Part shown: positions 1-64,000 of the stretch, piece by piece | Position numbering within the stretch: position 1 is the first letter of the stretch | How the letters are laid out: each line of letters begins with the position of its first letter | Source of the DNA: Candidatus Uhrbacteria bacterium CG10_big_fil_rev_8_21_14_0_10_48_11 | GTDB taxonomy: Bacteria; Patescibacteriota; Patescibacteriia; GWA2-46-9 | Assembly: GCA_002793855.1 (NCBI GenBank) | Contig: PFET01000001.1 | Span: 19,520 to 83,519 of the forward strand | DNA: 64,000 nt | Reading direction: 5' to 3' | The notes under the pieces: model-generated | Databases searched by the model: none | Told to the model about the DNA's origin: nothing | What the model saw: only the letters and a program-made list of their open reading frames with translations | Translations under genes and position numbers: made by a program

Positions 1-589
1 CATTCAACAAGCTGGTAATTGTAATTGGCAAAGTCCAGTTCGTGAAGCGACAAACTTTACCCCAGGGCAAGCGTGTCCTGATGGCTCAGTGGACCCAATT
101 GGTGGAAGTCCAGATTCATGCATAGATAGTCGGACTGGTAACCAAGTGTGTTGCTGCACGGGCTTAAAAATAAGTAACGGTGGTGATGATTTACACTTTC
201 AACAAAATATTGAACGTCAGATGGAAGATGCAAAACCGGAACTTGCGGAACTCATCAATTGTATGCAAAAACTGGTACCCCTAACTATCAATAGTATTTC
301 AGATAGTAATATTGCAGCCGGCACGTGTCGACCGTGGGAATGCCGAGCCTATGGATCTTCAATAGGTTGTCAGCATACATGTTCATCAACAAGTATTTCC
401 GCTCACTACGGAGGCATTGAGCATACTGCACAATCAAAACATCAGCGCGGTTTCTCTTGTGCGGTAGATATCGACAATACCGTACCCTACGATCAATTAA
501 AAAATGCTGCCCTTTCCTGTGGCACTCGTTATATTCTAAACGAAGGGAATCACTATCACGTCAGCGTAGTTGGATGCGGTGCAAATTAA
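1..589 (+). CDS. Cys-rich secreted protein, partial (reading frame open to window start)
   Basis: The frame of the 89..589 ORF stays open back to position 2, so the N-terminus lies upstream of the window. The product is rich in Cys/Gly/Ser and matches no recognised catalytic motif. It ends with TAA at 587-589. Confidence 0.45.
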   Translation, partial: IQQAGNCNWQSPVREATNFTPGQACPDGSVDPIGGSPDSCIDSRTGNQVCCCTGLKISNGGDDLHFQQNIERQMEDAKPELAELINCMQKLVPLTINSISDSNIAAGTCRPWECRAYGSSIGCQHTCSSTSISAHYGGIEHTAQSKHQRGFSCAVDIDNTVPYDQLKNAALSCGTRYILNEGNHYHVSVVGCGAN

Positions 590-594
590 ATAAG

Positions 595-1953
595 ATGGCT
601 CAACCTAAAAAGGTATTCCGTTGCAAAAAGTGTGACGCGCAGTACCCGCGCTGGGAAGGACGATGCAGAGAATGCGGTGCGTGGGATAATCTAGAGGAAT
701 CAATCAATGTAGCAAAAAAGCAACCAACCAACGCAAAAGGCGTCGTCGTTTCATTTCAATCGCTCGGTTCAACAACCAATAGTACTCCTAGGCTACAAAC
801 CGGCAGTCAAGAACTTGACCGAGTACTTGGTGGCGGCATAGTCACCGGTGCGTTACTTTTACTTGGCGGCAATCCTGGTATCGGGAAATCGACACTGCTT
901 CTACAGGTAGCCAGCTTAATGGCAAACAGTAATAAGACGCGACCAGTACTTTACGTTTCGGGGGAAGAATCAGGTGAACAGGTTCGCCTACGACTTGATA
1001 GGTTAAGGGCAAACCCCGACAACCTCCAATTTCTCGGCGAATCTATGTTGCCAACAATTATGCAGGCGGTTAACGAACAGAGGCCGCAGCTAGTCATTAT
1101 CGATTCGCTGCAGACGATACGCAGTGAAACCGGCGCGGCAGCGGGACGTCCCGGTGAGCTACGCGACGCAATGGAGGCACTGATGGAACTTGCCAAAACA
1201 ACAGCTACGCCAATCATCATCGTTGGCCACGTTACCAAGAGAGGTGACGTAGCGGGGCCAAAAGTGCTTGAACATCTGGTAGATGCCGTACTCTACTTTG
1301 AGGCATCGGAAGACAGTCAACATCGACTGCTCTATACAACCAAAAACCGTTTTGGAGGAAGCAACGAGGTTGGCGTTTGGAAAATGGAAGAGTCGGGTCT
1401 TACTGAAATCGCGAATCCAGCCGGTGTTTTCTTAAACACCCATAGACCAACGGCACCCGGAGCGACGGTACTGCCGGTACTAAAGGGTTCACGAGTATTC
1501 TTGGTTGAAGTACAGGCGCTCGTTACCAAAACGCGCTTTGCTCATCCGCAAAGACGAAGCACGGGTTTTGATCTTAATCGACTGCAACTTCTTATTGCCG
1601 TACTGTCTAAACATCTACACCTCCCCCTCGCCTACCACGATGTTCACCTCAATATTGTTGGCGGACTAAAAGTTACCGAACCTGCCGCAGATGTTGCCGT
1701 CGCACTTGCCATTGCTTCCGCCGCTAAAAATGTTGCGCTACCAAAAGACTTAGCCGCTTGTGGCGAGGTAGGTCTTCACGCAGAAGTAAGAGCTATACCA
1801 GAACTAATGCGAAGGGTAGAAACCGCAGCCCGCGTTGGTCTGCGGCAACTTATCGCGCCCGAACAATCAACTGCTGAGCAGCAAAAAAATAGCCTCACTG
1901 TATACAAAGCTGCCACGCTAGCTTCAGCAATCGAAATAGCCTTCCCCCATTAA
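595..1953 (+). CDS. radA: DNA repair protein RadA/Sms
   Basis: N-terminal C4 zinc finger (CKKCDAQYPRWEGRCRECGAW), Walker A GGNPGIGKSTLLLQ, the KNRFGG motif and a Lon-like C-terminal domain. The ATG at 595 (MAQPKK...) sits 5 nt after the stop of the preceding ORF. Confidence 0.9.
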   Translation: MAQPKKVFRCKKCDAQYPRWEGRCRECGAWDNLEESINVAKKQPTNAKGVVVSFQSLGSTTNSTPRLQTGSQELDRVLGGGIVTGALLLLGGNPGIGKSTLLLQVASLMANSNKTRPVLYVSGEESGEQVRLRLDRLRANPDNLQFLGESMLPTIMQAVNEQRPQLVIIDSLQTIRSETGAAAGRPGELRDAMEALMELAKTTATPIIIVGHVTKRGDVAGPKVLEHLVDAVLYFEASEDSQHRLLYTTKNRFGGSNEVGVWKMEESGLTEIANPAGVFLNTHRPTAPGATVLPVLKGSRVFLVEVQALVTKTRFAHPQRRSTGFDLNRLQLLIAVLSKHLHLPLAYHDVHLNIVGGLKVTEPAADVAVALAIASAAKNVALPKDLAACGEVGLHAEVRAIPELMRRVETAARVGLRQLIAPEQSTAEQQKNSLTVYKAATLASAIEIAFPH

Positions 1954-1958
1954 TACTG

Positions 1959-4046
1959 CTAAGAAGGCAAAGCAATTACGCTCACGAGGTCTCGAACTCT
2001 AGCGCGCAGTATAGGATAGCGTGCTAATTTTTTATCTTTTTTAAATAAATAGTTCGCTGCTTCTTCAGCTTTTTCTCTTAGTGACTGGTCAGCCAAAACG
2101 ACCGCTGAAATGCCGTGACCGGATTGAGCGGTACCAAGCCACTCTCCCGGCCCGCGCTCAGCAAGATCGTACTCTGCTAGTGCAAAAGCGCTTGCGGTCT
2201 TAGCAAAGTAGCGCAATCGACCTAAAACTCGCTCATCCATTTTTTCGGTAAAAAGGAGGCAATAAGCTTCCGCACCAGAACGCCCAATGCGACCGCGCAA
2301 CTGGTGAAGCTGCGCGAGGCCAAAACGGTCTGCCCCTTCAATTAGCATGATGCTCGCCTGCTTCACGTCTACACCAACCTCAACTATAGACGTAGTAACG
2401 AGTATGCGAACGGCTCCCTTTCGAAAATCTTCAAGCGCTTTTACTTTTTCTTCGGCTTTCATTTTTCCATCAAGGTACCCAACCGTTACATCTGGGAAAA
2501 CTTCTGTTGCTAGTCGCTTATACTCAGCTTTTGCTGCACGTGCTTCCAGTTTACTTGAAGGATCAATAAGCGGACACACAACGTACGCCTGCTCGCCAGC
2601 TAACACGCGCTTTCTGAGTCGCCGTTCTACTTCGCTCCGCTCTTTTGGTCGCACGACAATAGTATGCACTTTTCTGTTGCCTCGCGGCATTTCTTGAAGC
2701 GTAGAAATAGCAAGATCACCATAGGCAACAAGCTGCAGGGTTCTAGGAATGGGTGTTGCTGTCATCGAAAGAAGATGCGGAATCATTGCTTTGCCTTTCT
2801 GCTGTGCCGAGAATCGCTGCAGGACACCAAACCGATGCTGCTCGTCTACCACAACAAGGGAGAGCTTTGAAAATTTAACCTTTGCATTAAAAAGCGACTG
2901 CGTTCCTACAATAACCTGAACCATACCACTGCCAAGTAGCTCTTCAACTTGTTTCTTGCTGACTATTTCACCATTGATAAACGATTGCTTGGCCGTCAGC
3001 AAAGCCACAATTATTTTTTTCTTTTGAAACCATCCGGAGAGGACCTCATACTGCTGGCGGGCAAGAATTTCCGTGGGCGCAAGGTATAAAACTTGACCAC
3101 CGCTGCTAACCACCATGAGAGCTGCTATAGCCGCAACGGCGGTTTTTCCACTACCTACCTCCCCTGCCAAAAGTCGTTGCATGGGATACTGCTTTGCCAC
3201 GTCAGATCGAATAGCCGCCACGGCAAGCTGTTGCTCGTTAGTTAACGAAAAGGGCAGTAGTTGCTCTAAGGTTTTTATCTCTTTGTCGTCAACAAGAATC
3301 TTTGGCGCACGGTACTCTCGCCGCTCACTTGCTCGGACGAATCCGGCGAGAAGACAGACCAGTAGGTCGTCAAACAATAGCCGCACGCGAGCACGTTCCG
3401 CCTCTGCTCTGCTTCTTGGCCGATGAATGGACTGCAAGGCGGCGCCGCATGAAGGTAGGGCGTACTTTACTAGCAAATCTGATGGCACGTCATCGCTGAC
3501 CTCTTCGCTAAGTGGTACGACACCCGCAATCCAACGCCGAAGCTGCCACTCGTGCAGACCTTTGGTGAGCGGATAAATGGGGAGCAAGTATTTTGTAAAA
3601 AAAGGCCTTTTCGCGGCTACCTCCCATAGCGGATTTACTAGCTGCCGTTTTCCGCGCGCCAAGGTAACCGTTCCGGCGATAATCACCGTTTCTGTTTTAG
3701 GTAATCGTGCTGCCGGATAGTAACTGAACCACACAACGGATAGAGCCCCCGTCGCGTCCTGAAAGAGCCCCTCGTTTACCACAAGCCCCCTGTTCGTCCT
3801 GCTCTTCCTTGTGGTCAGATTGGTAACTTTTCCTTCTAATGACACCGGCGACCCGAGAGGAGCGGCCCGGACGGTGACTGTTTTTGTATAATCCTCGTAA
3901 TCGGTAGGCAGGTGGTAAAGAAGATCTTGAATCCTTCTAATGCCCAACTTAGCGAGCAAACGGGCCGCAGCAGGACCAATGCCAGGAAGTTCAGTAACCG
4001 AACGCTCTAGCTCTACGGTCTTTTTACCGTTTGTTGATAGGTGCAT
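1959..4046 (-). CDS. recG: ATP-dependent DNA helicase RecG
   Basis: Helicase motif I GSGKTAVAAIAALM and motif II DEQHRFGV. The N-terminal wedge/OB region is present, and the 695 aa length is typical of RecG. Confidence 0.88.
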   Translation of the reverse strand: MHLSTNGKKTVELERSVTELPGIGPAAARLLAKLGIRRIQDLLYHLPTDYEDYTKTVTVRAAPLGSPVSLEGKVTNLTTRKSRTNRGLVVNEGLFQDATGALSVVWFSYYPAARLPKTETVIIAGTVTLARGKRQLVNPLWEVAAKRPFFTKYLLPIYPLTKGLHEWQLRRWIAGVVPLSEEVSDDVPSDLLVKYALPSCGAALQSIHRPRSRAEAERARVRLLFDDLLVCLLAGFVRASERREYRAPKILVDDKEIKTLEQLLPFSLTNEQQLAVAAIRSDVAKQYPMQRLLAGEVGSGKTAVAAIAALMVVSSGGQVLYLAPTEILARQQYEVLSGWFQKKKIIVALLTAKQSFINGEIVSKKQVEELLGSGMVQVIVGTQSLFNAKVKFSKLSLVVVDEQHRFGVLQRFSAQQKGKAMIPHLLSMTATPIPRTLQLVAYGDLAISTLQEMPRGNRKVHTIVVRPKERSEVERRLRKRVLAGEQAYVVCPLIDPSSKLEARAAKAEYKRLATEVFPDVTVGYLDGKMKAEEKVKALEDFRKGAVRILVTTSIVEVGVDVKQASIMLIEGADRFGLAQLHQLRGRIGRSGAEAYCLLFTEKMDERVLGRLRYFAKTASAFALAEYDLAERGPGEWLGTAQSGHGISAVVLADQSLREKAEEAANYLFKKDKKLARYPILRARVRDLVSVIALPS

Positions 4047-4075
4047 GGTAAGCGGTGATGTATCTTTTTCTCTGG

Positions 4076-4149
4076 TGTCCCCAGGAGGAATCGAACCTCC
4101 AACCTCCAGCTCCGCAAGCTGACGCTCTATCCAGTTGAGCTATGGGGAC
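4076..4149 (-). tRNA. tRNA-Arg (anticodon reads GCG)
   Basis: The reverse complement folds as a cloverleaf: acceptor gtcccca/tggggac, D arm gctc..gagc, anticodon stem tcagc/gctgg with loop ttGCGga, T arm ggagg-ttcgatt-cctcc. Confidence 0.75.
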
Positions 4150-4265
4150 AGACAGAGAAAAAAATGCATCGCCTTTACCCTGCCGCGACATATACAGTAC
4201 AAGGAAATCTATCTGAAAAAGAAAAAAAGCGCAATCCTGCGCTTGCCGCACGCACTGCCGGCTAC

Positions 4266-4772
4266 TTACAGCCGCAGCAATCGAGAAAGGGCATCGCTGA
4301 TTGGTTCGCTTTCTCGGCTCAAGTCTTCTTCTAAATACTTCAGCAACAAATCGCGGACATCAAACGGATCTGCCTCGCCAAGAGGTATCGGCAACCGCGG
4401 TTTCCAATCACTCTGAAAATCGAAGTACAACGTTTTCGTGTGCGGTGGTTCGAAAATAATCCAGAAGCTCTTCATTTGACTATAGGAGTAGAGCTTCTCT
4501 CCAACTTTAATGCCGTCTCCTCTCAGTGAAATCGCAAGCCGAGGTGCTGTCTCAAGATGGCGTGCTACGACAATGACTGCAGTAAGTAGCACCAGTATTG
4601 CCCCCAGAAAATTACCATACCAAACCGCAAGACCGAGCAACAAAATAGCAACAATGCTTGCCACAATGTACCACTGCCGGTCTCGTGCATACTCGGGGTA
4701 CTCTGAAATCACCCAAGTATAGTATGCCGGTACTTCTACGTCTTCGATGTCTTCCTTTTCGTTTATAGCCAT
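4266..4772 (-). CDS. hypothetical membrane protein (two TM segments, acidic termini)
   Basis: Intact 168 aa ORF with a central pair of hydrophobic helices and no recognisable motif. Confidence 0.45.
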   Translation of the reverse strand: MAINEKEDIEDVEVPAYYTWVISEYPEYARDRQWYIVASIVAILLLGLAVWYGNFLGAILVLLTAVIVVARHLETAPRLAISLRGDGIKVGEKLYSYSQMKSFWIIFEPPHTKTLYFDFQSDWKPRLPIPLGEADPFDVRDLLLKYLEEDLSRESEPISDALSRLLRL

Positions 4773-4885
4773 AGCTTATATATTATACGATACTCTAGGG
4801 TAAACTACAACGAGCATCGTTGACGTATTTATCACTAATCGGTACACTTGCAGCCACTGGTTTACGTTCTATCGTTTGTAATTCG

Positions 4886-4979
4886 GGAAGGGTGGCTGAG
4901 TGGTCTAAGGCGACGGTTTGCTAAACCGTTGTATGGTGTTTACGCCGTACCGAGGGTTCGAATCCCTCCCCTTCCGCCA
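4886..4979 (+). tRNA. tRNA-Ser (GCT)
   Basis: Acceptor ggaaggg/cccttcc, anticodon loop ttGCTaa, long variable arm, T arm gaggg-ttcgaat-ccctc, and the CCA is encoded. Confidence 0.9.
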
Positions 4980-5054
4980 GAAAAAAGTATCCTGAAGTAC
5001 TTCTAAAAACAGCATAAAAAAGCACGCCGCACAGAAAGCGCTACAATTTTTTAT

Positions 5055-5088
5055 GGTGGGGTGGCCGAGTGGTCGATGGCGACAGTCT
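5055..5088 (+). repeat. duplicated 5' half of tRNA-Ser(TGA) (34 nt, 33/34 identical to 5121-5154)
   Basis: Direct repeat ggtggggtggccgagtggtcgatggcgacagtct lying 33 nt upstream of the intact tRNA. Confidence 0.7.
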
Positions 5089-5120
5089 AGTCCGCCTTCA
5101 CTTACAAAATGCACCAGAGC

Positions 5121-5207
5121 GGAGGGGTGGCCGAGTGGTCGATGGCGACAGTCTTGAAAACTGTTAGACCCGAAAAGGTCTCGTGGGTTCGAATCCCACC
5201 CCCTCCG
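5121..5207 (+). tRNA. tRNA-Ser (TGA)
   Basis: Acceptor ggagggg/cccctcc, anticodon stem acagt/actgt with loop ctTGAaa, long variable arm agacccgaaaaggtctc, T arm gtggg-ttcgaat-cccac, discriminator G. Confidence 0.9.
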
Positions 5208-5260
5208 CCCTGGTGCGTTCTCATTACGGACGATCCGCAGAAGTTTGACCAAAGAAAAAC

Positions 5261-5343
5261 GGAGGCGGAAAAACGGTTAGCCCCAAAAGGTCTCATGGGT
5301 GCGGGCTTGTGGTGAGTCCTACGAACTAATCCCACCCTCTCCG
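5261..5343 (+). pseudogene. degenerate tRNA-Ser-like remnant
   Basis: Retains ggagg..gttag, a ccccaaaaggtctcatgggt variable-arm-like segment and gaactaatcccaccctctccg (compare ttcgaatcccaccccctccg). The D and anticodon arms are lost and an insertion is present. Confidence 0.4.
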
Positions 5344-5422
5344 AAGAAAAAATTGCTGCCCTATAACCAGCATTTTTTCTTATGGTAACATTGATAAACT
5401 ACCTTTTAATAAATATAGAGAT

Positions 5423-5767
5423 TTGAAGATATGTCCCACGTTTTTCATCATTTGGAAAAGAGAAAACTTGCAACAAAAAAAGCTAGAACCCTATCCTCGT
5501 CATAATCAAGTATATAGATTTGTTGATCGTTTTATCTATGTTGCTGGCATGCTAGGCCCTATTATGACTATTCCTCAAGTAGCAGCCATCTGGATATCAA
5601 AACAGGCAGCGGGCGTGTCAGCACTTTCTTAGGCAACCTACGGCATTATATCAATCTTTTGGTTACTATATGGCATTTTGCATAAAGAAAAACCAATCAC
5701 TATTATTTACAGCATTTAGATTGCTCTCTATCTCATCATTGTGGTAGGTGTGCTGCGTTATGGTTAA
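5423..5767 (+). pseudogene. SemiSWEET/PQ-loop family small membrane transporter gene interrupted by two in-frame TAG codons
   Basis: One reading frame gives ..FIYVAGMLGPIMTIPQVAAIWISKQAAGVSALS*ATYGIISIFWLLYGILHKEKPITIIYSI*IALYLIIVVGVLRYG* with a PQ motif and a WxxYG motif. The TAG codons are at 5630-5632 and 5717-5719, there is no frameshift, and the final stop is TAA at 5765-5767. The stretch is visibly AT-rich compared with its neighbours. Confidence 0.5.
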
Positions 5768-5782
5768 ATAGTTACCTCCTTA

Positions 5783-6499
5783 TTACCGCTGCTGCGAATC
5801 ACTTCTTGCAATCACAACCGCCCAAACGCTTAAAGCTCCAGCTTCAAATAGAACTCGTCCTGCTTCTTTTGGCGTAGAACCTGTAGTAACAATGTCATCA
5901 ACCAAAACACAATGTCTTCCTTGCACTTCTGCCGGGCGGCTACAGACAAACGCATTTCGTACATTATGAGCACGCTCTGCGGTGCGTAATCCGTATTGAG
6001 GAGCGGTATGCCGATCGCGCCGGAGTGCCGAACAGAGCGAAACACTATATTGCGCGCCAAGCTTCTTTGTCAGAGCTTCAGCTTGATTAAATCACCGCTT
6101 ACGAAAGCGACACCGGCTTAGCGGTATAGGAACCAGTACCGAACTTTCTTTTGCAAAAAATATTGGCAGCTCGGTGTTAGCGAAGCATTTCCCAAGGTAT
6201 TGACCCAGCTCCTCGGCTGGTCCGTACTTCCATGTGCGAATGAGATTACGCCATAACCATTCATCGTAAGTTGCTCTAACGAACAGGCCATTAAGCCGAC
6301 GCGGCTTTTGGCATTGATCGCAGGTTTTGCCGTAGGCACTTGGCAATAGGCAGTAGGCACAGCGTTGGATAGGTTCTACTGGTCGCTTTGAAGAGCATAA
6401 TGGGCATACCCATTCACCCTCGATACCGCAACCGATACAGAACACAGGAAAGAGCACTCTCGTTAATTCTTCAACCGCGCGTGACAGCAACGTACGCAC
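5783..6499 (-). pseudogene. comFC: competence protein ComFC (phosphoribosyltransferase family) with a single in-frame TGA
   Basis: N-terminal Zn finger (CIGCG..CPLC..CAYC..CDQC), then PIPLSRCRFRKR-[TGA at 6092-6094]-FNQAEALTKKLGAQ.., then the PRTase motif HCVLVDDIVTTGSTPKEAGRVL. The TGA falls exactly where ComF proteins have the conserved Gly of R-x-R-G-F-N-Q. The frame is otherwise continuous to TAA at 5783-5785. Confidence 0.7.
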
Positions 6500-6510
6500 G
6501 GAACGTTACG

Positions 6511-7104
6511 CTACTTGGTTTCGTCGAAAAAACCGTCCACCAACCAGTTGTCACCCTGGCGAACCAGATCAACCCTTACGGTAGCATTCTCTACTTTTGC
6601 TGCATCACTACCAACAACGATGGTACGCTGAATACTTAACCGAACCGTTGCCTTGTTATCCCCTTCTTGCACAAGATGCGCACTGAGAACACGAGTGATT
6701 TCTGACGCAAAACCGTCTTTATACGTAGTGCGTAGTTGTGGTAAATAAGTACCCGTTGCCCATGACGAAAAACTATCTGTAAGTAGAGGTGCTAGTTCTA
6801 CAATTCCGGCGAAACCTTCATCGGTAGAGAACGTCCCAAATCGTTCTGTAAACAGACGCGCTAACCGCGTTGCGCTTGTTTCTGCGGTAACCGTAACTGG
6901 CGCCACAGGCGTTACTGTCCCGTCCGCTGCGTCACCCTGCTGGTTACTGTTGGTGTTTCCGATATTGGCAGCTGGTTTACTGCCACCAGATTGACCGCCA
7001 TACCACCACAACCCACCACCAACTGCTGCTATCAGCACAACTACAAGAACGGTGATAGCGATAATTTTTTTTCTATCCATAAAAATCGCGTTAATTAACA
7101 TCAT
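6511..7104 (-). CDS. bitopic membrane protein, possibly VirB8-like T4SS component
   Basis: N-terminal TM (IIAITVLVVVLIAAVGGGLWWY), a Gly/Ser/Asn-rich linker, and a ~120 aa C-terminal domain. It overlaps the VirB4 gene by 14 nt, which suggests co-translation. The VirB8 assignment rests on topology and context only. Confidence 0.4.
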   Translation of the reverse strand: MMLINAIFMDRKKIIAITVLVVVLIAAVGGGLWWYGGQSGGSKPAANIGNTNSNQQGDAADGTVTPVAPVTVTAETSATRLARLFTERFGTFSTDEGFAGIVELAPLLTDSFSSWATGTYLPQLRTTYKDGFASEITRVLSAHLVQEGDNKATVRLSIQRTIVVGSDAAKVENATVRVDLVRQGDNWLVDGFFDETK

Positions 7105-8965
7105 CTAAACCTTGCACCGCCGCCGTATCATCGCCACCGACTTGCTCCTTTGCCGCTTCCATTTCAAGTAGCTGACGCGGATCGGTGGTTATTAGTTGAT
7201 CTTCGGTGTAGGAAGCCACCACCTTAATGGCAGCGTGCTTTGGACCGGCAAAGAAAATACCCTCGCCAACGCTTCCCTCGAGTAGCAGGTACTTCTCACC
7301 TTCGGTCAAAAGGAAAGTTTTTTGGATAAGGTCGATAGCGGCCGGTGATTGCTTTAAGAGAAGTTGCATTGCCGAGTTGTTGACGACCGCTTGACCGTAA
7401 GGTGAGCCAAGAAAGTCGTTAACGTCCTGAGAAATAGTAGTAAGTCCGAGATAGTACTTCCGTGCACGTTTAGCAAGCGCAAAAATGAACTTAGCGCTGT
7501 CTTCGTGCTGCATCATAATCCATGCCTCCTCAATAATGAGGATGCGCTTCTTGCGTTCGCTTCTGACCAAATTCCAAATATTATTGATGATGGTGTACAT
7601 GGCAATCGGCCGGAGTTCATCCTCAAGATCGCGAATTGAAAACACGACCAACTGGCTGTCAGTAATGACGTTGGTTGGGCTATTGAGAAGTCCGGCAAAC
7701 GTACCGCGGGTGTATTTCTGTAGTCGTGCAACCAAATCTTTTGTCCCCTGCATACCCTCAAGCACATCCTCGAGATCAGCTAACACCGGCGGCTCGACGT
7801 TTATTAAGTCAGCGTCTGCGGTGATATCTTTCTTGGCGTACGTTTCAAGTAATGCCCGGTCAAGCAGAGAGTCTTCTTCGCTAGTAAGCCGCCCAAGCAT
7901 AATGCGCAGTAACCCTTTTAAGGTAATAACGGCGCTTCTAATAATGTCCCCCGTTTGCACATCTTCACCGATGCCTTTGGGTAAATCAAAAGGATTAACT
8001 TTGCTTTCGCTCGAAAGCGATATGTTGAGGTACGTACCGCCAACGGCTTCTGAGAGGTGCTCGTATTCTTTCTCGGGGTCAATGACGATAATGTCCACGC
8101 CCATCATAAGGGACCGCAAGACCTCGAGCTTTACGGTATAGCTCTTACCAGCACCAGAAGTGGCGAACACCACCGTGTTGGCATTCTGTAGTGAAAACCG
8201 ATCGAAGAGAATCAAGCTATTATTGTGCCGGTTGATGCCGTACAAAATACCATTGTCGCTCGTCAGCTCTGAGGATACAAAAGGAAAAGCGGACGAGATG
8301 GGTGACGAATTCATGTTAAACGTAATCTGTAGCTCATCTACGCCGAGCGGCACGGTAGAAATGAAACCCTGCTCCGCCTGGTAGAGTACCTTGCGCGCAT
8401 AGACCAGTTTGGTTCCCAGCAGCTGAATGATGTCATCCGTTGCGGTATTGAGATGCTCTAGCGAATCTGCGTAGATGGTAATGTAAAGCCCGAACTGGAA
8501 AAACTTTTCCACTCCCTGTGTCAAATCGTCACGTAATCGCTCAATGTCATGAAGCGCCGTTTCTTTAATCGGATCGCGTGGTGCTCCCTTCTCGTGGTCG
8601 GCAACAATCTCTGCCTCAAGCGCACCAACCTTATTTTTTAGCTGCTTTAAAATAACCGCCGCGTCTACTGGGTAGACGTAGAGCGAGAGGTCAATGGTGC
8701 CGCTAATGTTAATAAGGGGCGCAAACCAACCGACAGAAATATAACGAGGATAATCGGTAACAAAGATAGTTCTAACAAATTGGTCGTTCAGTTTTATATA
8801 CGAGGCCTCAATTTCAAGAGCCGACGGCGCGACAAGATCACGCAACTTAATGGTACCGGCTCGATACGCTTCAGCGGCGGCAAGTACTTCCTTCCCCTCT
8901 TTAGGGCTTAATGCTTTTTCCTCGACCGTTTTGGGTTGCTTCTTTTTTTTGTTAAAGCCAATCAT
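7091..8965 (-). CDS. VirB4/TrbE-family T4SS ATPase, C-terminal (ATPase) portion
   Basis: Walker A VFATSGAGKSYTVK, IIVIDPEKEYEHL, and Walker B-like hydrophobic stretches followed by EEAW. The overall layout matches Gram-positive/CPR VirB4 homologues such as the PrgJ/TcpF type. Confidence 0.8.
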   Translation of the reverse strand: MIGFNKKKKQPKTVEEKALSPKEGKEVLAAAEAYRAGTIKLRDLVAPSALEIEASYIKLNDQFVRTIFVTDYPRYISVGWFAPLINISGTIDLSLYVYPVDAAVILKQLKNKVGALEAEIVADHEKGAPRDPIKETALHDIERLRDDLTQGVEKFFQFGLYITIYADSLEHLNTATDDIIQLLGTKLVYARKVLYQAEQGFISTVPLGVDELQITFNMNSSPISSAFPFVSSELTSDNGILYGINRHNNSLILFDRFSLQNANTVVFATSGAGKSYTVKLEVLRSLMMGVDIIVIDPEKEYEHLSEAVGGTYLNISLSSESKVNPFDLPKGIGEDVQTGDIIRSAVITLKGLLRIMLGRLTSEEDSLLDRALLETYAKKDITADADLINVEPPVLADLEDVLEGMQGTKDLVARLQKYTRGTFAGLLNSPTNVITDSQLVVFSIRDLEDELRPIAMYTIINNIWNLVRSERKKRILIIEEAWIMMQHEDSAKFIFALAKRARKYYLGLTTISQDVNDFLGSPYGQAVVNNSAMQLLLKQSPAAIDLIQKTFLLTEGEKYLLLEGSVGEGIFFAGPKHAAIKVVASYTEDQLITTDPRQLLEMEAAKEQVGGDDTAAVQGLDDVN

Positions 8966-9660
8966 TGCATTGATGAAGTTATGCCGGCACTGTCAATTTG
9001 CAGCAGTTTAAGGTCGACTAGCGGCGCCAGTTTTGCCAGCTCGGGGTTATAGGTTGCGTAGTACAGTTCAACCAAAGACTGCGTGTCCAAAAGTGCGATT
9101 TCCAGACTGAGCGAATTAAGACCGCTCGCGACATGATCGGCGCGCTGCATCAGTTCATGACGATTTCGACGAAAACGATCTTGGCTCAGGTGAATGAGCG
9201 CGTCAGGATGAAGCACTTCGCGCATGCGTTGGAAAAAAGTTTTCTTCCTATCCGCGCCCGGGTTGTAAGGTACAACGACATAGAATCGTTTGTTCATAAT
9301 TTCACCCAGCTCAACCAGTTCACGAATGAACTGCCGGTACTGCGTCGTTTGAATACGCAATAGCTCATTGGTCTGCTGCTTCTCAATATCTGCCAAGTGA
9401 TCAAGATAGCCGGCTATATTCAGTCGACGAGACTGCACCACAATCTGTAGAGGAAAATCAATAGAGTTCAAAAAACTCATGTAGCCCTGAATAATTGCTT
9501 GCTGCTCGTCATCAGATTTTAGGGCAAAGTTGATAGACGAAACCAGCATGACGGCTCGCAGAGTCCCATCTTTCAACACAGCAACATCCTCTCGGATTTC
9601 TGAAATTTCCAAGAGGTGCTGGGTACTTATGGTTGTTTTGTTCGCTTTTCTTTTTGCCAC
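8962..9660 (-). CDS. VirB4 N-terminal domain encoded as a separate ORF (split VirB4)
   Basis: IREDVAVLKDGTLRAVMLVSSINFALKSDDEQQ matches the conserved N-terminal VirB4 segment. Its TGA overlaps the ATG of the downstream ATPase ORF (ATGA), and an A8 homopolymer lies immediately after the junction. Confidence 0.6.
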   Translation of the reverse strand: MAKRKANKTTISTQHLLEISEIREDVAVLKDGTLRAVMLVSSINFALKSDDEQQAIIQGYMSFLNSIDFPLQIVVQSRRLNIAGYLDHLADIEKQQTNELLRIQTTQYRQFIRELVELGEIMNKRFYVVVPYNPGADRKKTFFQRMREVLHPDALIHLSQDRFRRNRHELMQRADHVASGLNSLSLEIALLDTQSLVELYYATYNPELAKLAPLVDLKLLQIDSAGITSSMQ

Positions 9661-9669
9661 AAAAGCCCG

Positions 9670-10116
9670 TTAGCTGTTCCCTTTTTCTGCGTTGTCACCA
9701 TGGTAAATACCACCAGTATCAACAACGAGAGAAAGCTCAGCGAGTCGCGAGATAGTTGGTGGAGGGCGGCGAGTGGTAACTTTTGAAACACTTGCATCAT
9801 TAATGATCTCGGGAGCCATTTGATCTTGCTTGCCGTATTCTTTTCTCCACACACGTAATCGCGGACGCTGTAAGGTTTGTATTAAATTTAACAGAAAATA
9901 GTGAAAGGGTCGACCATTGATGCGTACAAAAGCGAGTACGATGCCCGATACTACAAATAAGATGGTCAAAATAATGAATAATGAAGTGTCGGCTAGTCGA
10001 TAGCTTAAAAAGACCAAAAAACCAACAACAAGCATAATCAAAAATTGCCGCACTGCAATTGGGCCCAAAATGTGGGACTCTTCGTCAATAAACTGCGGGA
10101 CGACAAATTGCTGCAT
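9670..10116 (-). CDS. small two-TM membrane protein, VirB3-like by size, topology and context
   Basis: 148 aa with two hydrophobic helices (LIMLVVGFLVFLSY, LFIILTILFVVSGIVLAFV), positioned directly upstream of the VirB4 ORFs. Confidence 0.4.
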   Translation of the reverse strand: MQQFVVPQFIDEESHILGPIAVRQFLIMLVVGFLVFLSYRLADTSLFIILTILFVVSGIVLAFVRINGRPFHYFLLNLIQTLQRPRLRVWRKEYGKQDQMAPEIINDASVSKVTTRRPPPTISRLAELSLVVDTGGIYHGDNAEKGNS

Positions 10117-10117
10117 A

Positions 10118-10828
10118 CTATGCCCTTATGGTGCGATTAAAATTTATTAAGGCGAGAAACTCTTCCTTGGTAAATGCCTTTGTCTCTTGTAGCACCGCCT
10201 CAATAGATTTCCCGGTATTCAGAGCGGCGACAATAGTCGTGAGGTGTGCTTGGTACAGTGGGCTCTGCCGCCAAGCACGCAGCGCCGAGGCTGACTGATC
10301 GAAAGATTCTTCACTTAACACCTGAAATTTTTGAGTAAGGCGATCAATCGCTTTTTCAGTAGTTGCGCCAAGATGATGAAATTCGTCTATCGATAAAAAA
10401 CGTAGCTCATCAAGCGGGCCGGATACCACTGGGCGCTGAACATCCACCATATGCCGAACCGCAGGCAAGGTAAACTTACTAGAAACATCCATTATGTTCT
10501 CTGTTATATTTTTTTTGAGCTGTGCGCTTGTTTCCACTTCTGTAGGTACTGACTTTGGAGCGACGGCCTGAGTAAAAGCAAGTGCTCGATCTTTACCGTG
10601 CTCTTGCTCAACTAAACCAGAAGCTGTCTTGTGGTCCTCCAACCGCTGATGAGGGCGATCCTTGCTAACTTGCTCTACTGCTTTTTCTGCTGGTTTATTA
10701 TTTGCCGGTACGTTCTTTTTTGTTTGTACGTATGGCTGCCAAGTATTATCTCGCCAGACTTGCCATTCACCATCTTTTCGACGAACAAGAGTGTCGTTTT
10801 GTAGGCTCATAGCGTTGTATCCATCCAT
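10118..10828 (-). CDS. hypothetical protein (T4SS cluster)
   Basis: Intact 236 aa ORF, hydrophilic, ending in TAG. No motif recognised. Confidence 0.45.
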   Translation of the reverse strand: MDGYNAMSLQNDTLVRRKDGEWQVWRDNTWQPYVQTKKNVPANNKPAEKAVEQVSKDRPHQRLEDHKTASGLVEQEHGKDRALAFTQAVAPKSVPTEVETSAQLKKNITENIMDVSSKFTLPAVRHMVDVQRPVVSGPLDELRFLSIDEFHHLGATTEKAIDRLTQKFQVLSEESFDQSASALRAWRQSPLYQAHLTTIVAALNTGKSIEAVLQETKAFTKEEFLALINFNRTIRA

Positions 10829-12264
10829 TGGTATGACTGCGTAGCTTCATCGAAATAGGCAAGGTAGGGAGTAGCGCTATCTTTTTTTCTAGCAAGTGCA
10901 GTTAATTCTGCTGCGAGGTGGGCGGCTTCGGAAATTTGCATATGCATATGATCCTCAAGCAGCATACGCAGAAAATTACGAAGGTGTTCAGGATAATTTA
11001 AGCCCTCCTGTAATTGTCTCAACATGGTCGCTTTTTCAAGTTTACGATAGCGTGCCGCCAAAAGATTTTTAAACCTTTGATCAGCAAAGATAAAGCTTTC
11101 TAGCTTACCCTGCTCTGCTAATGCATACAATACAGCAGCAACAGGGGCTTGCCGTGACACGTTAAAAGCTGTAAGCAAAGTATCATACAGCTGTTTTGTA
11201 TTGATTTGATTGTTCCGTATTCTTCTTATCTCTTTCCGTACCTCCGCACTTTCAAATAGTGAAGATGTCGCTTTCTCTTCCGCGGCAAGTGCACTCCTCT
11301 CTTTTTGGTGCAACGTACTCTGTTTAAGAACCGTTGAAGTACGTGCGTGTACGTGTTCCGTATCAATCTTATTCTCTTCTTGACCTGCAACCTCACTGCC
11401 TAAGGGAGCTTTACGTAAATCGACCCATTCGTCATTCTCGTCATTTGGCCCACTAGGCGGTTGCTCATCTTCTGGCGTAATTAGTCCAATTTTTTTAAAT
11501 TGGTTAATAAGCCGCTCGACTCGAGGATCAACTTGCTGCACCTGTCCATCCTTAACGGTTACCTCTTTGCCGTCTATGTTTGTGCTAAGTGGTTCCTCCA
11601 GGCCATCCACACTAAACGTGGAACGCTTAAGTCGTTCATATAGATGCAAAAGAAAATGTAATTTTTCTTTTTCTTGCGCAGATATTTTTTTTGTATTGAT
11701 AGAAGAAGATAAATACTCAATTTGCTTAATTGATTCAGCTGGCTGGGCATCCACGTGGCGAACATAGTCACGCAACCAATTCGCAACTGTGGGTAAAACC
11801 TCTTTCTCTTGGATTATCAGTTTATTGCTAGTAATAGTTTCTTGATTCTCCTCAAGAGCATATCTAAGTTTTGCTTTAAACGCGTCTCGTTCGTCATGGG
11901 GATAACGAATAATTAAAATCGCGCGCAGCTGCTCCCACACGTCCAAGTTGGCTGACATGTCCAGAGCAAAAGAAAAATAGGTAGCAAAGAGCCGAATAAT
12001 TTCTTCTTCGGATAACGAACTTAAGGCAAGCCAACTAGCACGTGTAACCAACTCTTTATAGCCATCAATCAATGCGAGAGGCAACAAGTTATTTATCCCT
12101 TTTTCTTCTAGCGCTGGTTTTATATTTTTTATTAACCACTGCGCTTCCTCTACTGCATTAAATTTAAGCACGTCACTAACAAAATGACCCTGCATCTTCC
12201 TGAGTAAGCTTGGATCGTTTAACCAACGGTAGTCAGTATTTACTTGTTTTTTTTCATTAGTCAT
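10807..12264 (-). CDS. hypothetical protein (T4SS cluster)
   Basis: Intact 485 aa ORF with no NTP-binding motif. It overlaps the downstream ORF by 22 nt. Confidence 0.45.
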   Translation of the reverse strand: MTNEKKQVNTDYRWLNDPSLLRKMQGHFVSDVLKFNAVEEAQWLIKNIKPALEEKGINNLLPLALIDGYKELVTRASWLALSSLSEEEIIRLFATYFSFALDMSANLDVWEQLRAILIIRYPHDERDAFKAKLRYALEENQETITSNKLIIQEKEVLPTVANWLRDYVRHVDAQPAESIKQIEYLSSSINTKKISAQEKEKLHFLLHLYERLKRSTFSVDGLEEPLSTNIDGKEVTVKDGQVQQVDPRVERLINQFKKIGLITPEDEQPPSGPNDENDEWVDLRKAPLGSEVAGQEENKIDTEHVHARTSTVLKQSTLHQKERSALAAEEKATSSLFESAEVRKEIRRIRNNQINTKQLYDTLLTAFNVSRQAPVAAVLYALAEQGKLESFIFADQRFKNLLAARYRKLEKATMLRQLQEGLNYPEHLRNFLRMLLEDHMHMQISEAAHLAAELTALARKKDSATPYLAYFDEATQSYQWMDTTL

Positions 12265-12267
12265 ACC

Positions 12268-15200
12268 CTACATTAGAGCGATTGCCTGTGCCTGAAGTCC
12301 TGAGTAGCTTGTTCCAACACCGCGTTTCCTGTAAAACCTCCCCATACGATCAATTGCTTCAGCTAAAGTTTCTCCCGTATCTAGGCTGGCCGTTAACATT
12401 CCTCTCCGTTGCATGTCAAATAGTGCCTCTATATCTTCCGACAGCTTCATAATCAAGCTTGGGTTGACTTCTGCCCTACCCAGACGATAAGCAAAATCAT
12501 CCTGAAACCCAGCAAGAGTTAGTTTACCTGATAAATCAAGGTGGAAGTTACCCCGCGCATCCTCATAACCGTAACCAAGACGGTTATGGTTCTGAATAAA
12601 CTTCCTAGAATCTTGTTTTAGGTTTTCAGTTGCAGCAGCTGCAGCCTGCTCTTCTCTTGTTCGATAGTAGTATCGTCCATTCTTCATACCATACATACGT
12701 GACACGTTGTTATGGTTGTGCGCTTCATTAATGTAGGACATCTCGCTCATCAGTTGCATTGAACCCTGTTTGCCAAAAATTTTCTCTAGCCGATCCTTGC
12801 GGAATTTTTCAGCACCCTCAGGACCACTCGGAAGACCGTTGTCTTTATAAATTTCGTTATCATTATAATCTTCCGCCGCTTTTTTCATGAAGGTACTCAC
12901 TTGAAGCATGTTGCCCTCTTGAATGGCACGCTCCAGAAGGTCGCCCAACTCTTCCCACTCCATAGATTCTCTTGGTAGCTTAGATAGTTCTTGCTGCTCA
13001 AGTGCCCGATATACACGGTCGGCATAAAATGTCTGGGGAACGGGTTCGCTTCTTGCAAGATTCTTATCAGAAAATCTTTTTGCTTGCGCTTTTAGCTGTT
13101 TCCTAATCTTTTCAATATCTTCCTCACTATTATCTTGTTGCGCGTAACCTTTTAGTTCGGCTATTCTAAATCTAGCCTCTTTAATTGCATTTTTATTAAG
13201 GTCTCTGTTTGCATCAATTTCTTTCTGCTCCGCCGGCAACTCCTTAGTAGCAATTATTTTCTCTTTCTTTTTTTGTTCTTCCAAATTATTTAAAAGTGAG
13301 CGCTTTAGGCTTTTCAGTTTGCTGGTTTCGTCGGGATCTCCTGCCGCTTCCTCGATGCGCTTATCGACAGCAACGAGCTTGCGTAACAAATCTTCAATGC
13401 GGGCATCGACTTGTTTCTTTTGATCCTCTGTATAACCACCACGCTGTAAATAGGTGAGTTCTTCTTCTTTTTTGGTCTGTTCTTTTTTGTACTCCTCCTT
13501 TGCTAAAGCTTTCAATTTTTCTTTCTCTTCTAGAGTTTCTTTTCCTGTTTCCCCGTAACCCATTGCTTTCATCTGCTCCGCAACCAAATCTTGAAACACT
13601 GGACTATTGCTAACCAAACTATGCCCTTTTTCTTTAGCGATAGACTCAATAAAGCTTTCAGTCTGCTTCTTGTAATCTTCACGCTCGGGACCACTTATGT
13701 TAGCAACTTTTGCTGGTATTAAAATGCCTCTTTCTGCCATTTGGTCCATTACACTTACCGTCCTCCCAGTCTTATCTCCCTTTGCATCACGCTCCTCTTC
13801 GTAAAGAACAGACTTTAACTCGTCTTGCGTCAAATCGTGCCTTTCGGCAACTTCAGCCAGAGAATGCGTCAATTCATTTTCGATAGTCTTACGACGTGTA
13901 CCGAGTTTGGCGCGGCGCTCCTTGGTAGCTTCTTTAACTTCTTTCTCTTCCATGCCACCCGCACGCATACGTGCTTCAAGAGCGCCAAGTCTATTCGCTC
14001 GCTTCTCAAGTGCCTGCGTTGCCTTAGTAATGGCTTGTTCTTCTTTTGCTATTGCTTGCTGAATCTCGTCCTCATCTTTACCTTCCTTCTTCATCTCTAC
14101 CTTCTTCGCCTGCAAACGTTCAACCCGTTCATTGAGTGTGCTGCGATCTTCGGTGAGGCTCGCTCGTTGATCCTGTGTCAAACTCTGAATGATTTCCTCT
14201 TCGGTGCCACCGCCCAGCAAATCAGCTTCAATGGCTGCAATATCTTTTTCTTCCTCGGTAGCATTTTTCATGTCCTCCTGATATGTCTCCATCGCCGGTA
14301 AAACCTCTGGAAGCGCTGCTTGGACGCCCTTAATTTTTCCCTCAGTAAGTTTTTCTGTAGCCGCTCTAGCCGCAAACACGCGGGCTTCTGCTATAAGTTC
14401 TGGTTCACTCCTTATGGCCTCTGCCTCTTTTACTAGCTCCATCGAACGAATTTTGTCTTCCTCCCCTTCTTTGTATGCTTCTTCACTGTATCGTCCTGGA
14501 TCCCGCAGAGTTCTTCCAAAGCGTTGCCTACCAACTTTACCTTTCATGAAAATTTGCAGGAAATCCTCAGTTGCTCCTAATGCCAGTAGCGCCATACCCA
14601 GTCTTCCGCTTTTCGCTTCCATATACTCTTTATAGTTTGCTGTTGCTTTCCGTTGCCCGATAACCTCGTTCTCTCCCCGTCTTCTTGCAAAATACCCTTT
14701 GGTACCACGAATAAGCCGGCGCGGATCAAGACCCCAACCTTTATTTGCGTATAACGTTGACTCGGCAAAAGAGGCTAGGTCTCCAAGTGCATTGAATGGA
14801 GCAAACGCTGTTTTGACACCGGCGCTCGATAGTTTGCCATAGACGGCACCTGCAATTTTGCCAACTGCGCCGCCGGTTTCCATGGCAAAATACAGCGACA
14901 CCATCAGCATAGCGATTGCCATAATAAAACCAGTTAGGTTTGACTGTGCACCCGCCTCTGTTATACCGATATCGGGGAGTAACGGAGACGTTGGCACTCC
15001 ATCAGCAGTCTCGTCAACACTTACATTCTGAACAAAGCCCTTATCCGTAGAAAGCAAGCTTGGCAGCGTCGCAAGTGACAACCATAGAAAAAAGGCCATC
15101 AACGGGCCAACAATGACATACTTTGAAAACATATCCCACCACTGACTGGCATACTTTTGGCCGATAGGTAAAACAGAAAGTACATAAACCATTGGTGAAA

Positions 15201-16014
15201 AAATAATAAGTAGCCACAAAAAAACGATTCGTACGGCTAGGATGGCCGCAAAGGCGCCTACTACAACTATCGCAACAATGAGATAGACAAGCGCTAGCAA
15301 GTAACCACCCGCTATCGTCCATCCGGCGATCTGCACACCTTCAGTGATACCTGCATCGGAATTAATGCTTAGAATGGATTGTAATTTTAGTGCGCTGGCA
15401 AAATTGCCTGCACCTGCTAACTGATATGCGTTTGCAAACGTCAACATCACAATCTGGGCAAAATCAATGAACAACCCAGCGATAGTTTTGCTGAAATTCA
15501 CAAGGAGGGCCATCAGTAAAACTTTTGGCAGCAGACGTTTTAACTGATACTGTTCGAGGCCAAGAATCGTACCAAAAGAAATCAACAACAAAATCAAAAC
15601 GAAAAACATGTTACCGATATCCCGTACAACGCTCCAGCCCATGCCGACCGCCGGTGATTCGATAAAACCATTATAGGTACCAAGGGTTGTTATGGTCAGT
15701 CCTACCAAAAAGCTTAAAATTTTTCCAAGCAGCGATATAATAATGGCTGCAAGGGCAGAAATAATGAACGGCAACCAGCAAGTCGGATCAAGCCAGCCGC
15801 AGCTTGCTTTCACTTTTTGAGTGCCTGGATCAATAGTGGTAGGTGTTACGGTCGTAATGGTAGCGCTGTCATTCCCCGCAAAAACGGTAGGTGCAAAAAA
15901 TTGAGGCGGCACCGCTTGCTGCAATGTTGGAACTGGTATGCTGGTGACAACAGCAAGCGTAACGAAACCAATAAGTATTTTTTTTATAGAGATGCTATGG
16001 AGCAACATACCCAC
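12268..16014 (-). CDS. VirB6/TrbL-like polytopic membrane protein with a long C-terminal E/K-rich coiled-coil extension
   Basis: The N-terminal ~560 aa contain at least eight hydrophobic helices. They are followed by ~700 aa of charged heptad-like sequence (KEEEL, KKEGKDEDE and similar). It sits between the VirB4/VirB3-like genes and the giant surface protein. Confidence 0.6.
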   Translation of the reverse strand: MGMLLHSISIKKILIGFVTLAVVTSIPVPTLQQAVPPQFFAPTVFAGNDSATITTVTPTTIDPGTQKVKASCGWLDPTCWLPFIISALAAIIISLLGKILSFLVGLTITTLGTYNGFIESPAVGMGWSVVRDIGNMFFVLILLLISFGTILGLEQYQLKRLLPKVLLMALLVNFSKTIAGLFIDFAQIVMLTFANAYQLAGAGNFASALKLQSILSINSDAGITEGVQIAGWTIAGGYLLALVYLIVAIVVVGAFAAILAVRIVFLWLLIIFSPMVYVLSVLPIGQKYASQWWDMFSKYVIVGPLMAFFLWLSLATLPSLLSTDKGFVQNVSVDETADGVPTSPLLPDIGITEAGAQSNLTGFIMAIAMLMVSLYFAMETGGAVGKIAGAVYGKLSSAGVKTAFAPFNALGDLASFAESTLYANKGWGLDPRRLIRGTKGYFARRRGENEVIGQRKATANYKEYMEAKSGRLGMALLALGATEDFLQIFMKGKVGRQRFGRTLRDPGRYSEEAYKEGEEDKIRSMELVKEAEAIRSEPELIAEARVFAARAATEKLTEGKIKGVQAALPEVLPAMETYQEDMKNATEEEKDIAAIEADLLGGGTEEEIIQSLTQDQRASLTEDRSTLNERVERLQAKKVEMKKEGKDEDEIQQAIAKEEQAITKATQALEKRANRLGALEARMRAGGMEEKEVKEATKERRAKLGTRRKTIENELTHSLAEVAERHDLTQDELKSVLYEEERDAKGDKTGRTVSVMDQMAERGILIPAKVANISGPEREDYKKQTESFIESIAKEKGHSLVSNSPVFQDLVAEQMKAMGYGETGKETLEEKEKLKALAKEEYKKEQTKKEEELTYLQRGGYTEDQKKQVDARIEDLLRKLVAVDKRIEEAAGDPDETSKLKSLKRSLLNNLEEQKKKEKIIATKELPAEQKEIDANRDLNKNAIKEARFRIAELKGYAQQDNSEEDIEKIRKQLKAQAKRFSDKNLARSEPVPQTFYADRVYRALEQQELSKLPRESMEWEELGDLLERAIQEGNMLQVSTFMKKAAEDYNDNEIYKDNGLPSGPEGAEKFRKDRLEKIFGKQGSMQLMSEMSYINEAHNHNNVSRMYGMKNGRYYYRTREEQAAAAATENLKQDSRKFIQNHNRLGYGYEDARGNFHLDLSGKLTLAGFQDDFAYRLGRAEVNPSLIMKLSEDIEALFDMQRRGMLTASLDTGETLAEAIDRMGRFYRKRGVGTSYSGLQAQAIALM

Positions 16015-16398
16015 TCAGCTTTTAAGGAGACTTAAGGAGGTATTGATAAAGTCCGATCCTACAGCTGTCGCGACAATAATTACCAATAAAAGAAGCAAAA
16101 ATGGCCAACCAATGGTACTCATAAATGCGGTGACACCTGCTACAATTTCAAGTAATAAAGAAACAACAATCCGTTTCCTGAATTTTTTTTTAATCTGCTC
16201 TTCTACTCCAGAGGTCGCTTTCTTCATACCCTTTCTTGCTCCCTGACCTTTGTCTATGTCTTGTTTGTGATTAGACTCTTGCATTCTGGCGCTTTGCTTG
16301 CTCATACGAAAACGCGCCGCTGACGCTTCTTGTTTGCGGACTTCCTCTTGCTTGCGCGAGAATAAAAGGTTGTCAACGTTTTGTGAAAGCTGTGCCAT
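16015..16398 (-). CDS. small basic protein with a C-terminal ~35 aa hydrophobic hairpin (possible pilin/VirB2-like subunit)
   Basis: 127 aa with a Lys/Gln-rich N-terminus and a C-terminal IVVSLLLEIVAGVTAFMSTIGWPFLLLLLVIIVATAV segment. Confidence 0.35.
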   Translation of the reverse strand: MAQLSQNVDNLLFSRKQEEVRKQEASAARFRMSKQSARMQESNHKQDIDKGQGARKGMKKATSGVEEQIKKKFRKRIVVSLLLEIVAGVTAFMSTIGWPFLLLLLVIIVATAVGSDFINTSLSLLKS

Positions 16399-16404
16399 AG
16401 GTGT

Positions 16405-19400
16405 CTACTGACTAATCGTTATAGCGTCACCGGAAGACTGCCAAGCGGCTGCGTGACTCGCGCTGCAGTCTCCCCTGCCGTCAGTATTTAACTCGTTGTA
16501 GCCAGTTTGCCCAAAGAGAGGATTGCTGTTACCGGTTGACGCGTAAGCGCCATTGCACCATCCCCAGTTATCCAAAATTTGTACGCGTGGTGTCACTTGA
16601 TAGATACCATTCACTATTGTCGTGGTCTTGGCACAGCTTCCCTCTTTGACGCAGCGAGCCACATCATCGTACGAATAACTATGCACGAGCGAGATGGGGT
16701 TTTGGTCCGAAGGGTGGCTCGCAAACTTTAGACCGGTTTGCACCGTTCGTGACCCGTCTCCCCAATCAACAATGTAGCGCACAATTGGTTCCTGTTCAGG
16801 ATTGGCAATGGCCGTAAAACTGAGGGTTACTGACCCCACTTTTGTAATGGTATTGGCCGCTCCTGAAAGTTCTACAACTGGGATAGCCGGTACAACCCCG
16901 CAAATCTCAGATCCAACACGAACATTCAGCGTTGGACCTGAACCACATTGTTCCGTTGGTACTATTAATTCTTTACTGCCGGTTTCGACATACCGATACC
17001 CGTCGGGTGTTGACTGCCACTCCCACACACCATAGCTCTGAACAAAAAGCTGTTGCAATACCTTAACTGCCTTAGTTAAACCATCAGCATAGGTCGACTC
17101 TTGAATCTCATTCAGCATGGCACCACTACTCGAACACTGTGAGCTAAATAATGGCTTATAGGTGCCTATTAATAAGCTGTTAATAGGGTGACAAGAATAT
17201 GGACCACCTGCACGCGCCTGACTTGTGCTGGTTGAAGAAGCTGATGGCTCTGCAAAAAGTGGTTGCACGCCGACAAATGTTGTTGAGTCCCAAGCAAGCG
17301 GATCGTCAGCAGGAAATGGCGGAACAACACTACCGAATGGGGGCGAATCTGTTGTAACCTTATATTCATAATTATCCTCTGCAGACGATTCATAACTAGT
17401 GCCTCTGCCCACCTTTATAGATGCTTGACTACCAGGGGTAACCCGAGATGCATAGGCACGGTTCTGCCCTGCTGAACCGACTGTTTGCATGACTGCGTTA
17501 CAGCTAAACGAAGGTCGCGCCCACAAACCGAGCGGCGTAATGTAGTCATCAGAAGACAATGACTCGATTATCAGGTAGCGGAATGGTCCCGGAATCCGAT
17601 TACCATTACTGTCGACTGCCCAGGCAACGTCAGCCCACATCTCCGCCCAACCATTGTTTGCTTGATCAGGCGAAGGACGATTGCCGAGGGATGGCGGACA
17701 AGCGGCCGATTCACACCATTCATTAATATAGTAGAGGCTACTAAGATCCTTGCTGACGTATATTTTGTATTTGTCATCACCGTCACCACCCTTGTTATTT
17801 TCCATCCAAACGCGAATTTCGCACCCGGCATGAATAAGAGGGGTAGCAGAATCTACCGCGTGGTAGTTTGCGTCGCACTTGCCGGGTTTATCAACAAGAC
17901 CACCTACCGCATATCCTTCAGTTGTTGAGTCCGCATTGCGATAAAGATCAAACACTACTTTTTCGGTTTTGTCTATTTTTCCGCCGTTATATTCAGTTTG
18001 TTGGCCATGTTTGTCTATCTTAAAGTGACTGAAAGTATCAGTTGGAACCGCCGGGCTCTTCTTACCACCCGTGTAATCAGGAACAGTCGAAGCACCAACA
18101 GAAGAATGCAATAAGGTTGCCCAGCCATCAACAACATCTAGACACTGATACAAGGGTATCGGACCTTGGTAACCAACATGGTCCTGTTCCGTATCTTCTC
18201 CAATGATGTTGTCGACCGGCCACCACTGCAAACAGTTGCTACTGTTCTGTGGATCGGGTGTTAAACAATACCCCAATTTCCCGCGATGACGGAGGCCGTT
18301 GTCATCATTGTATTGACAAGAGAGTGACGTCTCTTCTGGGTACAGGCGGCAGGACTGTGATGCATAGCTGTAGTCGAGCGTCTCGATGCCATTTTCGTAA
18401 TCTACGTTCGGAAAATCTGGATCTACATGAAGGATGTCACAAGTATTTCCAGCACCACAATCGTCATCGACTTGGCATAACTTTGTTACATTGTTAGAAC
18501 AATAACGGTATTCATTGCGACGATACTCAAGTGCGGGCTGGAGCTTAATATCGTCTACGTACCAATTACCGGAGCTATTTTCCGTACTGCCTCCTTTGGC
18601 AAACCAGCCGAATTGAAGGCGGATATAACGAGTATCCTCATCAGTAGTGAATTTATCCACTTTTGTGGTCCAGTCAAAACCTGCACCTGTATCGAGAAGA
18701 GCTAAGAATTTACAGGTACCGGCGGTATTACAGGGTACGAGATCACCATTTGTTTTGTACTGAAAGACTCTGATGCCAGCGCTCTTACCCGAGAAATGCA
18801 CCGTGTTGACATCAGCAGACAAAATATAATCTGCTTCGCCAGCGACATTAATTGTTCCGCTATAATTAGCGAGATTGGGTGCTAAACTGTCATCAATAAA
18901 CTGCGGAACATCAGGTACCTTATGGTTAGCATTCACTTCTAAAAACGCCCTGCCTTCTCGTGGGTACAGTATGCCAACAGACTGAGCGCTTACCGGATTA
19001 TTGATGACTCTAAAATTCTGTCCATTACCCCAGCCAACCCAACTCACCGCATTACCTTGTGTGCTTGGTATTTCAAAGTTTGCATTCACGAGTAGCGCTA
19101 ACTGGCCAACTTGCTCCATATAACCCGGACTAATGTAACCCTGAAGTAGCCTTGGTGTGCATTTCCCTGAACCACAATCGGCATCAGTAGTGCAACTCGT
19201 TGACGAATTGTTAGAACAGACATTACCCCAATTAAAACCAACGCTCGAATAACCAGAGCGGTCTTTTAATTGATCGACGGTAGAAGCGGCGTACGTAAGG
19301 TCTTTGTCTGGCTCATCAAGAGTCGTACGTATACATTGACCTTTATCATCGAGCTGTTCGCATCCCTCGACAGCAAGACAGATATTTCGCCTTACACTAT

Positions 19401-22400
19401 TGCGTGTTACCGTACGGGCTGTCTTACAAGCGAGCCAACTACCACACTCTCGGCTCGGTTGTACCTTGACCAGCAAATTAGAATCGCGCTGAAACTGACA
19501 ATCGCTATCAGCGGTACATGAAAGGCCAACCGTACCTCGACAAATGCCAGAAGTTCCCGTGGCTTGATCGGCACCAACGCAAGAATATTCTGTTCTAGTC
19601 GTACCATTAGGAGTCTTTGTATCCCCTAACGGGCTCATATCAGCGTCGTAGGTATTGACGATAGGCGACTTGTAACTCGTTTGGAAACTAGCAAGGACGC
19701 AGTTGGCATTATTGACCGTACCGGCACAACTTGCAGTATCAAGCTGATCCACAAGTTCGTAATGAATACTGGCCTCGCGAAGCGACACATTTCTTGTCTT
19801 TACTGCGCCAGTTGCAAATTCACCGCTCACGTTAGATGGCAATAAATCATGAGCTTGTCCGACGCGGACGCTACAATTTTCTACGTCATCAGTATTTTTT
19901 ACGTAGAAGCTTACACTAAACCGATCGAACGAATCTTTCTTTGTAGGTTCAATAAAAGTATACGGCGACCCTTGAATGGATAGTGACGAACCAGGACACT
20001 GGATACCGAGATAAGCATTTGCGGCAAGCGAACCGCTGACAGCTTCCGCTTCTGCTGAAAGTACATAAAGCGTACGCTTGCGCAAAGTTACGTTTGACTG
20101 TTCAAACCCGCCACTGCTAATAGTTAAGGTATTCAGGTTTTGGTTGTAATGATAGGTTGTTGACGGTGAAGCAATCGACGTCCATGATCTTGGTGTTGTG
20201 CCATCAGAAGCAATAAACGAACCATTAATCAGTAGATCCCGAGTACCGTCTGAGCGAGGGTCAACTATTTCTTTGCAACTATTCTGCTGCACGGGGCAAG
20301 TACCAACGTAGCCAGCTATTGGCTCCTGGGCGGTCGAACCAGCAATTTGTACACGAGGTACGGTTGTATTGGTAATAGTACGATTACAGTCAGGACTTGT
20401 CGCGGATGAATCTTTCTTATACCAACCGGAAACTGGACGGTCGGTGTGGTATTCACAGGTTTGATCTCCCGGATCTCTAAAGTAGTAAACACTTCCGGCG
20501 GCATCCTTAAAGGCAGAACACTGCAACTGATCAAGCTTGCAGAGAATAACCCCATAATCATCGGGATTATTTTTAAGGTAAACACTTGACCACGGTGTTG
20601 CGCTATCGCCAAGAGCATCACGAAGAATACGCTGAGCATCACTCGCCGCTAATGTACCTGCGTCAAACTTTGCAACCAGCGAATTATAACCGGCAGCCAA
20701 AAGCTTGCTTCGCAAATCAGGCAAACACGATCCCCCTGCTGCGCACTTCAATGTCTCTAGTGCAAGTGCAGTGTTGGCTTTGATTGACCGGTCAACTTTA
20801 CCCAACGCCTGACAACCCTGCGCTTCTGTCTTGCAAGTTTTTGTCGGATCGTTAACAAGGTAGTCAACCGAATCGGCCGGTACGGTAATAAGGCTATTGT
20901 CTTCAGCGTCATTAAATGACCTCGCAAAAGGCGCGTCACCTCCAACCGTAGTGTTCTGCGTGTCGATGACCGCTTCACAGCCAACAACCTTAGCGTGACA
21001 GGCGGCGCCAAACTGCCAAACGTCTTTGCTTGAGCCGTCACTTACCTGATACTGCTGACAACCAAGGAACGGCTGACGAGCGGCATCGTTAGAGTAACAG
21101 GAAAGCGGTGTACGCCAACTATTCTTGACGAGATAATGAGTGTCGGTAGTTGTTTTGAGCTCTATGTTGTCAATAAATACCTTGCCGGTACCGGATGGCG
21201 TTATTGCTAATGTCGTCACCGCATCGCTAGCACTGACAGCAATACTCACTGGATCACTTTTGATTTGTCGCCATTCACTAGTTAACAACGCATCCGTTAC
21301 CAAGGTACCATTGGTTACCCCGTTACCACTGATGGCGGCGCTGATCGCCGCTGTTGCCGTACCGGTTTGTGTACGTGCCCAGAAAGTAACGACATAAGTT
21401 GCCGGGGCAATTGTACCGGAGGTACCACTGGTGCTGCTACCAGCATTAACGGTAACCGCTTTCTCGGCAACCGCCTCGGTAATCTCGTACGAGTGTCCGC
21501 CAACAACACTAGAAACAGCGCTCAACTGTCCGCCAGACCACTCTGCAGTACCTTTCTCGAACGTATCATTCAATACTGTTCGGTAGCTAGCCGACGTTCC
21601 TCCGCGATACTCACGACAACCAGCAACCGCAGCGCTACACTGTCTACCACCATTTGGTACGGCCTGATAAATACATACTTGAATGCTGGTATTCCACCAA
21701 CCGTTCGAATTAGCACAGTCTTGTTGGTTAGAATCTGTCTTTCGCAACGGATGGCAAGAATCGGTAACGCTCACCGTTTTTGAAAGCAACCGGTAAGAGA
21801 TTTGACCTGTTTCGTTATAGAACTGTCGACAATCGGGGTTTGACTGATAAGTATTCTCGTTACAGGTTCGCCACGCTGTATCGCCTGCGTTACTGGTATC
21901 GCTGCATGAAGCGCTTATCCCATCGCTACTCCAATTGATGTGCGTGCAGGGAGCCGCCAAGTCGTTACCGGTGCTGCCTGCAGTCGTGCTGAATCCGGAA
22001 GGATTCGTCGCCTCTGTTTTCTTCAGTTGGAATACGCGCAACTGGAAGCCAGTTTCGTCAGACCCTTCCCATGTGTAGAACGTACCACTGTCAGTTCCTC
22101 CTGGCTTTTGGCAAAACTGTACCTGCTGATAGTACTCACGCGCCTCACCGCCGGATGTTTCCTTGTCGAGATTTGTAAACTCATCACAACCCACCGCAGC
22201 CGCAGGACAACTTTGACCTGTTGCAGGAATGAGATCGACAAACTTTGGTTTCTCGAAAAAGGTTGCCGTCTGAGTATAAGTATCAAAACCTACACACTCT
22301 GTCGGACAACTCTGTCCGCTTACAGCCGTTACTGTTGCTGTCCCGTTTGCAGGGGTGTAGCTCCGGCAACCAACCTCCGCCGGTAAACAATATCGCGCAT

Positions 22401-25140
22401 ACGGCGTACAAGCCGCTTGATCGGCATTTGCATCGGGCGCATCTGTTGCCAAACCGTTTGGACGACAACTGCCAACATCGCCGGTCAAGGATTGATAACT
22501 AGCATCTGTTTTTGAACGATAATCAGGTGCCCGTTTTAAACGGGTCAACGAGGCACCATACGTTGTAAAAGTTGTTGGTGTTTGCCCGACGGTCAGCTCA
22601 ACAGCATCAAAGTCAACACCGGCAGATAACTGTAAGGTAAGGTTGAGACTGTCGGGTAAGGTTGTATCGTTCGCCGCAAAAGTCTTCGTTACTGAGTAGC
22701 GCGTCCAAGTATCAATAAGCGGCTGATCCAGACTGGTAAATGAGGGAGAGGCGTCGCTTCCGACCAAGCTGTACGCAATACGTCCATCGCCACTAAGGGA
22801 TTGCTTGGCGTAAAAACTAAAACCAATGGTTTGCCCAGCAAGTGGTCCGGTAAGCACCGCCTTTTGTGTAAGACTTGCGTTGTCCACATTGCTATGCAAG
22901 TAGCGCGTGCCATTAAACGGAGTGTCGGTTCCTATCCCAACCGCTGTACTATCATAGAGCCACCCTTTTGCCGAGCTGTCAGCTTCTGAAACAACCGTCT
23001 CAAAACTGGGGTTACGCAATAGGTTACTCTGTGGAGCAGTTGCTACCTTGTTACTCGTTCTGATAAAGGCACGGCAACCGTCATCTTTTTGGTCACACCC
23101 TTTCACCTGACCATTCAGATACAGCACGTCCGCATCCGCGGTACTCCACTTATTGTTACCAAGATCTTTTGTACTATAGAGTTTGCAACCAACCGAACCG
23201 GCATCGCAGCCGTTGAAATCAACAGTATTTAATAAATAAGAAACAGTAGCGCCAGATTCGGTATTGGAAAGCGTGGTACAACTGGAAAACTGAGGCTGAC
23301 ATTGCGCCTTACCAAAATCCCATACGCGCTTCTCTTCTGTGCAATAGCCATAGAACTGACAGTTGCCATTTGCATCGCGCTGTACGCAGGTTTGTTCATC
23401 TGCGCAGTAGTTTGCATCACGCGTAACCACAACCGCTGGCGGCACATCACCCGGCGAAACATACTGACCATCGCCGTCGATGTCAGTACCCTTCGTTACA
23501 GTTTGCGATATAACTTTTGGACCGGGTCCTTGTAACTTACAAAAGGCATCCGGCGGCACCAACGTCCAATTTGGATCGACAAGGTGGTAGAAAGGGTTTG
23601 GTTTTTCTGTGGTCGGAACCGTATCGTAAGCGGTCACCAACTGACGAAGCGTAATTCGTTCTTGACCAAAATATTGAATGTACCGCGCGGCAAGCTCCCA
23701 TCCAACCGGTACGATACGATACTTTCTCAAGATCAAGATAGATCGGTACGGAACACCGTCAATGTAACTCGGCTCAATTGGCTGTGGGTTCCAACCGACA
23801 AAACCAAAAGGCGCGTCGCCGTTGATGAGTCCTTGGTCAATCGCCTCTTTAACGGTTAGCCGTTGAGAAATTGCAGTCCGGAAATTGTCATTAATGACAC
23901 AATCTGTCGGTCCTGGGTTGGTATCATTGTCGCAACTAACCAGTTTCGAAAGAATATCGTACCGACCGGGGGTGCTAAAATTCGGTCGAATGTCTTGCGC
24001 TAATCGAGCGCGCGCACCTAATACTCCTTCACCTTGTGCCTGCGCCTCGTAATTACTTAGATTGGCATTACTGTGCCCACCACTACTGCCACCGGTGAAG
24101 CCTTGGGACAGCAAATTTCTAAGCAGTCCGCCGGCAAGCGCCTTAGTAAAGGTATCAACGGCATCAGCAATAACATTGCCAGTAAACGATAGCTCCCCTT
24201 GCTGTGTTGTGCCAAAAACTTCTTGCCATACCACGCGTACCGCTGTACCAGGCAACGTGATGATATCGCTTGTCCCCTTGGTAACATTTGAAAATCCGCC
24301 ATTCGTTAGTCGGTCTAGCATTGCGTTCTGTTTCGCTTCCGCTTTTCGCGACAATAAATTTGTTTGTAAGGTTAGCGCAACGCTAAGATCACTCTCTCCT
24401 GGATTAAATGACTCGCTAAAAGTAGGAAGGAAACTCTTGCTGGTAATAAACTGCTCCCAATTATTTTTTAGCGTACTAAAGGTACACTTTGGACGTGATT
24501 GAAAAGTATCGGTAAGTCCCAAATTAATGGCAATTTGAATAGAGGCACTGGGCGCACATAAATTAAGACCTTCCAGAATGCCTCCTGATCCGGCAAGGCC
24601 TGTCGTACCCCCTTGCCACGTACAACCCCCAGCGGGCACATTTGAACCTTGCACACAGGCTTCCAAAGTGTTGACCCCAGGTCGAGATACGAGTGCGCCA
24701 TTACCATTTCGACATTCACAGGTACCCCCTTGTCCGCTGATCATTCCGTCCAAAAAAACACCGGCGGCTTGATCAATGCTATTGGCAAGATATGCTCCCC
24801 ATCCTTCGGTCACAAAAAGGGGCTTTTGCCCGTGACCGCCGCTGGCAATCCATGTTGCGGTATCTTGCGCAATTTGATTGAGTAAAAATTTAACCCCTTG
24901 TCGAAAAGAAAGTGCCGCTGACTCTTTCAAACTTGCGACTAACTTATTCCAACTAAAATCTTCTAAGTGACTTTTTTGATCTTGTATATATGCCTTAATA
25001 TCGTAGGTTGGCACAGAATCAAGAAGCGGTGCTTGTGCTAAGACTTGCTGTATCTGTAAGCCAAAAACAAAAGATAATGCCAACAGCACTGACAAGATAT
25101 ACCGTTTCTTTATTTTTTTTATTTTGGTGTTCTCGCTCAT
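16405..25140 (-). CDS. giant (2911 aa) secreted Cys-rich multidomain protein; putative glycan-binding surface adhesin
   Basis: N-terminal signal/TM (ILSVLLALSFVFGLQIQQVLA). At least four modules start with the CBM4/9-like signature (LLRNPSFETV.., VLNDTFEKGTAEW.., LLINGSFIASDG.., VNANFEIPSTQGN..). Many C-x(4-6)-GC repeats are present. A C-terminal PKD-like domain is indicated by YIVDWGDGSRTV..HSYSYDD..GIYQVTPRVQILDNWG. Confidence 0.85.
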   Translation of the reverse strand: MSENTKIKKIKKRYILSVLLALSFVFGLQIQQVLAQAPLLDSVPTYDIKAYIQDQKSHLEDFSWNKLVASLKESAALSFRQGVKFLLNQIAQDTATWIASGGHGQKPLFVTEGWGAYLANSIDQAAGVFLDGMISGQGGTCECRNGNGALVSRPGVNTLEACVQGSNVPAGGCTWQGGTTGLAGSGGILEGLNLCAPSASIQIAINLGLTDTFQSRPKCTFSTLKNNWEQFITSKSFLPTFSESFNPGESDLSVALTLQTNLLSRKAEAKQNAMLDRLTNGGFSNVTKGTSDIITLPGTAVRVVWQEVFGTTQQGELSFTGNVIADAVDTFTKALAGGLLRNLLSQGFTGGSSGGHSNANLSNYEAQAQGEGVLGARARLAQDIRPNFSTPGRYDILSKLVSCDNDTNPGPTDCVINDNFRTAISQRLTVKEAIDQGLINGDAPFGFVGWNPQPIEPSYIDGVPYRSILILRKYRIVPVGWELAARYIQYFGQERITLRQLVTAYDTVPTTEKPNPFYHLVDPNWTLVPPDAFCKLQGPGPKVISQTVTKGTDIDGDGQYVSPGDVPPAVVVTRDANYCADEQTCVQRDANGNCQFYGYCTEEKRVWDFGKAQCQPQFSSCTTLSNTESGATVSYLLNTVDFNGCDAGSVGCKLYSTKDLGNNKWSTADADVLYLNGQVKGCDQKDDGCRAFIRTSNKVATAPQSNLLRNPSFETVVSEADSSAKGWLYDSTAVGIGTDTPFNGTRYLHSNVDNASLTQKAVLTGPLAGQTIGFSFYAKQSLSGDGRIAYSLVGSDASPSFTSLDQPLIDTWTRYSVTKTFAANDTTLPDSLNLTLQLSAGVDFDAVELTVGQTPTTFTTYGASLTRLKRAPDYRSKTDASYQSLTGDVGSCRPNGLATDAPDANADQAACTPYARYCLPAEVGCRSYTPANGTATVTAVSGQSCPTECVGFDTYTQTATFFEKPKFVDLIPATGQSCPAAAVGCDEFTNLDKETSGGEAREYYQQVQFCQKPGGTDSGTFYTWEGSDETGFQLRVFQLKKTEATNPSGFSTTAGSTGNDLAAPCTHINWSSDGISASCSDTSNAGDTAWRTCNENTYQSNPDCRQFYNETGQISYRLLSKTVSVTDSCHPLRKTDSNQQDCANSNGWWNTSIQVCIYQAVPNGGRQCSAAVAGCREYRGGTSASYRTVLNDTFEKGTAEWSGGQLSAVSSVVGGHSYEITEAVAEKAVTVNAGSSTSGTSGTIAPATYVVTFWARTQTGTATAAISAAISGNGVTNGTLVTDALLTSEWRQIKSDPVSIAVSASDAVTTLAITPSGTGKVFIDNIELKTTTDTHYLVKNSWRTPLSCYSNDAARQPFLGCQQYQVSDGSSKDVWQFGAACHAKVVGCEAVIDTQNTTVGGDAPFARSFNDAEDNSLITVPADSVDYLVNDPTKTCKTEAQGCQALGKVDRSIKANTALALETLKCAAGGSCLPDLRSKLLAAGYNSLVAKFDAGTLAASDAQRILRDALGDSATPWSSVYLKNNPDDYGVILCKLDQLQCSAFKDAAGSVYYFRDPGDQTCEYHTDRPVSGWYKKDSSATSPDCNRTITNTTVPRVQIAGSTAQEPIAGYVGTCPVQQNSCKEIVDPRSDGTRDLLINGSFIASDGTTPRSWTSIASPSTTYHYNQNLNTLTISSGGFEQSNVTLRKRTLYVLSAEAEAVSGSLAANAYLGIQCPGSSLSIQGSPYTFIEPTKKDSFDRFSVSFYVKNTDDVENCSVRVGQAHDLLPSNVSGEFATGAVKTRNVSLREASIHYELVDQLDTASCAGTVNNANCVLASFQTSYKSPIVNTYDADMSPLGDTKTPNGTTRTEYSCVGADQATGTSGICRGTVGLSCTADSDCQFQRDSNLLVKVQPSRECGSWLACKTARTVTRNSVRRNICLAVEGCEQLDDKGQCIRTTLDEPDKDLTYAASTVDQLKDRSGYSSVGFNWGNVCSNNSSTSCTTDADCGSGKCTPRLLQGYISPGYMEQVGQLALLVNANFEIPSTQGNAVSWVGWGNGQNFRVINNPVSAQSVGILYPREGRAFLEVNANHKVPDVPQFIDDSLAPNLANYSGTINVAGEADYILSADVNTVHFSGKSAGIRVFQYKTNGDLVPCNTAGTCKFLALLDTGAGFDWTTKVDKFTTDEDTRYIRLQFGWFAKGGSTENSSGNWYVDDIKLQPALEYRRNEYRYCSNNVTKLCQVDDDCGAGNTCDILHVDPDFPNVDYENGIETLDYSYASQSCRLYPEETSLSCQYNDDNGLRHRGKLGYCLTPDPQNSSNCLQWWPVDNIIGEDTEQDHVGYQGPIPLYQCLDVVDGWATLLHSSVGASTVPDYTGGKKSPAVPTDTFSHFKIDKHGQQTEYNGGKIDKTEKVVFDLYRNADSTTEGYAVGGLVDKPGKCDANYHAVDSATPLIHAGCEIRVWMENNKGGDGDDKYKIYVSKDLSSLYYINEWCESAACPPSLGNRPSPDQANNGWAEMWADVAWAVDSNGNRIPGPFRYLIIESLSSDDYITPLGLWARPSFSCNAVMQTVGSAGQNRAYASRVTPGSQASIKVGRGTSYESSAEDNYEYKVTTDSPPFGSVVPPFPADDPLAWDSTTFVGVQPLFAEPSASSTSTSQARAGGPYSCHPINSLLIGTYKPLFSSQCSSSGAMLNEIQESTYADGLTKAVKVLQQLFVQSYGVWEWQSTPDGYRYVETGSKELIVPTEQCGSGPTLNVRVGSEICGVVPAIPVVELSGAANTITKVGSVTLSFTAIANPEQEPIVRYIVDWGDGSRTVQTGLKFASHPSDQNPISLVHSYSYDDVARCVKEGSCAKTTTIVNGIYQVTPRVQILDNWGWCNGAYASTGNSNPLFGQTGYNELNTDGRGDCSASHAAAWQSSGDAITISQ

Positions 25141-25146
25141 AATTGC

Positions 25147-25887
25147 CTATTGCTGGGCGTTAAGCTGATCGAGCGTCTGCTGATAGAGCTTTAACAAGTC
25201 AGCGTCTGAGAGCTTACTAAGCGTTGCTTCGTCGACACCGTTTTGTCGCAAGAGATCTCGAATTTGACTTGGTGAAAGATTTTGTAACTCTTTTGGTGTC
25301 TGGGTAGAGCCTGAAGCTGCCGTCCCACTTTGTGCAGCCAAGGCCTGTTGGTAGCTAGCGACAATTTGCTCATCGGTTAAACCTGCAATTTCTTGTTCGG
25401 ACGCACCTGCCTGACGTAGCGCTGTCCGAAGTTCGTCTGGAGTTGGCGTTGCGGTGGTGCCGGGAATTGATGGTAGCGACGGTGCTGTTGTAGTTTGATT
25501 GGTTCCAGCGGTGTCTGTCGAACCGATAAGCGAGCAATTTTGACCAGTTGGGCAATTAGGATCCGTCCCATTGGCAATTTCTTGCCCGTCACTTATCCCG
25601 TCAGAGTCAGAATCGGCCAAATAGGGGCTGGTGTGATAAATGTTTATTTCGTCACTGTCATAGAGACCGTCTCCGTCAGTGTCTACTTTGGCAACAGCGG
25701 AATTGTCGTTAGAAGCAAAAAGATCAGTCGCTGTAGTTTTGACCGCGTAAGGTCCATAAACTGTCCGGCGGAGACTAATGCCTCCTAAAACAATCGCACT
25801 TGCGCCTATAATAAAAACAGTCGCCAAAAGAAGGCCTCTGGTACGCCCTGAAATTTGACCGGTAGTAGTACTCTTAAAATCAAACAT
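25147..25887 (-). CDS. secreted protein with thrombospondin type-3-like Ca-binding repeats
   Basis: N-terminal TM, then DTDGDGLYDSDE and DSDSDGISDGQEIANGTDPNCP (DxDxDG repeats). A C-terminal tandem of helical motifs (LTDEQIVASYQQAL / LSDADLLKLYQQTL) follows. Confidence 0.6.
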   Translation of the reverse strand: MFDFKSTTTGQISGRTRGLLLATVFIIGASAIVLGGISLRRTVYGPYAVKTTATDLFASNDNSAVAKVDTDGDGLYDSDEINIYHTSPYLADSDSDGISDGQEIANGTDPNCPTGQNCSLIGSTDTAGTNQTTTAPSLPSIPGTTATPTPDELRTALRQAGASEQEIAGLTDEQIVASYQQALAAQSGTAASGSTQTPKELQNLSPSQIRDLLRQNGVDEATLSKLSDADLLKLYQQTLDQLNAQQ

Positions 25888-26030
25888 TGGAGACTAGATA
25901 ATCTCGCGTGTGATAGGTTCTAAAGTTTGTTAATTATAGCAGAGAACGACACGCAAAGTCAAAGAGAATGGCACTAAACCGTTCTCTTTGTATTTTTAAC
26001 CTCTATCGTTCTAAAAATATCTACAAAAAA

Positions 26031-26408
26031 CTAGTACGCCCACCACTTTGTTGCCTGAAATGCCGAACCGGGAACACCAAAACCAATAATCCAACCACCT
26101 GGACGTGGTGTCGGAAGACCGCCGGCTTTTGTTAAAGGGTCGACGGCAACAAAATTCTGCGAACCAAGACCAGAAGTTACTTGGTATGGGGATACATATC
26201 CCCAAGGGGTACAAGGATTGGCTGGCGGTTCAGTACACGTTACAATGGCGTCAACGCGCTGATAAAAAGGGACACCATACGCTTGACCGTTCGCCACCTT
26301 TACCCCAACCGCAACAACCACAACGAGCACAATGAGTGCCCCGACCGATACCCGGTTTAACTTTTGCTCCCATTTTTTAGTCAAAATATTCATATTAAAA
26401 TGATACAA
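26031..26408 (-). CDS. small exported/membrane-anchored hypothetical protein
   Basis: 125 aa with an N-terminal hydrophobic segment (VSVGALIVLVVVVAVGV), heading the minus-strand cluster. Confidence 0.4.
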   Translation of the reverse strand: MYHFNMNILTKKWEQKLNRVSVGALIVLVVVVAVGVKVANGQAYGVPFYQRVDAIVTCTEPPANPCTPWGYVSPYQVTSGLGSQNFVAVDPLTKAGGLPTPRPGGWIIGFGVPGSAFQATKWWAY

Positions 26409-26420
26409 CAGAATAAACCC

Positions 26421-27257
26421 TTAAGCAATACGACCGAAGTTAAGCGCTAGTTGATGCCATGCTTCAATCGACAGCTCTTGGGCGCGTGCTTTTTCATTGA
26501 TACCTATCTTTTTAAAGAGTGCTACCATCTCTGCTTGCGGTAACGGAAATGCGGCGGCTAAATTATTGCGCAGCTGTTTTCGTTTTTGCGCAAACCCAAC
26601 CTTAACCACGCGCCAAAAAAACTTCTCTTCTACATCACCAAAAGGAAACAGATGCACGTTGTCAATTTGCAGTAGCACACTATCAACCGCTGGAGCCGGC
26701 AAAAAAGAGAGACGAGATACAATGCGAACAATGCGCGGCTCGGCGTAGAGTTGAACACTAATACCGAGCATACTCAGGTCCCCAGGTTTGGCAACAATGC
26801 GCTCCCCCACTTCTCGCTGCACGAGAAGCGTCATAGTAGCTGGCGAAAGGTCGTCGACAAGAAATTTTCTTAAAATTGATGCGGTGATGTGATAGGGAAT
26901 ATTTGCAACAACAACATAGGGCAAAACAATGCCAAACTTTGTTACCGGACCCGCCAAGACATCCGCATGGACAACCTGAACATTGCTAGCAGTGTCAAAT
27001 CTTTTTCGTAGTACCCCAACAAGCGCATCGTCAATTTCTATGGTCACCACTTGCCCCGCCGCTACCGCCAAACGTTCGGTCAAGGTACCAAGTCCTGCGC
27101 CAACTTCTAGTACTGTTGTACTGGTCGTCAGCTGCGCAACTTCGACAATATCATCGTACACTTGGTCGTCAATAAGAAAATTCTGACTGCGACGAGCGTT
27201 TGCACTAAGCTGATACTCTTTTAAAAGAGCGGTGATGGTCGTTTGGCTTTTTGACAT
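26421..27257 (-). CDS. rsmA: 16S rRNA (adenine1518/1519-N6)-dimethyltransferase RsmA/KsgA
   Basis: SAM-binding motif EVGAGLGTLTERL and catalytic ANIPYHITA. The likely start is the internal M at 27257 (MSKSQTT...). Confidence 0.85.
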   Translation of the reverse strand: MSKSQTTITALLKEYQLSANARRSQNFLIDDQVYDDIVEVAQLTTSTTVLEVGAGLGTLTERLAVAAGQVVTIEIDDALVGVLRKRFDTASNVQVVHADVLAGPVTKFGIVLPYVVVANIPYHITASILRKFLVDDLSPATMTLLVQREVGERIVAKPGDLSMLGISVQLYAEPRIVRIVSRLSFLPAPAVDSVLLQIDNVHLFPFGDVEEKFFWRVVKVGFAQKRKQLRNNLAAAFPLPQAEMVALFKKIGINEKARAQELSIEAWHQLALNFGRIA

Positions 27258-27268
27258 ATACTCTACCC

Positions 27269-27874
27269 TCAAAGCAAAGAAGACAAAATGCGAACCGAAC
27301 CCTGACGAAGCACTGTGCAAGTAGTATCTAGGACGCGAACAATGGTCGACGGAAGTACCCGCGGCAGTGTGCCTGATTCTAGAAAAAAAATAGTTTCATC
27401 TAGTGGCGCAAATGCCTCAACAACAGCGCGCTCGGTGTAGCTATCTTTGCCACTACTTATATTGGCACTAGTTGCGGTAATGACACCTCCTGCCAATGCG
27501 GCAATAGTTGTTGCCTGCTTACCAGAAGACACTCTAATGGCAAGCGAACCGTCACGAGAGCCTAACCGACCAGCAGTACGTTTACTTTTTGCTGGCAAAA
27601 TAAGGGTAAGCGGTCCCGGCCAATACTTTTTTGCAATGGTAAGTGCCTTAGGTGAAAAACGGACGTAGCGCTCAGCGTCAGCAAACGAGGCGGCAATGAG
27701 GGACAGCGGCTTTGCTTTTGCTCTCCCTTTTATGCTAAACACTTTTTCGACCGCTTTTTTGGTTGTTGGGTCAGCACCAAGACCATAACTGGTTTCTGTT
27801 GGGTAGGCCACGAGATCCCCCGCACGAAGATGCTGGGCGGCACTTTGAACAGAACGAACAGCAACAACCGACAT
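27269..27874 (-). CDS. tsaC: L-threonylcarbamoyladenylate synthase TsaC/YrdC family
   Basis: LVAYPTETSYGLGADP and KGRAKAKPLSLI motifs. The start was chosen at M16 of the ORF (27874), which abuts the leuS stop. Confidence 0.8.
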   Translation of the reverse strand: MSVVAVRSVQSAAQHLRAGDLVAYPTETSYGLGADPTTKKAVEKVFSIKGRAKAKPLSLIAASFADAERYVRFSPKALTIAKKYWPGPLTLILPAKSKRTAGRLGSRDGSLAIRVSSGKQATTIAALAGGVITATSANISSGKDSYTERAVVEAFAPLDETIFFLESGTLPRVLPSTIVRVLDTTCTVLRQGSVRILSSLL

Positions 27875-27875
27875 A

Positions 27876-30404
27876 CTATTCTTCGACAACAAAGTTGATG
27901 AGCTTCCCTTTTCTGACAATTGTTTTACGAATCGTTTTACCCTCTAGCCAGCGGGCGACGTTACTATTTTCTCGGGCGGCAATACGGTACGCTTCTTCGG
28001 AAACATTGGTAGCCATAGTAACCGTACCGCGTAATTTTCCATTTACCTGTACGGCGACTACCGCACTTGCATCCTCAAGGTCTGCCTCATTGTACGTCGG
28101 CCATGGCATATCCCAAATCAAAGTTTTGTCGTCGGCTAATTGCTGCCACAACTCGGCAGTAAGGTGGGGGGCGAATGGCCGCAAGAGAAGCAAAAAAGTT
28201 TTTAGCGTAGGCAAGTCGACGGGTGTTTTTGTTGCTTCTTGTTCATACGCATAGTTTATAAACTCCATCATTGCGGCTACCGCAGTATTAAACCGGAAGA
28301 GTTCGATATCTTCTCCGACTTTTTTGACAAGCTTAGCGAGGCGACGATTTGTTTCAGTTGATGCTACGCCACGGTTTGGCTCTTCGGTGTACGCACCAAA
28401 GGCATACCATACGCGATCAAGAAAACGTCGGACGCCGCTAATGCCTTGCGTATTCCACGGGACAGTATCCGCAAATGGGCCAATAAATAGTTCATAGGTT
28501 CGCATAGTATCTGCGCCATAGGTGGCAACAACCTCATCGGGGTTTACCACGTTACCGCGCGACTTAGACATCTTCTGACCGTCTTCTGCTAAAATCATGC
28601 CGTGGGAGGTGCGCTTGGCATAAGGTTCCGCAGTTGGTACAACGCCAATATCAAACAAAAACTTGTGCCAAAAACGTGAATAGAGAAGATGCAGGGTTGT
28701 GTGCTCCATGCCGCCGTTATACCAATCAACCCCACCGTCGCACGTTGTGCGTTGGGAGGGCGAGCCGGCTTGGCATAGCCAGTAACGTAATTTCTTCATC
28801 GAGGCTAGTTCCTTCTCGTTCTTTGGATCGGCGTAACGCAAGTAGTACCAAGAACTCCCCGCCCAGTTGGGCATGGTATCAGTTTCTCTTTCTGCCGCAC
28901 CGCCACAGCTAGGGCAGGTCGTCTCTACCCACTCACGAATAGCAGCTAGTGGTGATTCGCCAGTATCGGTTGGCTGGTAGCGTTCAACCTCTGGCAGTGT
29001 CACGGGTAATGCTTCCTCAGAAACCGGCACCCAGTCACACTTTTGACAATGCACCATTGGAATGGGCTCGCCCCAATACCGCTGACGCGAGAATACCCAA
29101 TCGCGAAGTTTATACTGCACCTTCTCCTTAGCGCCAATCGCCTCGGCTATTTTTTTTCTCGCTTCACTGGTTGATAGTGAATCAAAATCTTTAGAATTAA
29201 TAAGAAACCCTTCGCCGGCATAAACAGCTGGACTATGATCTGAAAGCTCAAGTGTTTGCAACTCCCCGTCGGTAACTCCTCTAAGTTGCCCTAAACTTGG
29301 TACAACCACATCAATAATCGGTAGTTTATATTTTTCGGCAAATGCCCTGTCGCGCTCGTCATGCGCCGGCACGGCCATGATGGCACCGGTTCCGTAACTG
29401 CCGAGCACGTAGTCGGCAACCCAAACCGGTAACTCCTCGTCGGTGAGTGGATGTACAGCTTTCAGTCCGGTATCGACACCGGTTTTTTCCGCTGTTTCGG
29501 TTCGTTCAAGTTCACGTTTTCTAAGGCTGTCCACGATATAATTGCGAACATCATCCCCCGCCTGCCAGCCGATGTCCATCCAAAACTTTGCCGTTTCCGG
29601 AGACACGACAATAAAGGTAGCTCCGTAGATGGTATCGAGGCGCGTCGTAAAGACACGCACCTCATGCTTATCATTTTCTTGACCAGGAATGCCGCGCAAT
29701 TTAAAAGCAAACTCTGCGCCCTCGCTTTTGCCTATCCAATTTTCTTGCTGGGTACGAATGCGCGGTGCGTAGTCGACCGTTTCGAGATCGTCAAGCAAAC
29801 GCTCGGCGTAGGCCGTGATTTTGAGCATCCACTGCTCTTTCTCTCGCTGCTCTACCGCAGTACCGCACCGTTCGCACTTGCCATCAACTACCTCTTCGTG
29901 TGCCAAACCAATTTTACAAGAAGGGCACCAGTTAATGGTTGCCTTAGCTTTGTAGGCAAGGTCATGCTTCACTAGTTGCAAAAAAATCCATTGCGTCCAC
30001 TTGTAATAGCTTGGGTCGCTCGTGATAACCTCGCGAGACCAATCAAAAGCATAGCCTAAGCTTTTCAGCTGACGCCGAAAATTTTCTATATTCTTTTTGG
30101 TAATCACCGAAGGATGCTGACCGGTTTTGATGGCATAATTTTCCGCAGGCAGCCCAAAGGCGTCAAACCCCATTGGGAACAGTACGTTCTCTCCGTCGGC
30201 GCGGCGTTTGCGAGCAAGCACATCCATCGCCGTGTACGAGCGAGGATGTCCGACGTGCAACCCTTCGCCCGAGGGATACGGAAACTCAACCAAGAGGTAC
30301 GTTTTTTTCTTTTGTTCGTCCTCGGTTACTTGAAAGGTATTGGTTCTTTCCCAGTACTCTTGCCACTTTGAATCAATTGCTTTGTGGTCAAACGGTATTG
30401 GCAT
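27876..30404 (-). CDS. leuS: leucine--tRNA ligase
   Basis: HIGH-type motif PYPSGEGLHVGH and the KMSKS motif, with the LeuS-specific N-terminus (DSKWQEYWE). 842 aa. Confidence 0.95.
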   Translation of the reverse strand: MPIPFDHKAIDSKWQEYWERTNTFQVTEDEQKKKTYLLVEFPYPSGEGLHVGHPRSYTAMDVLARKRRADGENVLFPMGFDAFGLPAENYAIKTGQHPSVITKKNIENFRRQLKSLGYAFDWSREVITSDPSYYKWTQWIFLQLVKHDLAYKAKATINWCPSCKIGLAHEEVVDGKCERCGTAVEQREKEQWMLKITAYAERLLDDLETVDYAPRIRTQQENWIGKSEGAEFAFKLRGIPGQENDKHEVRVFTTRLDTIYGATFIVVSPETAKFWMDIGWQAGDDVRNYIVDSLRKRELERTETAEKTGVDTGLKAVHPLTDEELPVWVADYVLGSYGTGAIMAVPAHDERDRAFAEKYKLPIIDVVVPSLGQLRGVTDGELQTLELSDHSPAVYAGEGFLINSKDFDSLSTSEARKKIAEAIGAKEKVQYKLRDWVFSRQRYWGEPIPMVHCQKCDWVPVSEEALPVTLPEVERYQPTDTGESPLAAIREWVETTCPSCGGAAERETDTMPNWAGSSWYYLRYADPKNEKELASMKKLRYWLCQAGSPSQRTTCDGGVDWYNGGMEHTTLHLLYSRFWHKFLFDIGVVPTAEPYAKRTSHGMILAEDGQKMSKSRGNVVNPDEVVATYGADTMRTYELFIGPFADTVPWNTQGISGVRRFLDRVWYAFGAYTEEPNRGVASTETNRRLAKLVKKVGEDIELFRFNTAVAAMMEFINYAYEQEATKTPVDLPTLKTFLLLLRPFAPHLTAELWQQLADDKTLIWDMPWPTYNEADLEDASAVVAVQVNGKLRGTVTMATNVSEEAYRIAARENSNVARWLEGKTIRKTIVRKGKLINFVVEE

Positions 30405-30405
30405 A

Positions 30406-33210
30406 CTAGAATAGTTTTTTTAGAAACTGTCCGGTGTACGACTGCTTCACCTTGGCAACATCCTTTGGTGTACCTGCCGCCACTACTTCACCGCCACCAA
30501 CGCCACCCTCTGGTCCAAGATCGATGAGCCAATCGGCAGATTTGATAACGTCAAGATTGTGCTCAATAACCAAAATTGAATTACCCTTATCAACCAAACG
30601 CTGCAACACCGTCAGTAGGTGGCGCACATCTTCAAAATGCAGTCCGGTTGTCGGCTCATCGAGAATGTAGAGTGTCTTGCCGGTTGCACGACGCGAGAGC
30701 TCTGTTGCCAGTTTTACCCGTTGCGCTTCCCCGCCGGAAAGCGTAGTCGCTGGCTGACCAAGATGGATGTAGCCGAGCCCAACATCATAAAGCGTATCAA
30801 GTTTGCTCTTAATCGAAGGGATGTTCTGGAAAAAATCTTTTGCCTCTTCAACGGTCATATTGAGCACCTCAGCAATATTTTTTCCTCGATAATGAATTTC
30901 TAACGCTGAAGCATTGTAGCGCGTACCATGACATTCATCACAATCAACGTAAACGTCAGCCAAAAACTGCATCTCGATTGCCACCTGACCTTCCCCTTGG
31001 CATGCCTCGCAGCGACCACCCTTTACGTTAAAACTAAACCGCCCCGGCTTGTACCCCCGAATGTTTGATTCAGGAAGTCCGGCGAATAAGTCTCGAATCG
31101 GCGTAAAAAGACCGGTATAGGTCGCCGGGTTGGATCGCGGCGTGCGGCCGATTGGTGACTGGTCAATGGTAATAACTTTATCAAGATGCTCTAACCCGCG
31201 AATGGCTCGATGTTTGCCGGGATTATCTTTAGCGCGATAAAACTTTTGTGCCAACGCTTTGGATAAAATCTCGGTAACCAGCGTTGACTTGCCGGACCCA
31301 GAAACACCGGACACCACAACCAACTCCCCTAGCGGAATGGTAACGTCAATATTTTTTAAGTTGAACTCGGCTGCGCCAAGAATGGTAAGCTCTTTCCCGT
31401 TACCTTTGCGGTAACTCTTTGGCGCGGCAATAGAACGCTTACCAGAAAGATACTGGCCGGTAAGTGATTTTTCGTTCTTAGCAACAGCACTTGGAGAACC
31501 CTGGGCAACAACCCGACCACCGTGCTTCCCGGCACCGGGACCGATGTCGATAAGTTCATCGGCCGCGCGCATGGTATCTTCATCGTGCTCAACAACGATA
31601 ACGGTGTTTCCAAGATCACGAAGGGACTTTAGGGTAGCGATGAGCCGTGCATTGTCGCGCTGATGCAGTCCAATTGATGGTTCATCCAAAATGTAGATGA
31701 CGCCGACAAGGCTTGAGCCGATTTGCGTAGCCAAACGGATACGCTGCGCCTCACCGCCAGAAAGGGTGGTCGCCGAACGGTCTAGCGTTAGGTAATCAAG
31801 ACCGACGTTGTGCAAAAAATCGAGACGTGCTCGTATCTCTTTTAAAATCTGCTTAGCGATTTCCTGTTCTTTTTTATTGAGTGGGGTTTCTTTACTATCA
31901 AGACTTGCGAAAAAATCGATTGACCGATCAATACTGAGCATCGTGACGTCGGCAATAGAACGATTTCCGACCGTAACACCAAGCACCTCTGCTTTTAATC
32001 GCTTACCGCCGCAGCTCGGGCAGATCGACACCCGCATATACCCCTCAATCTCGTTTCGGAAATAATCAGAATCCGTGTCCTGATATCTACGCTCTAGGAA
32101 AGGGATGACTCCCTCAAAATCATTCTCCGTATCACCGTAGAGCACATATTGGAGGTCACTTTTCTTCATAGTACCAACCGGCACCGTCAGAGAAAACTTT
32201 CGTTTCTTTGCCACGGTTTCCAGTTTCGACATATGCCAATACTGACTGGCGGCTGAACGCGACCATGGTCTGATGGCACCCTCGGCAATAGACAGCCGCG
32301 GGTTGGGCATAACAAACTCTGGATCAATTTCTTGTTTCGTTCCGAGCCCGGTACATTTGGGACACGCACCGTGGGGACTGTTAAATGAAAAGTTGCGAGG
32401 TTCAAGTTCCGGCAAATCAATACCGCAGGCCGCACATGCCAAATGTTCACTCATTAAGTGATCGGTCTCGTTTGTAGTCTCGTGAACAACAACGAGGCCA
32501 TTACCTAAATCAAGCGACTGTTCAACCGCTTCGCGAAGTCGTGTCGCCACGTCACTCCCGACTGGTTTGCCTGCGAGTGGCAAGGCTACGCGATCAATGA
32601 CCACGTCAAGACTATGCTTTTTTTGTTTGTCGACCGGTAAGGCGTCTGCTTCTGACAGGGTATAAAAAAAGCCATCAAAACGAACTCGAGCGTAGCCGGC
32701 TTTTTCCAACTCTTTTAAGATTTTTTTGTGCTCCCCTTTTTGATCACGAACAACGGGCGCCATAACCATCACTTGCTCAGTATTCAGCTTAAGAATGCGG
32801 GCAACAATTTGTGCGACGGTTTGTCGAGAAATTTCTTCACCGCAATTCGGACAGTGTGGATGTCCGGTGCGAGCAAAAAGAAGCCGAAGGTAATCATAAA
32901 TTTCTGTGACCGTACCCACCGTAGAGCGAGGATTGTGCGAAACGGACTTTTGATCAATTGAAATCGCCGGAGAAAGTCCGTCTATTTGATCAACGTCCGG
33001 CTTATCCATAAGCCCCAAGAACTGTCGTGCGTAGGCAGACAGTGATTCAACGTAACGACGTTGCCCCTCGGCATAAATGGTGTCGAACGCCAACGACGAC
33101 TTACCGGAACCCGACAAACCGGTCAACACGACCAGCTTGTCGCGGGGGATCGTGACATCAATGTTCTGTAAATTGTGGACGCGGGCACCGCGAATGACTA
33201 TTGGCATCAA
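30406..33210 (-). CDS. uvrA: excinuclease ABC subunit UvrA
   Basis: Two ABC ATPase modules ([34 protein letters not shown] and a second [11 protein letters not shown]), LSGGE signatures and Zn-finger cysteines. 934 aa. Confidence 0.95.
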
Positions 33211-33224
33211 AATTTTCTCTTCCC

Positions 33225-34004
33225 TTATGGAGTACAGCTACTACACTCTGGAATAGTGTTCCCGCTGAAAGCACTTACCGCCTCTTCGCATGAATCAAAA
33301 TCTGGAGGGTGTAGATACGCAGTTGTTCCCTCAGGACAGGTCTCTCCGTCCTGTGGCACGATTAACGCTTCAACGTTAAAGCAAATACCATAACCAGGGC
33401 AGGCTGGATTTGTGGTTTGACGCACGCAACAAGTAAAAGTTCCCGGCAGCGGTCGCTCGCAATAACAATTGGTGCCCGCTACTTCTCCACCGCAATATTG
33501 ATCAGCGTCAACTGGGCCATCGTAAAAAAAGAATGGGGTATCCGCCGGACGTTCTTGGTAATTATTACAACCCTGTACGACAGCCGTACGTGGTTCCCTG
33601 ACAACTGTCGGTATTCTCAATTCGTTAAATCTGACTAAATTAGGATTGATCGTATTCAAAAGCACCCACGAGAGCAGTAAAAGAACGTAACCAGAAAGCG
33701 CACCGCCGATATGGGTCTTTGCTTGCTCAATTCTTGACGTATTACCGGCAGCGGTCAGCCACAAGAAACCACCAATCATTAGCACAATGGCGGAAAGTAC
33801 CCCGCCAGCGTAGACTGAAAAAGTATAGACGGCGATAATATACGACCCTATGGAATCATTATCAATAAAGATTGTTTGGTTTGCCGCTCCGAAACCCGGC
33901 AGACCTATCTGCAGTTGCAACGGTATCGCGGCCCAGGCTTGCAGACCAAAGAAAACGCCGAGAGCAACCAGACTAGCAATGAAAAGATAGGTTTGTTTCC
34001 TCAT
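33225..34004 (-). CDS. exported Cys-rich membrane protein (signal peptide, two TM helices, C-terminal ~130 aa domain with about 12 Cys)
   Basis: Signal peptide [25 protein letters not shown] and a cysteine-dense C-terminus (CNNYQ..CGGE..CYCE..CCVRQ..CPGYGIC..CPEG..CSSC). It abuts the DsbA gene. Confidence 0.5.
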
Positions 34005-34006
34005 AC

Positions 34007-34756
34007 CTACTGCGTAGTAATGAACACCTCAATAATTTTCCGAAAGAGGTCGGCAGGAATTGCTCCTTCTATTTTGTGACCGTTAATAAACCAGGTCGGC
34101 GTACCCCGAACCCCAAGTGCCGTACCGTCGACGACATCTCGAGCAACCGCACTCTGCTGCTGATGATTCGTAAGACAGGTGTTAAACGTTTGGCTGTTCA
34201 TACCAACCTGCACGGCATAACGTTCGAGACTCGTTTGGTCTAACGCCGACTGGTTTAGAAATAACTTATCATGATAAATTAAAAACATATCTTGAGCAGC
34301 TGCACAGAGCGATGCCTCGGCAGCTAAGGGTGCGTCAGGGTGAAGGGAGACGACCGGAAACTGACGATAAACAAAACGCAACTTCCCTTCGTAGATTGAC
34401 ATCAACGACCGAATGACAGGAAATGACTCCTCGCAAAATGGGCACTGGAAATCAGCAAACTCTACAATGGTCACCGGCGCATCGCTTGGTCCGACTACTG
34501 GACTGTCCTCACGAATCAGCTTGTCTGCGTCAGCCGAACTAATGGCTGGCGGTAAACTACTTACACTTAGTGCGCCGCTATTTTGGTCTGCGGGAATGGT
34601 AGTTGCCAATCGGCTATAAATCCGCGGCCCGAGAGCCATCACCAACAAAAAGAAAACTACCGCAAGTAAAAGTAGGACGATGCCCCACCACCGTCGCCAC
34701 CATGGCGTGGCAGCGGGTGTGATAAATTCGGATGGTTCGGTTGAAAAATCGCTCAC
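34007..34756 (-). CDS. membrane-anchored DsbA-family thiol:disulfide oxidoreductase
   Basis: N-terminal TM anchor and a thioredoxin-fold CPFC active site within FADFQCPFCEE. Confidence 0.8.
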   Translation of the reverse strand: MSDFSTEPSEFITPAATPWWRRWWGIVLLLLAVVFFLLVMALGPRIYSRLATTIPADQNSGALSVSSLPPAISSADADKLIREDSPVVGPSDAPVTIVEFADFQCPFCEESFPVIRSLMSIYEGKLRFVYRQFPVVSLHPDAPLAAEASLCAAAQDMFLIYHDKLFLNQSALDQTSLERYAVQVGMNSQTFNTCLTNHQQQSAVARDVVDGTALGVRGTPTWFINGHKIEGAIPADLFRKIIEVFITTQ

Positions 34757-35045
34757 AGTTGCGAAGTACTAGATAAAATAGGTACACTATAAACACACGG
34801 TAGTATAACCGTATCATTCTTTTAGAAAATCAGAAATGAAACGGCGGTATGCAAGTCTACCATATAGTGAGGCTGCTGTCTATTGTTATGCGAGGACAAA
34901 AACAAACCGACGAAGAAGTTAGTATTCCGGCAGCTAGAAGTGCTCGCTGGAAACGACGCGATCGCCAGGCAAACCCAAAGATGAAAGTAAGTGGACGAGG
35001 AACAAGAACACTCGCCGCGCGGCTACAAAATCAGAAAAAGCGAGG

Positions 35046-35080
35046 TTGACAGCACAAACACATTATGCTACAGTCATCAT
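35046..35080 (+). promoter_or_regulatory. sigma70-like promoter upstream of secG
   Basis: TTGACA, a 17 nt spacer, then TACAGT. The secG ATG is at 35133. Confidence 0.45.
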
Positions 35081-35132
35081 TCAGTAACTGGTAATTATTC
35101 AAGCACGGCCTGCGGGCTTTTCTTTTTTATCT

Positions 35133-35360
35133 ATGGATCAGCTAAAAACAATTCTCCCAATAGTTCAGATTGTCATATCAATACTCCTCATTATTACCGT
35201 TCTTCTACAGCAACGAGGTAGTGAGGTCGGTGGCGCATTTGGTGGTGGTGGCGGCGCGGTCTACCGAACGAAACGTGGTATCGAAAAAACTCTTTTCCGT
35301 GCAACTATTGCTCTCGGCATATTGTTCGCAGGCGCATCACTTTTGCGACTGCTCATCTAG
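35133..35360 (+). CDS. secG: preprotein translocase subunit SecG
   Basis: 75 aa with the SecG hallmark LLQQRGSEVGGAFGGGGGAV lying between two TM helices. Confidence 0.8.
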   Translation: MDQLKTILPIVQIVISILLIITVLLQQRGSEVGGAFGGGGGAVYRTKRGIEKTLFRATIALGILFAGASLLRLLI

Positions 35361-35407
35361 TTCGTCGCGAGCCGGCGCGGTAGCACACGTCCGGCACCAT
35401 TTTTTAT

Positions 35408-37219
35408 ATGGAACAACCGCATCATTCTGAGGCTGAACGTACTGAATCAAGATCGTCCGTTACTCACGGCGTACGCAAATTGTTGCCGAAAAATTTTCTT
35501 CTACGTCTACAAAAAACTGGACAAGTACTACCCTCAGCGAGACAGCTTGTACACGCAGCAAATATTTTTTCAAAGCGTGAACGACAAATTCTTGCAACCT
35601 GTTTCGCCCTCATTACGGCATCGGTCATCTGGCTTGGTGTTAACCAAGTAAGTGCTCATCTTACGGCTGACCCCGCAACTGGTGGCACGTATCAAGAGGC
35701 ACTTGTCGGGCAGCCAAGATTTTTGAACCCAGTGTTTGCTGGTGCGCAGGCGGTAGATGTTGACCTTACGCGTCTCATCTTCTCCGGACTTTTCCGTTAC
35801 GACAAAAACTTAAAACCCGTACCCGATTTAACCGCCTCCTACTCAATTAGCGATGATGGTCGTTCGTATACGGTTGTGCTGCGTGACGATGTGCTGTGGC
35901 ACGACAACGAACCGCTTACCATTGACGACGTCGTCTTCACTTACGAAAGCCTGACTGACCCTGACCTTAGGAGCCCGCTTGGGGCAACCTTCCGCGGAGT
36001 AGTCATTGAACGCGTTGACGACCACACCATCCGTTTCACTCTCAAAGAACCCTACACGGGTTTTCTGGATGCCTTGACGGTGGGCATTATTCCGCAACAC
36101 ATTTGGGGAAGCATCCCTACTACGCAATGGCGCCTTGCCGATTTCAACATTCGACCGGTAGGAAGCGGGCCGTGGCAGTTCGCCAGTCTTAACCAAGACA
36201 GAGACGGTTTCATTAAAAGCTACTCACTAACTCAAGCAGACAGCTTGCCAAACACCGGCTACCTCGACCGATTGGTCTTTAAATTTTTTGCCGATGAACC
36301 TTCAGCCATTCAAGCTCTTAAAAATCATAGCGTTGACGGCTTTGCTCTACTCTCTTCTGACGGCCTCAAAGAGCTTAGTCATGGCGAAGGCGGATTCACT
36401 CACTACGATCTCCGTTTGCCGGCGGTGAGTGCCGTCTTCTTTAACCTAGGGCAATCCGGACCACTGACCACACTGGCTATCCGCCAAGCGTTAGACATGG
36501 CAATCGATCGCCGAGCATTGGTTCTTGACGCCCTACTGGGAGAAGCAACTGTTAGCACCGGACCGCTACCGGCAACTTTAATAAATAACGACATAAAGGA
36601 TAGTCCTCATTTTGATAAAGCAGCGGCTGAAAAATTGCTTGACCAATCAGGATGGAAGCGAGACGGTGACGTGCGAAAAAATAAAAAAGGAGAACCGCTG
36701 AACGTAACGTTGACCGTTATTGACCGAGACCCAGACCGCACTGCTGGTCAGTTCATCCAAGCTGCCTGGCAGGCTATTGGCGTCAGTACAAAAATTGATC
36801 TCATCTCGCCAGCCACGCCAACGAATGTACAGCGTAGCGTTCTCCGCCCTCGTGCCTACCAAGCACTCCTCTATACCATCGTCTACGGCGCTTGGACCGA
36901 CCCCTACCCCTTCTGGCACTCCTCGCAACGTGTTGACCCCGGACTCAACCTTTCGCTCTTCAGTAATGATGCCGCGGACAAAGCCATAGAAACAATCCGC
37001 CGTGCACAGGATGATGCTACTGCCAGCAAAAGTTACGAGGCATTACGCAACGCCATCGATGACACTGTACCTGCCGCATTTCTCTACACGCCAGTTCGAC
37101 AGTACATTATTTCTGATGACGTCCGTGGCATTATGGTAACGAAGGTAGCGAGCCTCGCTGATCGTTTTAATGACATTGCTTCTTGGTACACCAAAACAAA
37201 TCAACGACTTACCTGGTAA
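35408..37219 (+). CDS. ABC transporter substrate-binding protein, family 5 (peptide/oligopeptide type)
   Basis: 603 aa with an N-terminal TM anchor. The cluster-C SBP fold is inferred from length and conserved W/Y-rich segments. No permease or ATPase genes lie next to it. Confidence 0.7.
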   Translation: MEQPHHSEAERTESRSSVTHGVRKLLPKNFLLRLQKTGQVLPSARQLVHAANIFSKRERQILATCFALITASVIWLGVNQVSAHLTADPATGGTYQEALVGQPRFLNPVFAGAQAVDVDLTRLIFSGLFRYDKNLKPVPDLTASYSISDDGRSYTVVLRDDVLWHDNEPLTIDDVVFTYESLTDPDLRSPLGATFRGVVIERVDDHTIRFTLKEPYTGFLDALTVGIIPQHIWGSIPTTQWRLADFNIRPVGSGPWQFASLNQDRDGFIKSYSLTQADSLPNTGYLDRLVFKFFADEPSAIQALKNHSVDGFALLSSDGLKELSHGEGGFTHYDLRLPAVSAVFFNLGQSGPLTTLAIRQALDMAIDRRALVLDALLGEATVSTGPLPATLINNDIKDSPHFDKAAAEKLLDQSGWKRDGDVRKNKKGEPLNVTLTVIDRDPDRTAGQFIQAAWQAIGVSTKIDLISPATPTNVQRSVLRPRAYQALLYTIVYGAWTDPYPFWHSSQRVDPGLNLSLFSNDAADKAIETIRRAQDDATASKSYEALRNAIDDTVPAAFLYTPVRQYIISDDVRGIMVTKVASLADRFNDIASWYTKTNQRLTW

Positions 37220-37304
37220 CAAGACAGTGCATGATGTTCATGCTATCGTAGGCAGAACATAGTTCCTCGTTTCGGTTTCGTTCTTTTCAGTTTAAGCACC
37301 CTCT

Positions 37305-37391
37305 GCAGGCGTGGCGGAATTGGTATACGCGTACGCTTCAGGAGCGTATGAGAGCAATCTCGTGAGGGTTCGAGTCCCTCCGCCTGCACCA
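37305..37391 (+). tRNA. tRNA-Leu (CAG)
   Basis: Acceptor gcaggcg/cgcctgc, anticodon loop ttCAGga, long variable arm, T arm gaggg-ttcgagt-ccctc, CCA encoded. Confidence 0.9.
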
Positions 37392-37732
37392 ATAACGTTG
37401 GTTACGACTTTGTCGTAACCTATAAGAGGTTTCTAGTCCCGCGAGCACGCGGGGCACCAGGTACGTTTGTCCCGCGAGTGCTCCGTGCACCATTCTTCGT
37501 TCTCCGAGCTACGAATGGCACGCCATCCATTCGTTTCAGCTTCGGATGGCGCGGCCAGTTAAGAGCAAAGACCAAAAAGTCCCTCAAGGCTGCGGTAGGC
37601 AGATTTTCTTATTGCACGACACGGTAAAACTTTTCCTTTTAGATTTTCCGTTTCTTTATTCATTTTTATTAATCTTATTTTTTGGTGACACGTTTCCCGT
37701 TAGGATTTGTGCGCCACTACAATGACATACGT

Positions 37733-39547
37733 ATGACAGAACAAAACACGTTCAAAAGCCGGCCCTCTCGCGGGCAGGGCCGCTACCGATATCGGGGCGC
37801 AAAAGCTGCTACTGGCGGCAAGCGAGAACGAACAGAAACCACTCAACGCTCGACTCCATCAATGGCGAGCGGTGCTACCCCCAAGGGAACGCTTCGGGTC
37901 ATCCCCATAGGTGGGCTGGAAGAAATTGGTCGCAACTGTACCATCTTCGAGTACGGTGAGGATATCATCGTGGTCGATATGGGCATCCAATTCCCGGAAG
38001 AAGACATGCCGGGGATTGATTTCATTATTCCGAATCTTGCCTATCTCAAGGGTAAAGAAAAACGGATCCGCGGTGTCTTTATTACCCATGGACACATGGA
38101 CCACCTTGGTGCCATCCCCTACCTGATGCAGCAAATCGGCAACCCGCCAATTTACGCCGCACCGCTGACGCTAGGCATTATTCAACGTCGACAGGAAGAA
38201 TTTCCGCGGGCACCAAAACTGCATCTCATAAAAATAGACTCAACAAAGCGTGTTCCGGTTGGCAAGCACTTCGTTATCGAGCCTTTCCACGTTAATCACA
38301 ACATTACCGACGCCTTCGGACTTCTCATTCACACACCGGTCGGCACCATTGCGACTACTGGCGACTTTAAGTTTGACTACACACCAGTAGACGAAAAACC
38401 AGCGGAAATCGCACGCCTCGCAGAAGTCGGCAGCAAAGGAATACTCGCGCTAATGGCGGACAGCACCAACGCAAACTCGCCGGGACATCAAATTTCAGAA
38501 AAAGATGTTGGCGAAAATCTTGAACAGCTCATCAGAAAAGCCGATGGTCGTATTATTATCGGTGCTTTTGCTTCTCTCTTAACAAGGCACCAGCAGGTTA
38601 TTGATATTGCCGAAAAAGTGGAACGTAAAGTATTGCTGCTGGGTCGAAGCATCCACAACTACGTTGAAATTGCCCAGCGCCTTAAATACTTCAAAGTCCC
38701 TAAAGGCATTCTCATTGAAGAAGCTGATTTTAATAAATTGCCTGACAATAAAGTACTTGTCATCTGCACGGGGGCCATGGGACAGAAGAACTCCGCCTTA
38801 ATGCGCATCGCCAGTAACGAACACCGCTTAATCACGCTCAAAAAAGGCGACACTATTCTCTTCTCGTCGTCAGTCATTCCGGGTAACGAACGAACGGTAG
38901 AGCGACTGCAAGACTCGCTGGTTCGCAAAGGGGCAACCGTCTACAACAACGCAATGATGGACATTCACACTGGGGGTCACGCCAAACAAGAAGATCTCAA
39001 GTTGCTCCATCGACTTATTCGACCGAAGTATTTCATCCCTATCCACGGTAACCACTTCCGGCTCAAGGTACATGGTAATTTAGCGATTGAAACGGGCGTT
39101 GACCCAAAAAATGTTTTCATCGCGGACAACGGACAGATTATAGAGTTTACTAAAACAGGCGGCACGCTCACTAAAAAGCACGTCCCCGCTGATCACGTTT
39201 TTGTCGACGGTCTTGGTGTTGGCGATGTTTCAAATGTCGTCCTGCGAGAACGGCAAGCAATGGCCGAGGAAGGTATGTTCGTTATCATTGTAACGATAGA
39301 TGGCAAAACTGGACGAGCCATTGGCGAGCCAGATATTATCTCTCGCGGATTCATCTATATGAAAGAAAACGCGCGCTTAATTGGTAAGGTGCATGATAAG
39401 GTGAAAAAAATTCTTGACGAACCAAAAAAGGACACGCCTGCTTTTGACGCCTTCATCAGAGAGAAAATTAGAAACGAGATTGGTCAACTACTCTATGCCA
39501 ACACCCGTCGCCGACCAATGGTGTTGCCGGTTGTGAACGAAGTGTAG
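37733..39547 (+). CDS. rnj: ribonuclease J (beta-CASP metallo-beta-lactamase)
   Basis: HGHMDHLGA motif, the beta-CASP region, and the RNase J-type N-terminus (LRVIPIGGLEEIGRNCTIFEY). An Arg-rich N-terminal extension is present. The start was chosen at MTEQ (37733). Confidence 0.88.
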   Translation: MTEQNTFKSRPSRGQGRYRYRGAKAATGGKRERTETTQRSTPSMASGATPKGTLRVIPIGGLEEIGRNCTIFEYGEDIIVVDMGIQFPEEDMPGIDFIIPNLAYLKGKEKRIRGVFITHGHMDHLGAIPYLMQQIGNPPIYAAPLTLGIIQRRQEEFPRAPKLHLIKIDSTKRVPVGKHFVIEPFHVNHNITDAFGLLIHTPVGTIATTGDFKFDYTPVDEKPAEIARLAEVGSKGILALMADSTNANSPGHQISEKDVGENLEQLIRKADGRIIIGAFASLLTRHQQVIDIAEKVERKVLLLGRSIHNYVEIAQRLKYFKVPKGILIEEADFNKLPDNKVLVICTGAMGQKNSALMRIASNEHRLITLKKGDTILFSSSVIPGNERTVERLQDSLVRKGATVYNNAMMDIHTGGHAKQEDLKLLHRLIRPKYFIPIHGNHFRLKVHGNLAIETGVDPKNVFIADNGQIIEFTKTGGTLTKKHVPADHVFVDGLGVGDVSNVVLRERQAMAEEGMFVIIVTIDGKTGRAIGEPDIISRGFIYMKENARLIGKVHDKVKKILDEPKKDTPAFDAFIREKIRNEIGQLLYANTRRRPMVLPVVNEV

Positions 39548-39566
39548 AGACCGCGTCGACCTTTCT

Positions 39567-39602
39567 AAAATACCGCCGCGTTTTACGCGGCGGTATTTTT
39601 TT
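39567..39602. terminator. bidirectional intrinsic terminator (rnj and the convergent pseudogene)
   Basis: The hairpin ccgccgcg-tttta-cgcggcgg is flanked by an A-run on the left and a T-run on the right. Confidence 0.7.
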
Positions 39603-40735
39603 ATTGTCGATAGGGTACCAAGGCGTGATTTTCCACTCTGTATAAAACAAATTCGGTACATTATCACCCGCACTAGCATACAACACTTGTCCACCGGTGC
39701 CTTCGTATGACTTCATGGCTACTAAACCATAACGTATGCATTCTCCTGTTACCATGACACACTGTCGCGCAATACCACCAATAATTTCAAACGCGTCGAA
39801 TGCTCGCGCAACGTAACTATGCTGGGGTTGAACCTCAGTGCCAGCCACCTCTTTATACCGTGTGGCAAATGACGATGTGGCGCCGGTCGCTACCCTGTCG
39901 GGATAACGTGGCGCGTCGACAACCAAAACGCCTTCCGTACTATCGTTAACTGCGGCGAAGAACTGATCGCTTAAAATGGCCCTCGTCGTTAAGAATTGCA
40001 CGTGTAGACCTAACTCTTTTGCTTGGCGAAGAATAAGCGGACCTTCATCCGTATAACTGGCCAACTAGACTACTTCTATTTTTTTACTCTTCGGCTTCGT
40101 AAGCTGAGTGCGAAAATCAGTATCGCCTGCGTTAAGTGATTCTTTATCAATGACGCTACCTCCCGCACGCTCTAGAGCATCGGTAACAGCACTCAAAATG
40201 CCAACGCCGTAATCGTTTGCAATGGACATGATGGCAATATTTTTTGTTGCAAGGTATGTAGCAACACATCGGCTACATACTTGCCCTCGGCCACCGCCGA
40301 AGGGTAGTTTTAAAAGGTAAAATCATTTTCCGTCGTATACGCGGAGTGGATGTGGCCAAACCCGTTTGCACAATCTCATCTTCGTTCACAGGTGTGAGCG
40401 CTAAACCTACACCCGAACCCCATGTAAAAACAGCTGGAAAGGTGTCGCGAAGTTTTAAATTTTGATACGCGCTTATTGCCACCGAAGCGTTACCACCCTG
40501 ACTATCTTCAAAGACGAAGCGGATCGGACGACCGCTGCGGTGATTCGTTTCGTCGGCTGCTAACGTAAGGCCATGCCGTACCCACTCCCCTTGTTCCGCA
40601 CTGTTACCGGTCAGTGGTAAAATGGCTGCAAAAACAATATCGGAAGATCAGCGAGATTCCATTGTTTGCCAAAAAATAACACCAACAAGAGAAGCAACTA
40701 GCAAAATAAGTACAGAAATTTTTATTCTATTCACC
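39600..40735 (-). pseudogene. LivJ-type (type I periplasmic binding protein) ABC substrate-binding protein gene, disrupted
   Basis: Signal-anchor MVNRIKISVLILLVASLVGVIFWQTMESR, then an in-frame TGA at 40648-40650, then AAILPLTGNSAEQGEW..DSQGGNASVAISAYQNLK... The gene also carries a frameshift and an in-frame TAG at 40065-40067. The last ORF fragment runs into the rnj terminator. Confidence 0.6.
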
Positions 40736-41584
40736 ATCTTCTCTGCCTAAAATTTTCTTCACCACGCGTTGTAATTCTTCTTCGCTATAGAAATGAATAG
40801 TGAGTTCCCCGGTACCATCTTTGTCGTCTATTTCAACTTTGGTTGCAAGTTCCCCCTCTAGTAACCCTCGATAATGGTCAAGAATATCGTCTTCGTCGTC
40901 CGCAGCGCCATTAGCAGCCGCCTGATTCTTTTGGCGCAACTTACGAACAGCTCGCTCGGTTTCGCGAACAGAAAAATTACCTTGTAGCAAGCGCTCAAAA
41001 AATTTCAACTGAGACGCCTCCGGAAGTCCGGCAATGACCTTAGCGTGTCCCTCGCTTAATTGACCCGCCCGAATGGCGTCCTGAATCTTCTGCGGCATAT
41101 CCAGTAACCGCAACGCGTTTGCAATGGATGGCCTGGTCTTCCCTACCTTCTCGGCAACCTGTGCCTGCGTCAGTTTAAATTCTTCCATCAATCGTTTGAA
41201 TGCTTCCGCGCGTTCAATGGGATTTAGGTCTTTACGTTGAATGTTTTCGATAAGCGCGAGAGAAAGCCGCTCTTGTTCATCTGCCTGGCGAACAATGACA
41301 AACACCTTGGTTAGGCCTGCCTGCTTTGCCGCACGAAAACGACGCTCACCGGCAATAAGCTGATAACGACCGCTCGGCTGCTCAGTAACGACCAGTGGCT
41401 GCAGGATGCCATGTTCTTTAATTGACTGAGCAAGCCCATCTAGCTCTTCCGCGCCAAATTCTTGACGTGGCTGCCAAGGATTCGCGTCAATAGAGGAAAG
41501 GGAAACGGATCGCATTTCGATCATAGGAAGGGGTTCAAAAGTAAGTCCCTGCTTAGTATATCGGTTTCTGTAGGGCTTTGACAA
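40727..41584 (-). CDS. parB: chromosome partitioning protein ParB/Spo0J
   Basis: ParB box GILQPLVV..YQLIAGERRFRAAKQAGL plus HTH and C-terminal dimerisation regions. No parA gene is adjacent. Confidence 0.85.
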   Translation of the reverse strand: MSKPYRNRYTKQGLTFEPLPMIEMRSVSLSSIDANPWQPRQEFGAEELDGLAQSIKEHGILQPLVVTEQPSGRYQLIAGERRFRAAKQAGLTKVFVIVRQADEQERLSLALIENIQRKDLNPIERAEAFKRLMEEFKLTQAQVAEKVGKTRPSIANALRLLDMPQKIQDAIRAGQLSEGHAKVIAGLPEASQLKFFERLLQGNFSVRETERAVRKLRQKNQAAANGAADDEDDILDHYRGLLEGELATKVEIDDKDGTGELTIHFYSEEELQRVVKKILGREDGE

Positions 41585-41643
41585 CGGGCGCGTTCATCAA
41601 TAGAATAATTGAACCGTTGTATTCTCAATAGTTGGTGCCAAAT

Positions 41644-41730
41644 GCCGCGGTGGCGGAACTGGTATACGCGCGGGACTCAAAATCCCGTGGGGGCAACCTC
41701 GTGAGGGTTCGATTCCCTCCCGCGGCACCA
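41644..41730 (+). tRNA. tRNA-Leu (CAA)
   Basis: Acceptor gccgcgg/ccgcggc, anticodon stem cggga/tcccg with loop ctCAAaa, long variable arm, T arm gaggg-ttcgatt-ccctc, CCA encoded. Confidence 0.9.
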
Positions 41731-41836
41731 GAACAGAACTCAACGGCTTTTTCAAAGCCAGAAGATGGGACGCGCGAAGCGCATGGCACATCATTTGTTT
41801 TGAAAGTAGGTTCGAGCTTGGTACAATAAACACACC

Positions 41837-41877
41837 AAAAAGGTTTCTGACCTGTTTTAGGGCAGAAACCTTTTTAT
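41837..41877. terminator. hairpin terminator, bidirectional
   Basis: aaaaaggtttctg..cagaaacctttttat. Confidence 0.5.
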
Positions 41878-42069
41878 GTACGGTCAAAGAAAATTAATAT
41901 AGAAATGGACAAACAAAAAAACTGGCATAACGCCAGCTTGTTTATATTTTTTGGGTTGAAGTACTGTGACTTCTGTCTTCGTGCTTTCACGGCAAACCTC
42001 GACGGATAAACAAATCGGAATTTTCATCTCTTTCACCCTGCACTAAAATAATGAACTAAGGATGTATTT

Positions 42070-42146
42070 TGGTCGGGCTGGCGAGACTCGAACTCGCGAC
42101 CTTCTGCTCCCAAAGCAGACGCGCTAGCCAACTGCGCTACAGCCCG
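42070..42146 (-). tRNA. tRNA-Pro (TGG)
   Basis: The reverse complement is cgggctgtagcgcagttggctagcgcgtctgctTTGGGagcagaaggtcgcgagttcgagtctcgccagcccgacca, giving anticodon TGG. CCA is encoded. Confidence 0.9.
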
Positions 42147-42189
42147 ATTAAACTTCCTCTATTAAAAGAACAACACAACTAACATTCCT

Positions 42190-42264
42190 TGGTGCCGAGG
42201 GTCAGAATCGAACTGACGACACGTGGTTCTTCAGACCACTGCTCTACCACTGAGCTACCTCGGC
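42190..42264 (-). tRNA. tRNA-Phe (GAA)
   Basis: The reverse complement is gccgaggtagctcagtggtagagcagtggtctGAAgaaccacgtgtcgtcagttcgattctgaccctcggcacca, giving anticodon GAA. Confidence 0.9.
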
Positions 42265-42372
42265 ATGAAGCAGAAAAAAAGTGAGTGAAAAATCAGCAAC
42301 CTCAACACTGACGTAAACAAAAGAATACGATATTTATTCTCAAAAATCAAGTATGGACGAGGGCCAGAACAT

Positions 42373-42906
42373 CTAAGTGTTCTGGCCCCAAAATGCTGTC
42401 TGTTGTTTGTTTTGTCCCCGTTCTTCAGCATCCTCCTTGTTTGTCCAATAGCTTCTGGACATCCTCTGCCGCTTCTTTTGAAGCTGCAGTGTTGGTTCTA
42501 CTTGGTACTCGCTTGGCAGCCACTCCGCTATTACGACAGTAATGGCAGTAAAGCCATCAGCATCGTAACCAAACAGTAAATTCCAATCGGACTTTAACCT
42601 TTGGTTTCGACCTAAAGGTAAACCTCGCTTATAGATAGCGGCTACGCTCGACGGCTGGTCAAGCTTCATCTGAACGCCATGCATGAGAAGATGACGCGTC
42701 TCTTTCGACAATGCTGTCAGCCCGATGCCATACGCGCCTCTAATGAGGCTAATTACCTCATGTGGCACCATGTTGGCAAATAGTCTATGCCAAGCCTTAT
42801 GACGCTTCTGCGAAACCCTCCGAATATTATCGCTATCTCGCTTCCGCTCTGGACACCGGCTGCGGGGCAGCAGATGATGATTCGCTACATTGCCCGAGTT
42901 GCTCAC
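42373..42906 (-). CDS. HNH nuclease domain protein
   Basis: The N-terminus HHLLPRSRCPERKRDSDNIRRVSQKRHKAWHRLF fits the HNH H-H..N..H pattern (compare HH-x-P-x-S-x-GG....N..LC...H..H-x-LF). A ~100 aa C-terminal extension of unknown function follows. Confidence 0.55.
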   Translation of the reverse strand: MSNSGNVANHHLLPRSRCPERKRDSDNIRRVSQKRHKAWHRLFANMVPHEVISLIRGAYGIGLTALSKETRHLLMHGVQMKLDQPSSVAAIYKRGLPLGRNQRLKSDWNLLFGYDADGFTAITVVIAEWLPSEYQVEPTLQLQKKRQRMSRSYWTNKEDAEERGQNKQQTAFWGQNT

Positions 42907-43040
42907 CGGATTTCCTCCTTTATCCTTGCAGGAAAGAGGTAACTTTTCCTCATTCTTACCCTACAACCTACTGGCTGTTTAATCAAATAACAAAGCCACA
43001 AAACCAGATGGGGTAATGAAATTGTCTAAGTATGCAGGGT

Positions 43041-43075
43041 TTACACTTACCCCTCCTCTTGCTATAGTGCTCGCA
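43041..43075 (+). promoter_or_regulatory. sigma70-like promoter for tRNA-Ile
   Basis: TTTACA, a 17 nt spacer, then TATAGT, about 90 nt upstream of the tRNA. Confidence 0.4.
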
Positions 43076-43164
43076 CGCAAAATGACGGCGCGTAGCCACG
43101 ACGCTTCGGTCGGGATTCCGACATAAGGAGCATCATCGGCGCTTCCTTAACAACGATCCATTAC

Positions 43165-43241
43165 GGGCGCGTAGCTCAGCTGGTTAGAGCACTTCACTGA
43201 TAATGAAGAGGTCGATGGTTCGAGTCCATCCGCGCCCACCA
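43165..43241 (+). tRNA. tRNA-Ile (GAT)
   Basis: gggcgcgtagctcagctggttagagcacttcactGATaatgaagaggtcgatggttcgagtccatccgcgcccacca. It stands alone rather than sitting in a 16S-23S spacer. Confidence 0.9.
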
Positions 43242-43420
43242 TCCTTCACTCTCCGAGCTTCGGATGGCACAGCCATCCTAAAAAAAGTAAAGTATGCCGA
43301 GCGAACGCAATGTATCGAGGGACAAACTCCTGCAGTGTTCCATCGAAGATTCTGGTGTTAAGGTTTAATGAAAAATAAATTTAAATAAAAACTACCTAGC
43401 TTTTCGCTAGGATTTTTTAT

Positions 43421-44269
43421 TTACCACCACATCAGATGAATGACTTCGACAAGCCCCCAAAGCGCAATGCCGATAAAAGCGATAGATCCAAAAAGTGCTA
43501 TGATAGCATTTTGCACAGTCCTAATGGTGCGCTCAGGTGAAAGGTAGACAAAAATATTGAGGAGCATATGACCGACAAAAACGCCAATGGCAAAACCAAA
43601 CACATTTACAATATTAAACAAGGTAACGTAGCCAGCAAAATCATCGAGGCCAAGAATAAACGGTACCGTAAAGGCAAGTACAAAAACTGCCCACAAGGTT
43701 TTACGCTTCGTTTCCTTCACTTTTACGTCAGGCAAGATAAAGCGAACAATTTGCAAAACCAAATTATTGACCGGACGAAGAACGCCGCTGATAGACCGAG
43801 CAATTTTTTGCGTAAACAAACTGGTGCCGCTCTTATTTTGCAACGTATGCTCTAAACTGTCTTCGGCAAGACGCAACAAAACGAATGACGCGATAGTGAC
43901 CATAAACGCCAAGAGCCATCGTACCTCTTTAAAAAATGCCCAGACAATTAAAATAGCGAAAGTACCAATGCCGTTCCCAAGCGCCGTGCCAATTTCAATC
44001 GCCACTCTGTTTTTCCAGCCGCGGTGCTTTGCCATCAAGTGCCCCATATAGATGGCAAAATCAACCGCGGTCTTAAGGTAAATCGTGAGACCCACAACAA
44101 TATCCCACCAACGAAGTTCGAGGTGTATTGGTGTTGCAATAAATCGATTGAGCGTCAAAATTTCTATAAAAAGAACACCCACAAGAACAGCACAAACTAC
44201 AGCGGTAAGTATCAAAGGGACAACTTGCGCCTCCAAAAATGTTTCTCTTTTTTGTGCTAATAGTTTCAT
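43421..44269 (-). CDS. polytopic membrane protein with internal duplication (TerC/DUF475-like, tentative)
   Basis: 282 aa with about 8 TM helices. Two halves each carry a membrane-embedded acidic motif (AVDFAIYMGH / LDDFAGYV). Confidence 0.45.
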   Translation of the reverse strand: MKLLAQKRETFLEAQVVPLILTAVVCAVLVGVLFIEILTLNRFIATPIHLELRWWDIVVGLTIYLKTAVDFAIYMGHLMAKHRGWKNRVAIEIGTALGNGIGTFAILIVWAFFKEVRWLLAFMVTIASFVLLRLAEDSLEHTLQNKSGTSLFTQKIARSISGVLRPVNNLVLQIVRFILPDVKVKETKRKTLWAVFVLAFTVPFILGLDDFAGYVTLFNIVNVFGFAIGVFVGHMLLNIFVYLSPERTIRTVQNAIIALFGSIAFIGIALWGLVEVIHLMWW

Positions 44270-44388
44270 GGTCTACCCGTCAGTCTACACTAAATAAGAA
44301 TACCTCGAACAGGCATCTCTAAGGCACTTCACGTCCTCACTTCAAGCAATCAAGTTAAGCGCAATTCGCAAACCTTAAACTTGTACAA

Positions 44389-44421
44389 CAAAAACCCTCG
44401 GTTAGACCCGAGGGTTTTTGG
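44389..44421. terminator. hairpin terminator downstream of the 16S gene
   Basis: aaaaaccctcgg-ttagac-ccgagggtttttgg. Confidence 0.55.
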
Positions 44422-44425
44422 TTTA

Positions 44426-44454
44426 CAACTGCAAAGTGGTAAGAAAATCTCCGT
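44426..44454. promoter_or_regulatory. 16S trailer half of the rRNA processing stem (pairs with 46291-46318)
   Basis: caactgcaaagtggtaagaaaatctccgt is almost exactly the reverse complement of acggagatttcttaccactttgcaattg at 46291-46318. Confidence 0.7.
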
Positions 44455-44546
44455 TTAGTTTATTGCCACCCCTTGCGGGGATCCGATACAAAGTATCAGA
44501 GTCGACTAGCTGTGTACCGACGTGAGATTGGTACACGTAAATCTCC

Positions 44547-46163
<1,617 letters not shown>

Positions 46164-46290
46164 GTGATAATCATCCTTGCTCCCACCCGAAAGTGAAGAG
46201 TAGGTATGATGTAACCCTCTCTACTCAATAAAGCAGAGAGGGGTGGTTACGATATAGACACACCGTCTATATCCAGAACCAAGAAATGTT

Positions 46291-46318
46291 ACGGAGATTT
46301 CTTACCACTTTGCAATTG
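46291..46318. promoter_or_regulatory. 16S leader half of the rRNA processing stem
   Basis: Inverted complement of 44426-44454, as expected for an RNase III processing stalk. Confidence 0.7.
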
Positions 46319-46469
46319 TCAACGAGCGATAGCTTTCCTCGTTTCTGAGGAAAGAAAAAGAGAGAAACCAAAGTTTCGCCCTTTTTCCTACCTCCGAACA
46401 TATGTTCAGGGATACTCCTAAATTGCTAAAAAAGGTATAAGCCGATAGATTGTGAACTAGTGAATGAGC

Positions 46470-46498
46470 TAGATAATAATAAAACCCCTCGCGGGGGT
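46470..46498 (-). terminator. intrinsic terminator ending the rpsP-KH-trmD-ruvX transcript
   Basis: On the minus strand this reads ccccgcgagggg followed by ttttattattatt. Confidence 0.55.
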
Positions 46499-46592
46499 TG
46501 TCAAGGGTCTAATTTGCCGAGTCCAGGAGGGAGACAAGCCACGAACTTGGTGTCGTGCTTGCTCCCTCCGAGGGCTCGGGTTGTGGGCCGCC

Positions 46593-47022
46593 TTAGCGCG
46601 CCCGCGAAAAAAAGATCGGACGAGTGGTGGTACGAAAGCTCCATACCACCAGTGCTACGGACTTGCCAAACGCAGTGGCAATCAGCCACCACATAAAGAT
46701 CATCTGCGCGATTTGCTGGTCCATTCTGCCTCCTCTCAGGTTGTTGAGAAAAATACTACGCCCGTATGTAAAAATCGTCAAGAGGTATTGGAGCCCGGAG
46801 GAGACGCGGCAGCGCCTCCTCAAGCTCGTCGGTGATGTTGTCGAACCACCGACCAAACGCTTCACTGGACGTCAGCGGGTACGACGCGTTGCGCAACCAA
46901 ATAACTCCTGCCACGAACGCTACCATGCCGCTGATGCCGAAATCCACTCCAATGCATAGCGCGTACCTCCTTGGTCGGTCTGACCTTATTGCAATCCTAC
47001 GAGCCGAAACAAGCAAGGTCAA
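46593..47022 (-). pseudogene. YqgF/RuvX-like putative Holliday junction resolvase, frameshifted
   Basis: Frame 1 (47022..46756) gives ..ALCIGVDFGISGMVAFVAG.. (compare the G-x-D-x-G....G-x-A RuvX N-terminus). The overlapping frame (46865..46593) gives ..IFLNNLRGG..VALVVWSFRTTT.. (compare IV-x-G-x-P-x-N-M-x-G..V..W-D-E-R-L-T-T). The TTG start overlaps the trmD stop. Confidence 0.4.
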
Positions 47023-47720
47023 GTTTTCTTTTTCCTTTTACTCTTCCGCCACAGTTCAATTTTTTTATGATCCCCCGTCAGCAATAGCTTTGGCACACGA
47101 TACTTCTTGCCTTTCCATTTCAGTACTTCGGGTCGCGTATAGTGCGGGTACTCAAGCTCCCCATTGTCTTCCGCCTCTTCTTTAACCAAGGCATCCCAGT
47201 GTGATTCTTCGGCAAGCGAGGCAAGACGAATAACCCCCGGTACCAGTCGAGCAACAGCAGAAATAAGTACCATGGCGGCGACGTCCCCATCGGTCGTCAC
47301 ATAAGGACCAATGGAGACCTCTTCTGCTTTCAGCGCGGTCTTCACTCGTTCGTCAATCCCCTCGTAACGACTGGAGATGAGTATAAGCTGGTCGTACTGC
47401 TTCGCCCAACGGTAGGCGGTCTTTTGGGTAAAGGGTTTTCCTTTGGCAGACAAGATGACAACCTTACGTTTTGCTTTCTTTACGTCACTTCCTTTGGTGA
47501 TGCTTGCTACGGTCTTTAAAATTGGCTCGGCTATCATCACCATTCCTGCTCCGCCGCCATATGGGCGATCGTCAGCCGTATGATGTTTGTCTGTGGCCTC
47601 GTCACGAATGTTGTGAGTGTGAATACTAACTAATTTTTTTTCTTGAGCGCGTTTCAAAATGGACTCGTTGAGATACGAATCAAAAATGTGCGGGAAGAGA
47701 GTGAGGATATCAATACACAT
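47019..47720 (-). CDS. trmD: tRNA (guanine37-N1)-methyltransferase TrmD
   Basis: N-terminus MCIDILTLFPHIFDSYLNESILKRAQEKKL and motif RPYGGGAGMVM. A Lys-rich C-terminal tail is present. Confidence 0.9.
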   Translation of the reverse strand: MCIDILTLFPHIFDSYLNESILKRAQEKKLVSIHTHNIRDEATDKHHTADDRPYGGGAGMVMIAEPILKTVASITKGSDVKKAKRKVVILSAKGKPFTQKTAYRWAKQYDQLILISSRYEGIDERVKTALKAEEVSIGPYVTTDGDVAAMVLISAVARLVPGVIRLASLAEESHWDALVKEEAEDNGELEYPHYTRPEVLKWKGKKYRVPKLLLTGDHKKIELWRKSKRKKKT

Positions 47721-47808
47721 ACTTCGATGCTAGCAGTAATAAGGCACACTGCCTAGATAGCAAAACGGGCGACCTAAATCGCCCGTTTTATTTTTGCTTT
47801 ACGTTGCG

Positions 47809-48192
47809 CTAGATGCGCAGGTCGTCAACGGCGCTCGTGTCGATGTCTTCCATTTCATCTTTCGGAGCGGCAGTCTGACGAGGAGCTGAGTGAGGGGCTG
47901 AAGAGCCACCCGCAGCTTCTCGCTGTTCTTGCCGTGCACGACGCAACTCTTCCGGTTCGTAAATTTTGAGGTTTACGCGAGCGTTGTTCTTAGCGCCGAC
48001 AATGCGGAGCAAGGTGCGAAGTGAACGGGCAGTCTGGCCGCTGCGGCCAATGATGTAGCCCATGTCTTCCTTGTCGACGTGCAGGGTAATGAGTACCCCC
48101 ATTTCATCAACGGTGCGTTCGGCCTTCACGGCTTCCGGCTTGTTGACGAGTGCTTTGACAACGTACTCAACAAATTCCTGATCTTTTTCCAT
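47809..48192 (-). CDS. KH-domain RNA-binding protein (YlqC/KhpA-like) with disordered C-terminal tail
   Basis: KH core with MGYIIGRSGQTARSLRTLLRIVG. It sits in the conserved rpsP-KH-trmD neighbourhood. Confidence 0.75.
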   Translation of the reverse strand: MEKDQEFVEYVVKALVNKPEAVKAERTVDEMGVLITLHVDKEDMGYIIGRSGQTARSLRTLLRIVGAKNNARVNLKIYEPEELRRARQEQREAAGGSSAPHSAPRQTAAPKDEMEDIDTSAVDDLRI

Positions 48193-48339
48193 GGTGTTCG
48201 TTTCTAATCTTAACAGATAAGACGTCCAGTACTGTCGACCTATTTTTTATGATCTGGCCAAAGCCGATCCATCCAGTCTGGTGAGAAAGAAGATAGCATT
48301 ATATGTGTTTAATGTCAATTCAACATTTAATAAACCTGG

Positions 48340-48750
48340 CCACTAACGTGGCCGTAGATTGTCTATTTCTTTATTCGGGCAAAGAAACGATGGTGGAAAG
48401 TCCGCCGAAGACCGATCCGCCTCTGGCGGAAAACCCCGCCCTACGCCGACACTTACAATCAGTGGACATTCCTATGACTCACCGACGACGGTGAACTCAC
48501 CAGCTCTTTCCTGAAATACGGCAGGACTGAAAGGGCTGGGTCAAACAGCACCATCGTTACTCAACTCGTCAGTCGTCCGCCCATTCTCCTCGGTCGTCGA
48601 AGGGGTCGTGAAAAGGAAAAACGCCACGCCGGAACGCTAAAGGGGTAGGCACGTAAAGAAAAAGAATTACATAATTAATTATGTAATTCTTTCTTGTAGC
48701 TTTTTGAGCGAAAATCCCATCGTACCGGCTGTGAGCGCGGGAAGGAACGA
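48340..48750 (+). ncRNA. candidate structured RNA with RNase P RNA-like motifs (tentative rnpB-like)
   Basis: On the plus strand there is a P3-like hairpin tttctttattcgggcaaagaaa followed by GGAAAGTCCG (compare the P4 5' strand GGAAAGUCCGGGC). A GACTGAAAGGGCTGGGTCAAACAGCACC segment resembles AGGGUGAAA..GGUAAGAGCGCACC. An AAAGGGGTAGGCACG segment resembles AUAGGGG..GGUACGG. An ACCGGCT lies near the 3' end. A clear 3' P4 partner could not be identified. Confidence 0.3.
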
Positions 48751-49009
48751 GTGGTAGCTAGATACGAACAAGCTGTCTGACGAAGCGGGAGACGAGGAGT
48801 GCTTGTTCGTCACCACTCGTCCTGAAGCGCGCCGTCAGCCGGGTACGTAGGGGGTCATTTTCTGATTACTTTATTCGGCCTCGACGCTTATTTAATATTG
48901 TAAGGAATCGGAGTCCCGACTGATCGTCGGGAGCGAGCAAGAAATGAGGCAACCTACAGTCCCGACGTTACGTTGGGACAAGATTCACAAATAAAAACCA
49001 ATCATTACT

Positions 49010-49036
49010 AAAAACAAAAAGCCCCTTGCGGGGCTC
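49010..49036 (-). terminator. intrinsic terminator after rpsP
   Basis: On the minus strand this reads gccccgcaaggggc followed by tttttgttttt. Confidence 0.6.
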
Positions 49037-49060
49037 TTCTTAAAATCTTAATTTTATCCT

Positions 49061-49591
49061 TTACTCTGTCTTTGCTTCTTCCTTGTCCGCCGTAGCCTCG
49101 GCGGAGGTGGAGGTCGATGCTTCCGCTTTTGACTCTTCTTTTGTCTCTTCGGGTTTTGCCTCTTCCTTTACCTCTTCAGGCTTTGCTTTAGCTTCTTCTT
49201 TGTTCTCCGTCTTGTCCGTCGTAGCCTCGGCGGAGGCGGAAGCTTTAGCGGAGGCAGAAGCCGCTTCTTCCGCATCATTCTTCTTTGTCGCTTCCTCGGC
49301 AATTGCCGCCTGCTTCTTTCGACTTACCTTCACAATCCGAGCCTTCTCACCTTCGATAATCTTCTGGTCAATCAAAATATTGCGCACTGTATCTGAAGTA
49401 GTCGCCCCCTCACTGAGCCAGTACTTGATACGGTCTTCCTTTAGCACATAGGCACGCGGGTTTGAACGCGGGTTAAAAGAACCCACAATTTCAATATGCG
49501 AACCCCACGGATCGCGTCCTTTTTCCTGGACGACAAACCGATAGGTCGGCTGCTTTCGTTTTCCAACACGGCTCAATCGAATAGTTACCAT
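49061..49591 (-). CDS. rpsP: 30S ribosomal protein S16 with long K/E/A-rich C-terminal extension
   Basis: MVTIRLSRVGKRKQPTYRFVV..SFNPR..YWLSEGA forms the S16 core (~85 aa). It is followed by ~90 aa of low-complexity AEEAASASAKA / KEEAK repeats. Confidence 0.9.
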   Translation of the reverse strand: MVTIRLSRVGKRKQPTYRFVVQEKGRDPWGSHIEIVGSFNPRSNPRAYVLKEDRIKYWLSEGATTSDTVRNILIDQKIIEGEKARIVKVSRKKQAAIAEEATKKNDAEEAASASAKASASAEATTDKTENKEEAKAKPEEVKEEAKPEETKEESKAEASTSTSAEATADKEEAKTE

Positions 49592-50093
49592 AAATTGCTT
49601 ACGTTACAGGTTCCCGCACTATAGATGAAAAATAAAATCTCGTCAAGGATTTGCTCAATAACCGTAAACCCTTTTGCCCGAGCCCTCTCTGCTGTTGCCC
49701 TGTCGGCATTTGACAGCACAACTTCGCCAGTAGGTCGCACGTGCCAGCGATTGAAGCCCCCTTCCCCATACATTGTTGCTGAGTGGGCCCTTCCGATGTG
49801 CTGTTCTCGTTCTTTCGGGTCTTCAATAGTTGCAAGTTCTGTTCGAATACGTTTAGTCCCATCACCCTGCAAATAGTTCGTTGCTTGATTGATTCCGTTT
49901 CTACCTCCTGCTCAGGATGCCACGAAGGCGTCAACGGTGATGCCTTCAATTTCTGCCATAGCTTGTAACGTGCCCTTATCATCAGTCAGGAGATGCCGAC
50001 CCAAAACAACTTTCTCTTCATTGCGTTCGGGTTTCGATAGCTGCTCGGTCATACTAAGGATTTTGAGAACAACAAAAACATGGTTACCTCTTT

Positions 50094-50577
50094 TTACTTA
50101 CTCTTTTCGAACGCTCCGGTTTTACGGTTTTTTCGACAATTGTCATAAGGTAAAACACGGCCATTCATTGCAACGTAAACACCGTGCGGCAATGTTTGGG
50201 CAAAGGCGAGAGCGGCGCCAAGGTTAAAGAGACCATCAGAACTGCCAAATTTATACGGAATAATCGCCCCGACTAGTACAACCGTCTTGTCGTGAATGGT
50301 TGCAGCAATCGCTTTTGCCGTTTTCACCATCGTGTCCGTTCCATGAGTTACTATCACCCGATCTGCCGTTGATCGTTTTATACTACGGATGATTCTTTGA
50401 CGGTCGTCGTTAGTCATAGCCAAGCTATCGCTCATCATCAATGTTTTCGCGTCTACGTTTACCCGGTTGCGACCTCACTTTAACGTTTTAGAAACGTGCG
50501 TCTTCTTAAAAAACAGAGTCCCCACTACCTCGTTGTACTCTTTGCCAAACGTACCGCCGGTTACAAATATTTGCCAT
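50094..50577 (-). pseudogene. L-asparaginase-like (N-terminal domain) gene with frameshifts
   Basis: A Shine-Dalgarno AAGGAG precedes ATG at 50577 (MANI...). A +1 shift then exposes IFVTGGTFGKEY (asparaginase TGGT motif). Another shift leads into the 50094..50441 ORF, which carries DSLAMTNDDRQRI and the signature VIVTHGTDTM. The first shift is consistent with a 1-nt expansion of an A-run. Confidence 0.55.
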
Positions 50578-50581
50578 ATGA

Positions 50582-52813
50582 TTACTCCTTCTGAACATCC
50601 TCTAGCTTCAAGGACAGCACCTTCGAGGCGCCATCATCACCCATAGTGATACCGTAGAGAATGTTCGCCTGCTGCATACTGGCGCGATTGTGGGTAATAA
50701 CAATAAACTGCGTGCGATGAGAAAGCTGATCGATAATTTCGGCGAAGCGAACCGAGTTTGCTTCGTCCAATGCGGCGTCTACTTCGTCCAACACCACAAA
50801 AGGCGACGGATTCGAAGAAATAATGGCGCAGATAAGGGCAAGCGAGGTCAGCGCGCGCTCTCCACCAGAAAGCATACTGATATTTTTTAATCGCTTACTG
50901 GGCGGGGTCGCCTGAATGTCGATGCCAACTCGCTCCGGCGCGTTGCGATTTACCGTCTCTTCTTCCTCGGCGACGTCCTCCTCGTCCTCGTCGTCAGTAA
51001 CTGCAGCGCTAATGGTCGGCAATGCAACGCGAACCAATTTTGCCGTGCCGCCATTAAACAAAATTTTGAAGAAACGCTCGAAGTCGATACTGATGCGGTG
51101 AAACGATTCGTTAAACTGACGGGTAATAGTTTCGTCAAGTTCCTTAATAATTTTTCTGAGATCGACAATGGCTTTGCGTAAATCTTCTGCCTCGCCGGTC
51201 AAAAAATCGTACCGAGATTTTGTCTCCTCGTACTCTTTGGCGGTCTCTTCGTCGATGGTACCAATCTCTGCCAGGCGACGTTTCAAACTTTCGATGCGCT
51301 GCCGCATAGCCATTTTTTCCGGCACCGAATACACGGTGCGATCAGGCGCTGGAACCTGTCCTTCGAGTTCTTCTTCAAGCTCACGATCAAGCGCTTCTTT
51401 CTCGGTCTGTAGACGTGCCAATGCAACTTTATACTCATTCTCTTTTTCAACCAGTACGCTTAGGGCTTCCCGTGTCTGGCGAATGTTTCGCTCCAGTTCG
51501 AAGACCGCCTTATTTTTCTGCTGCTCGTCTTCGTGAAACCGCTTCATTGCCTCCCCAACTGCTGCCAACTTTTCAGCAACCTTTTGCTCCTCCTCCTGCA
51601 GTTGACGAACAGTTTCTTTGAGTGCTTGACGGGCGGTTTCGTTTTCTGTTTCTGCGCCAAAAATTTGACTCTTCAACTGCTGAATGTGCGTCTGCAATCT
51701 GGTAAGCGAGCCACGCAGCGCGAGGTGAGCTGCTTCCGCCGATTGCTCGGCGGCGGCGGTGAGTTCCGCTATGGCCGCCTCAAGGTCGTAATAGATACCG
51801 GCCAACGCTTCTGATGATTGCTCGCCGCGCCGATTGCGGTTAGCTTCACTGGCAAGCGCAGTGCGCGCCTCAACCAATTTTTCACGAAGCGCCGTGCGGG
51901 CATCCCACAAACGCTGATGATTGGCTTCTAGCTGCTGGAAGCGTTCGTTAACTGAGGTTGCCTGTTCTAACTTGGCAAAAGCTTCTTCTAGCTGTGCCAA
52001 CGCAGCTGCAGTTGCTTCTCTATCTGCCTGTGCTTTCTCCTTGGCGTTTGTCGTCTGACGCAACGCTTCGCTATTTTCGTAACAAATCGAACCGTAATAC
52101 TGCGTTCGCACCGCGGCAAGTTCTTGCATCACCTCTTCGCGGCGTTCTAGTCGATGTACTTGGCGCGTGAGCGAGCGCAATCGTGGTGTAATTTCGTTTA
52201 CCAAAACCTCCCCTTGGCGCAGGTTATCTTCGGTCAGTGTCAGCTTGTGCTCCGCATCTTCACGCTTAAGCTGCAGCGGCCGCGTACCGGAGGCTTCATC
52301 AAAATAACTCTTGCGCTCTAAAGGGCTAGCCATTAAAAAAGCGTCAACCATACCCTGACCGATGATGCTGTACGTTTTCTGCCCAAAACTGGCCTCTGCC
52401 AAAAGCATGGTAACGTCTTGCAGACGTACCTTCTTCTTGTTTAATAAATACTCCGATTCACCGCTTCGAAAAAGCCGACGTGTAATAACCACCTGACTGT
52501 AGTCAATGGGCGCCTGTTTGTCTTCGTTGTTAAGGTAAAGTGAAACCTCTGCCATACCGACGCGCGCAAGCTTTTCGGTACCCGAAAAAATAAGGTCTTC
52601 CGATTTTTTTCCACGAATCGATTTGAGGCTTTGTTCCCCCATTACCCAGCGAAGCGCATCGGCAAAGTTTGATTTCCCTGAGCCGTTTGGCCCCACAATG
52701 GCCGCAACTCCCCGCTGTTCGCTGCCGCGAGGCTGCGGAAAATGCAAAACGGTTTTATGGACAAAAGTTTTAAATCCTTGTAGCTCTAGTTTTTCTAAAT
52801 GCACAGCCGCCAA
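50582..52813 (-). CDS. SMC-family chromosome segregation ATPase (short form, no obvious hinge)
   Basis: The N-terminus LELQGFKTF..IVGPNGSGKSNFADALRWVMGEQSLKSIRGKK contains the Walker A motif. The C-terminus has the LSGGERALTSLAL signature and Walker B VVLDEVDAALD. The coiled-coil middle is only 743 aa in total. Confidence 0.75.
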   Translation of the reverse strand: MAAVHLEKLELQGFKTFVHKTVLHFPQPRGSEQRGVAAIVGPNGSGKSNFADALRWVMGEQSLKSIRGKKSEDLIFSGTEKLARVGMAEVSLYLNNEDKQAPIDYSQVVITRRLFRSGESEYLLNKKKVRLQDVTMLLAEASFGQKTYSIIGQGMVDAFLMASPLERKSYFDEASGTRPLQLKREDAEHKLTLTEDNLRQGEVLVNEITPRLRSLTRQVHRLERREEVMQELAAVRTQYYGSICYENSEALRQTTNAKEKAQADREATAAALAQLEEAFAKLEQATSVNERFQQLEANHQRLWDARTALREKLVEARTALASEANRNRRGEQSSEALAGIYYDLEAAIAELTAAAEQSAEAAHLALRGSLTRLQTHIQQLKSQIFGAETENETARQALKETVRQLQEEEQKVAEKLAAVGEAMKRFHEDEQQKNKAVFELERNIRQTREALSVLVEKENEYKVALARLQTEKEALDRELEEELEGQVPAPDRTVYSVPEKMAMRQRIESLKRRLAEIGTIDEETAKEYEETKSRYDFLTGEAEDLRKAIVDLRKIIKELDETITRQFNESFHRISIDFERFFKILFNGGTAKLVRVALPTISAAVTDDEDEEDVAEEEETVNRNAPERVGIDIQATPPSKRLKNISMLSGGERALTSLALICAIISSNPSPFVVLDEVDAALDEANSVRFAEIIDQLSHRTQFIVITHNRASMQQANILYGITMGDDGASKVLSLKLEDVQKE

Positions 52814-52944
52814 GATAAATTAACAAAACGACATACCCACAATGAGTATCTCAATGACGTCTATACCAGTATACGTGAAAATGTATGCTGTCGTCGAGAG
52901 ATGACAAACCTGCCAAAACGGCGGTCGTGTGATACAATAATGCT

Positions 52945-53712
52945 ATGGCACTGTCGATTTTAAGCATTGGCATTTTAGTAAATGCGTTCATTAGCGCCAC
53001 CGTTGCTGGCGCCGCCTTCGCGTTGACCTACGCGCTCTTTCGCCGTCGTCGGCAGCAAACACCGACAACCGAGGCCTATACTTGGTTCTGGTGGTTTACC
53101 GCTTTGGTGTGGTCATTCTCGGCGTTACGCTATATTGCCGTCAGCTTCGGTTATGTTGGTGTCTGGGTTGGCTACAGCGACATTTTGGTGCAGGCCTCGG
53201 TGTTTTTGGGTGGACCACCGCTTTTCTACTATTTGCTCACGCGTGTCTTTGCCAACAGACGACTGGCCGCTTTTGGTAGTCTTCTGTCCCTTATAGCTAG
53301 CCTTGTGGCACTTGGGTTTGCGCTTCGACAAGGTGGCATTCCTCTGGATGACGTCACTCCCTTTTCTGCAGAAGCAACCATCAACGTCCGCTCCTTTACT
53401 ATCTTCGGTGCCGAAATTGCTCTCATTGTCCCCATCGCTATTTTTGATATTGTTCACCGACTGCGAAACTGGATAAAAAAAAGAAACCAGACTGTCCTCT
53501 ATGATGCGCTACAGACCGTACCGCTGCTACTCTACGTACTTCTTGGTACCATCGACGAGTCAAAAGTGATTACCTCGTGGCCGCTAGTGGTATTTCGTAT
53601 TCTTTATGTTGCCGGCTTCCTCTTTGTCTACATTATCATCACTCAAGAAGAGGCTGAACAGACCGACTATTTTGTTACCAAATCTGAAACGACTACAACC
53701 TATGCCCAATGA
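52945..53712 (+). CDS. polytopic membrane protein (possible sensor module upstream of the histidine kinase)
   Basis: 255 aa with about 7 hydrophobic helices. It overlaps the histidine kinase start by 11 nt. Confidence 0.45.
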   Translation: MALSILSIGILVNAFISATVAGAAFALTYALFRRRRQQTPTTEAYTWFWWFTALVWSFSALRYIAVSFGYVGVWVGYSDILVQASVFLGGPPLFYYLLTRVFANRRLAAFGSLLSLIASLVALGFALRQGGIPLDDVTPFSAEATINVRSFTIFGAEIALIVPIAIFDIVHRLRNWIKKRNQTVLYDALQTVPLLLYVLLGTIDESKVITSWPLVVFRILYVAGFLFVYIIITQEEAEQTDYFVTKSETTTTYAQ

Positions 53713-54967
53713 ACCTGAAATAAAAGAGAAGGCTCCGATCGTTCAGCCACTGCCACAAAACCCGTTTACAGTTGCGGTAACAACGCCAGCGCGTACCCCA
53801 GAACCGACGCTGGTACAGGAAGGCGGTCGCCGTTCTGTCTTTCTGCGAATCCTCGGCACCTTCTTTTTGTTGTCGGTGACACCTATCGCCATCTCGGCAG
53901 GACTTACCGCAACCGTTTACCAGAGTTCTATTCGACAATTTTTACCAGCCACCAGCGTCACCCAAGTTGAGCAGGTTTTACTGGCGCAGAACATTCTCAT
54001 TCTGGTGCTGGTTGTTATTATGGTTATTTTCGCGGGCAGCCTTATCTCAGCTTCACTCATTCGGCCGCTAACACGCTTAGTGAAGCTTACGCACCTCGTC
54101 GGCGAAGGCGAACTTCGTTATCGACTCAAGACCAACTCTCGAGATGAAATTTCAGAACTGACCAAAGCCTTCAACATTATGATTGATCGCCTAGAAGAAC
54201 AACGGCGGCGGGAACGGCTTATCAGTCAAATGAAGTCAGAGTTCATCTCTATTGCAGCACACCAACTGCGTACGCCGCTTTCTGCGGTGAAGTGGACACT
54301 AAAAATGCTTGAAGAGGGTGACATTGGCACACTAACACAAGAACAACGAGAGTTTATAGAGCGCGGCTACCGAGTTAACGAGCGTATGGTTCGACTGGTT
54401 GGTGACCTTTTGAACGTTGCGCGTATTGAAGAGGGGCGTTTTGGCTACCAGCGCGTTCCGACCGATTTCTTGGCCTATTTGTCGCAAACCGTAGAACGCT
54501 TTCGTGTCGAAGCGGCTGCACAGGGCGCCAGTTTGTCCTACGACAAACCAAACTTTACCTTGCCAAAATTGTTCATCGATACCTCAAAAATGGACTTGGC
54601 AATACAGAACATTATTGAAAATGCTATCAAGTATTCTAAACCAGGTGGGCTCATCGACGTTACTGCTAATCGCCTACCGGAAAGCGTTGAGGTGAGTATT
54701 CAAGATCACGGGGTCGGTATTCCTGCCCATCAGATCCATCGACTTTTCACCAAATTTTTCCGCGCGGACAACGTTGTTCGTATGCAAACCGAGGGATCTG
54801 GTCTCGGACTTTTCATTGTAAAAAACATTATCAAAAACCATGGTGGCGATATTCATGCCGAATCGGAAGAAGGCAAAGGAACAAAAATGATCTTTACGCT
54901 TCCGCTCTCTGAAGCGGCCGTACCAAAACAGGAAACCGCCTTTGAAGAATTTGTCGGGGGGCTCTAA
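53702..54967 (+). CDS. sensor histidine kinase (2 TM, HAMP, HisKA, HATPase_c)
   Basis: HAMP-like LTKAFNIMIDRLEEQ, H-box AAHQLRTPLSAV, N-box QNIIENAIKYSKPGG, and G-boxes DHGVGIP / GSGLGLFIVKNIIKNHGG. No response regulator gene is adjacent. Confidence 0.85.
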   Translation: MPNEPEIKEKAPIVQPLPQNPFTVAVTTPARTPEPTLVQEGGRRSVFLRILGTFFLLSVTPIAISAGLTATVYQSSIRQFLPATSVTQVEQVLLAQNILILVLVVIMVIFAGSLISASLIRPLTRLVKLTHLVGEGELRYRLKTNSRDEISELTKAFNIMIDRLEEQRRRERLISQMKSEFISIAAHQLRTPLSAVKWTLKMLEEGDIGTLTQEQREFIERGYRVNERMVRLVGDLLNVARIEEGRFGYQRVPTDFLAYLSQTVERFRVEAAAQGASLSYDKPNFTLPKLFIDTSKMDLAIQNIIENAIKYSKPGGLIDVTANRLPESVEVSIQDHGVGIPAHQIHRLFTKFFRADNVVRMQTEGSGLGLFIVKNIIKNHGGDIHAESEEGKGTKMIFTLPLSEAAVPKQETAFEEFVGGL

Positions 54968-57645
54968 GCAAGGCTCGGTGCGGGGGAACGATGTTGCGAA
55001 TCAGTAAGGTGTGCACTCATACGCTTTACTACTTCAATGGTCGTGACATCAAAAGTAGCAACACCCAAAATGATAAGCAGGTGCACCGCCTTAAGCGGTA
55101 CGGTACCTAAAAAGTAGTTGAAAAACGGTAAATACATCGTAGAGAGGGCGAGCGCGATACTCCCAATACTGGTAAAGAGGAGGAAACGGTTACCTTTGAT
55201 GCCCGTAACCCAAAGTGGTCGTCCAAGCGAGCGCAACGAAAAAATGTACAGAAGCGGGTTAATGGAAATGATACCAAAAATAATTGTTCTAACGTAAGCG
55301 AGATCGAGTTGTTGTACTTGTGTAAAATATATAAAGCCAGAGAGCAGCAACAAATCCCTAACAATTGACGTACCAAAAACGATGACCTTCCCCTGCGCTG
55401 TCAGTATTGCTGCACTGCGCGAAACTGGTGGTCGATGCATAACGTTTGGTTCTTCGGGCTCAAAAGCAAGTGAAAACGTAGGTAAACCATCTTGTATAAC
55501 GTTTGCCCATAAAATCATCACTGGTGTTAAGGGAAGTGGTGTATTAAACAGAAGTGTACCGACAATAAGAATGAGCTCGGTAAACGACGCAGAAAAAAGA
55601 AAAAGTGTAACTTTGCGGATATTGTCAAAAGTAATACGACCCTCTTTGACCGCAGAGGCAATGGTACCAAGTCCATCGTCAAGAAGCACAAGATCGGCCG
55701 CTTCTTTGGTAACGTCGGTTGCGGCTACTGTAGCAATACCGATGTCAGCCGCCCGCAGTGCCGGCGCATCGTTAATACCGTCACCCGTCATAGCAACAGA
55801 CTCTCCGTTTGCGATAAGCGCGCGAACGATACGCAGCTTATGCTCTGGCGTTACTCGACAGTAAACAGAAGCACGCTTCACGGTATCCTTCAAAAGTGCA
55901 TCAGAAAGTGCATCGAGAACCGAGCCGTTCACCACGCGCCCCTCACCCAAGGGAAAACCAAGTTCTCGACCAATGGCGCTTGCGGTCAGTTCGTGGTCTC
56001 CTGTTACCATTAATACTCTAATACCGGCCTTCCGTGTTACCTCCAGTGTATCGTTTACATCACGACGAATTGGGTCACGCAACGCAACGATACCGTGAAA
56101 GGTAAGCTCTCTAATGTGTCCACGTAGCGCCTCGTCGTCATCAAATGCCGCGTTCTTTGAAAGCACCCGGTCAGCAACACCAATAAGCCGGTACCCTTCA
56201 GAGGCAAGCTTCTTTTGTAAAGCGAGTAAACGTATTCGGTCGTCTGTGGTTATCGTTTTGCCGTCGCCAAGGACGGTAGCGGCATCGAGTAATATTTCCG
56301 GGGCGCCGCTAACCAAGCAATGGACATTTTCAGAAGACTCCCCCTCTACGAAAGTAGCGATGTACTTGCTTCGTGAACTGAACGGTAAAAAAGCAATCGA
56401 AGAAAAACGGCTACGCTCTTTGATAAGTGACGGCCTCTTATTAAGCACAAACTCAAGCTTAGCCTGATCAGTCGTATCACCACGAAAGACATACGAATCT
56501 CCACTCTCTTCAATGACTGCCTCATTGGCAAGCGCCAACGCCAAGAATGCGGGCAGCGCATCGCCTTCAAGAAAAGCGTGCTCAACTTTCATGGCACCTT
56601 CGGTGAGGGTTCCTGTTTTGTCGGCACAAATGACGGTCGTAGAACCTAATGTCTCTGCCGCAATTGGTTTGCGGACCAAACCTTTTCGTTTCAAAATGCG
56701 CGTTGTTGAAACAGCCAGCACAACCGAGAGCGCGGCAACGAGTCCTTCAGGAATTGCCGCAACGGCAACCGCAACGGCGGTTTCGAACGACTGCACAAAA
56801 TCGAGCCCCTCTAAAGCCCCTACGGCAAGAATGAGCAGCCCGGCAGCGACAACGGCAATACTAATCATATTGGCCAACCGCTGCAGCCGTAGCTGCAAAG
56901 GCGTCAGGTGGCTGCTCGCTGATTTGGTAAGAAGCGCGATGCGACCAAGTTCGGTTTTGGTTCCGGTCGCCACCACAACAGCCTGTCCGCTCCCTCGCTC
57001 TATGGTCGTTCCCATCCATACCATACTTGAACGGTCGCCCAACGCCGCAACGGTTTCTGCCGGCGCCGGATGTTTTTTTACCGCTGCTGATTCTCCGGTC
57101 AGTATCGCTTCGTTTATGGCAAGATCGCGCGCTGAAAAAATGCGAGCATCAGCAGCAATTTTTGCGCCGGCGCGCAGCTCAATAATATCACCGGGTACCA
57201 ACTCTGCCGCATCTACTCTATGAAGCTGCCCGTTTCGTTTCACAATTGCCAAGACCCGAACAATCCTGCGCAACGAGACAAGCGTCTGTTCTGACCGATA
57301 CTCTTGGTAAAATCCGATTGCTGTATTCAAAGTAACGACCACCAAAATAACTATGGTATCAACGTACTCGTGAAGCCAAAAGGTAAGCCCAGCGGCAATG
57401 AGCAGTACATAGATGAGGGGACTTGAGAGCTGACGAAAAAGAAGCCGCCACCAACCTATACCACCTTCAACCGGCAATTCGTTTGTGCCCGACGTTTCAC
57501 GCCGAGTCGCAACCTCCGAGTCAGTAAGACCACGTTCGGGCTCTACCCCAAGCGAACGCAACGCGTCCTCAAACGGAAGCGCGTGCCATAGCGTCTCGTG
57601 TATTGTTGTTGCTAATTCCGCCATAACTATCGCAAAGTATAGCAC
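54964..57645 (-). CDS. P2-type cation-transporting P-type ATPase (Ca2+-ATPase-like)
   Basis: Phosphorylation site ICADKTGTLTEG, IPEGLVAAL (PEGL motif), MVTGDHELTA, the GDGINDAPAL hinge, and a TM6-like segment WANVIQDGLPTFSLAFEPEE. Confidence 0.9.
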   Translation of the reverse strand: MLYFAIVMAELATTIHETLWHALPFEDALRSLGVEPERGLTDSEVATRRETSGTNELPVEGGIGWWRLLFRQLSSPLIYVLLIAAGLTFWLHEYVDTIVILVVVTLNTAIGFYQEYRSEQTLVSLRRIVRVLAIVKRNGQLHRVDAAELVPGDIIELRAGAKIAADARIFSARDLAINEAILTGESAAVKKHPAPAETVAALGDRSSMVWMGTTIERGSGQAVVVATGTKTELGRIALLTKSASSHLTPLQLRLQRLANMISIAVVAAGLLILAVGALEGLDFVQSFETAVAVAVAAIPEGLVAALSVVLAVSTTRILKRKGLVRKPIAAETLGSTTVICADKTGTLTEGAMKVEHAFLEGDALPAFLALALANEAVIEESGDSYVFRGDTTDQAKLEFVLNKRPSLIKERSRFSSIAFLPFSSRSKYIATFVEGESSENVHCLVSGAPEILLDAATVLGDGKTITTDDRIRLLALQKKLASEGYRLIGVADRVLSKNAAFDDDEALRGHIRELTFHGIVALRDPIRRDVNDTLEVTRKAGIRVLMVTGDHELTASAIGRELGFPLGEGRVVNGSVLDALSDALLKDTVKRASVYCRVTPEHKLRIVRALIANGESVAMTGDGINDAPALRAADIGIATVAATDVTKEAADLVLLDDGLGTIASAVKEGRITFDNIRKVTLFLFSASFTELILIVGTLLFNTPLPLTPVMILWANVIQDGLPTFSLAFEPEEPNVMHRPPVSRSAAILTAQGKVIVFGTSIVRDLLLLSGFIYFTQVQQLDLAYVRTIIFGIISINPLLYIFSLRSLGRPLWVTGIKGNRFLLFTSIGSIALALSTMYLPFFNYFLGTVPLKAVHLLIILGVATFDVTTIEVVKRMSAHLTDSQHRSPAPSLA

Positions 57646-57937
57646 GATGAAGACAGAAAGCCGTACGTTATACGCCGTACGCTCTACGCTAAAAAATAAA
57701 ACTCAAAATGCAAAAAGTATAACTGAAACTGAAAAATCAAAAATGAGACACAAAACCACTAGCCGTACGCGAGAGGGAAAACGTGCCCGCCATAGCTTTA
57801 GCGTCGGCGGGAGTTATTTGAGAAAATCCCACAGGGACTTCCTTCGGTCGTCCGCACAGGGACTTCCTTCGGTCGCCGGTTTACCCCGCTTTATAGAACT
57901 TCGCGGGACTCGCGTTTGAGAATTAAAAAAGCGCCAC

Positions 57938-58013
57938 TGGGGCGGCCAGAGGGAGTTGAACCCTCGCCGAGAGGTCCACAACCTCTTGTGCTAACCGTTA
58001 CACCATGGCCGCC
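57938..58013 (-). tRNA. tRNA-His (GTG) with encoded G-1
   Basis: The reverse complement is g-gcggcca-tg-gtgt-aacggtta-gcac-a-agagg-ttGTGga-cctct-cggc-gaggg-ttcaact-ccctc-tggccgc-c-cca. The extra 5' G pairs with C73, which is characteristic of tRNA-His. Confidence 0.85.
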
Positions 58014-58078
58014 CCACTAGTGCCTTTAATTGAGCTCATCATACAAGCGAGACTTCTCTCTGTCAAAATATATACCTT

Positions 58079-58693
58079 TTATAAAGTACTAATCGGCCGA
58101 GACTGGGTAATATAAAACTTATTCTTAACCAACGCCCATTCTATGTCTTGTGGATGTTTATCATGTTTTTCAATACCAGAACAAATCTTAGCTAACTCAA
58201 CTATTTGTTTACCAGTAAGCTTTTGCCTGCCACCAACTTTAGCACTTAATTTTTTTTCTATGTTTCCTTTTAATGCTTTAACAATAGCTATTTTTTGCTC
58301 AGAAACATTTACATCCAACAAAGAATAATCTTTTTTCAAAATAATATAAGTGCCGAGTGTTACTTGGCCGGAAACAAGGGCTTCACCTAAACCTAAACCA
58401 GCCTCAATTACCATTTGGTCGTAATCGTTCGTTACTGGATGCACGGTAAAAGTAATACCTGATACTTCAGATTGCACCATTTGCTGAACTACCACCGCCA
58501 CGGAAACTGGTTTTTTGTGTAATTTTTTTTCAAAACGATAAAAGATAGCGCGTGAAGTAAACAAAGAAGACCAACATTTAATTACTGATGGAATTAAATT
58601 TTTTTGCGAAACATTCAAATAAGTTTCTAACTCCCCCGCCCAGGAAGCTACTTTTGAATCTTCAGCTGTAGCCGATGAGCGTACAGCCACCAA
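58079..58693 (-). pseudogene. fragment of a PEP-utilising enzyme (PPDK_N / pyruvate phosphate dikinase nucleotide-binding domain), N-terminally truncated
   Basis: VAVRSSATAEDSKVASWAGELETYLNV and downstream segments match the PF01326 core. It has only a TTG start and lacks the ~100 aa N-terminal part of the domain. The sequence is very AT-rich. Upstream there is only a 4-codon ATG ORF behind a good Shine-Dalgarno. Confidence 0.5.
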
Positions 58694-58917
58694 AATATTC
58701 TTACCTTTGCTTCATTTTTTATATTCCTCCTTTATTTCCTTCTGTCAATCAAGTGGCATTTTTTCGCGATGAATAATATCGCGCCTTTCTTCCGGCGCTT
58801 TTTCCACCGAATTAATATTGTTTGATTTTACACTATGCAAAACGTTTTCCAGCTCAACATTAATATCTGTCTCAATCATATTTAAAGGTCCCAACAAACA
58901 TAAACAATAACTAATCT

Positions 58918-59802
58918 TTACTTTTTACGTTTTTCTTCTTGCATTTTTCTATAAAGGTCTTGTAACTCATCAAGGCGATTCATATCTACACCATATTCTT
59001 CTCCTCGGAATTTTATCTTTAAACTCACTTCACCGTCGCTGTCTCGGTTAATGTCAAAAACAACTCCTTCACCGGCATTAAAAGCGCCACCTATTTCCTC
59101 AAGTTTTTCAAACCCACGAGTTCCGTCCTTTTGAAGCATTATTTCGCTCAATAAGGCATCCGGCTTTGGACCGTGGGTTAAATTTTCGATACGAAGGTCT
59201 GTATCTTCGTATAAACGGTCAGACATTTTTACTCCAATACTAAGTCGATGGGCAAGTTCAGCCGCCACTTCTTCTGATGTTAAGGTACCAGCCGCTTTGG
59301 CTTTATCTGGATTATCTATCCAAAATTGAATTACTTCTGTTACATCTTTTGCACCGGCTTCCTTAGATTGTTTCATAACCGTCGCAAAATTTTTTACCGG
59401 GTCAAGATCCCCCGAGCGATAAATAACTACGTCCCCCGGTGGCATTTTTCCATGACCAGCTTTTTCTTGTGCCTCGGCGCTCATTTCTTTATTTACCAAA
59501 GCGGCAGCACCGGCTTCATCTCTAAAACTTCCTGCAATATGACCACCCGTCTCTCTCCCTCTCTTTACCCTTTTACTACCAGTAACCATTAAATAAGTTG
59601 CTTCATCTGCTAAATCTCCACCAGTTTTTTGGGCATTAGCAATTCCTTGTTCGGTTATAAAATCAGCTGACATCCCGTCGGGTAACTTACCAGGATTCTC
59701 GTGACGTCTCAAAACAAACTGTACAGAAACATTTTTCCCTTTTTCTCTACCCGCATCTTTGGCTTCTCTATGCGCCTCAGAAAATGACTTTTCTCTAAAC
59801 AC
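58918..59802 (-). CDS. hypothetical protein (island gene)
   Basis: Intact 294 aa hydrophilic ORF with no motif recognised. Confidence 0.4.
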   Translation of the reverse strand: MFREKSFSEAHREAKDAGREKGKNVSVQFVLRRHENPGKLPDGMSADFITEQGIANAQKTGGDLADEATYLMVTGSKRVKRGRETGGHIAGSFRDEAGAAALVNKEMSAEAQEKAGHGKMPPGDVVIYRSGDLDPVKNFATVMKQSKEAGAKDVTEVIQFWIDNPDKAKAAGTLTSEEVAAELAHRLSIGVKMSDRLYEDTDLRIENLTHGPKPDALLSEIMLQKDGTRGFEKLEEIGGAFNAGEGVVFDINRDSDGEVSLKIKFRGEEYGVDMNRLDELQDLYRKMQEEKRKK

Positions 59803-59848
59803 AATAATGATATATTAATTTACTAACTTTTATAAGTATACACTTTTA

Positions 59849-60823
59849 TTGGCGATTTGTCAAATTAAACGTAATGGTTCAATGCCTTTGCTTCACCCTA
59901 GGGTAAACTATGGGGATATGGCATATACAATAAATACTCATATAGCAAAGGTCAGCATGGAAGGTATTAAGTTATATAGACAACAAGAGTGGGGTACTAG
60001 AATGGTGGCTAAACCTCTTGGAGTAAACCAAAGTACAGTTGTACGTTGGTTGGCCAAAGCTCCTCAGTATGGCTGGTGTCACATCCCTTCGGAAAGTAGT
60101 AGACCTAAGATTTCTCCAAGAAGAATGGACAAAGCTATTGAAGACAGAATTGTTGAACTGCGACCGAAGAGAGGTAGATGCTCTGAAGTGCTTCAGGCCG
60201 AGTTAGCCAGAGAAGGAACAATAGTGAGTTTGAGTACGGTGCAAAGAGTATTGAAAAGAAGGTATCTAATAAAAGAACGTAGTCCGTGGAAAAAGTATCA
60301 CCTTTCAGGTGATAGACCGGTGGCAGAAAAGCCAGAAATATTAGTTCAAATGGATAATATTCATATTATGAAAACTAGAATAGAACGTATGTATGTAACA
60401 ACTTTGATTGATGTATGTTCTAGAGGGGCTGATGCCAAGGCCAGTACCAGAATCAACACTAGGAGAAGTATAGAAGTGGCCCAAACGGCTGAAAGTTTAG
60501 CCCCTTTTCCCTTCTCTTGTATTCAAACTGACCATGGATCAGAGTTTAGTACTCATTTCACTTGTAGACTGAAAGCTAAAGGTATTCGTCATAGACATAG
60601 TCGAATAAGGCAGCCCAATGACAATGCTCACGTTGAAAGATTTAATCGCACTATCCAAGATGATCTTAGAACTGAGATAAAAAGATACAAACATCACCCA
60701 CCCACCTTAAACAAACATATTAAGCTCTGATTAGACTACTACAACAATGAACGACGTCATCTTGGTTTGGGGATTCAAACCCCAGTTGAAGCGATGCGAA
60801 GGTCTTGGTCTCTATGCGATTAA
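59849..60823 (+). mobile_element. IS481/IS3-like DDE transposase gene (rve integrase core) with an in-frame TGA
   Basis: N-terminal HTH (LGVNQSTVVRWL). The DDE core is marked by VQMDNIHIM, IQTDHGSEF and NDNAHVERFNRTIQDDL. A TGA at 60728-60730 is followed in frame by the conserved tail DYYNNERRHLGLGIQTPVEAM. Terminal inverted repeats were not delimited. Confidence 0.7.
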
Positions 60824-61041
60824 TACTACTTTATTCTACGAACTATCCCTTTATTCGCATCTACCCCAGTACTACAACACCGCTACGCATGTTGAGTATG
60901 GGGCAAGCCTCTGCTGACGTACTAAGCAACTCATACTTTAATTAGAGTTACTACTCCTCTATTCGCATCTACCTCTACAAGGTCGCCATCTTTGAAAGCC
61001 AAAGTGGCAACTTTTGTGCCAATTACACAAGGAACATTTAA

Positions 61042-61374
61042 TTATCGAGAAACAATAGCGGCATGTGAGGTAATATCACCTACGTTCGTTACAATAGCTC
61101 CGGCTTTACGCATAGCGCTCACAATATCCGGCGTGGTGGCAATAGAAACAAGAATATCTCCTTGCTTCGTCTTTTTACCGTCAGTAAAAGGATTAGTAAT
61201 TATTTTTACCCGCCCTTCAATATGACCAGAACCCTTACTCACCACTAAACCTTTTATGATTTTGGTGTTTTGATAAACTTTGGGGTTATATATCTTAAAT
61301 ACCACTTCGGCTCTTTGACCATAAAATTCAGCAATTTTCTCCTTCCCCGACACCCAAACATAAGCTTTTTGCAA
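61042..61374 (-). pseudogene. fragment encoding a PEP-utilising enzyme mobile (phosphohistidine) domain
   Basis: GDILVSIATTPDIVSAMRKAGAIVTNVGDITSHAAIVSR matches the PF00391 core, with the conserved TSHAAIV catalytic His segment. The fragment is only 110 aa and has no C-terminal partner domain. Confidence 0.55.
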
Positions 61375-61492
61375 GAAACTATTTTGTTACAATTAAGTTT
61401 TTTGCCCTCGGCTAATTGCAATACTTCCGACGGCCAACACCATAGCCAGTCATTAAACTTCCAATTATTACGACGACCGATTTCTTTGACTA

Positions 61493-62314
61493 TTAAATCT
61501 TCATAATATTGCATACGCCAAATATAACCCTTGCGTAAATCTTACGCCACCAAATTGTATGACTAAGTTGGTCTACGGCTAGTTGAATATCTCGAGGAAG
61601 CTTTAATTTTTTAACTAAATTCTTTTTCTTTTTTTTAGTTTCAGTAATTTGTTGAACAATTTGTTTTTTTAATGTCGGCGTTATTTTGAATAATAAATTT
61701 TTTAGTTGTCTATAAAAATATTTTTCATTTAAAATCCTGTTACCGCCATAACTGTTTAATAGCCAATGATATTTTTGAGTGTGTTCGGCAAGGGCTATTT
61801 TGAATAATTTGTTGTTTTTTATAGAGGCCAAGTTCAACAAATCTAGCTCCTCTTGTTGAAAAAATGAACACTTAACAGGGGCTAATAATATTTCTAAATA
61901 TTCTTCAGCTTTACCAATGTTAATTTTTTTTAATCTACGTAAAAGCCACGGCTCACCTCCATAATTGGCAATTTCCGGCACATGGACAATATTACAAAAA
62001 AAATCTATAAATTGATGAAAATTTTTATAGAGAGTTGATAATGCTTTATCGGAAAGTTCTTTGAAATTAATCGCCTCTAAAACTTTTGCCATCTTATAAT
62101 ATTGTTTAACCAAATCTTCCCACAGATTCCAAAGAGTTTTGTATTTATTTTTATTAAATAAATAAGACACAAAATATTTTTTGCCAATTTCTTCTAGATC
62201 GGAGCGATAACCATTATAAGTGACTTTATTGTCTTTAAAAACCAATATGGCTTTGGGCCATGGCCAAGGACAGTATTTTTTACTAACTCTCATGACCCCT
62301 AATAATATTTCCAC
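61493..62314 (-). CDS. hypothetical protein, very AT-rich (possibly the upstream part of the degraded PEP-utilising enzyme gene)
   Basis: 273 aa ORF with Lys/Asn/Tyr-rich, A/T-run-laden codons. It is contiguous with the 61254..61514 and 61042..61374 fragments on the same strand. Confidence 0.4.
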   Translation of the reverse strand: MEILLGVMRVSKKYCPWPWPKAILVFKDNKVTYNGYRSDLEEIGKKYFVSYLFNKNKYKTLWNLWEDLVKQYYKMAKVLEAINFKELSDKALSTLYKNFHQFIDFFCNIVHVPEIANYGGEPWLLRRLKKINIGKAEEYLEILLAPVKCSFFQQEELDLLNLASIKNNKLFKIALAEHTQKYHWLLNSYGGNRILNEKYFYRQLKNLLFKITPTLKKQIVQQITETKKKKKNLVKKLKLPRDIQLAVDQLSHTIWWRKIYARVIFGVCNIMKI

Positions 62315-62524
62315 CCAGACGCCTATATAAAGAGGTCAACCATCAATAGGACATCATTTGAATAACTTTTTTGTGGAATCAATACGATAAAATAGGCTAT
62401 ATATTTCTATGTATGTCCCTACAAAAACTCTATTGTACGTAAAAATCAGCAAAGAATCGAGTGGGGTAAAAATGCTTATTTTACAGTTTTTCCTAATGAA
62501 AATGCGACGTTTTGACGCTAGGTC

Positions 62525-62553
62525 TTGACAGATTTGAAGGGGTGCGCTATATT
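62525..62553 (+). promoter_or_regulatory. consensus sigma70-like promoter (TTGACA-17-TATATT) facing the ORF-free structured region
   Basis: ttgaca gatttgaaggggtgcgc tatatt. No ORF lies downstream. Confidence 0.5.
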
Positions 62554-62559
62554 GTTTAG

Positions 62560-63947
62560 TTCCTTAAATGGAACACCCTGCTCTTTAGATATTAAACAGC
62601 TCAGAGGAGAGAGACTCTGTAGCACCACCCTCGGGTTCACGCCCGGCGTGGCGCTGCGCAAAAAGACGTAGCTCTCCAAAATAGTTGCGTCTTTTTGTTT
62701 GCTGGCAAGGTGTGCGGCAACTTCTGGGGCTAGACCTGTTTTCGGTAACACGAATCAGGGCGGCTCGCGGTAAGACTGGGTTGGTCTTGACTAACCTGCT
62801 CCTACTTCAAAGCCCTTAACTTGGGTGGTCTTCGGACCAAAACTCAAGTCCTAGCCCGGAGGTTGGTGGACATCTTACGATGACGCCTTTGTGGTGGTCC
62901 CGTTATCGGGGCACCCACCGACGTGGAGGGTCAGACTCGTTCCGCTTAACGTGGACGAGGGTTCCGGCGGAAGGCTGGTTCTGGTATCTACTAGAACTTC
63001 CCTTCTCAAAGAACATACCAGCACGCACCTTCGGGTAGTGTGTTGCCCTAACCCCCAGATCGGTGGGTTATTCTATAACTCACAAACATTGAAGTAGAGA
63101 TGTCCCTCGTGCCGCAACGGCACATCATCTCTGCTTACAACTCGCGTGGCATGAGAGTTCCTGCCCATCGGGGGACGAGGCAGGACCAGAAAAGGAAACC
63201 GAGGGAAATTCCGCCCTCACCTTTTCGCTCGTATTGCTGCGCCGGCGGAGTGGTTGTGGTTGCGCGTATCCCTGCACCCACCCTCCGCCGAATTTTGACC
63301 GAATGGCCTTAGGTTAGATTTTGTCTAACCTCCACCTCGGTTACTGGCGCCGACGAACAATAAAAGTCCTCTCTAAGAGGGGGCCAACACTCGATATTGT
63401 ACTCGTCCGCGCTGTTCAGGGGGCTTGGCTTGTCTGTACTCGCCAACGCCCCCTTCCTCTTTACGCGATAGAGAAACGCGCCCATTGCGATGAACGGCAT
63501 GAACCGTTAATCTCAATGGGCGCCTTAGGCCTCCTTCGGCGCAAACCGGCACCGGCGGCGAATCGGGCAAATGAGCCGCCGGTGCCACCAAATTTTCCGA
63601 GGAGGTACGATCCTCCACTCCTCGGGATCGGAGGGAGTCAGTAAAGGGTGAGACGTTTCCCAAAATGCTCACCCCAAGCTGTACTCCCTCCAACTATCCA
63701 CTGGGTCACCGCCCCCGACCTAGTGGACTAGGGAGAAGAGTGTGCGTGTTAGGTAAGTCGCCCCACAAATGACTAACCTTTACCGCACTCTTCTCCCTCC
63801 CTTTCTCTGTGCTATCCTACTAATGAGCAACTGTTCATTTCCTCTCGTGGGGCAAGTAGCTCTCAAACACAAACGTCTCTCAAACGAGAAACGTATGTCG
63901 CGAGAAAATCTCTCTCCTCCTACTTGCCCCGCGAGAGGATACGCAAA
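62560..63947 (+). other. ~1.4 kb GC-rich ORF-free region dense in long perfect hairpins: candidate large structured ncRNA or a cluster of palindromic elements
   Basis: No ORF longer than 107 aa on either strand, and none with a recognisable product. Hairpins include caaaaagacg..cgtctttttg (62678-62716), ggcaccggcggcg..cgccggtgcc (about 63548-63586), ggagaagagtgtgcg..cgcactcttctcc (about 63728-63800) and cctctcgtggggcaagtag..ctacttgccccgcgagagg (about 63838-63937). It is bounded by the promoter at 62525 and the terminator at 63948. Confidence 0.3.
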
Positions 63948-63983
63948 CTAAAATCCCATTCAAAAGTATGGGATTTTAGTTTT
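63948..63983 (+). terminator. intrinsic terminator
   Basis: ctaaaatccca-ttcaaaagta-tgggattttag followed by tttt. Confidence 0.65.
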
Positions 63984-64000
63984 GTAAATAATAGTAATAA

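Follow-up and report, generated by a model that had tools for sequence, protein, structure and literature searches.

A candidate gene for a large structured RNA beside tRNA-His in Uhrbacteria and their relatives

Layout and folding of the unit

The DNA considered here, hereafter the window, is a stretch of 64,000 nucleotides from Candidatus Uhrbacteria bacterium CG10_big_fil_rev_8_21_14_0_10_48_11 (contig PFET01000001.1). Close to its end lies a unit, 62525-63985, in which a predicted promoter is followed by a leader, two four-way-junction modules, an interior made up of hairpins, a long 3' hairpin and a predicted terminator. The AT-rich island next to tRNA-His, which an earlier note on this DNA had recognised as such, can now be identified as a decayed array of PEP-utilizer genes together with an IS481-like transposase. 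Promoter, start site and terminators of the unit are all predictions, with no expression data available, and its features are the following:

62525-62553 (+): predicted promoter, TTGACA-17-TATATT, matching 11/12 consensus positions
62559-62574 (+): leader hairpin GUUCC-loop-GGAAC, the first structure after the predicted start, kept in A4 and A10; helix 1 of the pairwise fold
62579-62591 (+): pyrimidine box UGCUCUUUAGAUA, resembling rrn boxA; local pairing with GGAGAGAG is also possible
62606-62613 (+): 5' box GGAGAGAG, invariant in 7/7 genomes, where it follows the start of the -35 hexamer by 70-105 nt
62659-62703 (+): terminator-like hairpin CAAAAAGACGUAGC ... GUUGCGUCUUUUUG with a U-run, ending the leader; inverted repeat I6
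62712-62875 (+): module 1, in which an outer stem and P1 close a four-way junction; covariance model (CM) R1, 128.9 bits
62915-63072 (+): module 2, a diverged tandem copy with P1 strands UGGAGGGUCAG and CUAACCCCCAG; CM R1, 114.9 bits
63076-63727 (+): variable interior of about 12 stable hairpins, without ORF; z-scores -3.9 to -7.4
63730-63798 (+): hairpin with a perfect 13-bp stem; inverted repeat I7, z-score -8.2
63840-63939 (+): long 3' hairpin, a 20-bp stem with inner hairpins; z-score -9.7, conserved in 5 genomes
63910-63917 (+): 3' box CUCUCUCC within AAUCUCUCUCCU, the exact complement of the 5' box, in an internal loop of the 3' hairpin
63945-63982 (+): terminal hairpin, a predicted terminator that is possibly bidirectional; z-score -7.9

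The sigma70-like promoter that had been claimed at 62525-62553 is borne out by its match to 11 of the 12 consensus positions. Six sites of this strength were found in a scan of 64.6 kb (the window and a 593-nt extension) against 1.08 expected, and of the remaining five, three immediately precede tRNA-Leu, tRNA-His and 16S rRNA, whose promoters it equals in strength; the membership test of a strong consensus promoter of the stable-RNA class is met by this site. TTGACA, a spacer of 16-17 nt and TAnnnT are present in all seven genomes that carry the locus, and transcription is predicted to start at about 62560. When the leader of the 16S gene is set against that of the unit, the promoter is the only part that the two have in common.

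The unit is the densest run of strong folding in the 64 kb. With one exception, the 200-nt windows starting between 62501 and 63801 surpass the GC-adjusted background in fold stability by 1.85 to 5.15 sd, and the local fold consists of about 20-22 abutting domains, separated by linkers of mostly 0-5 nt. Seventeen of these domains have z-scores from -3.9 to -9.7, with none of 200 shuffles folding as well; these single-domain values are inflated because the domain borders were taken from the fold itself, which does not affect the overall picture. The GC-rich character and the perfect stems described earlier were both found again, the former as 50-58% GC in the unit against 28-40% in the adjoining island, the latter as stems of 9-20 bp in an inverted-repeat listing in which no direct-repeat flanks stood out (no dedicated search for them was made). 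Over the whole unit the + strand folds with -681.8 kcal/mol, against -640.1 kcal/mol for the - strand, and over the 5' third with -222.7 against -179.3 kcal/mol, while in the middle and 3' thirds the two strands are about equal in this respect. CUUCGG occurs three times on the + strand of the unit and not once on the - strand.

Within the leader, the boxA-like UGCUCUUUA (62579-62587) takes the form G(C/U)UC(U/C)UU in five of the seven genomes and is missing in the other two. The pyrimidine box UGCUCUUUAGAUA resembles the boxA of E. coli, UGCUCUUUAACAA; RNAalifold pairs this box with GGAGAGAG, an alternative to a boxA role. The 8-mer GGAGAGAG has only four occurrences on both strands of the window, two of which are the 5' box itself and the complement of the 3' box. 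The terminator-like hairpin that closes the leader is kept in 7/7 genomes, 6 of its 16 pairs changing on both sides yet staying paired, so that the membership test of a structured leader followed by an intrinsic terminator is met in every one of them. Since this hairpin resembles an intrinsic terminator, transcription would stop there, before the modules, unless it is read through.

Behind the leader, module 1 bears the arms P2, P3 (UGGU-tetraloop-ACUA) and P4, the last with a cUUCGg cap, and module 2 scores just 24.2 bits with CM R1 on the - strand. No start codon lies at a usable distance after the GGAGG of P1. The interior that follows can be aligned, in part, to that of the sister species (L012) alone, where helices 21-34 show compensatory changes; L012 lacks the hairpin 63089-63140 as well as the stretch at about 63609-63727, and retains the hairpin 63730-63798 with three compensatory pairs (helix 35). 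At the 3' end, the block of the 3' box is invariant in five genomes and variant in a sixth, and the box is unpaired in the centroid fold of the 3' hairpin. The terminator that had been called there is confirmed, as a predicted terminal hairpin, by its fold and by its perfect, fully complementary arms of 15 nt (63945-63959 and 63968-63982). A simple terminator scan missed it because the T-run lies partly inside the stem; a T-run hairpin of differing sequence occupies the same place in four relatives, among them L012, L008 and L011.

Coding potential, known families and relatives

The unit had earlier been described as lacking an ORF and coding potential on either strand, and all the ORF, Pfam, codon-phase and indel tests agree with this. 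The longest ORFs in it have 107 and 106 aa, Pfam gave no match in any of the six frames, a search of 5.8 billion proteins with a spurious ORF returned no homologue other than the self-match, and no convincing ribosome-binding site followed by a start codon was found in 62500-64593. The 420 substitutions that separate the unit from that of the sister species are spread evenly over the codon phases (145/136/139, p=0.86), whereas the P-type ATPase gene used as a control gives p=7e-62, and of 27 indel runs only 8 have a length divisible by three.

Taking known RNAs into account, only tRNAs and 16S reach gathering scores in the window with Rfam 15, and only tRNAs do so in the loci of the relatives. 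At E<=10 over 62000-64000 nothing but noise was obtained, at 12-23 bits against thresholds of 39-141. None of the large ncRNA families (OLE, GOLLD, ROOL, HEARO, raiA) nor any other in Rfam 15 matches; nor do the group I and group II intron families at E<=10, the SSU, LSU and 5S rRNAs against the body of the unit, or the known riboswitches and aptamers against the unit or its relatives. The earlier note, judging by eye, had seen no match to 23S, group II intron domain V, RNase P or tmRNA signatures.

The relatives were retrieved through the neighbouring gene for a P-type ATPase, and the locus is syntenic, adjoining tRNA-His, in at least seven genomes of Uhrbacteria and their relatives. They have in common the promoter, the leader, one or two modules and the 3' hairpin, with an interior that varies. 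The sister species aligns over the full length of the unit (nhmmer E-value 4.5e-106), and between these two sequences both partners differ in 41 pairs, where shuffles give 20.7 and slid controls 2-6. The module, of 160 nt, is present in one or two copies per locus, which gives 12 copies in 7 genomes; folded independently, 12/12 give the same four-way junction. In their alignment (A8) 89.4% of the cells are paired, against 72.3% in shuffles, and both sides have changed in 25 of 35 pairs, where shuffles give 14.1 and none of 500 reached the observed value, with slid controls pairing at 31-51%; one G-U pair is invariant in all 12. In the 3' hairpin the 20-bp stem is 98% paired, with both sides changed in 11 of its 20 pairs, and in the hairpin as a whole this holds for 23 of 36 pairs against 7.5 in shuffles (0/500 as high). 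It has to be said that these shuffle tests are inflated, the family being small and its sequences related, and that the structures tested were derived from the same alignments on which pairing was counted.

Between modules and 3' hairpin, five of the seven genomes (L008, L010, L011, L042 and L044) have small ORFs in the sense direction, including a lipoprotein-like ORF of 128 aa, a HAD_SAK_2 protein and ORFs with transmembrane helices. Some of them look like real small membrane proteins or lipoproteins, and in these five genomes the unit may be an mRNA that is structured at its ends. From genome to genome the interior ORFs show no relationship except for one pair at 30% identity, and none resembles the interior found in the window; one module of L011 sits between two of them, and at least one ORF called in L010, which overlaps a module, looks spurious.

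Compensatory pairs, as expected of the covarying homologues that the earlier note had proposed to look for, are present in related genomes; among 24 loci from a pattern scan of metagenomes for the module the covariance model confirmed none. A scan of genomes for the module gave five matches, four of them due to chance, viral scans for it gave nothing, a direct similarity search of phages and plasmids with the 1.4 kb gave nothing, and degenerate-pattern scans with spurious ORFs over genome, metagenome and viral contigs were equally empty. The negatives from these last scans say little, because only identities of about 85% or more could be detected and the source genome lies outside those collections. 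The adjacent gene of 273 aa, tried as another route to relatives, led only to distant PEP-utilizer arrays without the RNA.

Proposed role and rival explanations

Taken together, conserved position, partial sequence conservation, compensatory pairs and the absence of an Rfam family support the earlier suggestion of a novel large ncRNA. It is proposed, as a judgement that stands at an even balance, that 62560-63985 on the + strand is the gene for a large, stable, non-coding structured RNA, specific to Uhrbacteria and close relatives within the candidate phyla radiation (CPR), its expression being inferred in the absence of expression data.

The complementary 8-mers GGAGAGAG and CUCUCUCC are kept in six genomes, at distances of 1092-2610 nt. 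The flank pair at position -2 varies: two genomes have G-C, two have U-A and one has A-U, with a mismatch in L010. Judged by energy alone, other parts of the transcript pair with the segment of the 5' box about equally well in five of the six genomes; the energy of the box duplex has not been used as evidence because it is not distinct from that of other transcript windows. Support for an end-to-end helix is limited to the invariant boxes and this one covarying flank pair.

From this arrangement it has been inferred that both the layout and the handling of the unit would follow those of an rRNA operon. With a promoter as strong as those of the stable-RNA genes, expression would be high, and the boxA-like leader would allow RNA polymerase to pass the early terminator and 1.1-2.6 kb of untranslated RNA, there being no data on the binding of Nus factors. 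The 5' box would then pair with the 3' box beside the 20-bp stem, clamping the ends into a long double-stranded stalk, which might protect the RNA or act as an RNase III-type processing site (cleavage is untested). The conserved modules would be the working parts, binding some protein or ligand, and the interior would consist of fast-evolving hairpins gained and lost as units.

The relatives that carry interior ORFs invite a different explanation, a minority possibility that deserves to be taken seriously, according to which the conserved parts serve a variable gene cassette as cis-acting RNA elements and do not make up a free-standing ncRNA. Leader and terminator would form an attenuator or a riboswitch-like device, the modules would be sensors or stabilisers in the 5' UTR and the 3' hairpin a stabiliser of the 3' UTR, and the genome of the window and its sister would have lost the protein cargo, with hairpins in its place. 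Small sense-strand ORFs in the interior of the five genomes named above, the L011 module placed between two of them and a conserved terminator straight after a conserved leader, the classic layout of an attenuator, all speak for it. However, in the two genomes without an ORF the interior hairpins keep their pairing by compensatory changes, the ORFs of the others are unrelated (the pair at 30% identity excepted) and none is like the interior of the window, at least one of those in L010 appears to be spurious where it overlaps a module, and neither a usable start codon after the GGAGG of P1 nor a match to a known riboswitch exists. The membership test of a regulated coding sequence directly downstream is not met either: 62500-64593 has no ORF with a ribosome-binding site, and the ORFs of the relatives come only after the modules.

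A pile-up of MITE-like or palindromic mobile elements, selfish hairpin-forming DNA without a role as RNA, would fit the hairpin-rich unit of about 560 nt that stands right after the terminator, is repeated at 48355-48890 and has been inserted relative to the sister genome, as well as the gain and loss of whole interior hairpins between the two closest genomes. For 62525-63985 itself, this array of mobile elements, which the earlier note had left as an option, is unsupported: blastn-short, nhmmer and covariance-model searches, which covered 64 kb of the genome and about 200 kb from related loci, found its hairpins nowhere in the other 62 kb of the window and, among the relatives, only at the homologous locus. 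Far from being dispersed, the conserved parts occupy orthologous, syntenic positions. Further points against this alternative, which is very improbable, are the conservation of the promoter, the close packing of the hairpins (linkers of 0-5 nt), the retention of pairing through compensatory changes, and the bias of both G-U pairs and covariance-model scores towards one strand. Strand preference also bears on the idea, for which there is scarcely any room, that the hairpins act as DNA, in the form of cruciforms or single-strand hairpins for recombination, replication or transposase binding: many stems are perfect Watson-Crick palindromes and the middle and 3' thirds fold about equally on both strands, but the 5' third and the modules are strongly asymmetric, with invariant G-U pairs, UUCG tetraloops are confined to one strand, a consensus promoter and terminators bracket the unit, and in none of the relatives' loci is there a consistently linked gene for a recombinase or for replication. 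Hardly credible at all is a decayed or frameshifted protein gene, for instance a further PEP-utilizer paralogue, which the adjoining decayed array might suggest: the six frames have no Pfam match, no protein homologue was found, no protein profile was found to align across the unit, the 420 substitutions lack codon periodicity and the indels ignore the frame, GC reaches 56% in the unit against about 30% in the neighbouring genes, and the interior ORFs of the relatives are unlike it.

Returning to the structured RNA, a bolder extension, tentative and rather doubtful, would make of it a new class of RNA locus, an RNA-bracketed cassette, in which the 5' block (leader and cloverleaf-like modules) and the 3' hairpin pair through GGAGAGAG/CUCUCUCC and enclose an interchangeable interior, the whole being made and matured by the machinery of rRNA (Nus-type antitermination and an RNase III stalk). 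If this were true, the interior would, depending on the species, be made of nothing but structured RNA or of small genes, and CPR bacteria would possess a dedicated, highly expressed and self-protecting RNA chassis. Once released, the modules might act with a cellular partner as an abundant small RNA of a new kind; alternatively, they might assemble into a multimer, as ROOL and GOLLD do.

Comparison with known systems and neighbourhood

Like OLE, GOLLD, ROOL and HEARO, the proposed RNA is at least 1.2 kb long, non-coding, densely structured with covariation and narrow in its phylogenetic range, and it adjoins a tRNA gene, as GOLLD and ROOL often do. Unlike them, it reaches two to four times their length, belongs to a host among the Patescibacteria, is built from tandem four-way-junction modules and a variable interior that bears ORFs in some genomes, and combines an early terminator with boxes near either end that are complementary to each other. 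A match to any of these families in sequence or structure is absent from the Rfam 15 search, even at E<=10. With an rRNA operon it shares a near-consensus promoter, as strong as that of 16S in the same genome, a hairpin followed by UGCUCUUUA just after the start site (as in a boxB/boxA leader), a leader sequence complementary to one beyond the RNA body (as in the leader-trailer stalk cut by RNase III) and a long, untranslated, highly folded body. It differs in that this body is not rRNA, the boxA-like element is missing in 2/7 genomes, the end helix has only 10-12 bp, and no data exist for Nus binding or RNase III cleavage. Tandem glycine riboswitches and attenuators also have two related junction modules in series and a conserved 5' intrinsic terminator; here, in contrast, the terminator precedes the modules, no regulated ORF is present and no aptamer matches. 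As for palindromic mobile elements (Rickettsia palindromic elements, Correia elements, MITEs), the neighbouring 560-nt unit behaves like one, whereas the unit described here is single-copy, with orthologous and syntenic counterparts, shows constraint on one strand and is served by a promoter of its own.

Very few bacterial ncRNAs above 1 kb other than rRNA are known to have comparative support for their structure, and the earlier cases of OLE, GOLLD and ROOL each opened new biology. In genomes as small as those of the candidate phyla radiation, an untranslated RNA of 1.2-2.8 kb under a strong promoter is unlikely to be kept without a function. The module, the leader and the 3' hairpin provide three covariance-model targets for surveys of Patescibacteria, the mining of metatranscriptomes and structural work, and the layout resembling an rRNA operon predicts read-through that depends on antitermination and a stalk of paired ends.

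Some leads in the neighbourhood were discarded. The stretch 46480-47018, considered as a further non-coding region of hairpins, probably encodes two small membrane proteins; no convincing terminal repeats, a possible link to the hairpins, were found for the IS481-like element; and a likeness of 'GGUGGAAAGUCCGCC', in the repeat unit at 48.4 kb, to the CR-I of RNase P was not upheld by Rfam. That repeated hairpin unit of about 560 nt begins just past the terminator and beyond the end of the window, recurs at 48355-48890 and is an insertion relative to the sister genome. It sits inside an operon spacer, and its core of 163 nt forms a long hairpin, 96% identical between the copies.

A structured, non-coding unit behind a predicted promoter

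The 1.4-kb unit on the + strand at window positions 62525-63985, from promoter to terminal hairpin, is conserved, syntenic, single-copy, non-coding, strand-specific and structured, carries a strong promoter of its own (predicted, there being no expression data), and is not represented in Rfam 15. Its single-copy status leaves aside the source genome past 64593, which was not covered. It represents a family of large structured RNA in Uhrbacteria that is real and probably new. The earlier note had read the locus primarily as a large ncRNA, and these properties uphold that reading, together with the coordinates and features proposed for it.

The promoter, TTGACA-17-TATATT at 62525-62553, agrees with the consensus at 11 of 12 positions, and the end hairpin is a perfect 15-bp inverted repeat at 63945-63982, both as originally described. 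In two further assemblies of this organism, 12-15 kb are identical to the window, and one of the two runs 593 nt past its end; in the 64.6 kb formed by the window and this extension, six sites match the promoter consensus at 11 or more positions, against 1.08 expected.

Near-consensus promoters (at least 11 of 12 positions; window positions)
41578
46504
58066
62525, promoter of the RNA unit
59863
25962

Three of the other five sites precede tRNA-Leu, tRNA-His and 16S rRNA, so that, in this window, the promoter of the RNA unit equals those of stable-RNA genes in strength. By this distribution, near-consensus sigma-70 promoters would seem to cluster at stable-RNA genes in this genome.

With a single exception, every 200-nt window that starts from 62501 to 63801 folds better than the GC-adjusted background, by 1.85 to 5.15 sd, the longest and strongest such run in 64 kb. 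In a local fold the unit is made up of some 22 domains, hairpins or junctions, that abut with linkers mostly of 0-5 nt. Seventeen of these domains have z-scores from -3.9 to -9.7, with none of 200 shuffles folding equally well, although each single value is inflated because it was the fold that supplied the domain borders. The + strand is favoured by four lines of evidence: the fold energy of the unit (-681.8 against -640.1 kcal/mol on the - strand, with a wider gap of -222.7 against -179.3 and more G-U pairs in its 5' third), the motif CUUCGG (three times on +, never on -), the score of a covariance model of the module described below (115-129 bits against 24 bits), and the near-consensus promoter on this strand.

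The claim of no coding potential also holds. The longest ORFs between promoter and end hairpin have 107 and 106 aa, a Pfam search of the six translated frames of the unit gave no match, the sole ORF proposed there by a gene caller has no relative among 5.8 billion proteins, and no credible ribosome-binding site with a start codon was found in the unit. The 420 substitutions relative to the sister species show no preference among the three phases (145/136/139, p=0.86), the same test giving p=7e-62 for the adjoining ATPase gene, and of 27 indel runs only 8 have a length divisible by three. In the Rfam 15 check that had been recommended, only tRNAs and the 16S rRNA were recovered in the window, and at E<=10 the interval 62000-64000 returned noise only.

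The locus in related genomes

Homologue searches with the sequence of the RNA unit itself found none, and relatives were obtained through homologues of the neighbouring P-type ATPase. In three of these loci (L008, L010 and L011), a hairpin-dense stretch of 2-4 kb lies between the HU/YmdB/RNase Y side and the tRNA-His/ATPase side, and both ends of the unit are matched there by nhmmer with E-values from 1e-6 to 1e-12. The sister-species locus, L012, was retrieved from GTDB genomes with a pattern drawn from the conserved module, and lies on the same 77,962-bp contig as L004; the whole unit aligns to it. Further ATPase-anchored loci added L042, L044 and the truncated L041.

Matched parts of the RNA locus and neighbouring gene (window positions)
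62420-62877 and 63717-63962, matched by nhmmer in L008, L010 and L011
62489-63622, aligned to L012 5417-6469, E 4.5e-106
63706-64225, aligned to L012 6459-6951, E 4.8e-24
57938-58012, - strand, tRNA-His

The pattern scans of public collections catch close matches only and do not bound the true range of the family: four hits in genomes were chance matches, none of 24 metagenome hits was confirmed, and viral collections gave no hits.

A tRNA-His(GTG) gene is near all these ATPase-anchored and sister loci. In L010, L011 and L042 it is divergent from the RNA promoter at a distance of 150-380 nt, an arrangement that is probably ancestral. The unit had been placed at the end of an AT-rich island beside tRNA-His; the position stands, the island being the decayed remains of a PEP-utilizer and PPDK_N gene array with an IS481-like transposase inside. 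This array is intact in the sister genome, where the RNA unit diverges from its first gene, as in the window.

Regarding the array itself, at 58079-62314 of the window it is reduced to split ORFs, with the IS481-like rve transposase at 59849-60730. In CPR genomes (L004 1-8800, L006, L007, L041), paralogous PEP-utilizer (PF00391) genes stand in tandem, 5-12 to an array, and a PPDK_N (PF01326) gene closes the array where its end is in view (L004, L006, L041). In relatives without this array, RNase Y and YmdB are close to the RNA locus, as is HU in L008 and L010. In L008 and L010 these genes lie across the RNA locus from tRNA-His; in L011 and L042 they are found between tRNA-His and the ATPase. 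A link to RNA processing is possible, but this proximity could be coincidence.

Positions for these genes (RNase Y and YmdB, with HU in L008 and L010)
L008 4499-4777
L010 4719-7361
L011 7636-9964
L042 7131-9447

Conserved elements and putative pairing of the two ends

The seven genomes compared all have TTGACA, a 16-17-nt spacer and TAnnnT. The leader that follows consists of a small hairpin, a pyrimidine box (UGCUCUUUA in the window, similar in five of seven genomes), the invariant box GGAGAGAG, and a hairpin with A-tract and U-tract resembling an intrinsic terminator, present in all seven and with both-side changes in 6 of 16 pairs. Next comes a 160-nt module, single or in two copies, then a variable interior and the 3' hairpin.

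The module is a four-way junction closed by an outer stem and by P1 (UGGAGGGUUAG with CUAACCCCCAG), with three arms: P2, a long P3 ending in UGGU-tetraloop-ACUA, and P4 capped by cUUCGg. Twelve full copies occur in the seven genomes, and an independent fold of all twelve gives the same architecture. In their alignment 89.4% of cells are paired (72.3% in shuffles, 31-51% in slid controls) and 25 of 35 pairs have changed on both sides (14.1 in shuffles); none of 500 shuffles reaches the observed value on any measure. The 3' hairpin, with a 20-bp stem kept in five genomes, shows 98% pairing of this stem and both-side changes in 11 of its 20 pairs; for the whole 3' element these amount to 23 of 36 (7.5 in shuffles; 0/500 as high). 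A terminator-like hairpin of differing sequence follows in the window, L012, L008 and L011. These counts come from seven related genomes only, tandem copies within one genome are not independent, and the structures were derived from the same alignments on which pairs were counted.

The P1 strands (5' strands at 62721-62734 and 62924-62934 in the window, and in module copies of L008-L044) have a further peculiarity. In 10 of 12 copies the 5' strand reads NUG-GAG-GGU-UAG, with two codons between a start-like codon and a stop. GGAGG within this strand faces CCUCC or CCCCC in the 3' strand, and thus the modules pair Shine-Dalgarno-like with anti-Shine-Dalgarno-like sequences.

The leader box GGAGAGAG (62606-62613) and CUCUCUCC (63910-63917) are exactly complementary. 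The latter belongs to the invariant block AAUCUCUCUCCU in an internal loop of the 3' hairpin, a loop that the centroid fold leaves unpaired, and directly adjoins the 3' strand of the 20-bp stem. Both boxes occur in six genomes, 1092 to 2610 nt apart, the contig of the seventh being cut short; the 8-mer is rare, appearing four times on both window strands, two of them the boxes. At the pair immediately outside the core, the window and L012 have G-C, L008 has A-U, L011 and L042 have U-A, and L010 has a mismatch (U-U). There is thus moderate evidence, resting on sequence comparison, for a putative 10-12-bp helix joining the two ends of the RNA. By predicted energy alone such a helix is not special, other segments pairing with the same stretch about as well in five of six genomes, and GGAGAGAG can alternatively pair locally with the upstream pyrimidine box in five of seven.

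Possible function, and other features of the window

By analogy, the layout is inferred to parallel that of an rRNA operon: the promoter equals the 16S promoter of this genome in strength, a hairpin and then UGCUCUUUA stand near the start of the unit (the E. coli rrn boxA is UGCUCUUUAACAA), and a long folded body is enclosed by leader and trailer segments that are complementary to each other. If so, antitermination would take the polymerase past the early terminator and on through the untranslated body, and the two RNA ends would then pair beside the 20-bp stem to form a stalk, which might protect the RNA or be cut by an RNase III-type enzyme, the modules being the functional parts.

The main rival is a variable gene cassette of which the conserved elements form the structured 5' and 3' parts, as sense-strand ORFs, some of which look real, occupy the interior in five genomes. 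However, these ORFs are unrelated to each other (one pair excepted) and to the window interior, and at least one overlaps a module. Moreover, the window and its sister lack an ORF and still keep the interior structure, so that a cassette would not be the whole story. In the whole-length alignment with L012, 41 predicted pairs are altered on both sides without losing their pairing (20.7 in shuffles, 2-6 in slid controls), interior helices among them, such as 63548-63586 with four compensatory pairs; the hairpins at 63089-63140 and ~63609-63727 are absent from the sister. Thus, the interior evolves by gain and loss of hairpin units with pairing kept. The repeat array offered by the earlier note as an alternative does not fit a unit that is conserved, syntenic and, within the sequence covered, single-copy, and MITE, DNA-hairpin and pseudogene readings were each contradicted by tests.

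A different hairpin-rich unit of ~560 nt occurs twice, at 48355-48890 and, in the 593-nt extension, at the window-equivalent 64035-64593 (L001 559-1, reverse strand). The copies have a mean identity of 82%, with stems kept and loops diverged, fold better on the - strand, and share a 163-nt core, 96% identical, which folds into a 139-nt hairpin. Since the rpsP-KH spacer at 48.4 kb measures 870 nt, against 182 nt in the sister, that copy is an insertion or duplication. L012, too, has related sequence after its RNA locus (6762-7178). One of the other assemblies has both ends inside the 163-nt core, and a second ends 13 nt after it.

rRNA and tRNA genes near 45 kb (window positions)
44551-46169, - strand, 16S rRNA, spanning 1619 nt against a 1533-nt model
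43165-43241, + strand, tRNA-Ile(GAT), downstream of the 16S

The 16S rRNA may carry an insertion. No 23S follows it in the window and the tRNA-Ile is on the opposite strand, which indicates unlinked rRNA genes. Between trmD and the 16S promoter, ~46600-46970 folds unusually well on the - strand and holds two small ORFs (~65 and 43 aa) with good ribosome-binding sites and hydrophobic segments. Also on the - strand, 16405-25140 contains a 2911-aa ORF with a 246-aa ORF ahead of it, served by the near-consensus promoter at 25962 (- strand; a prediction without expression data).
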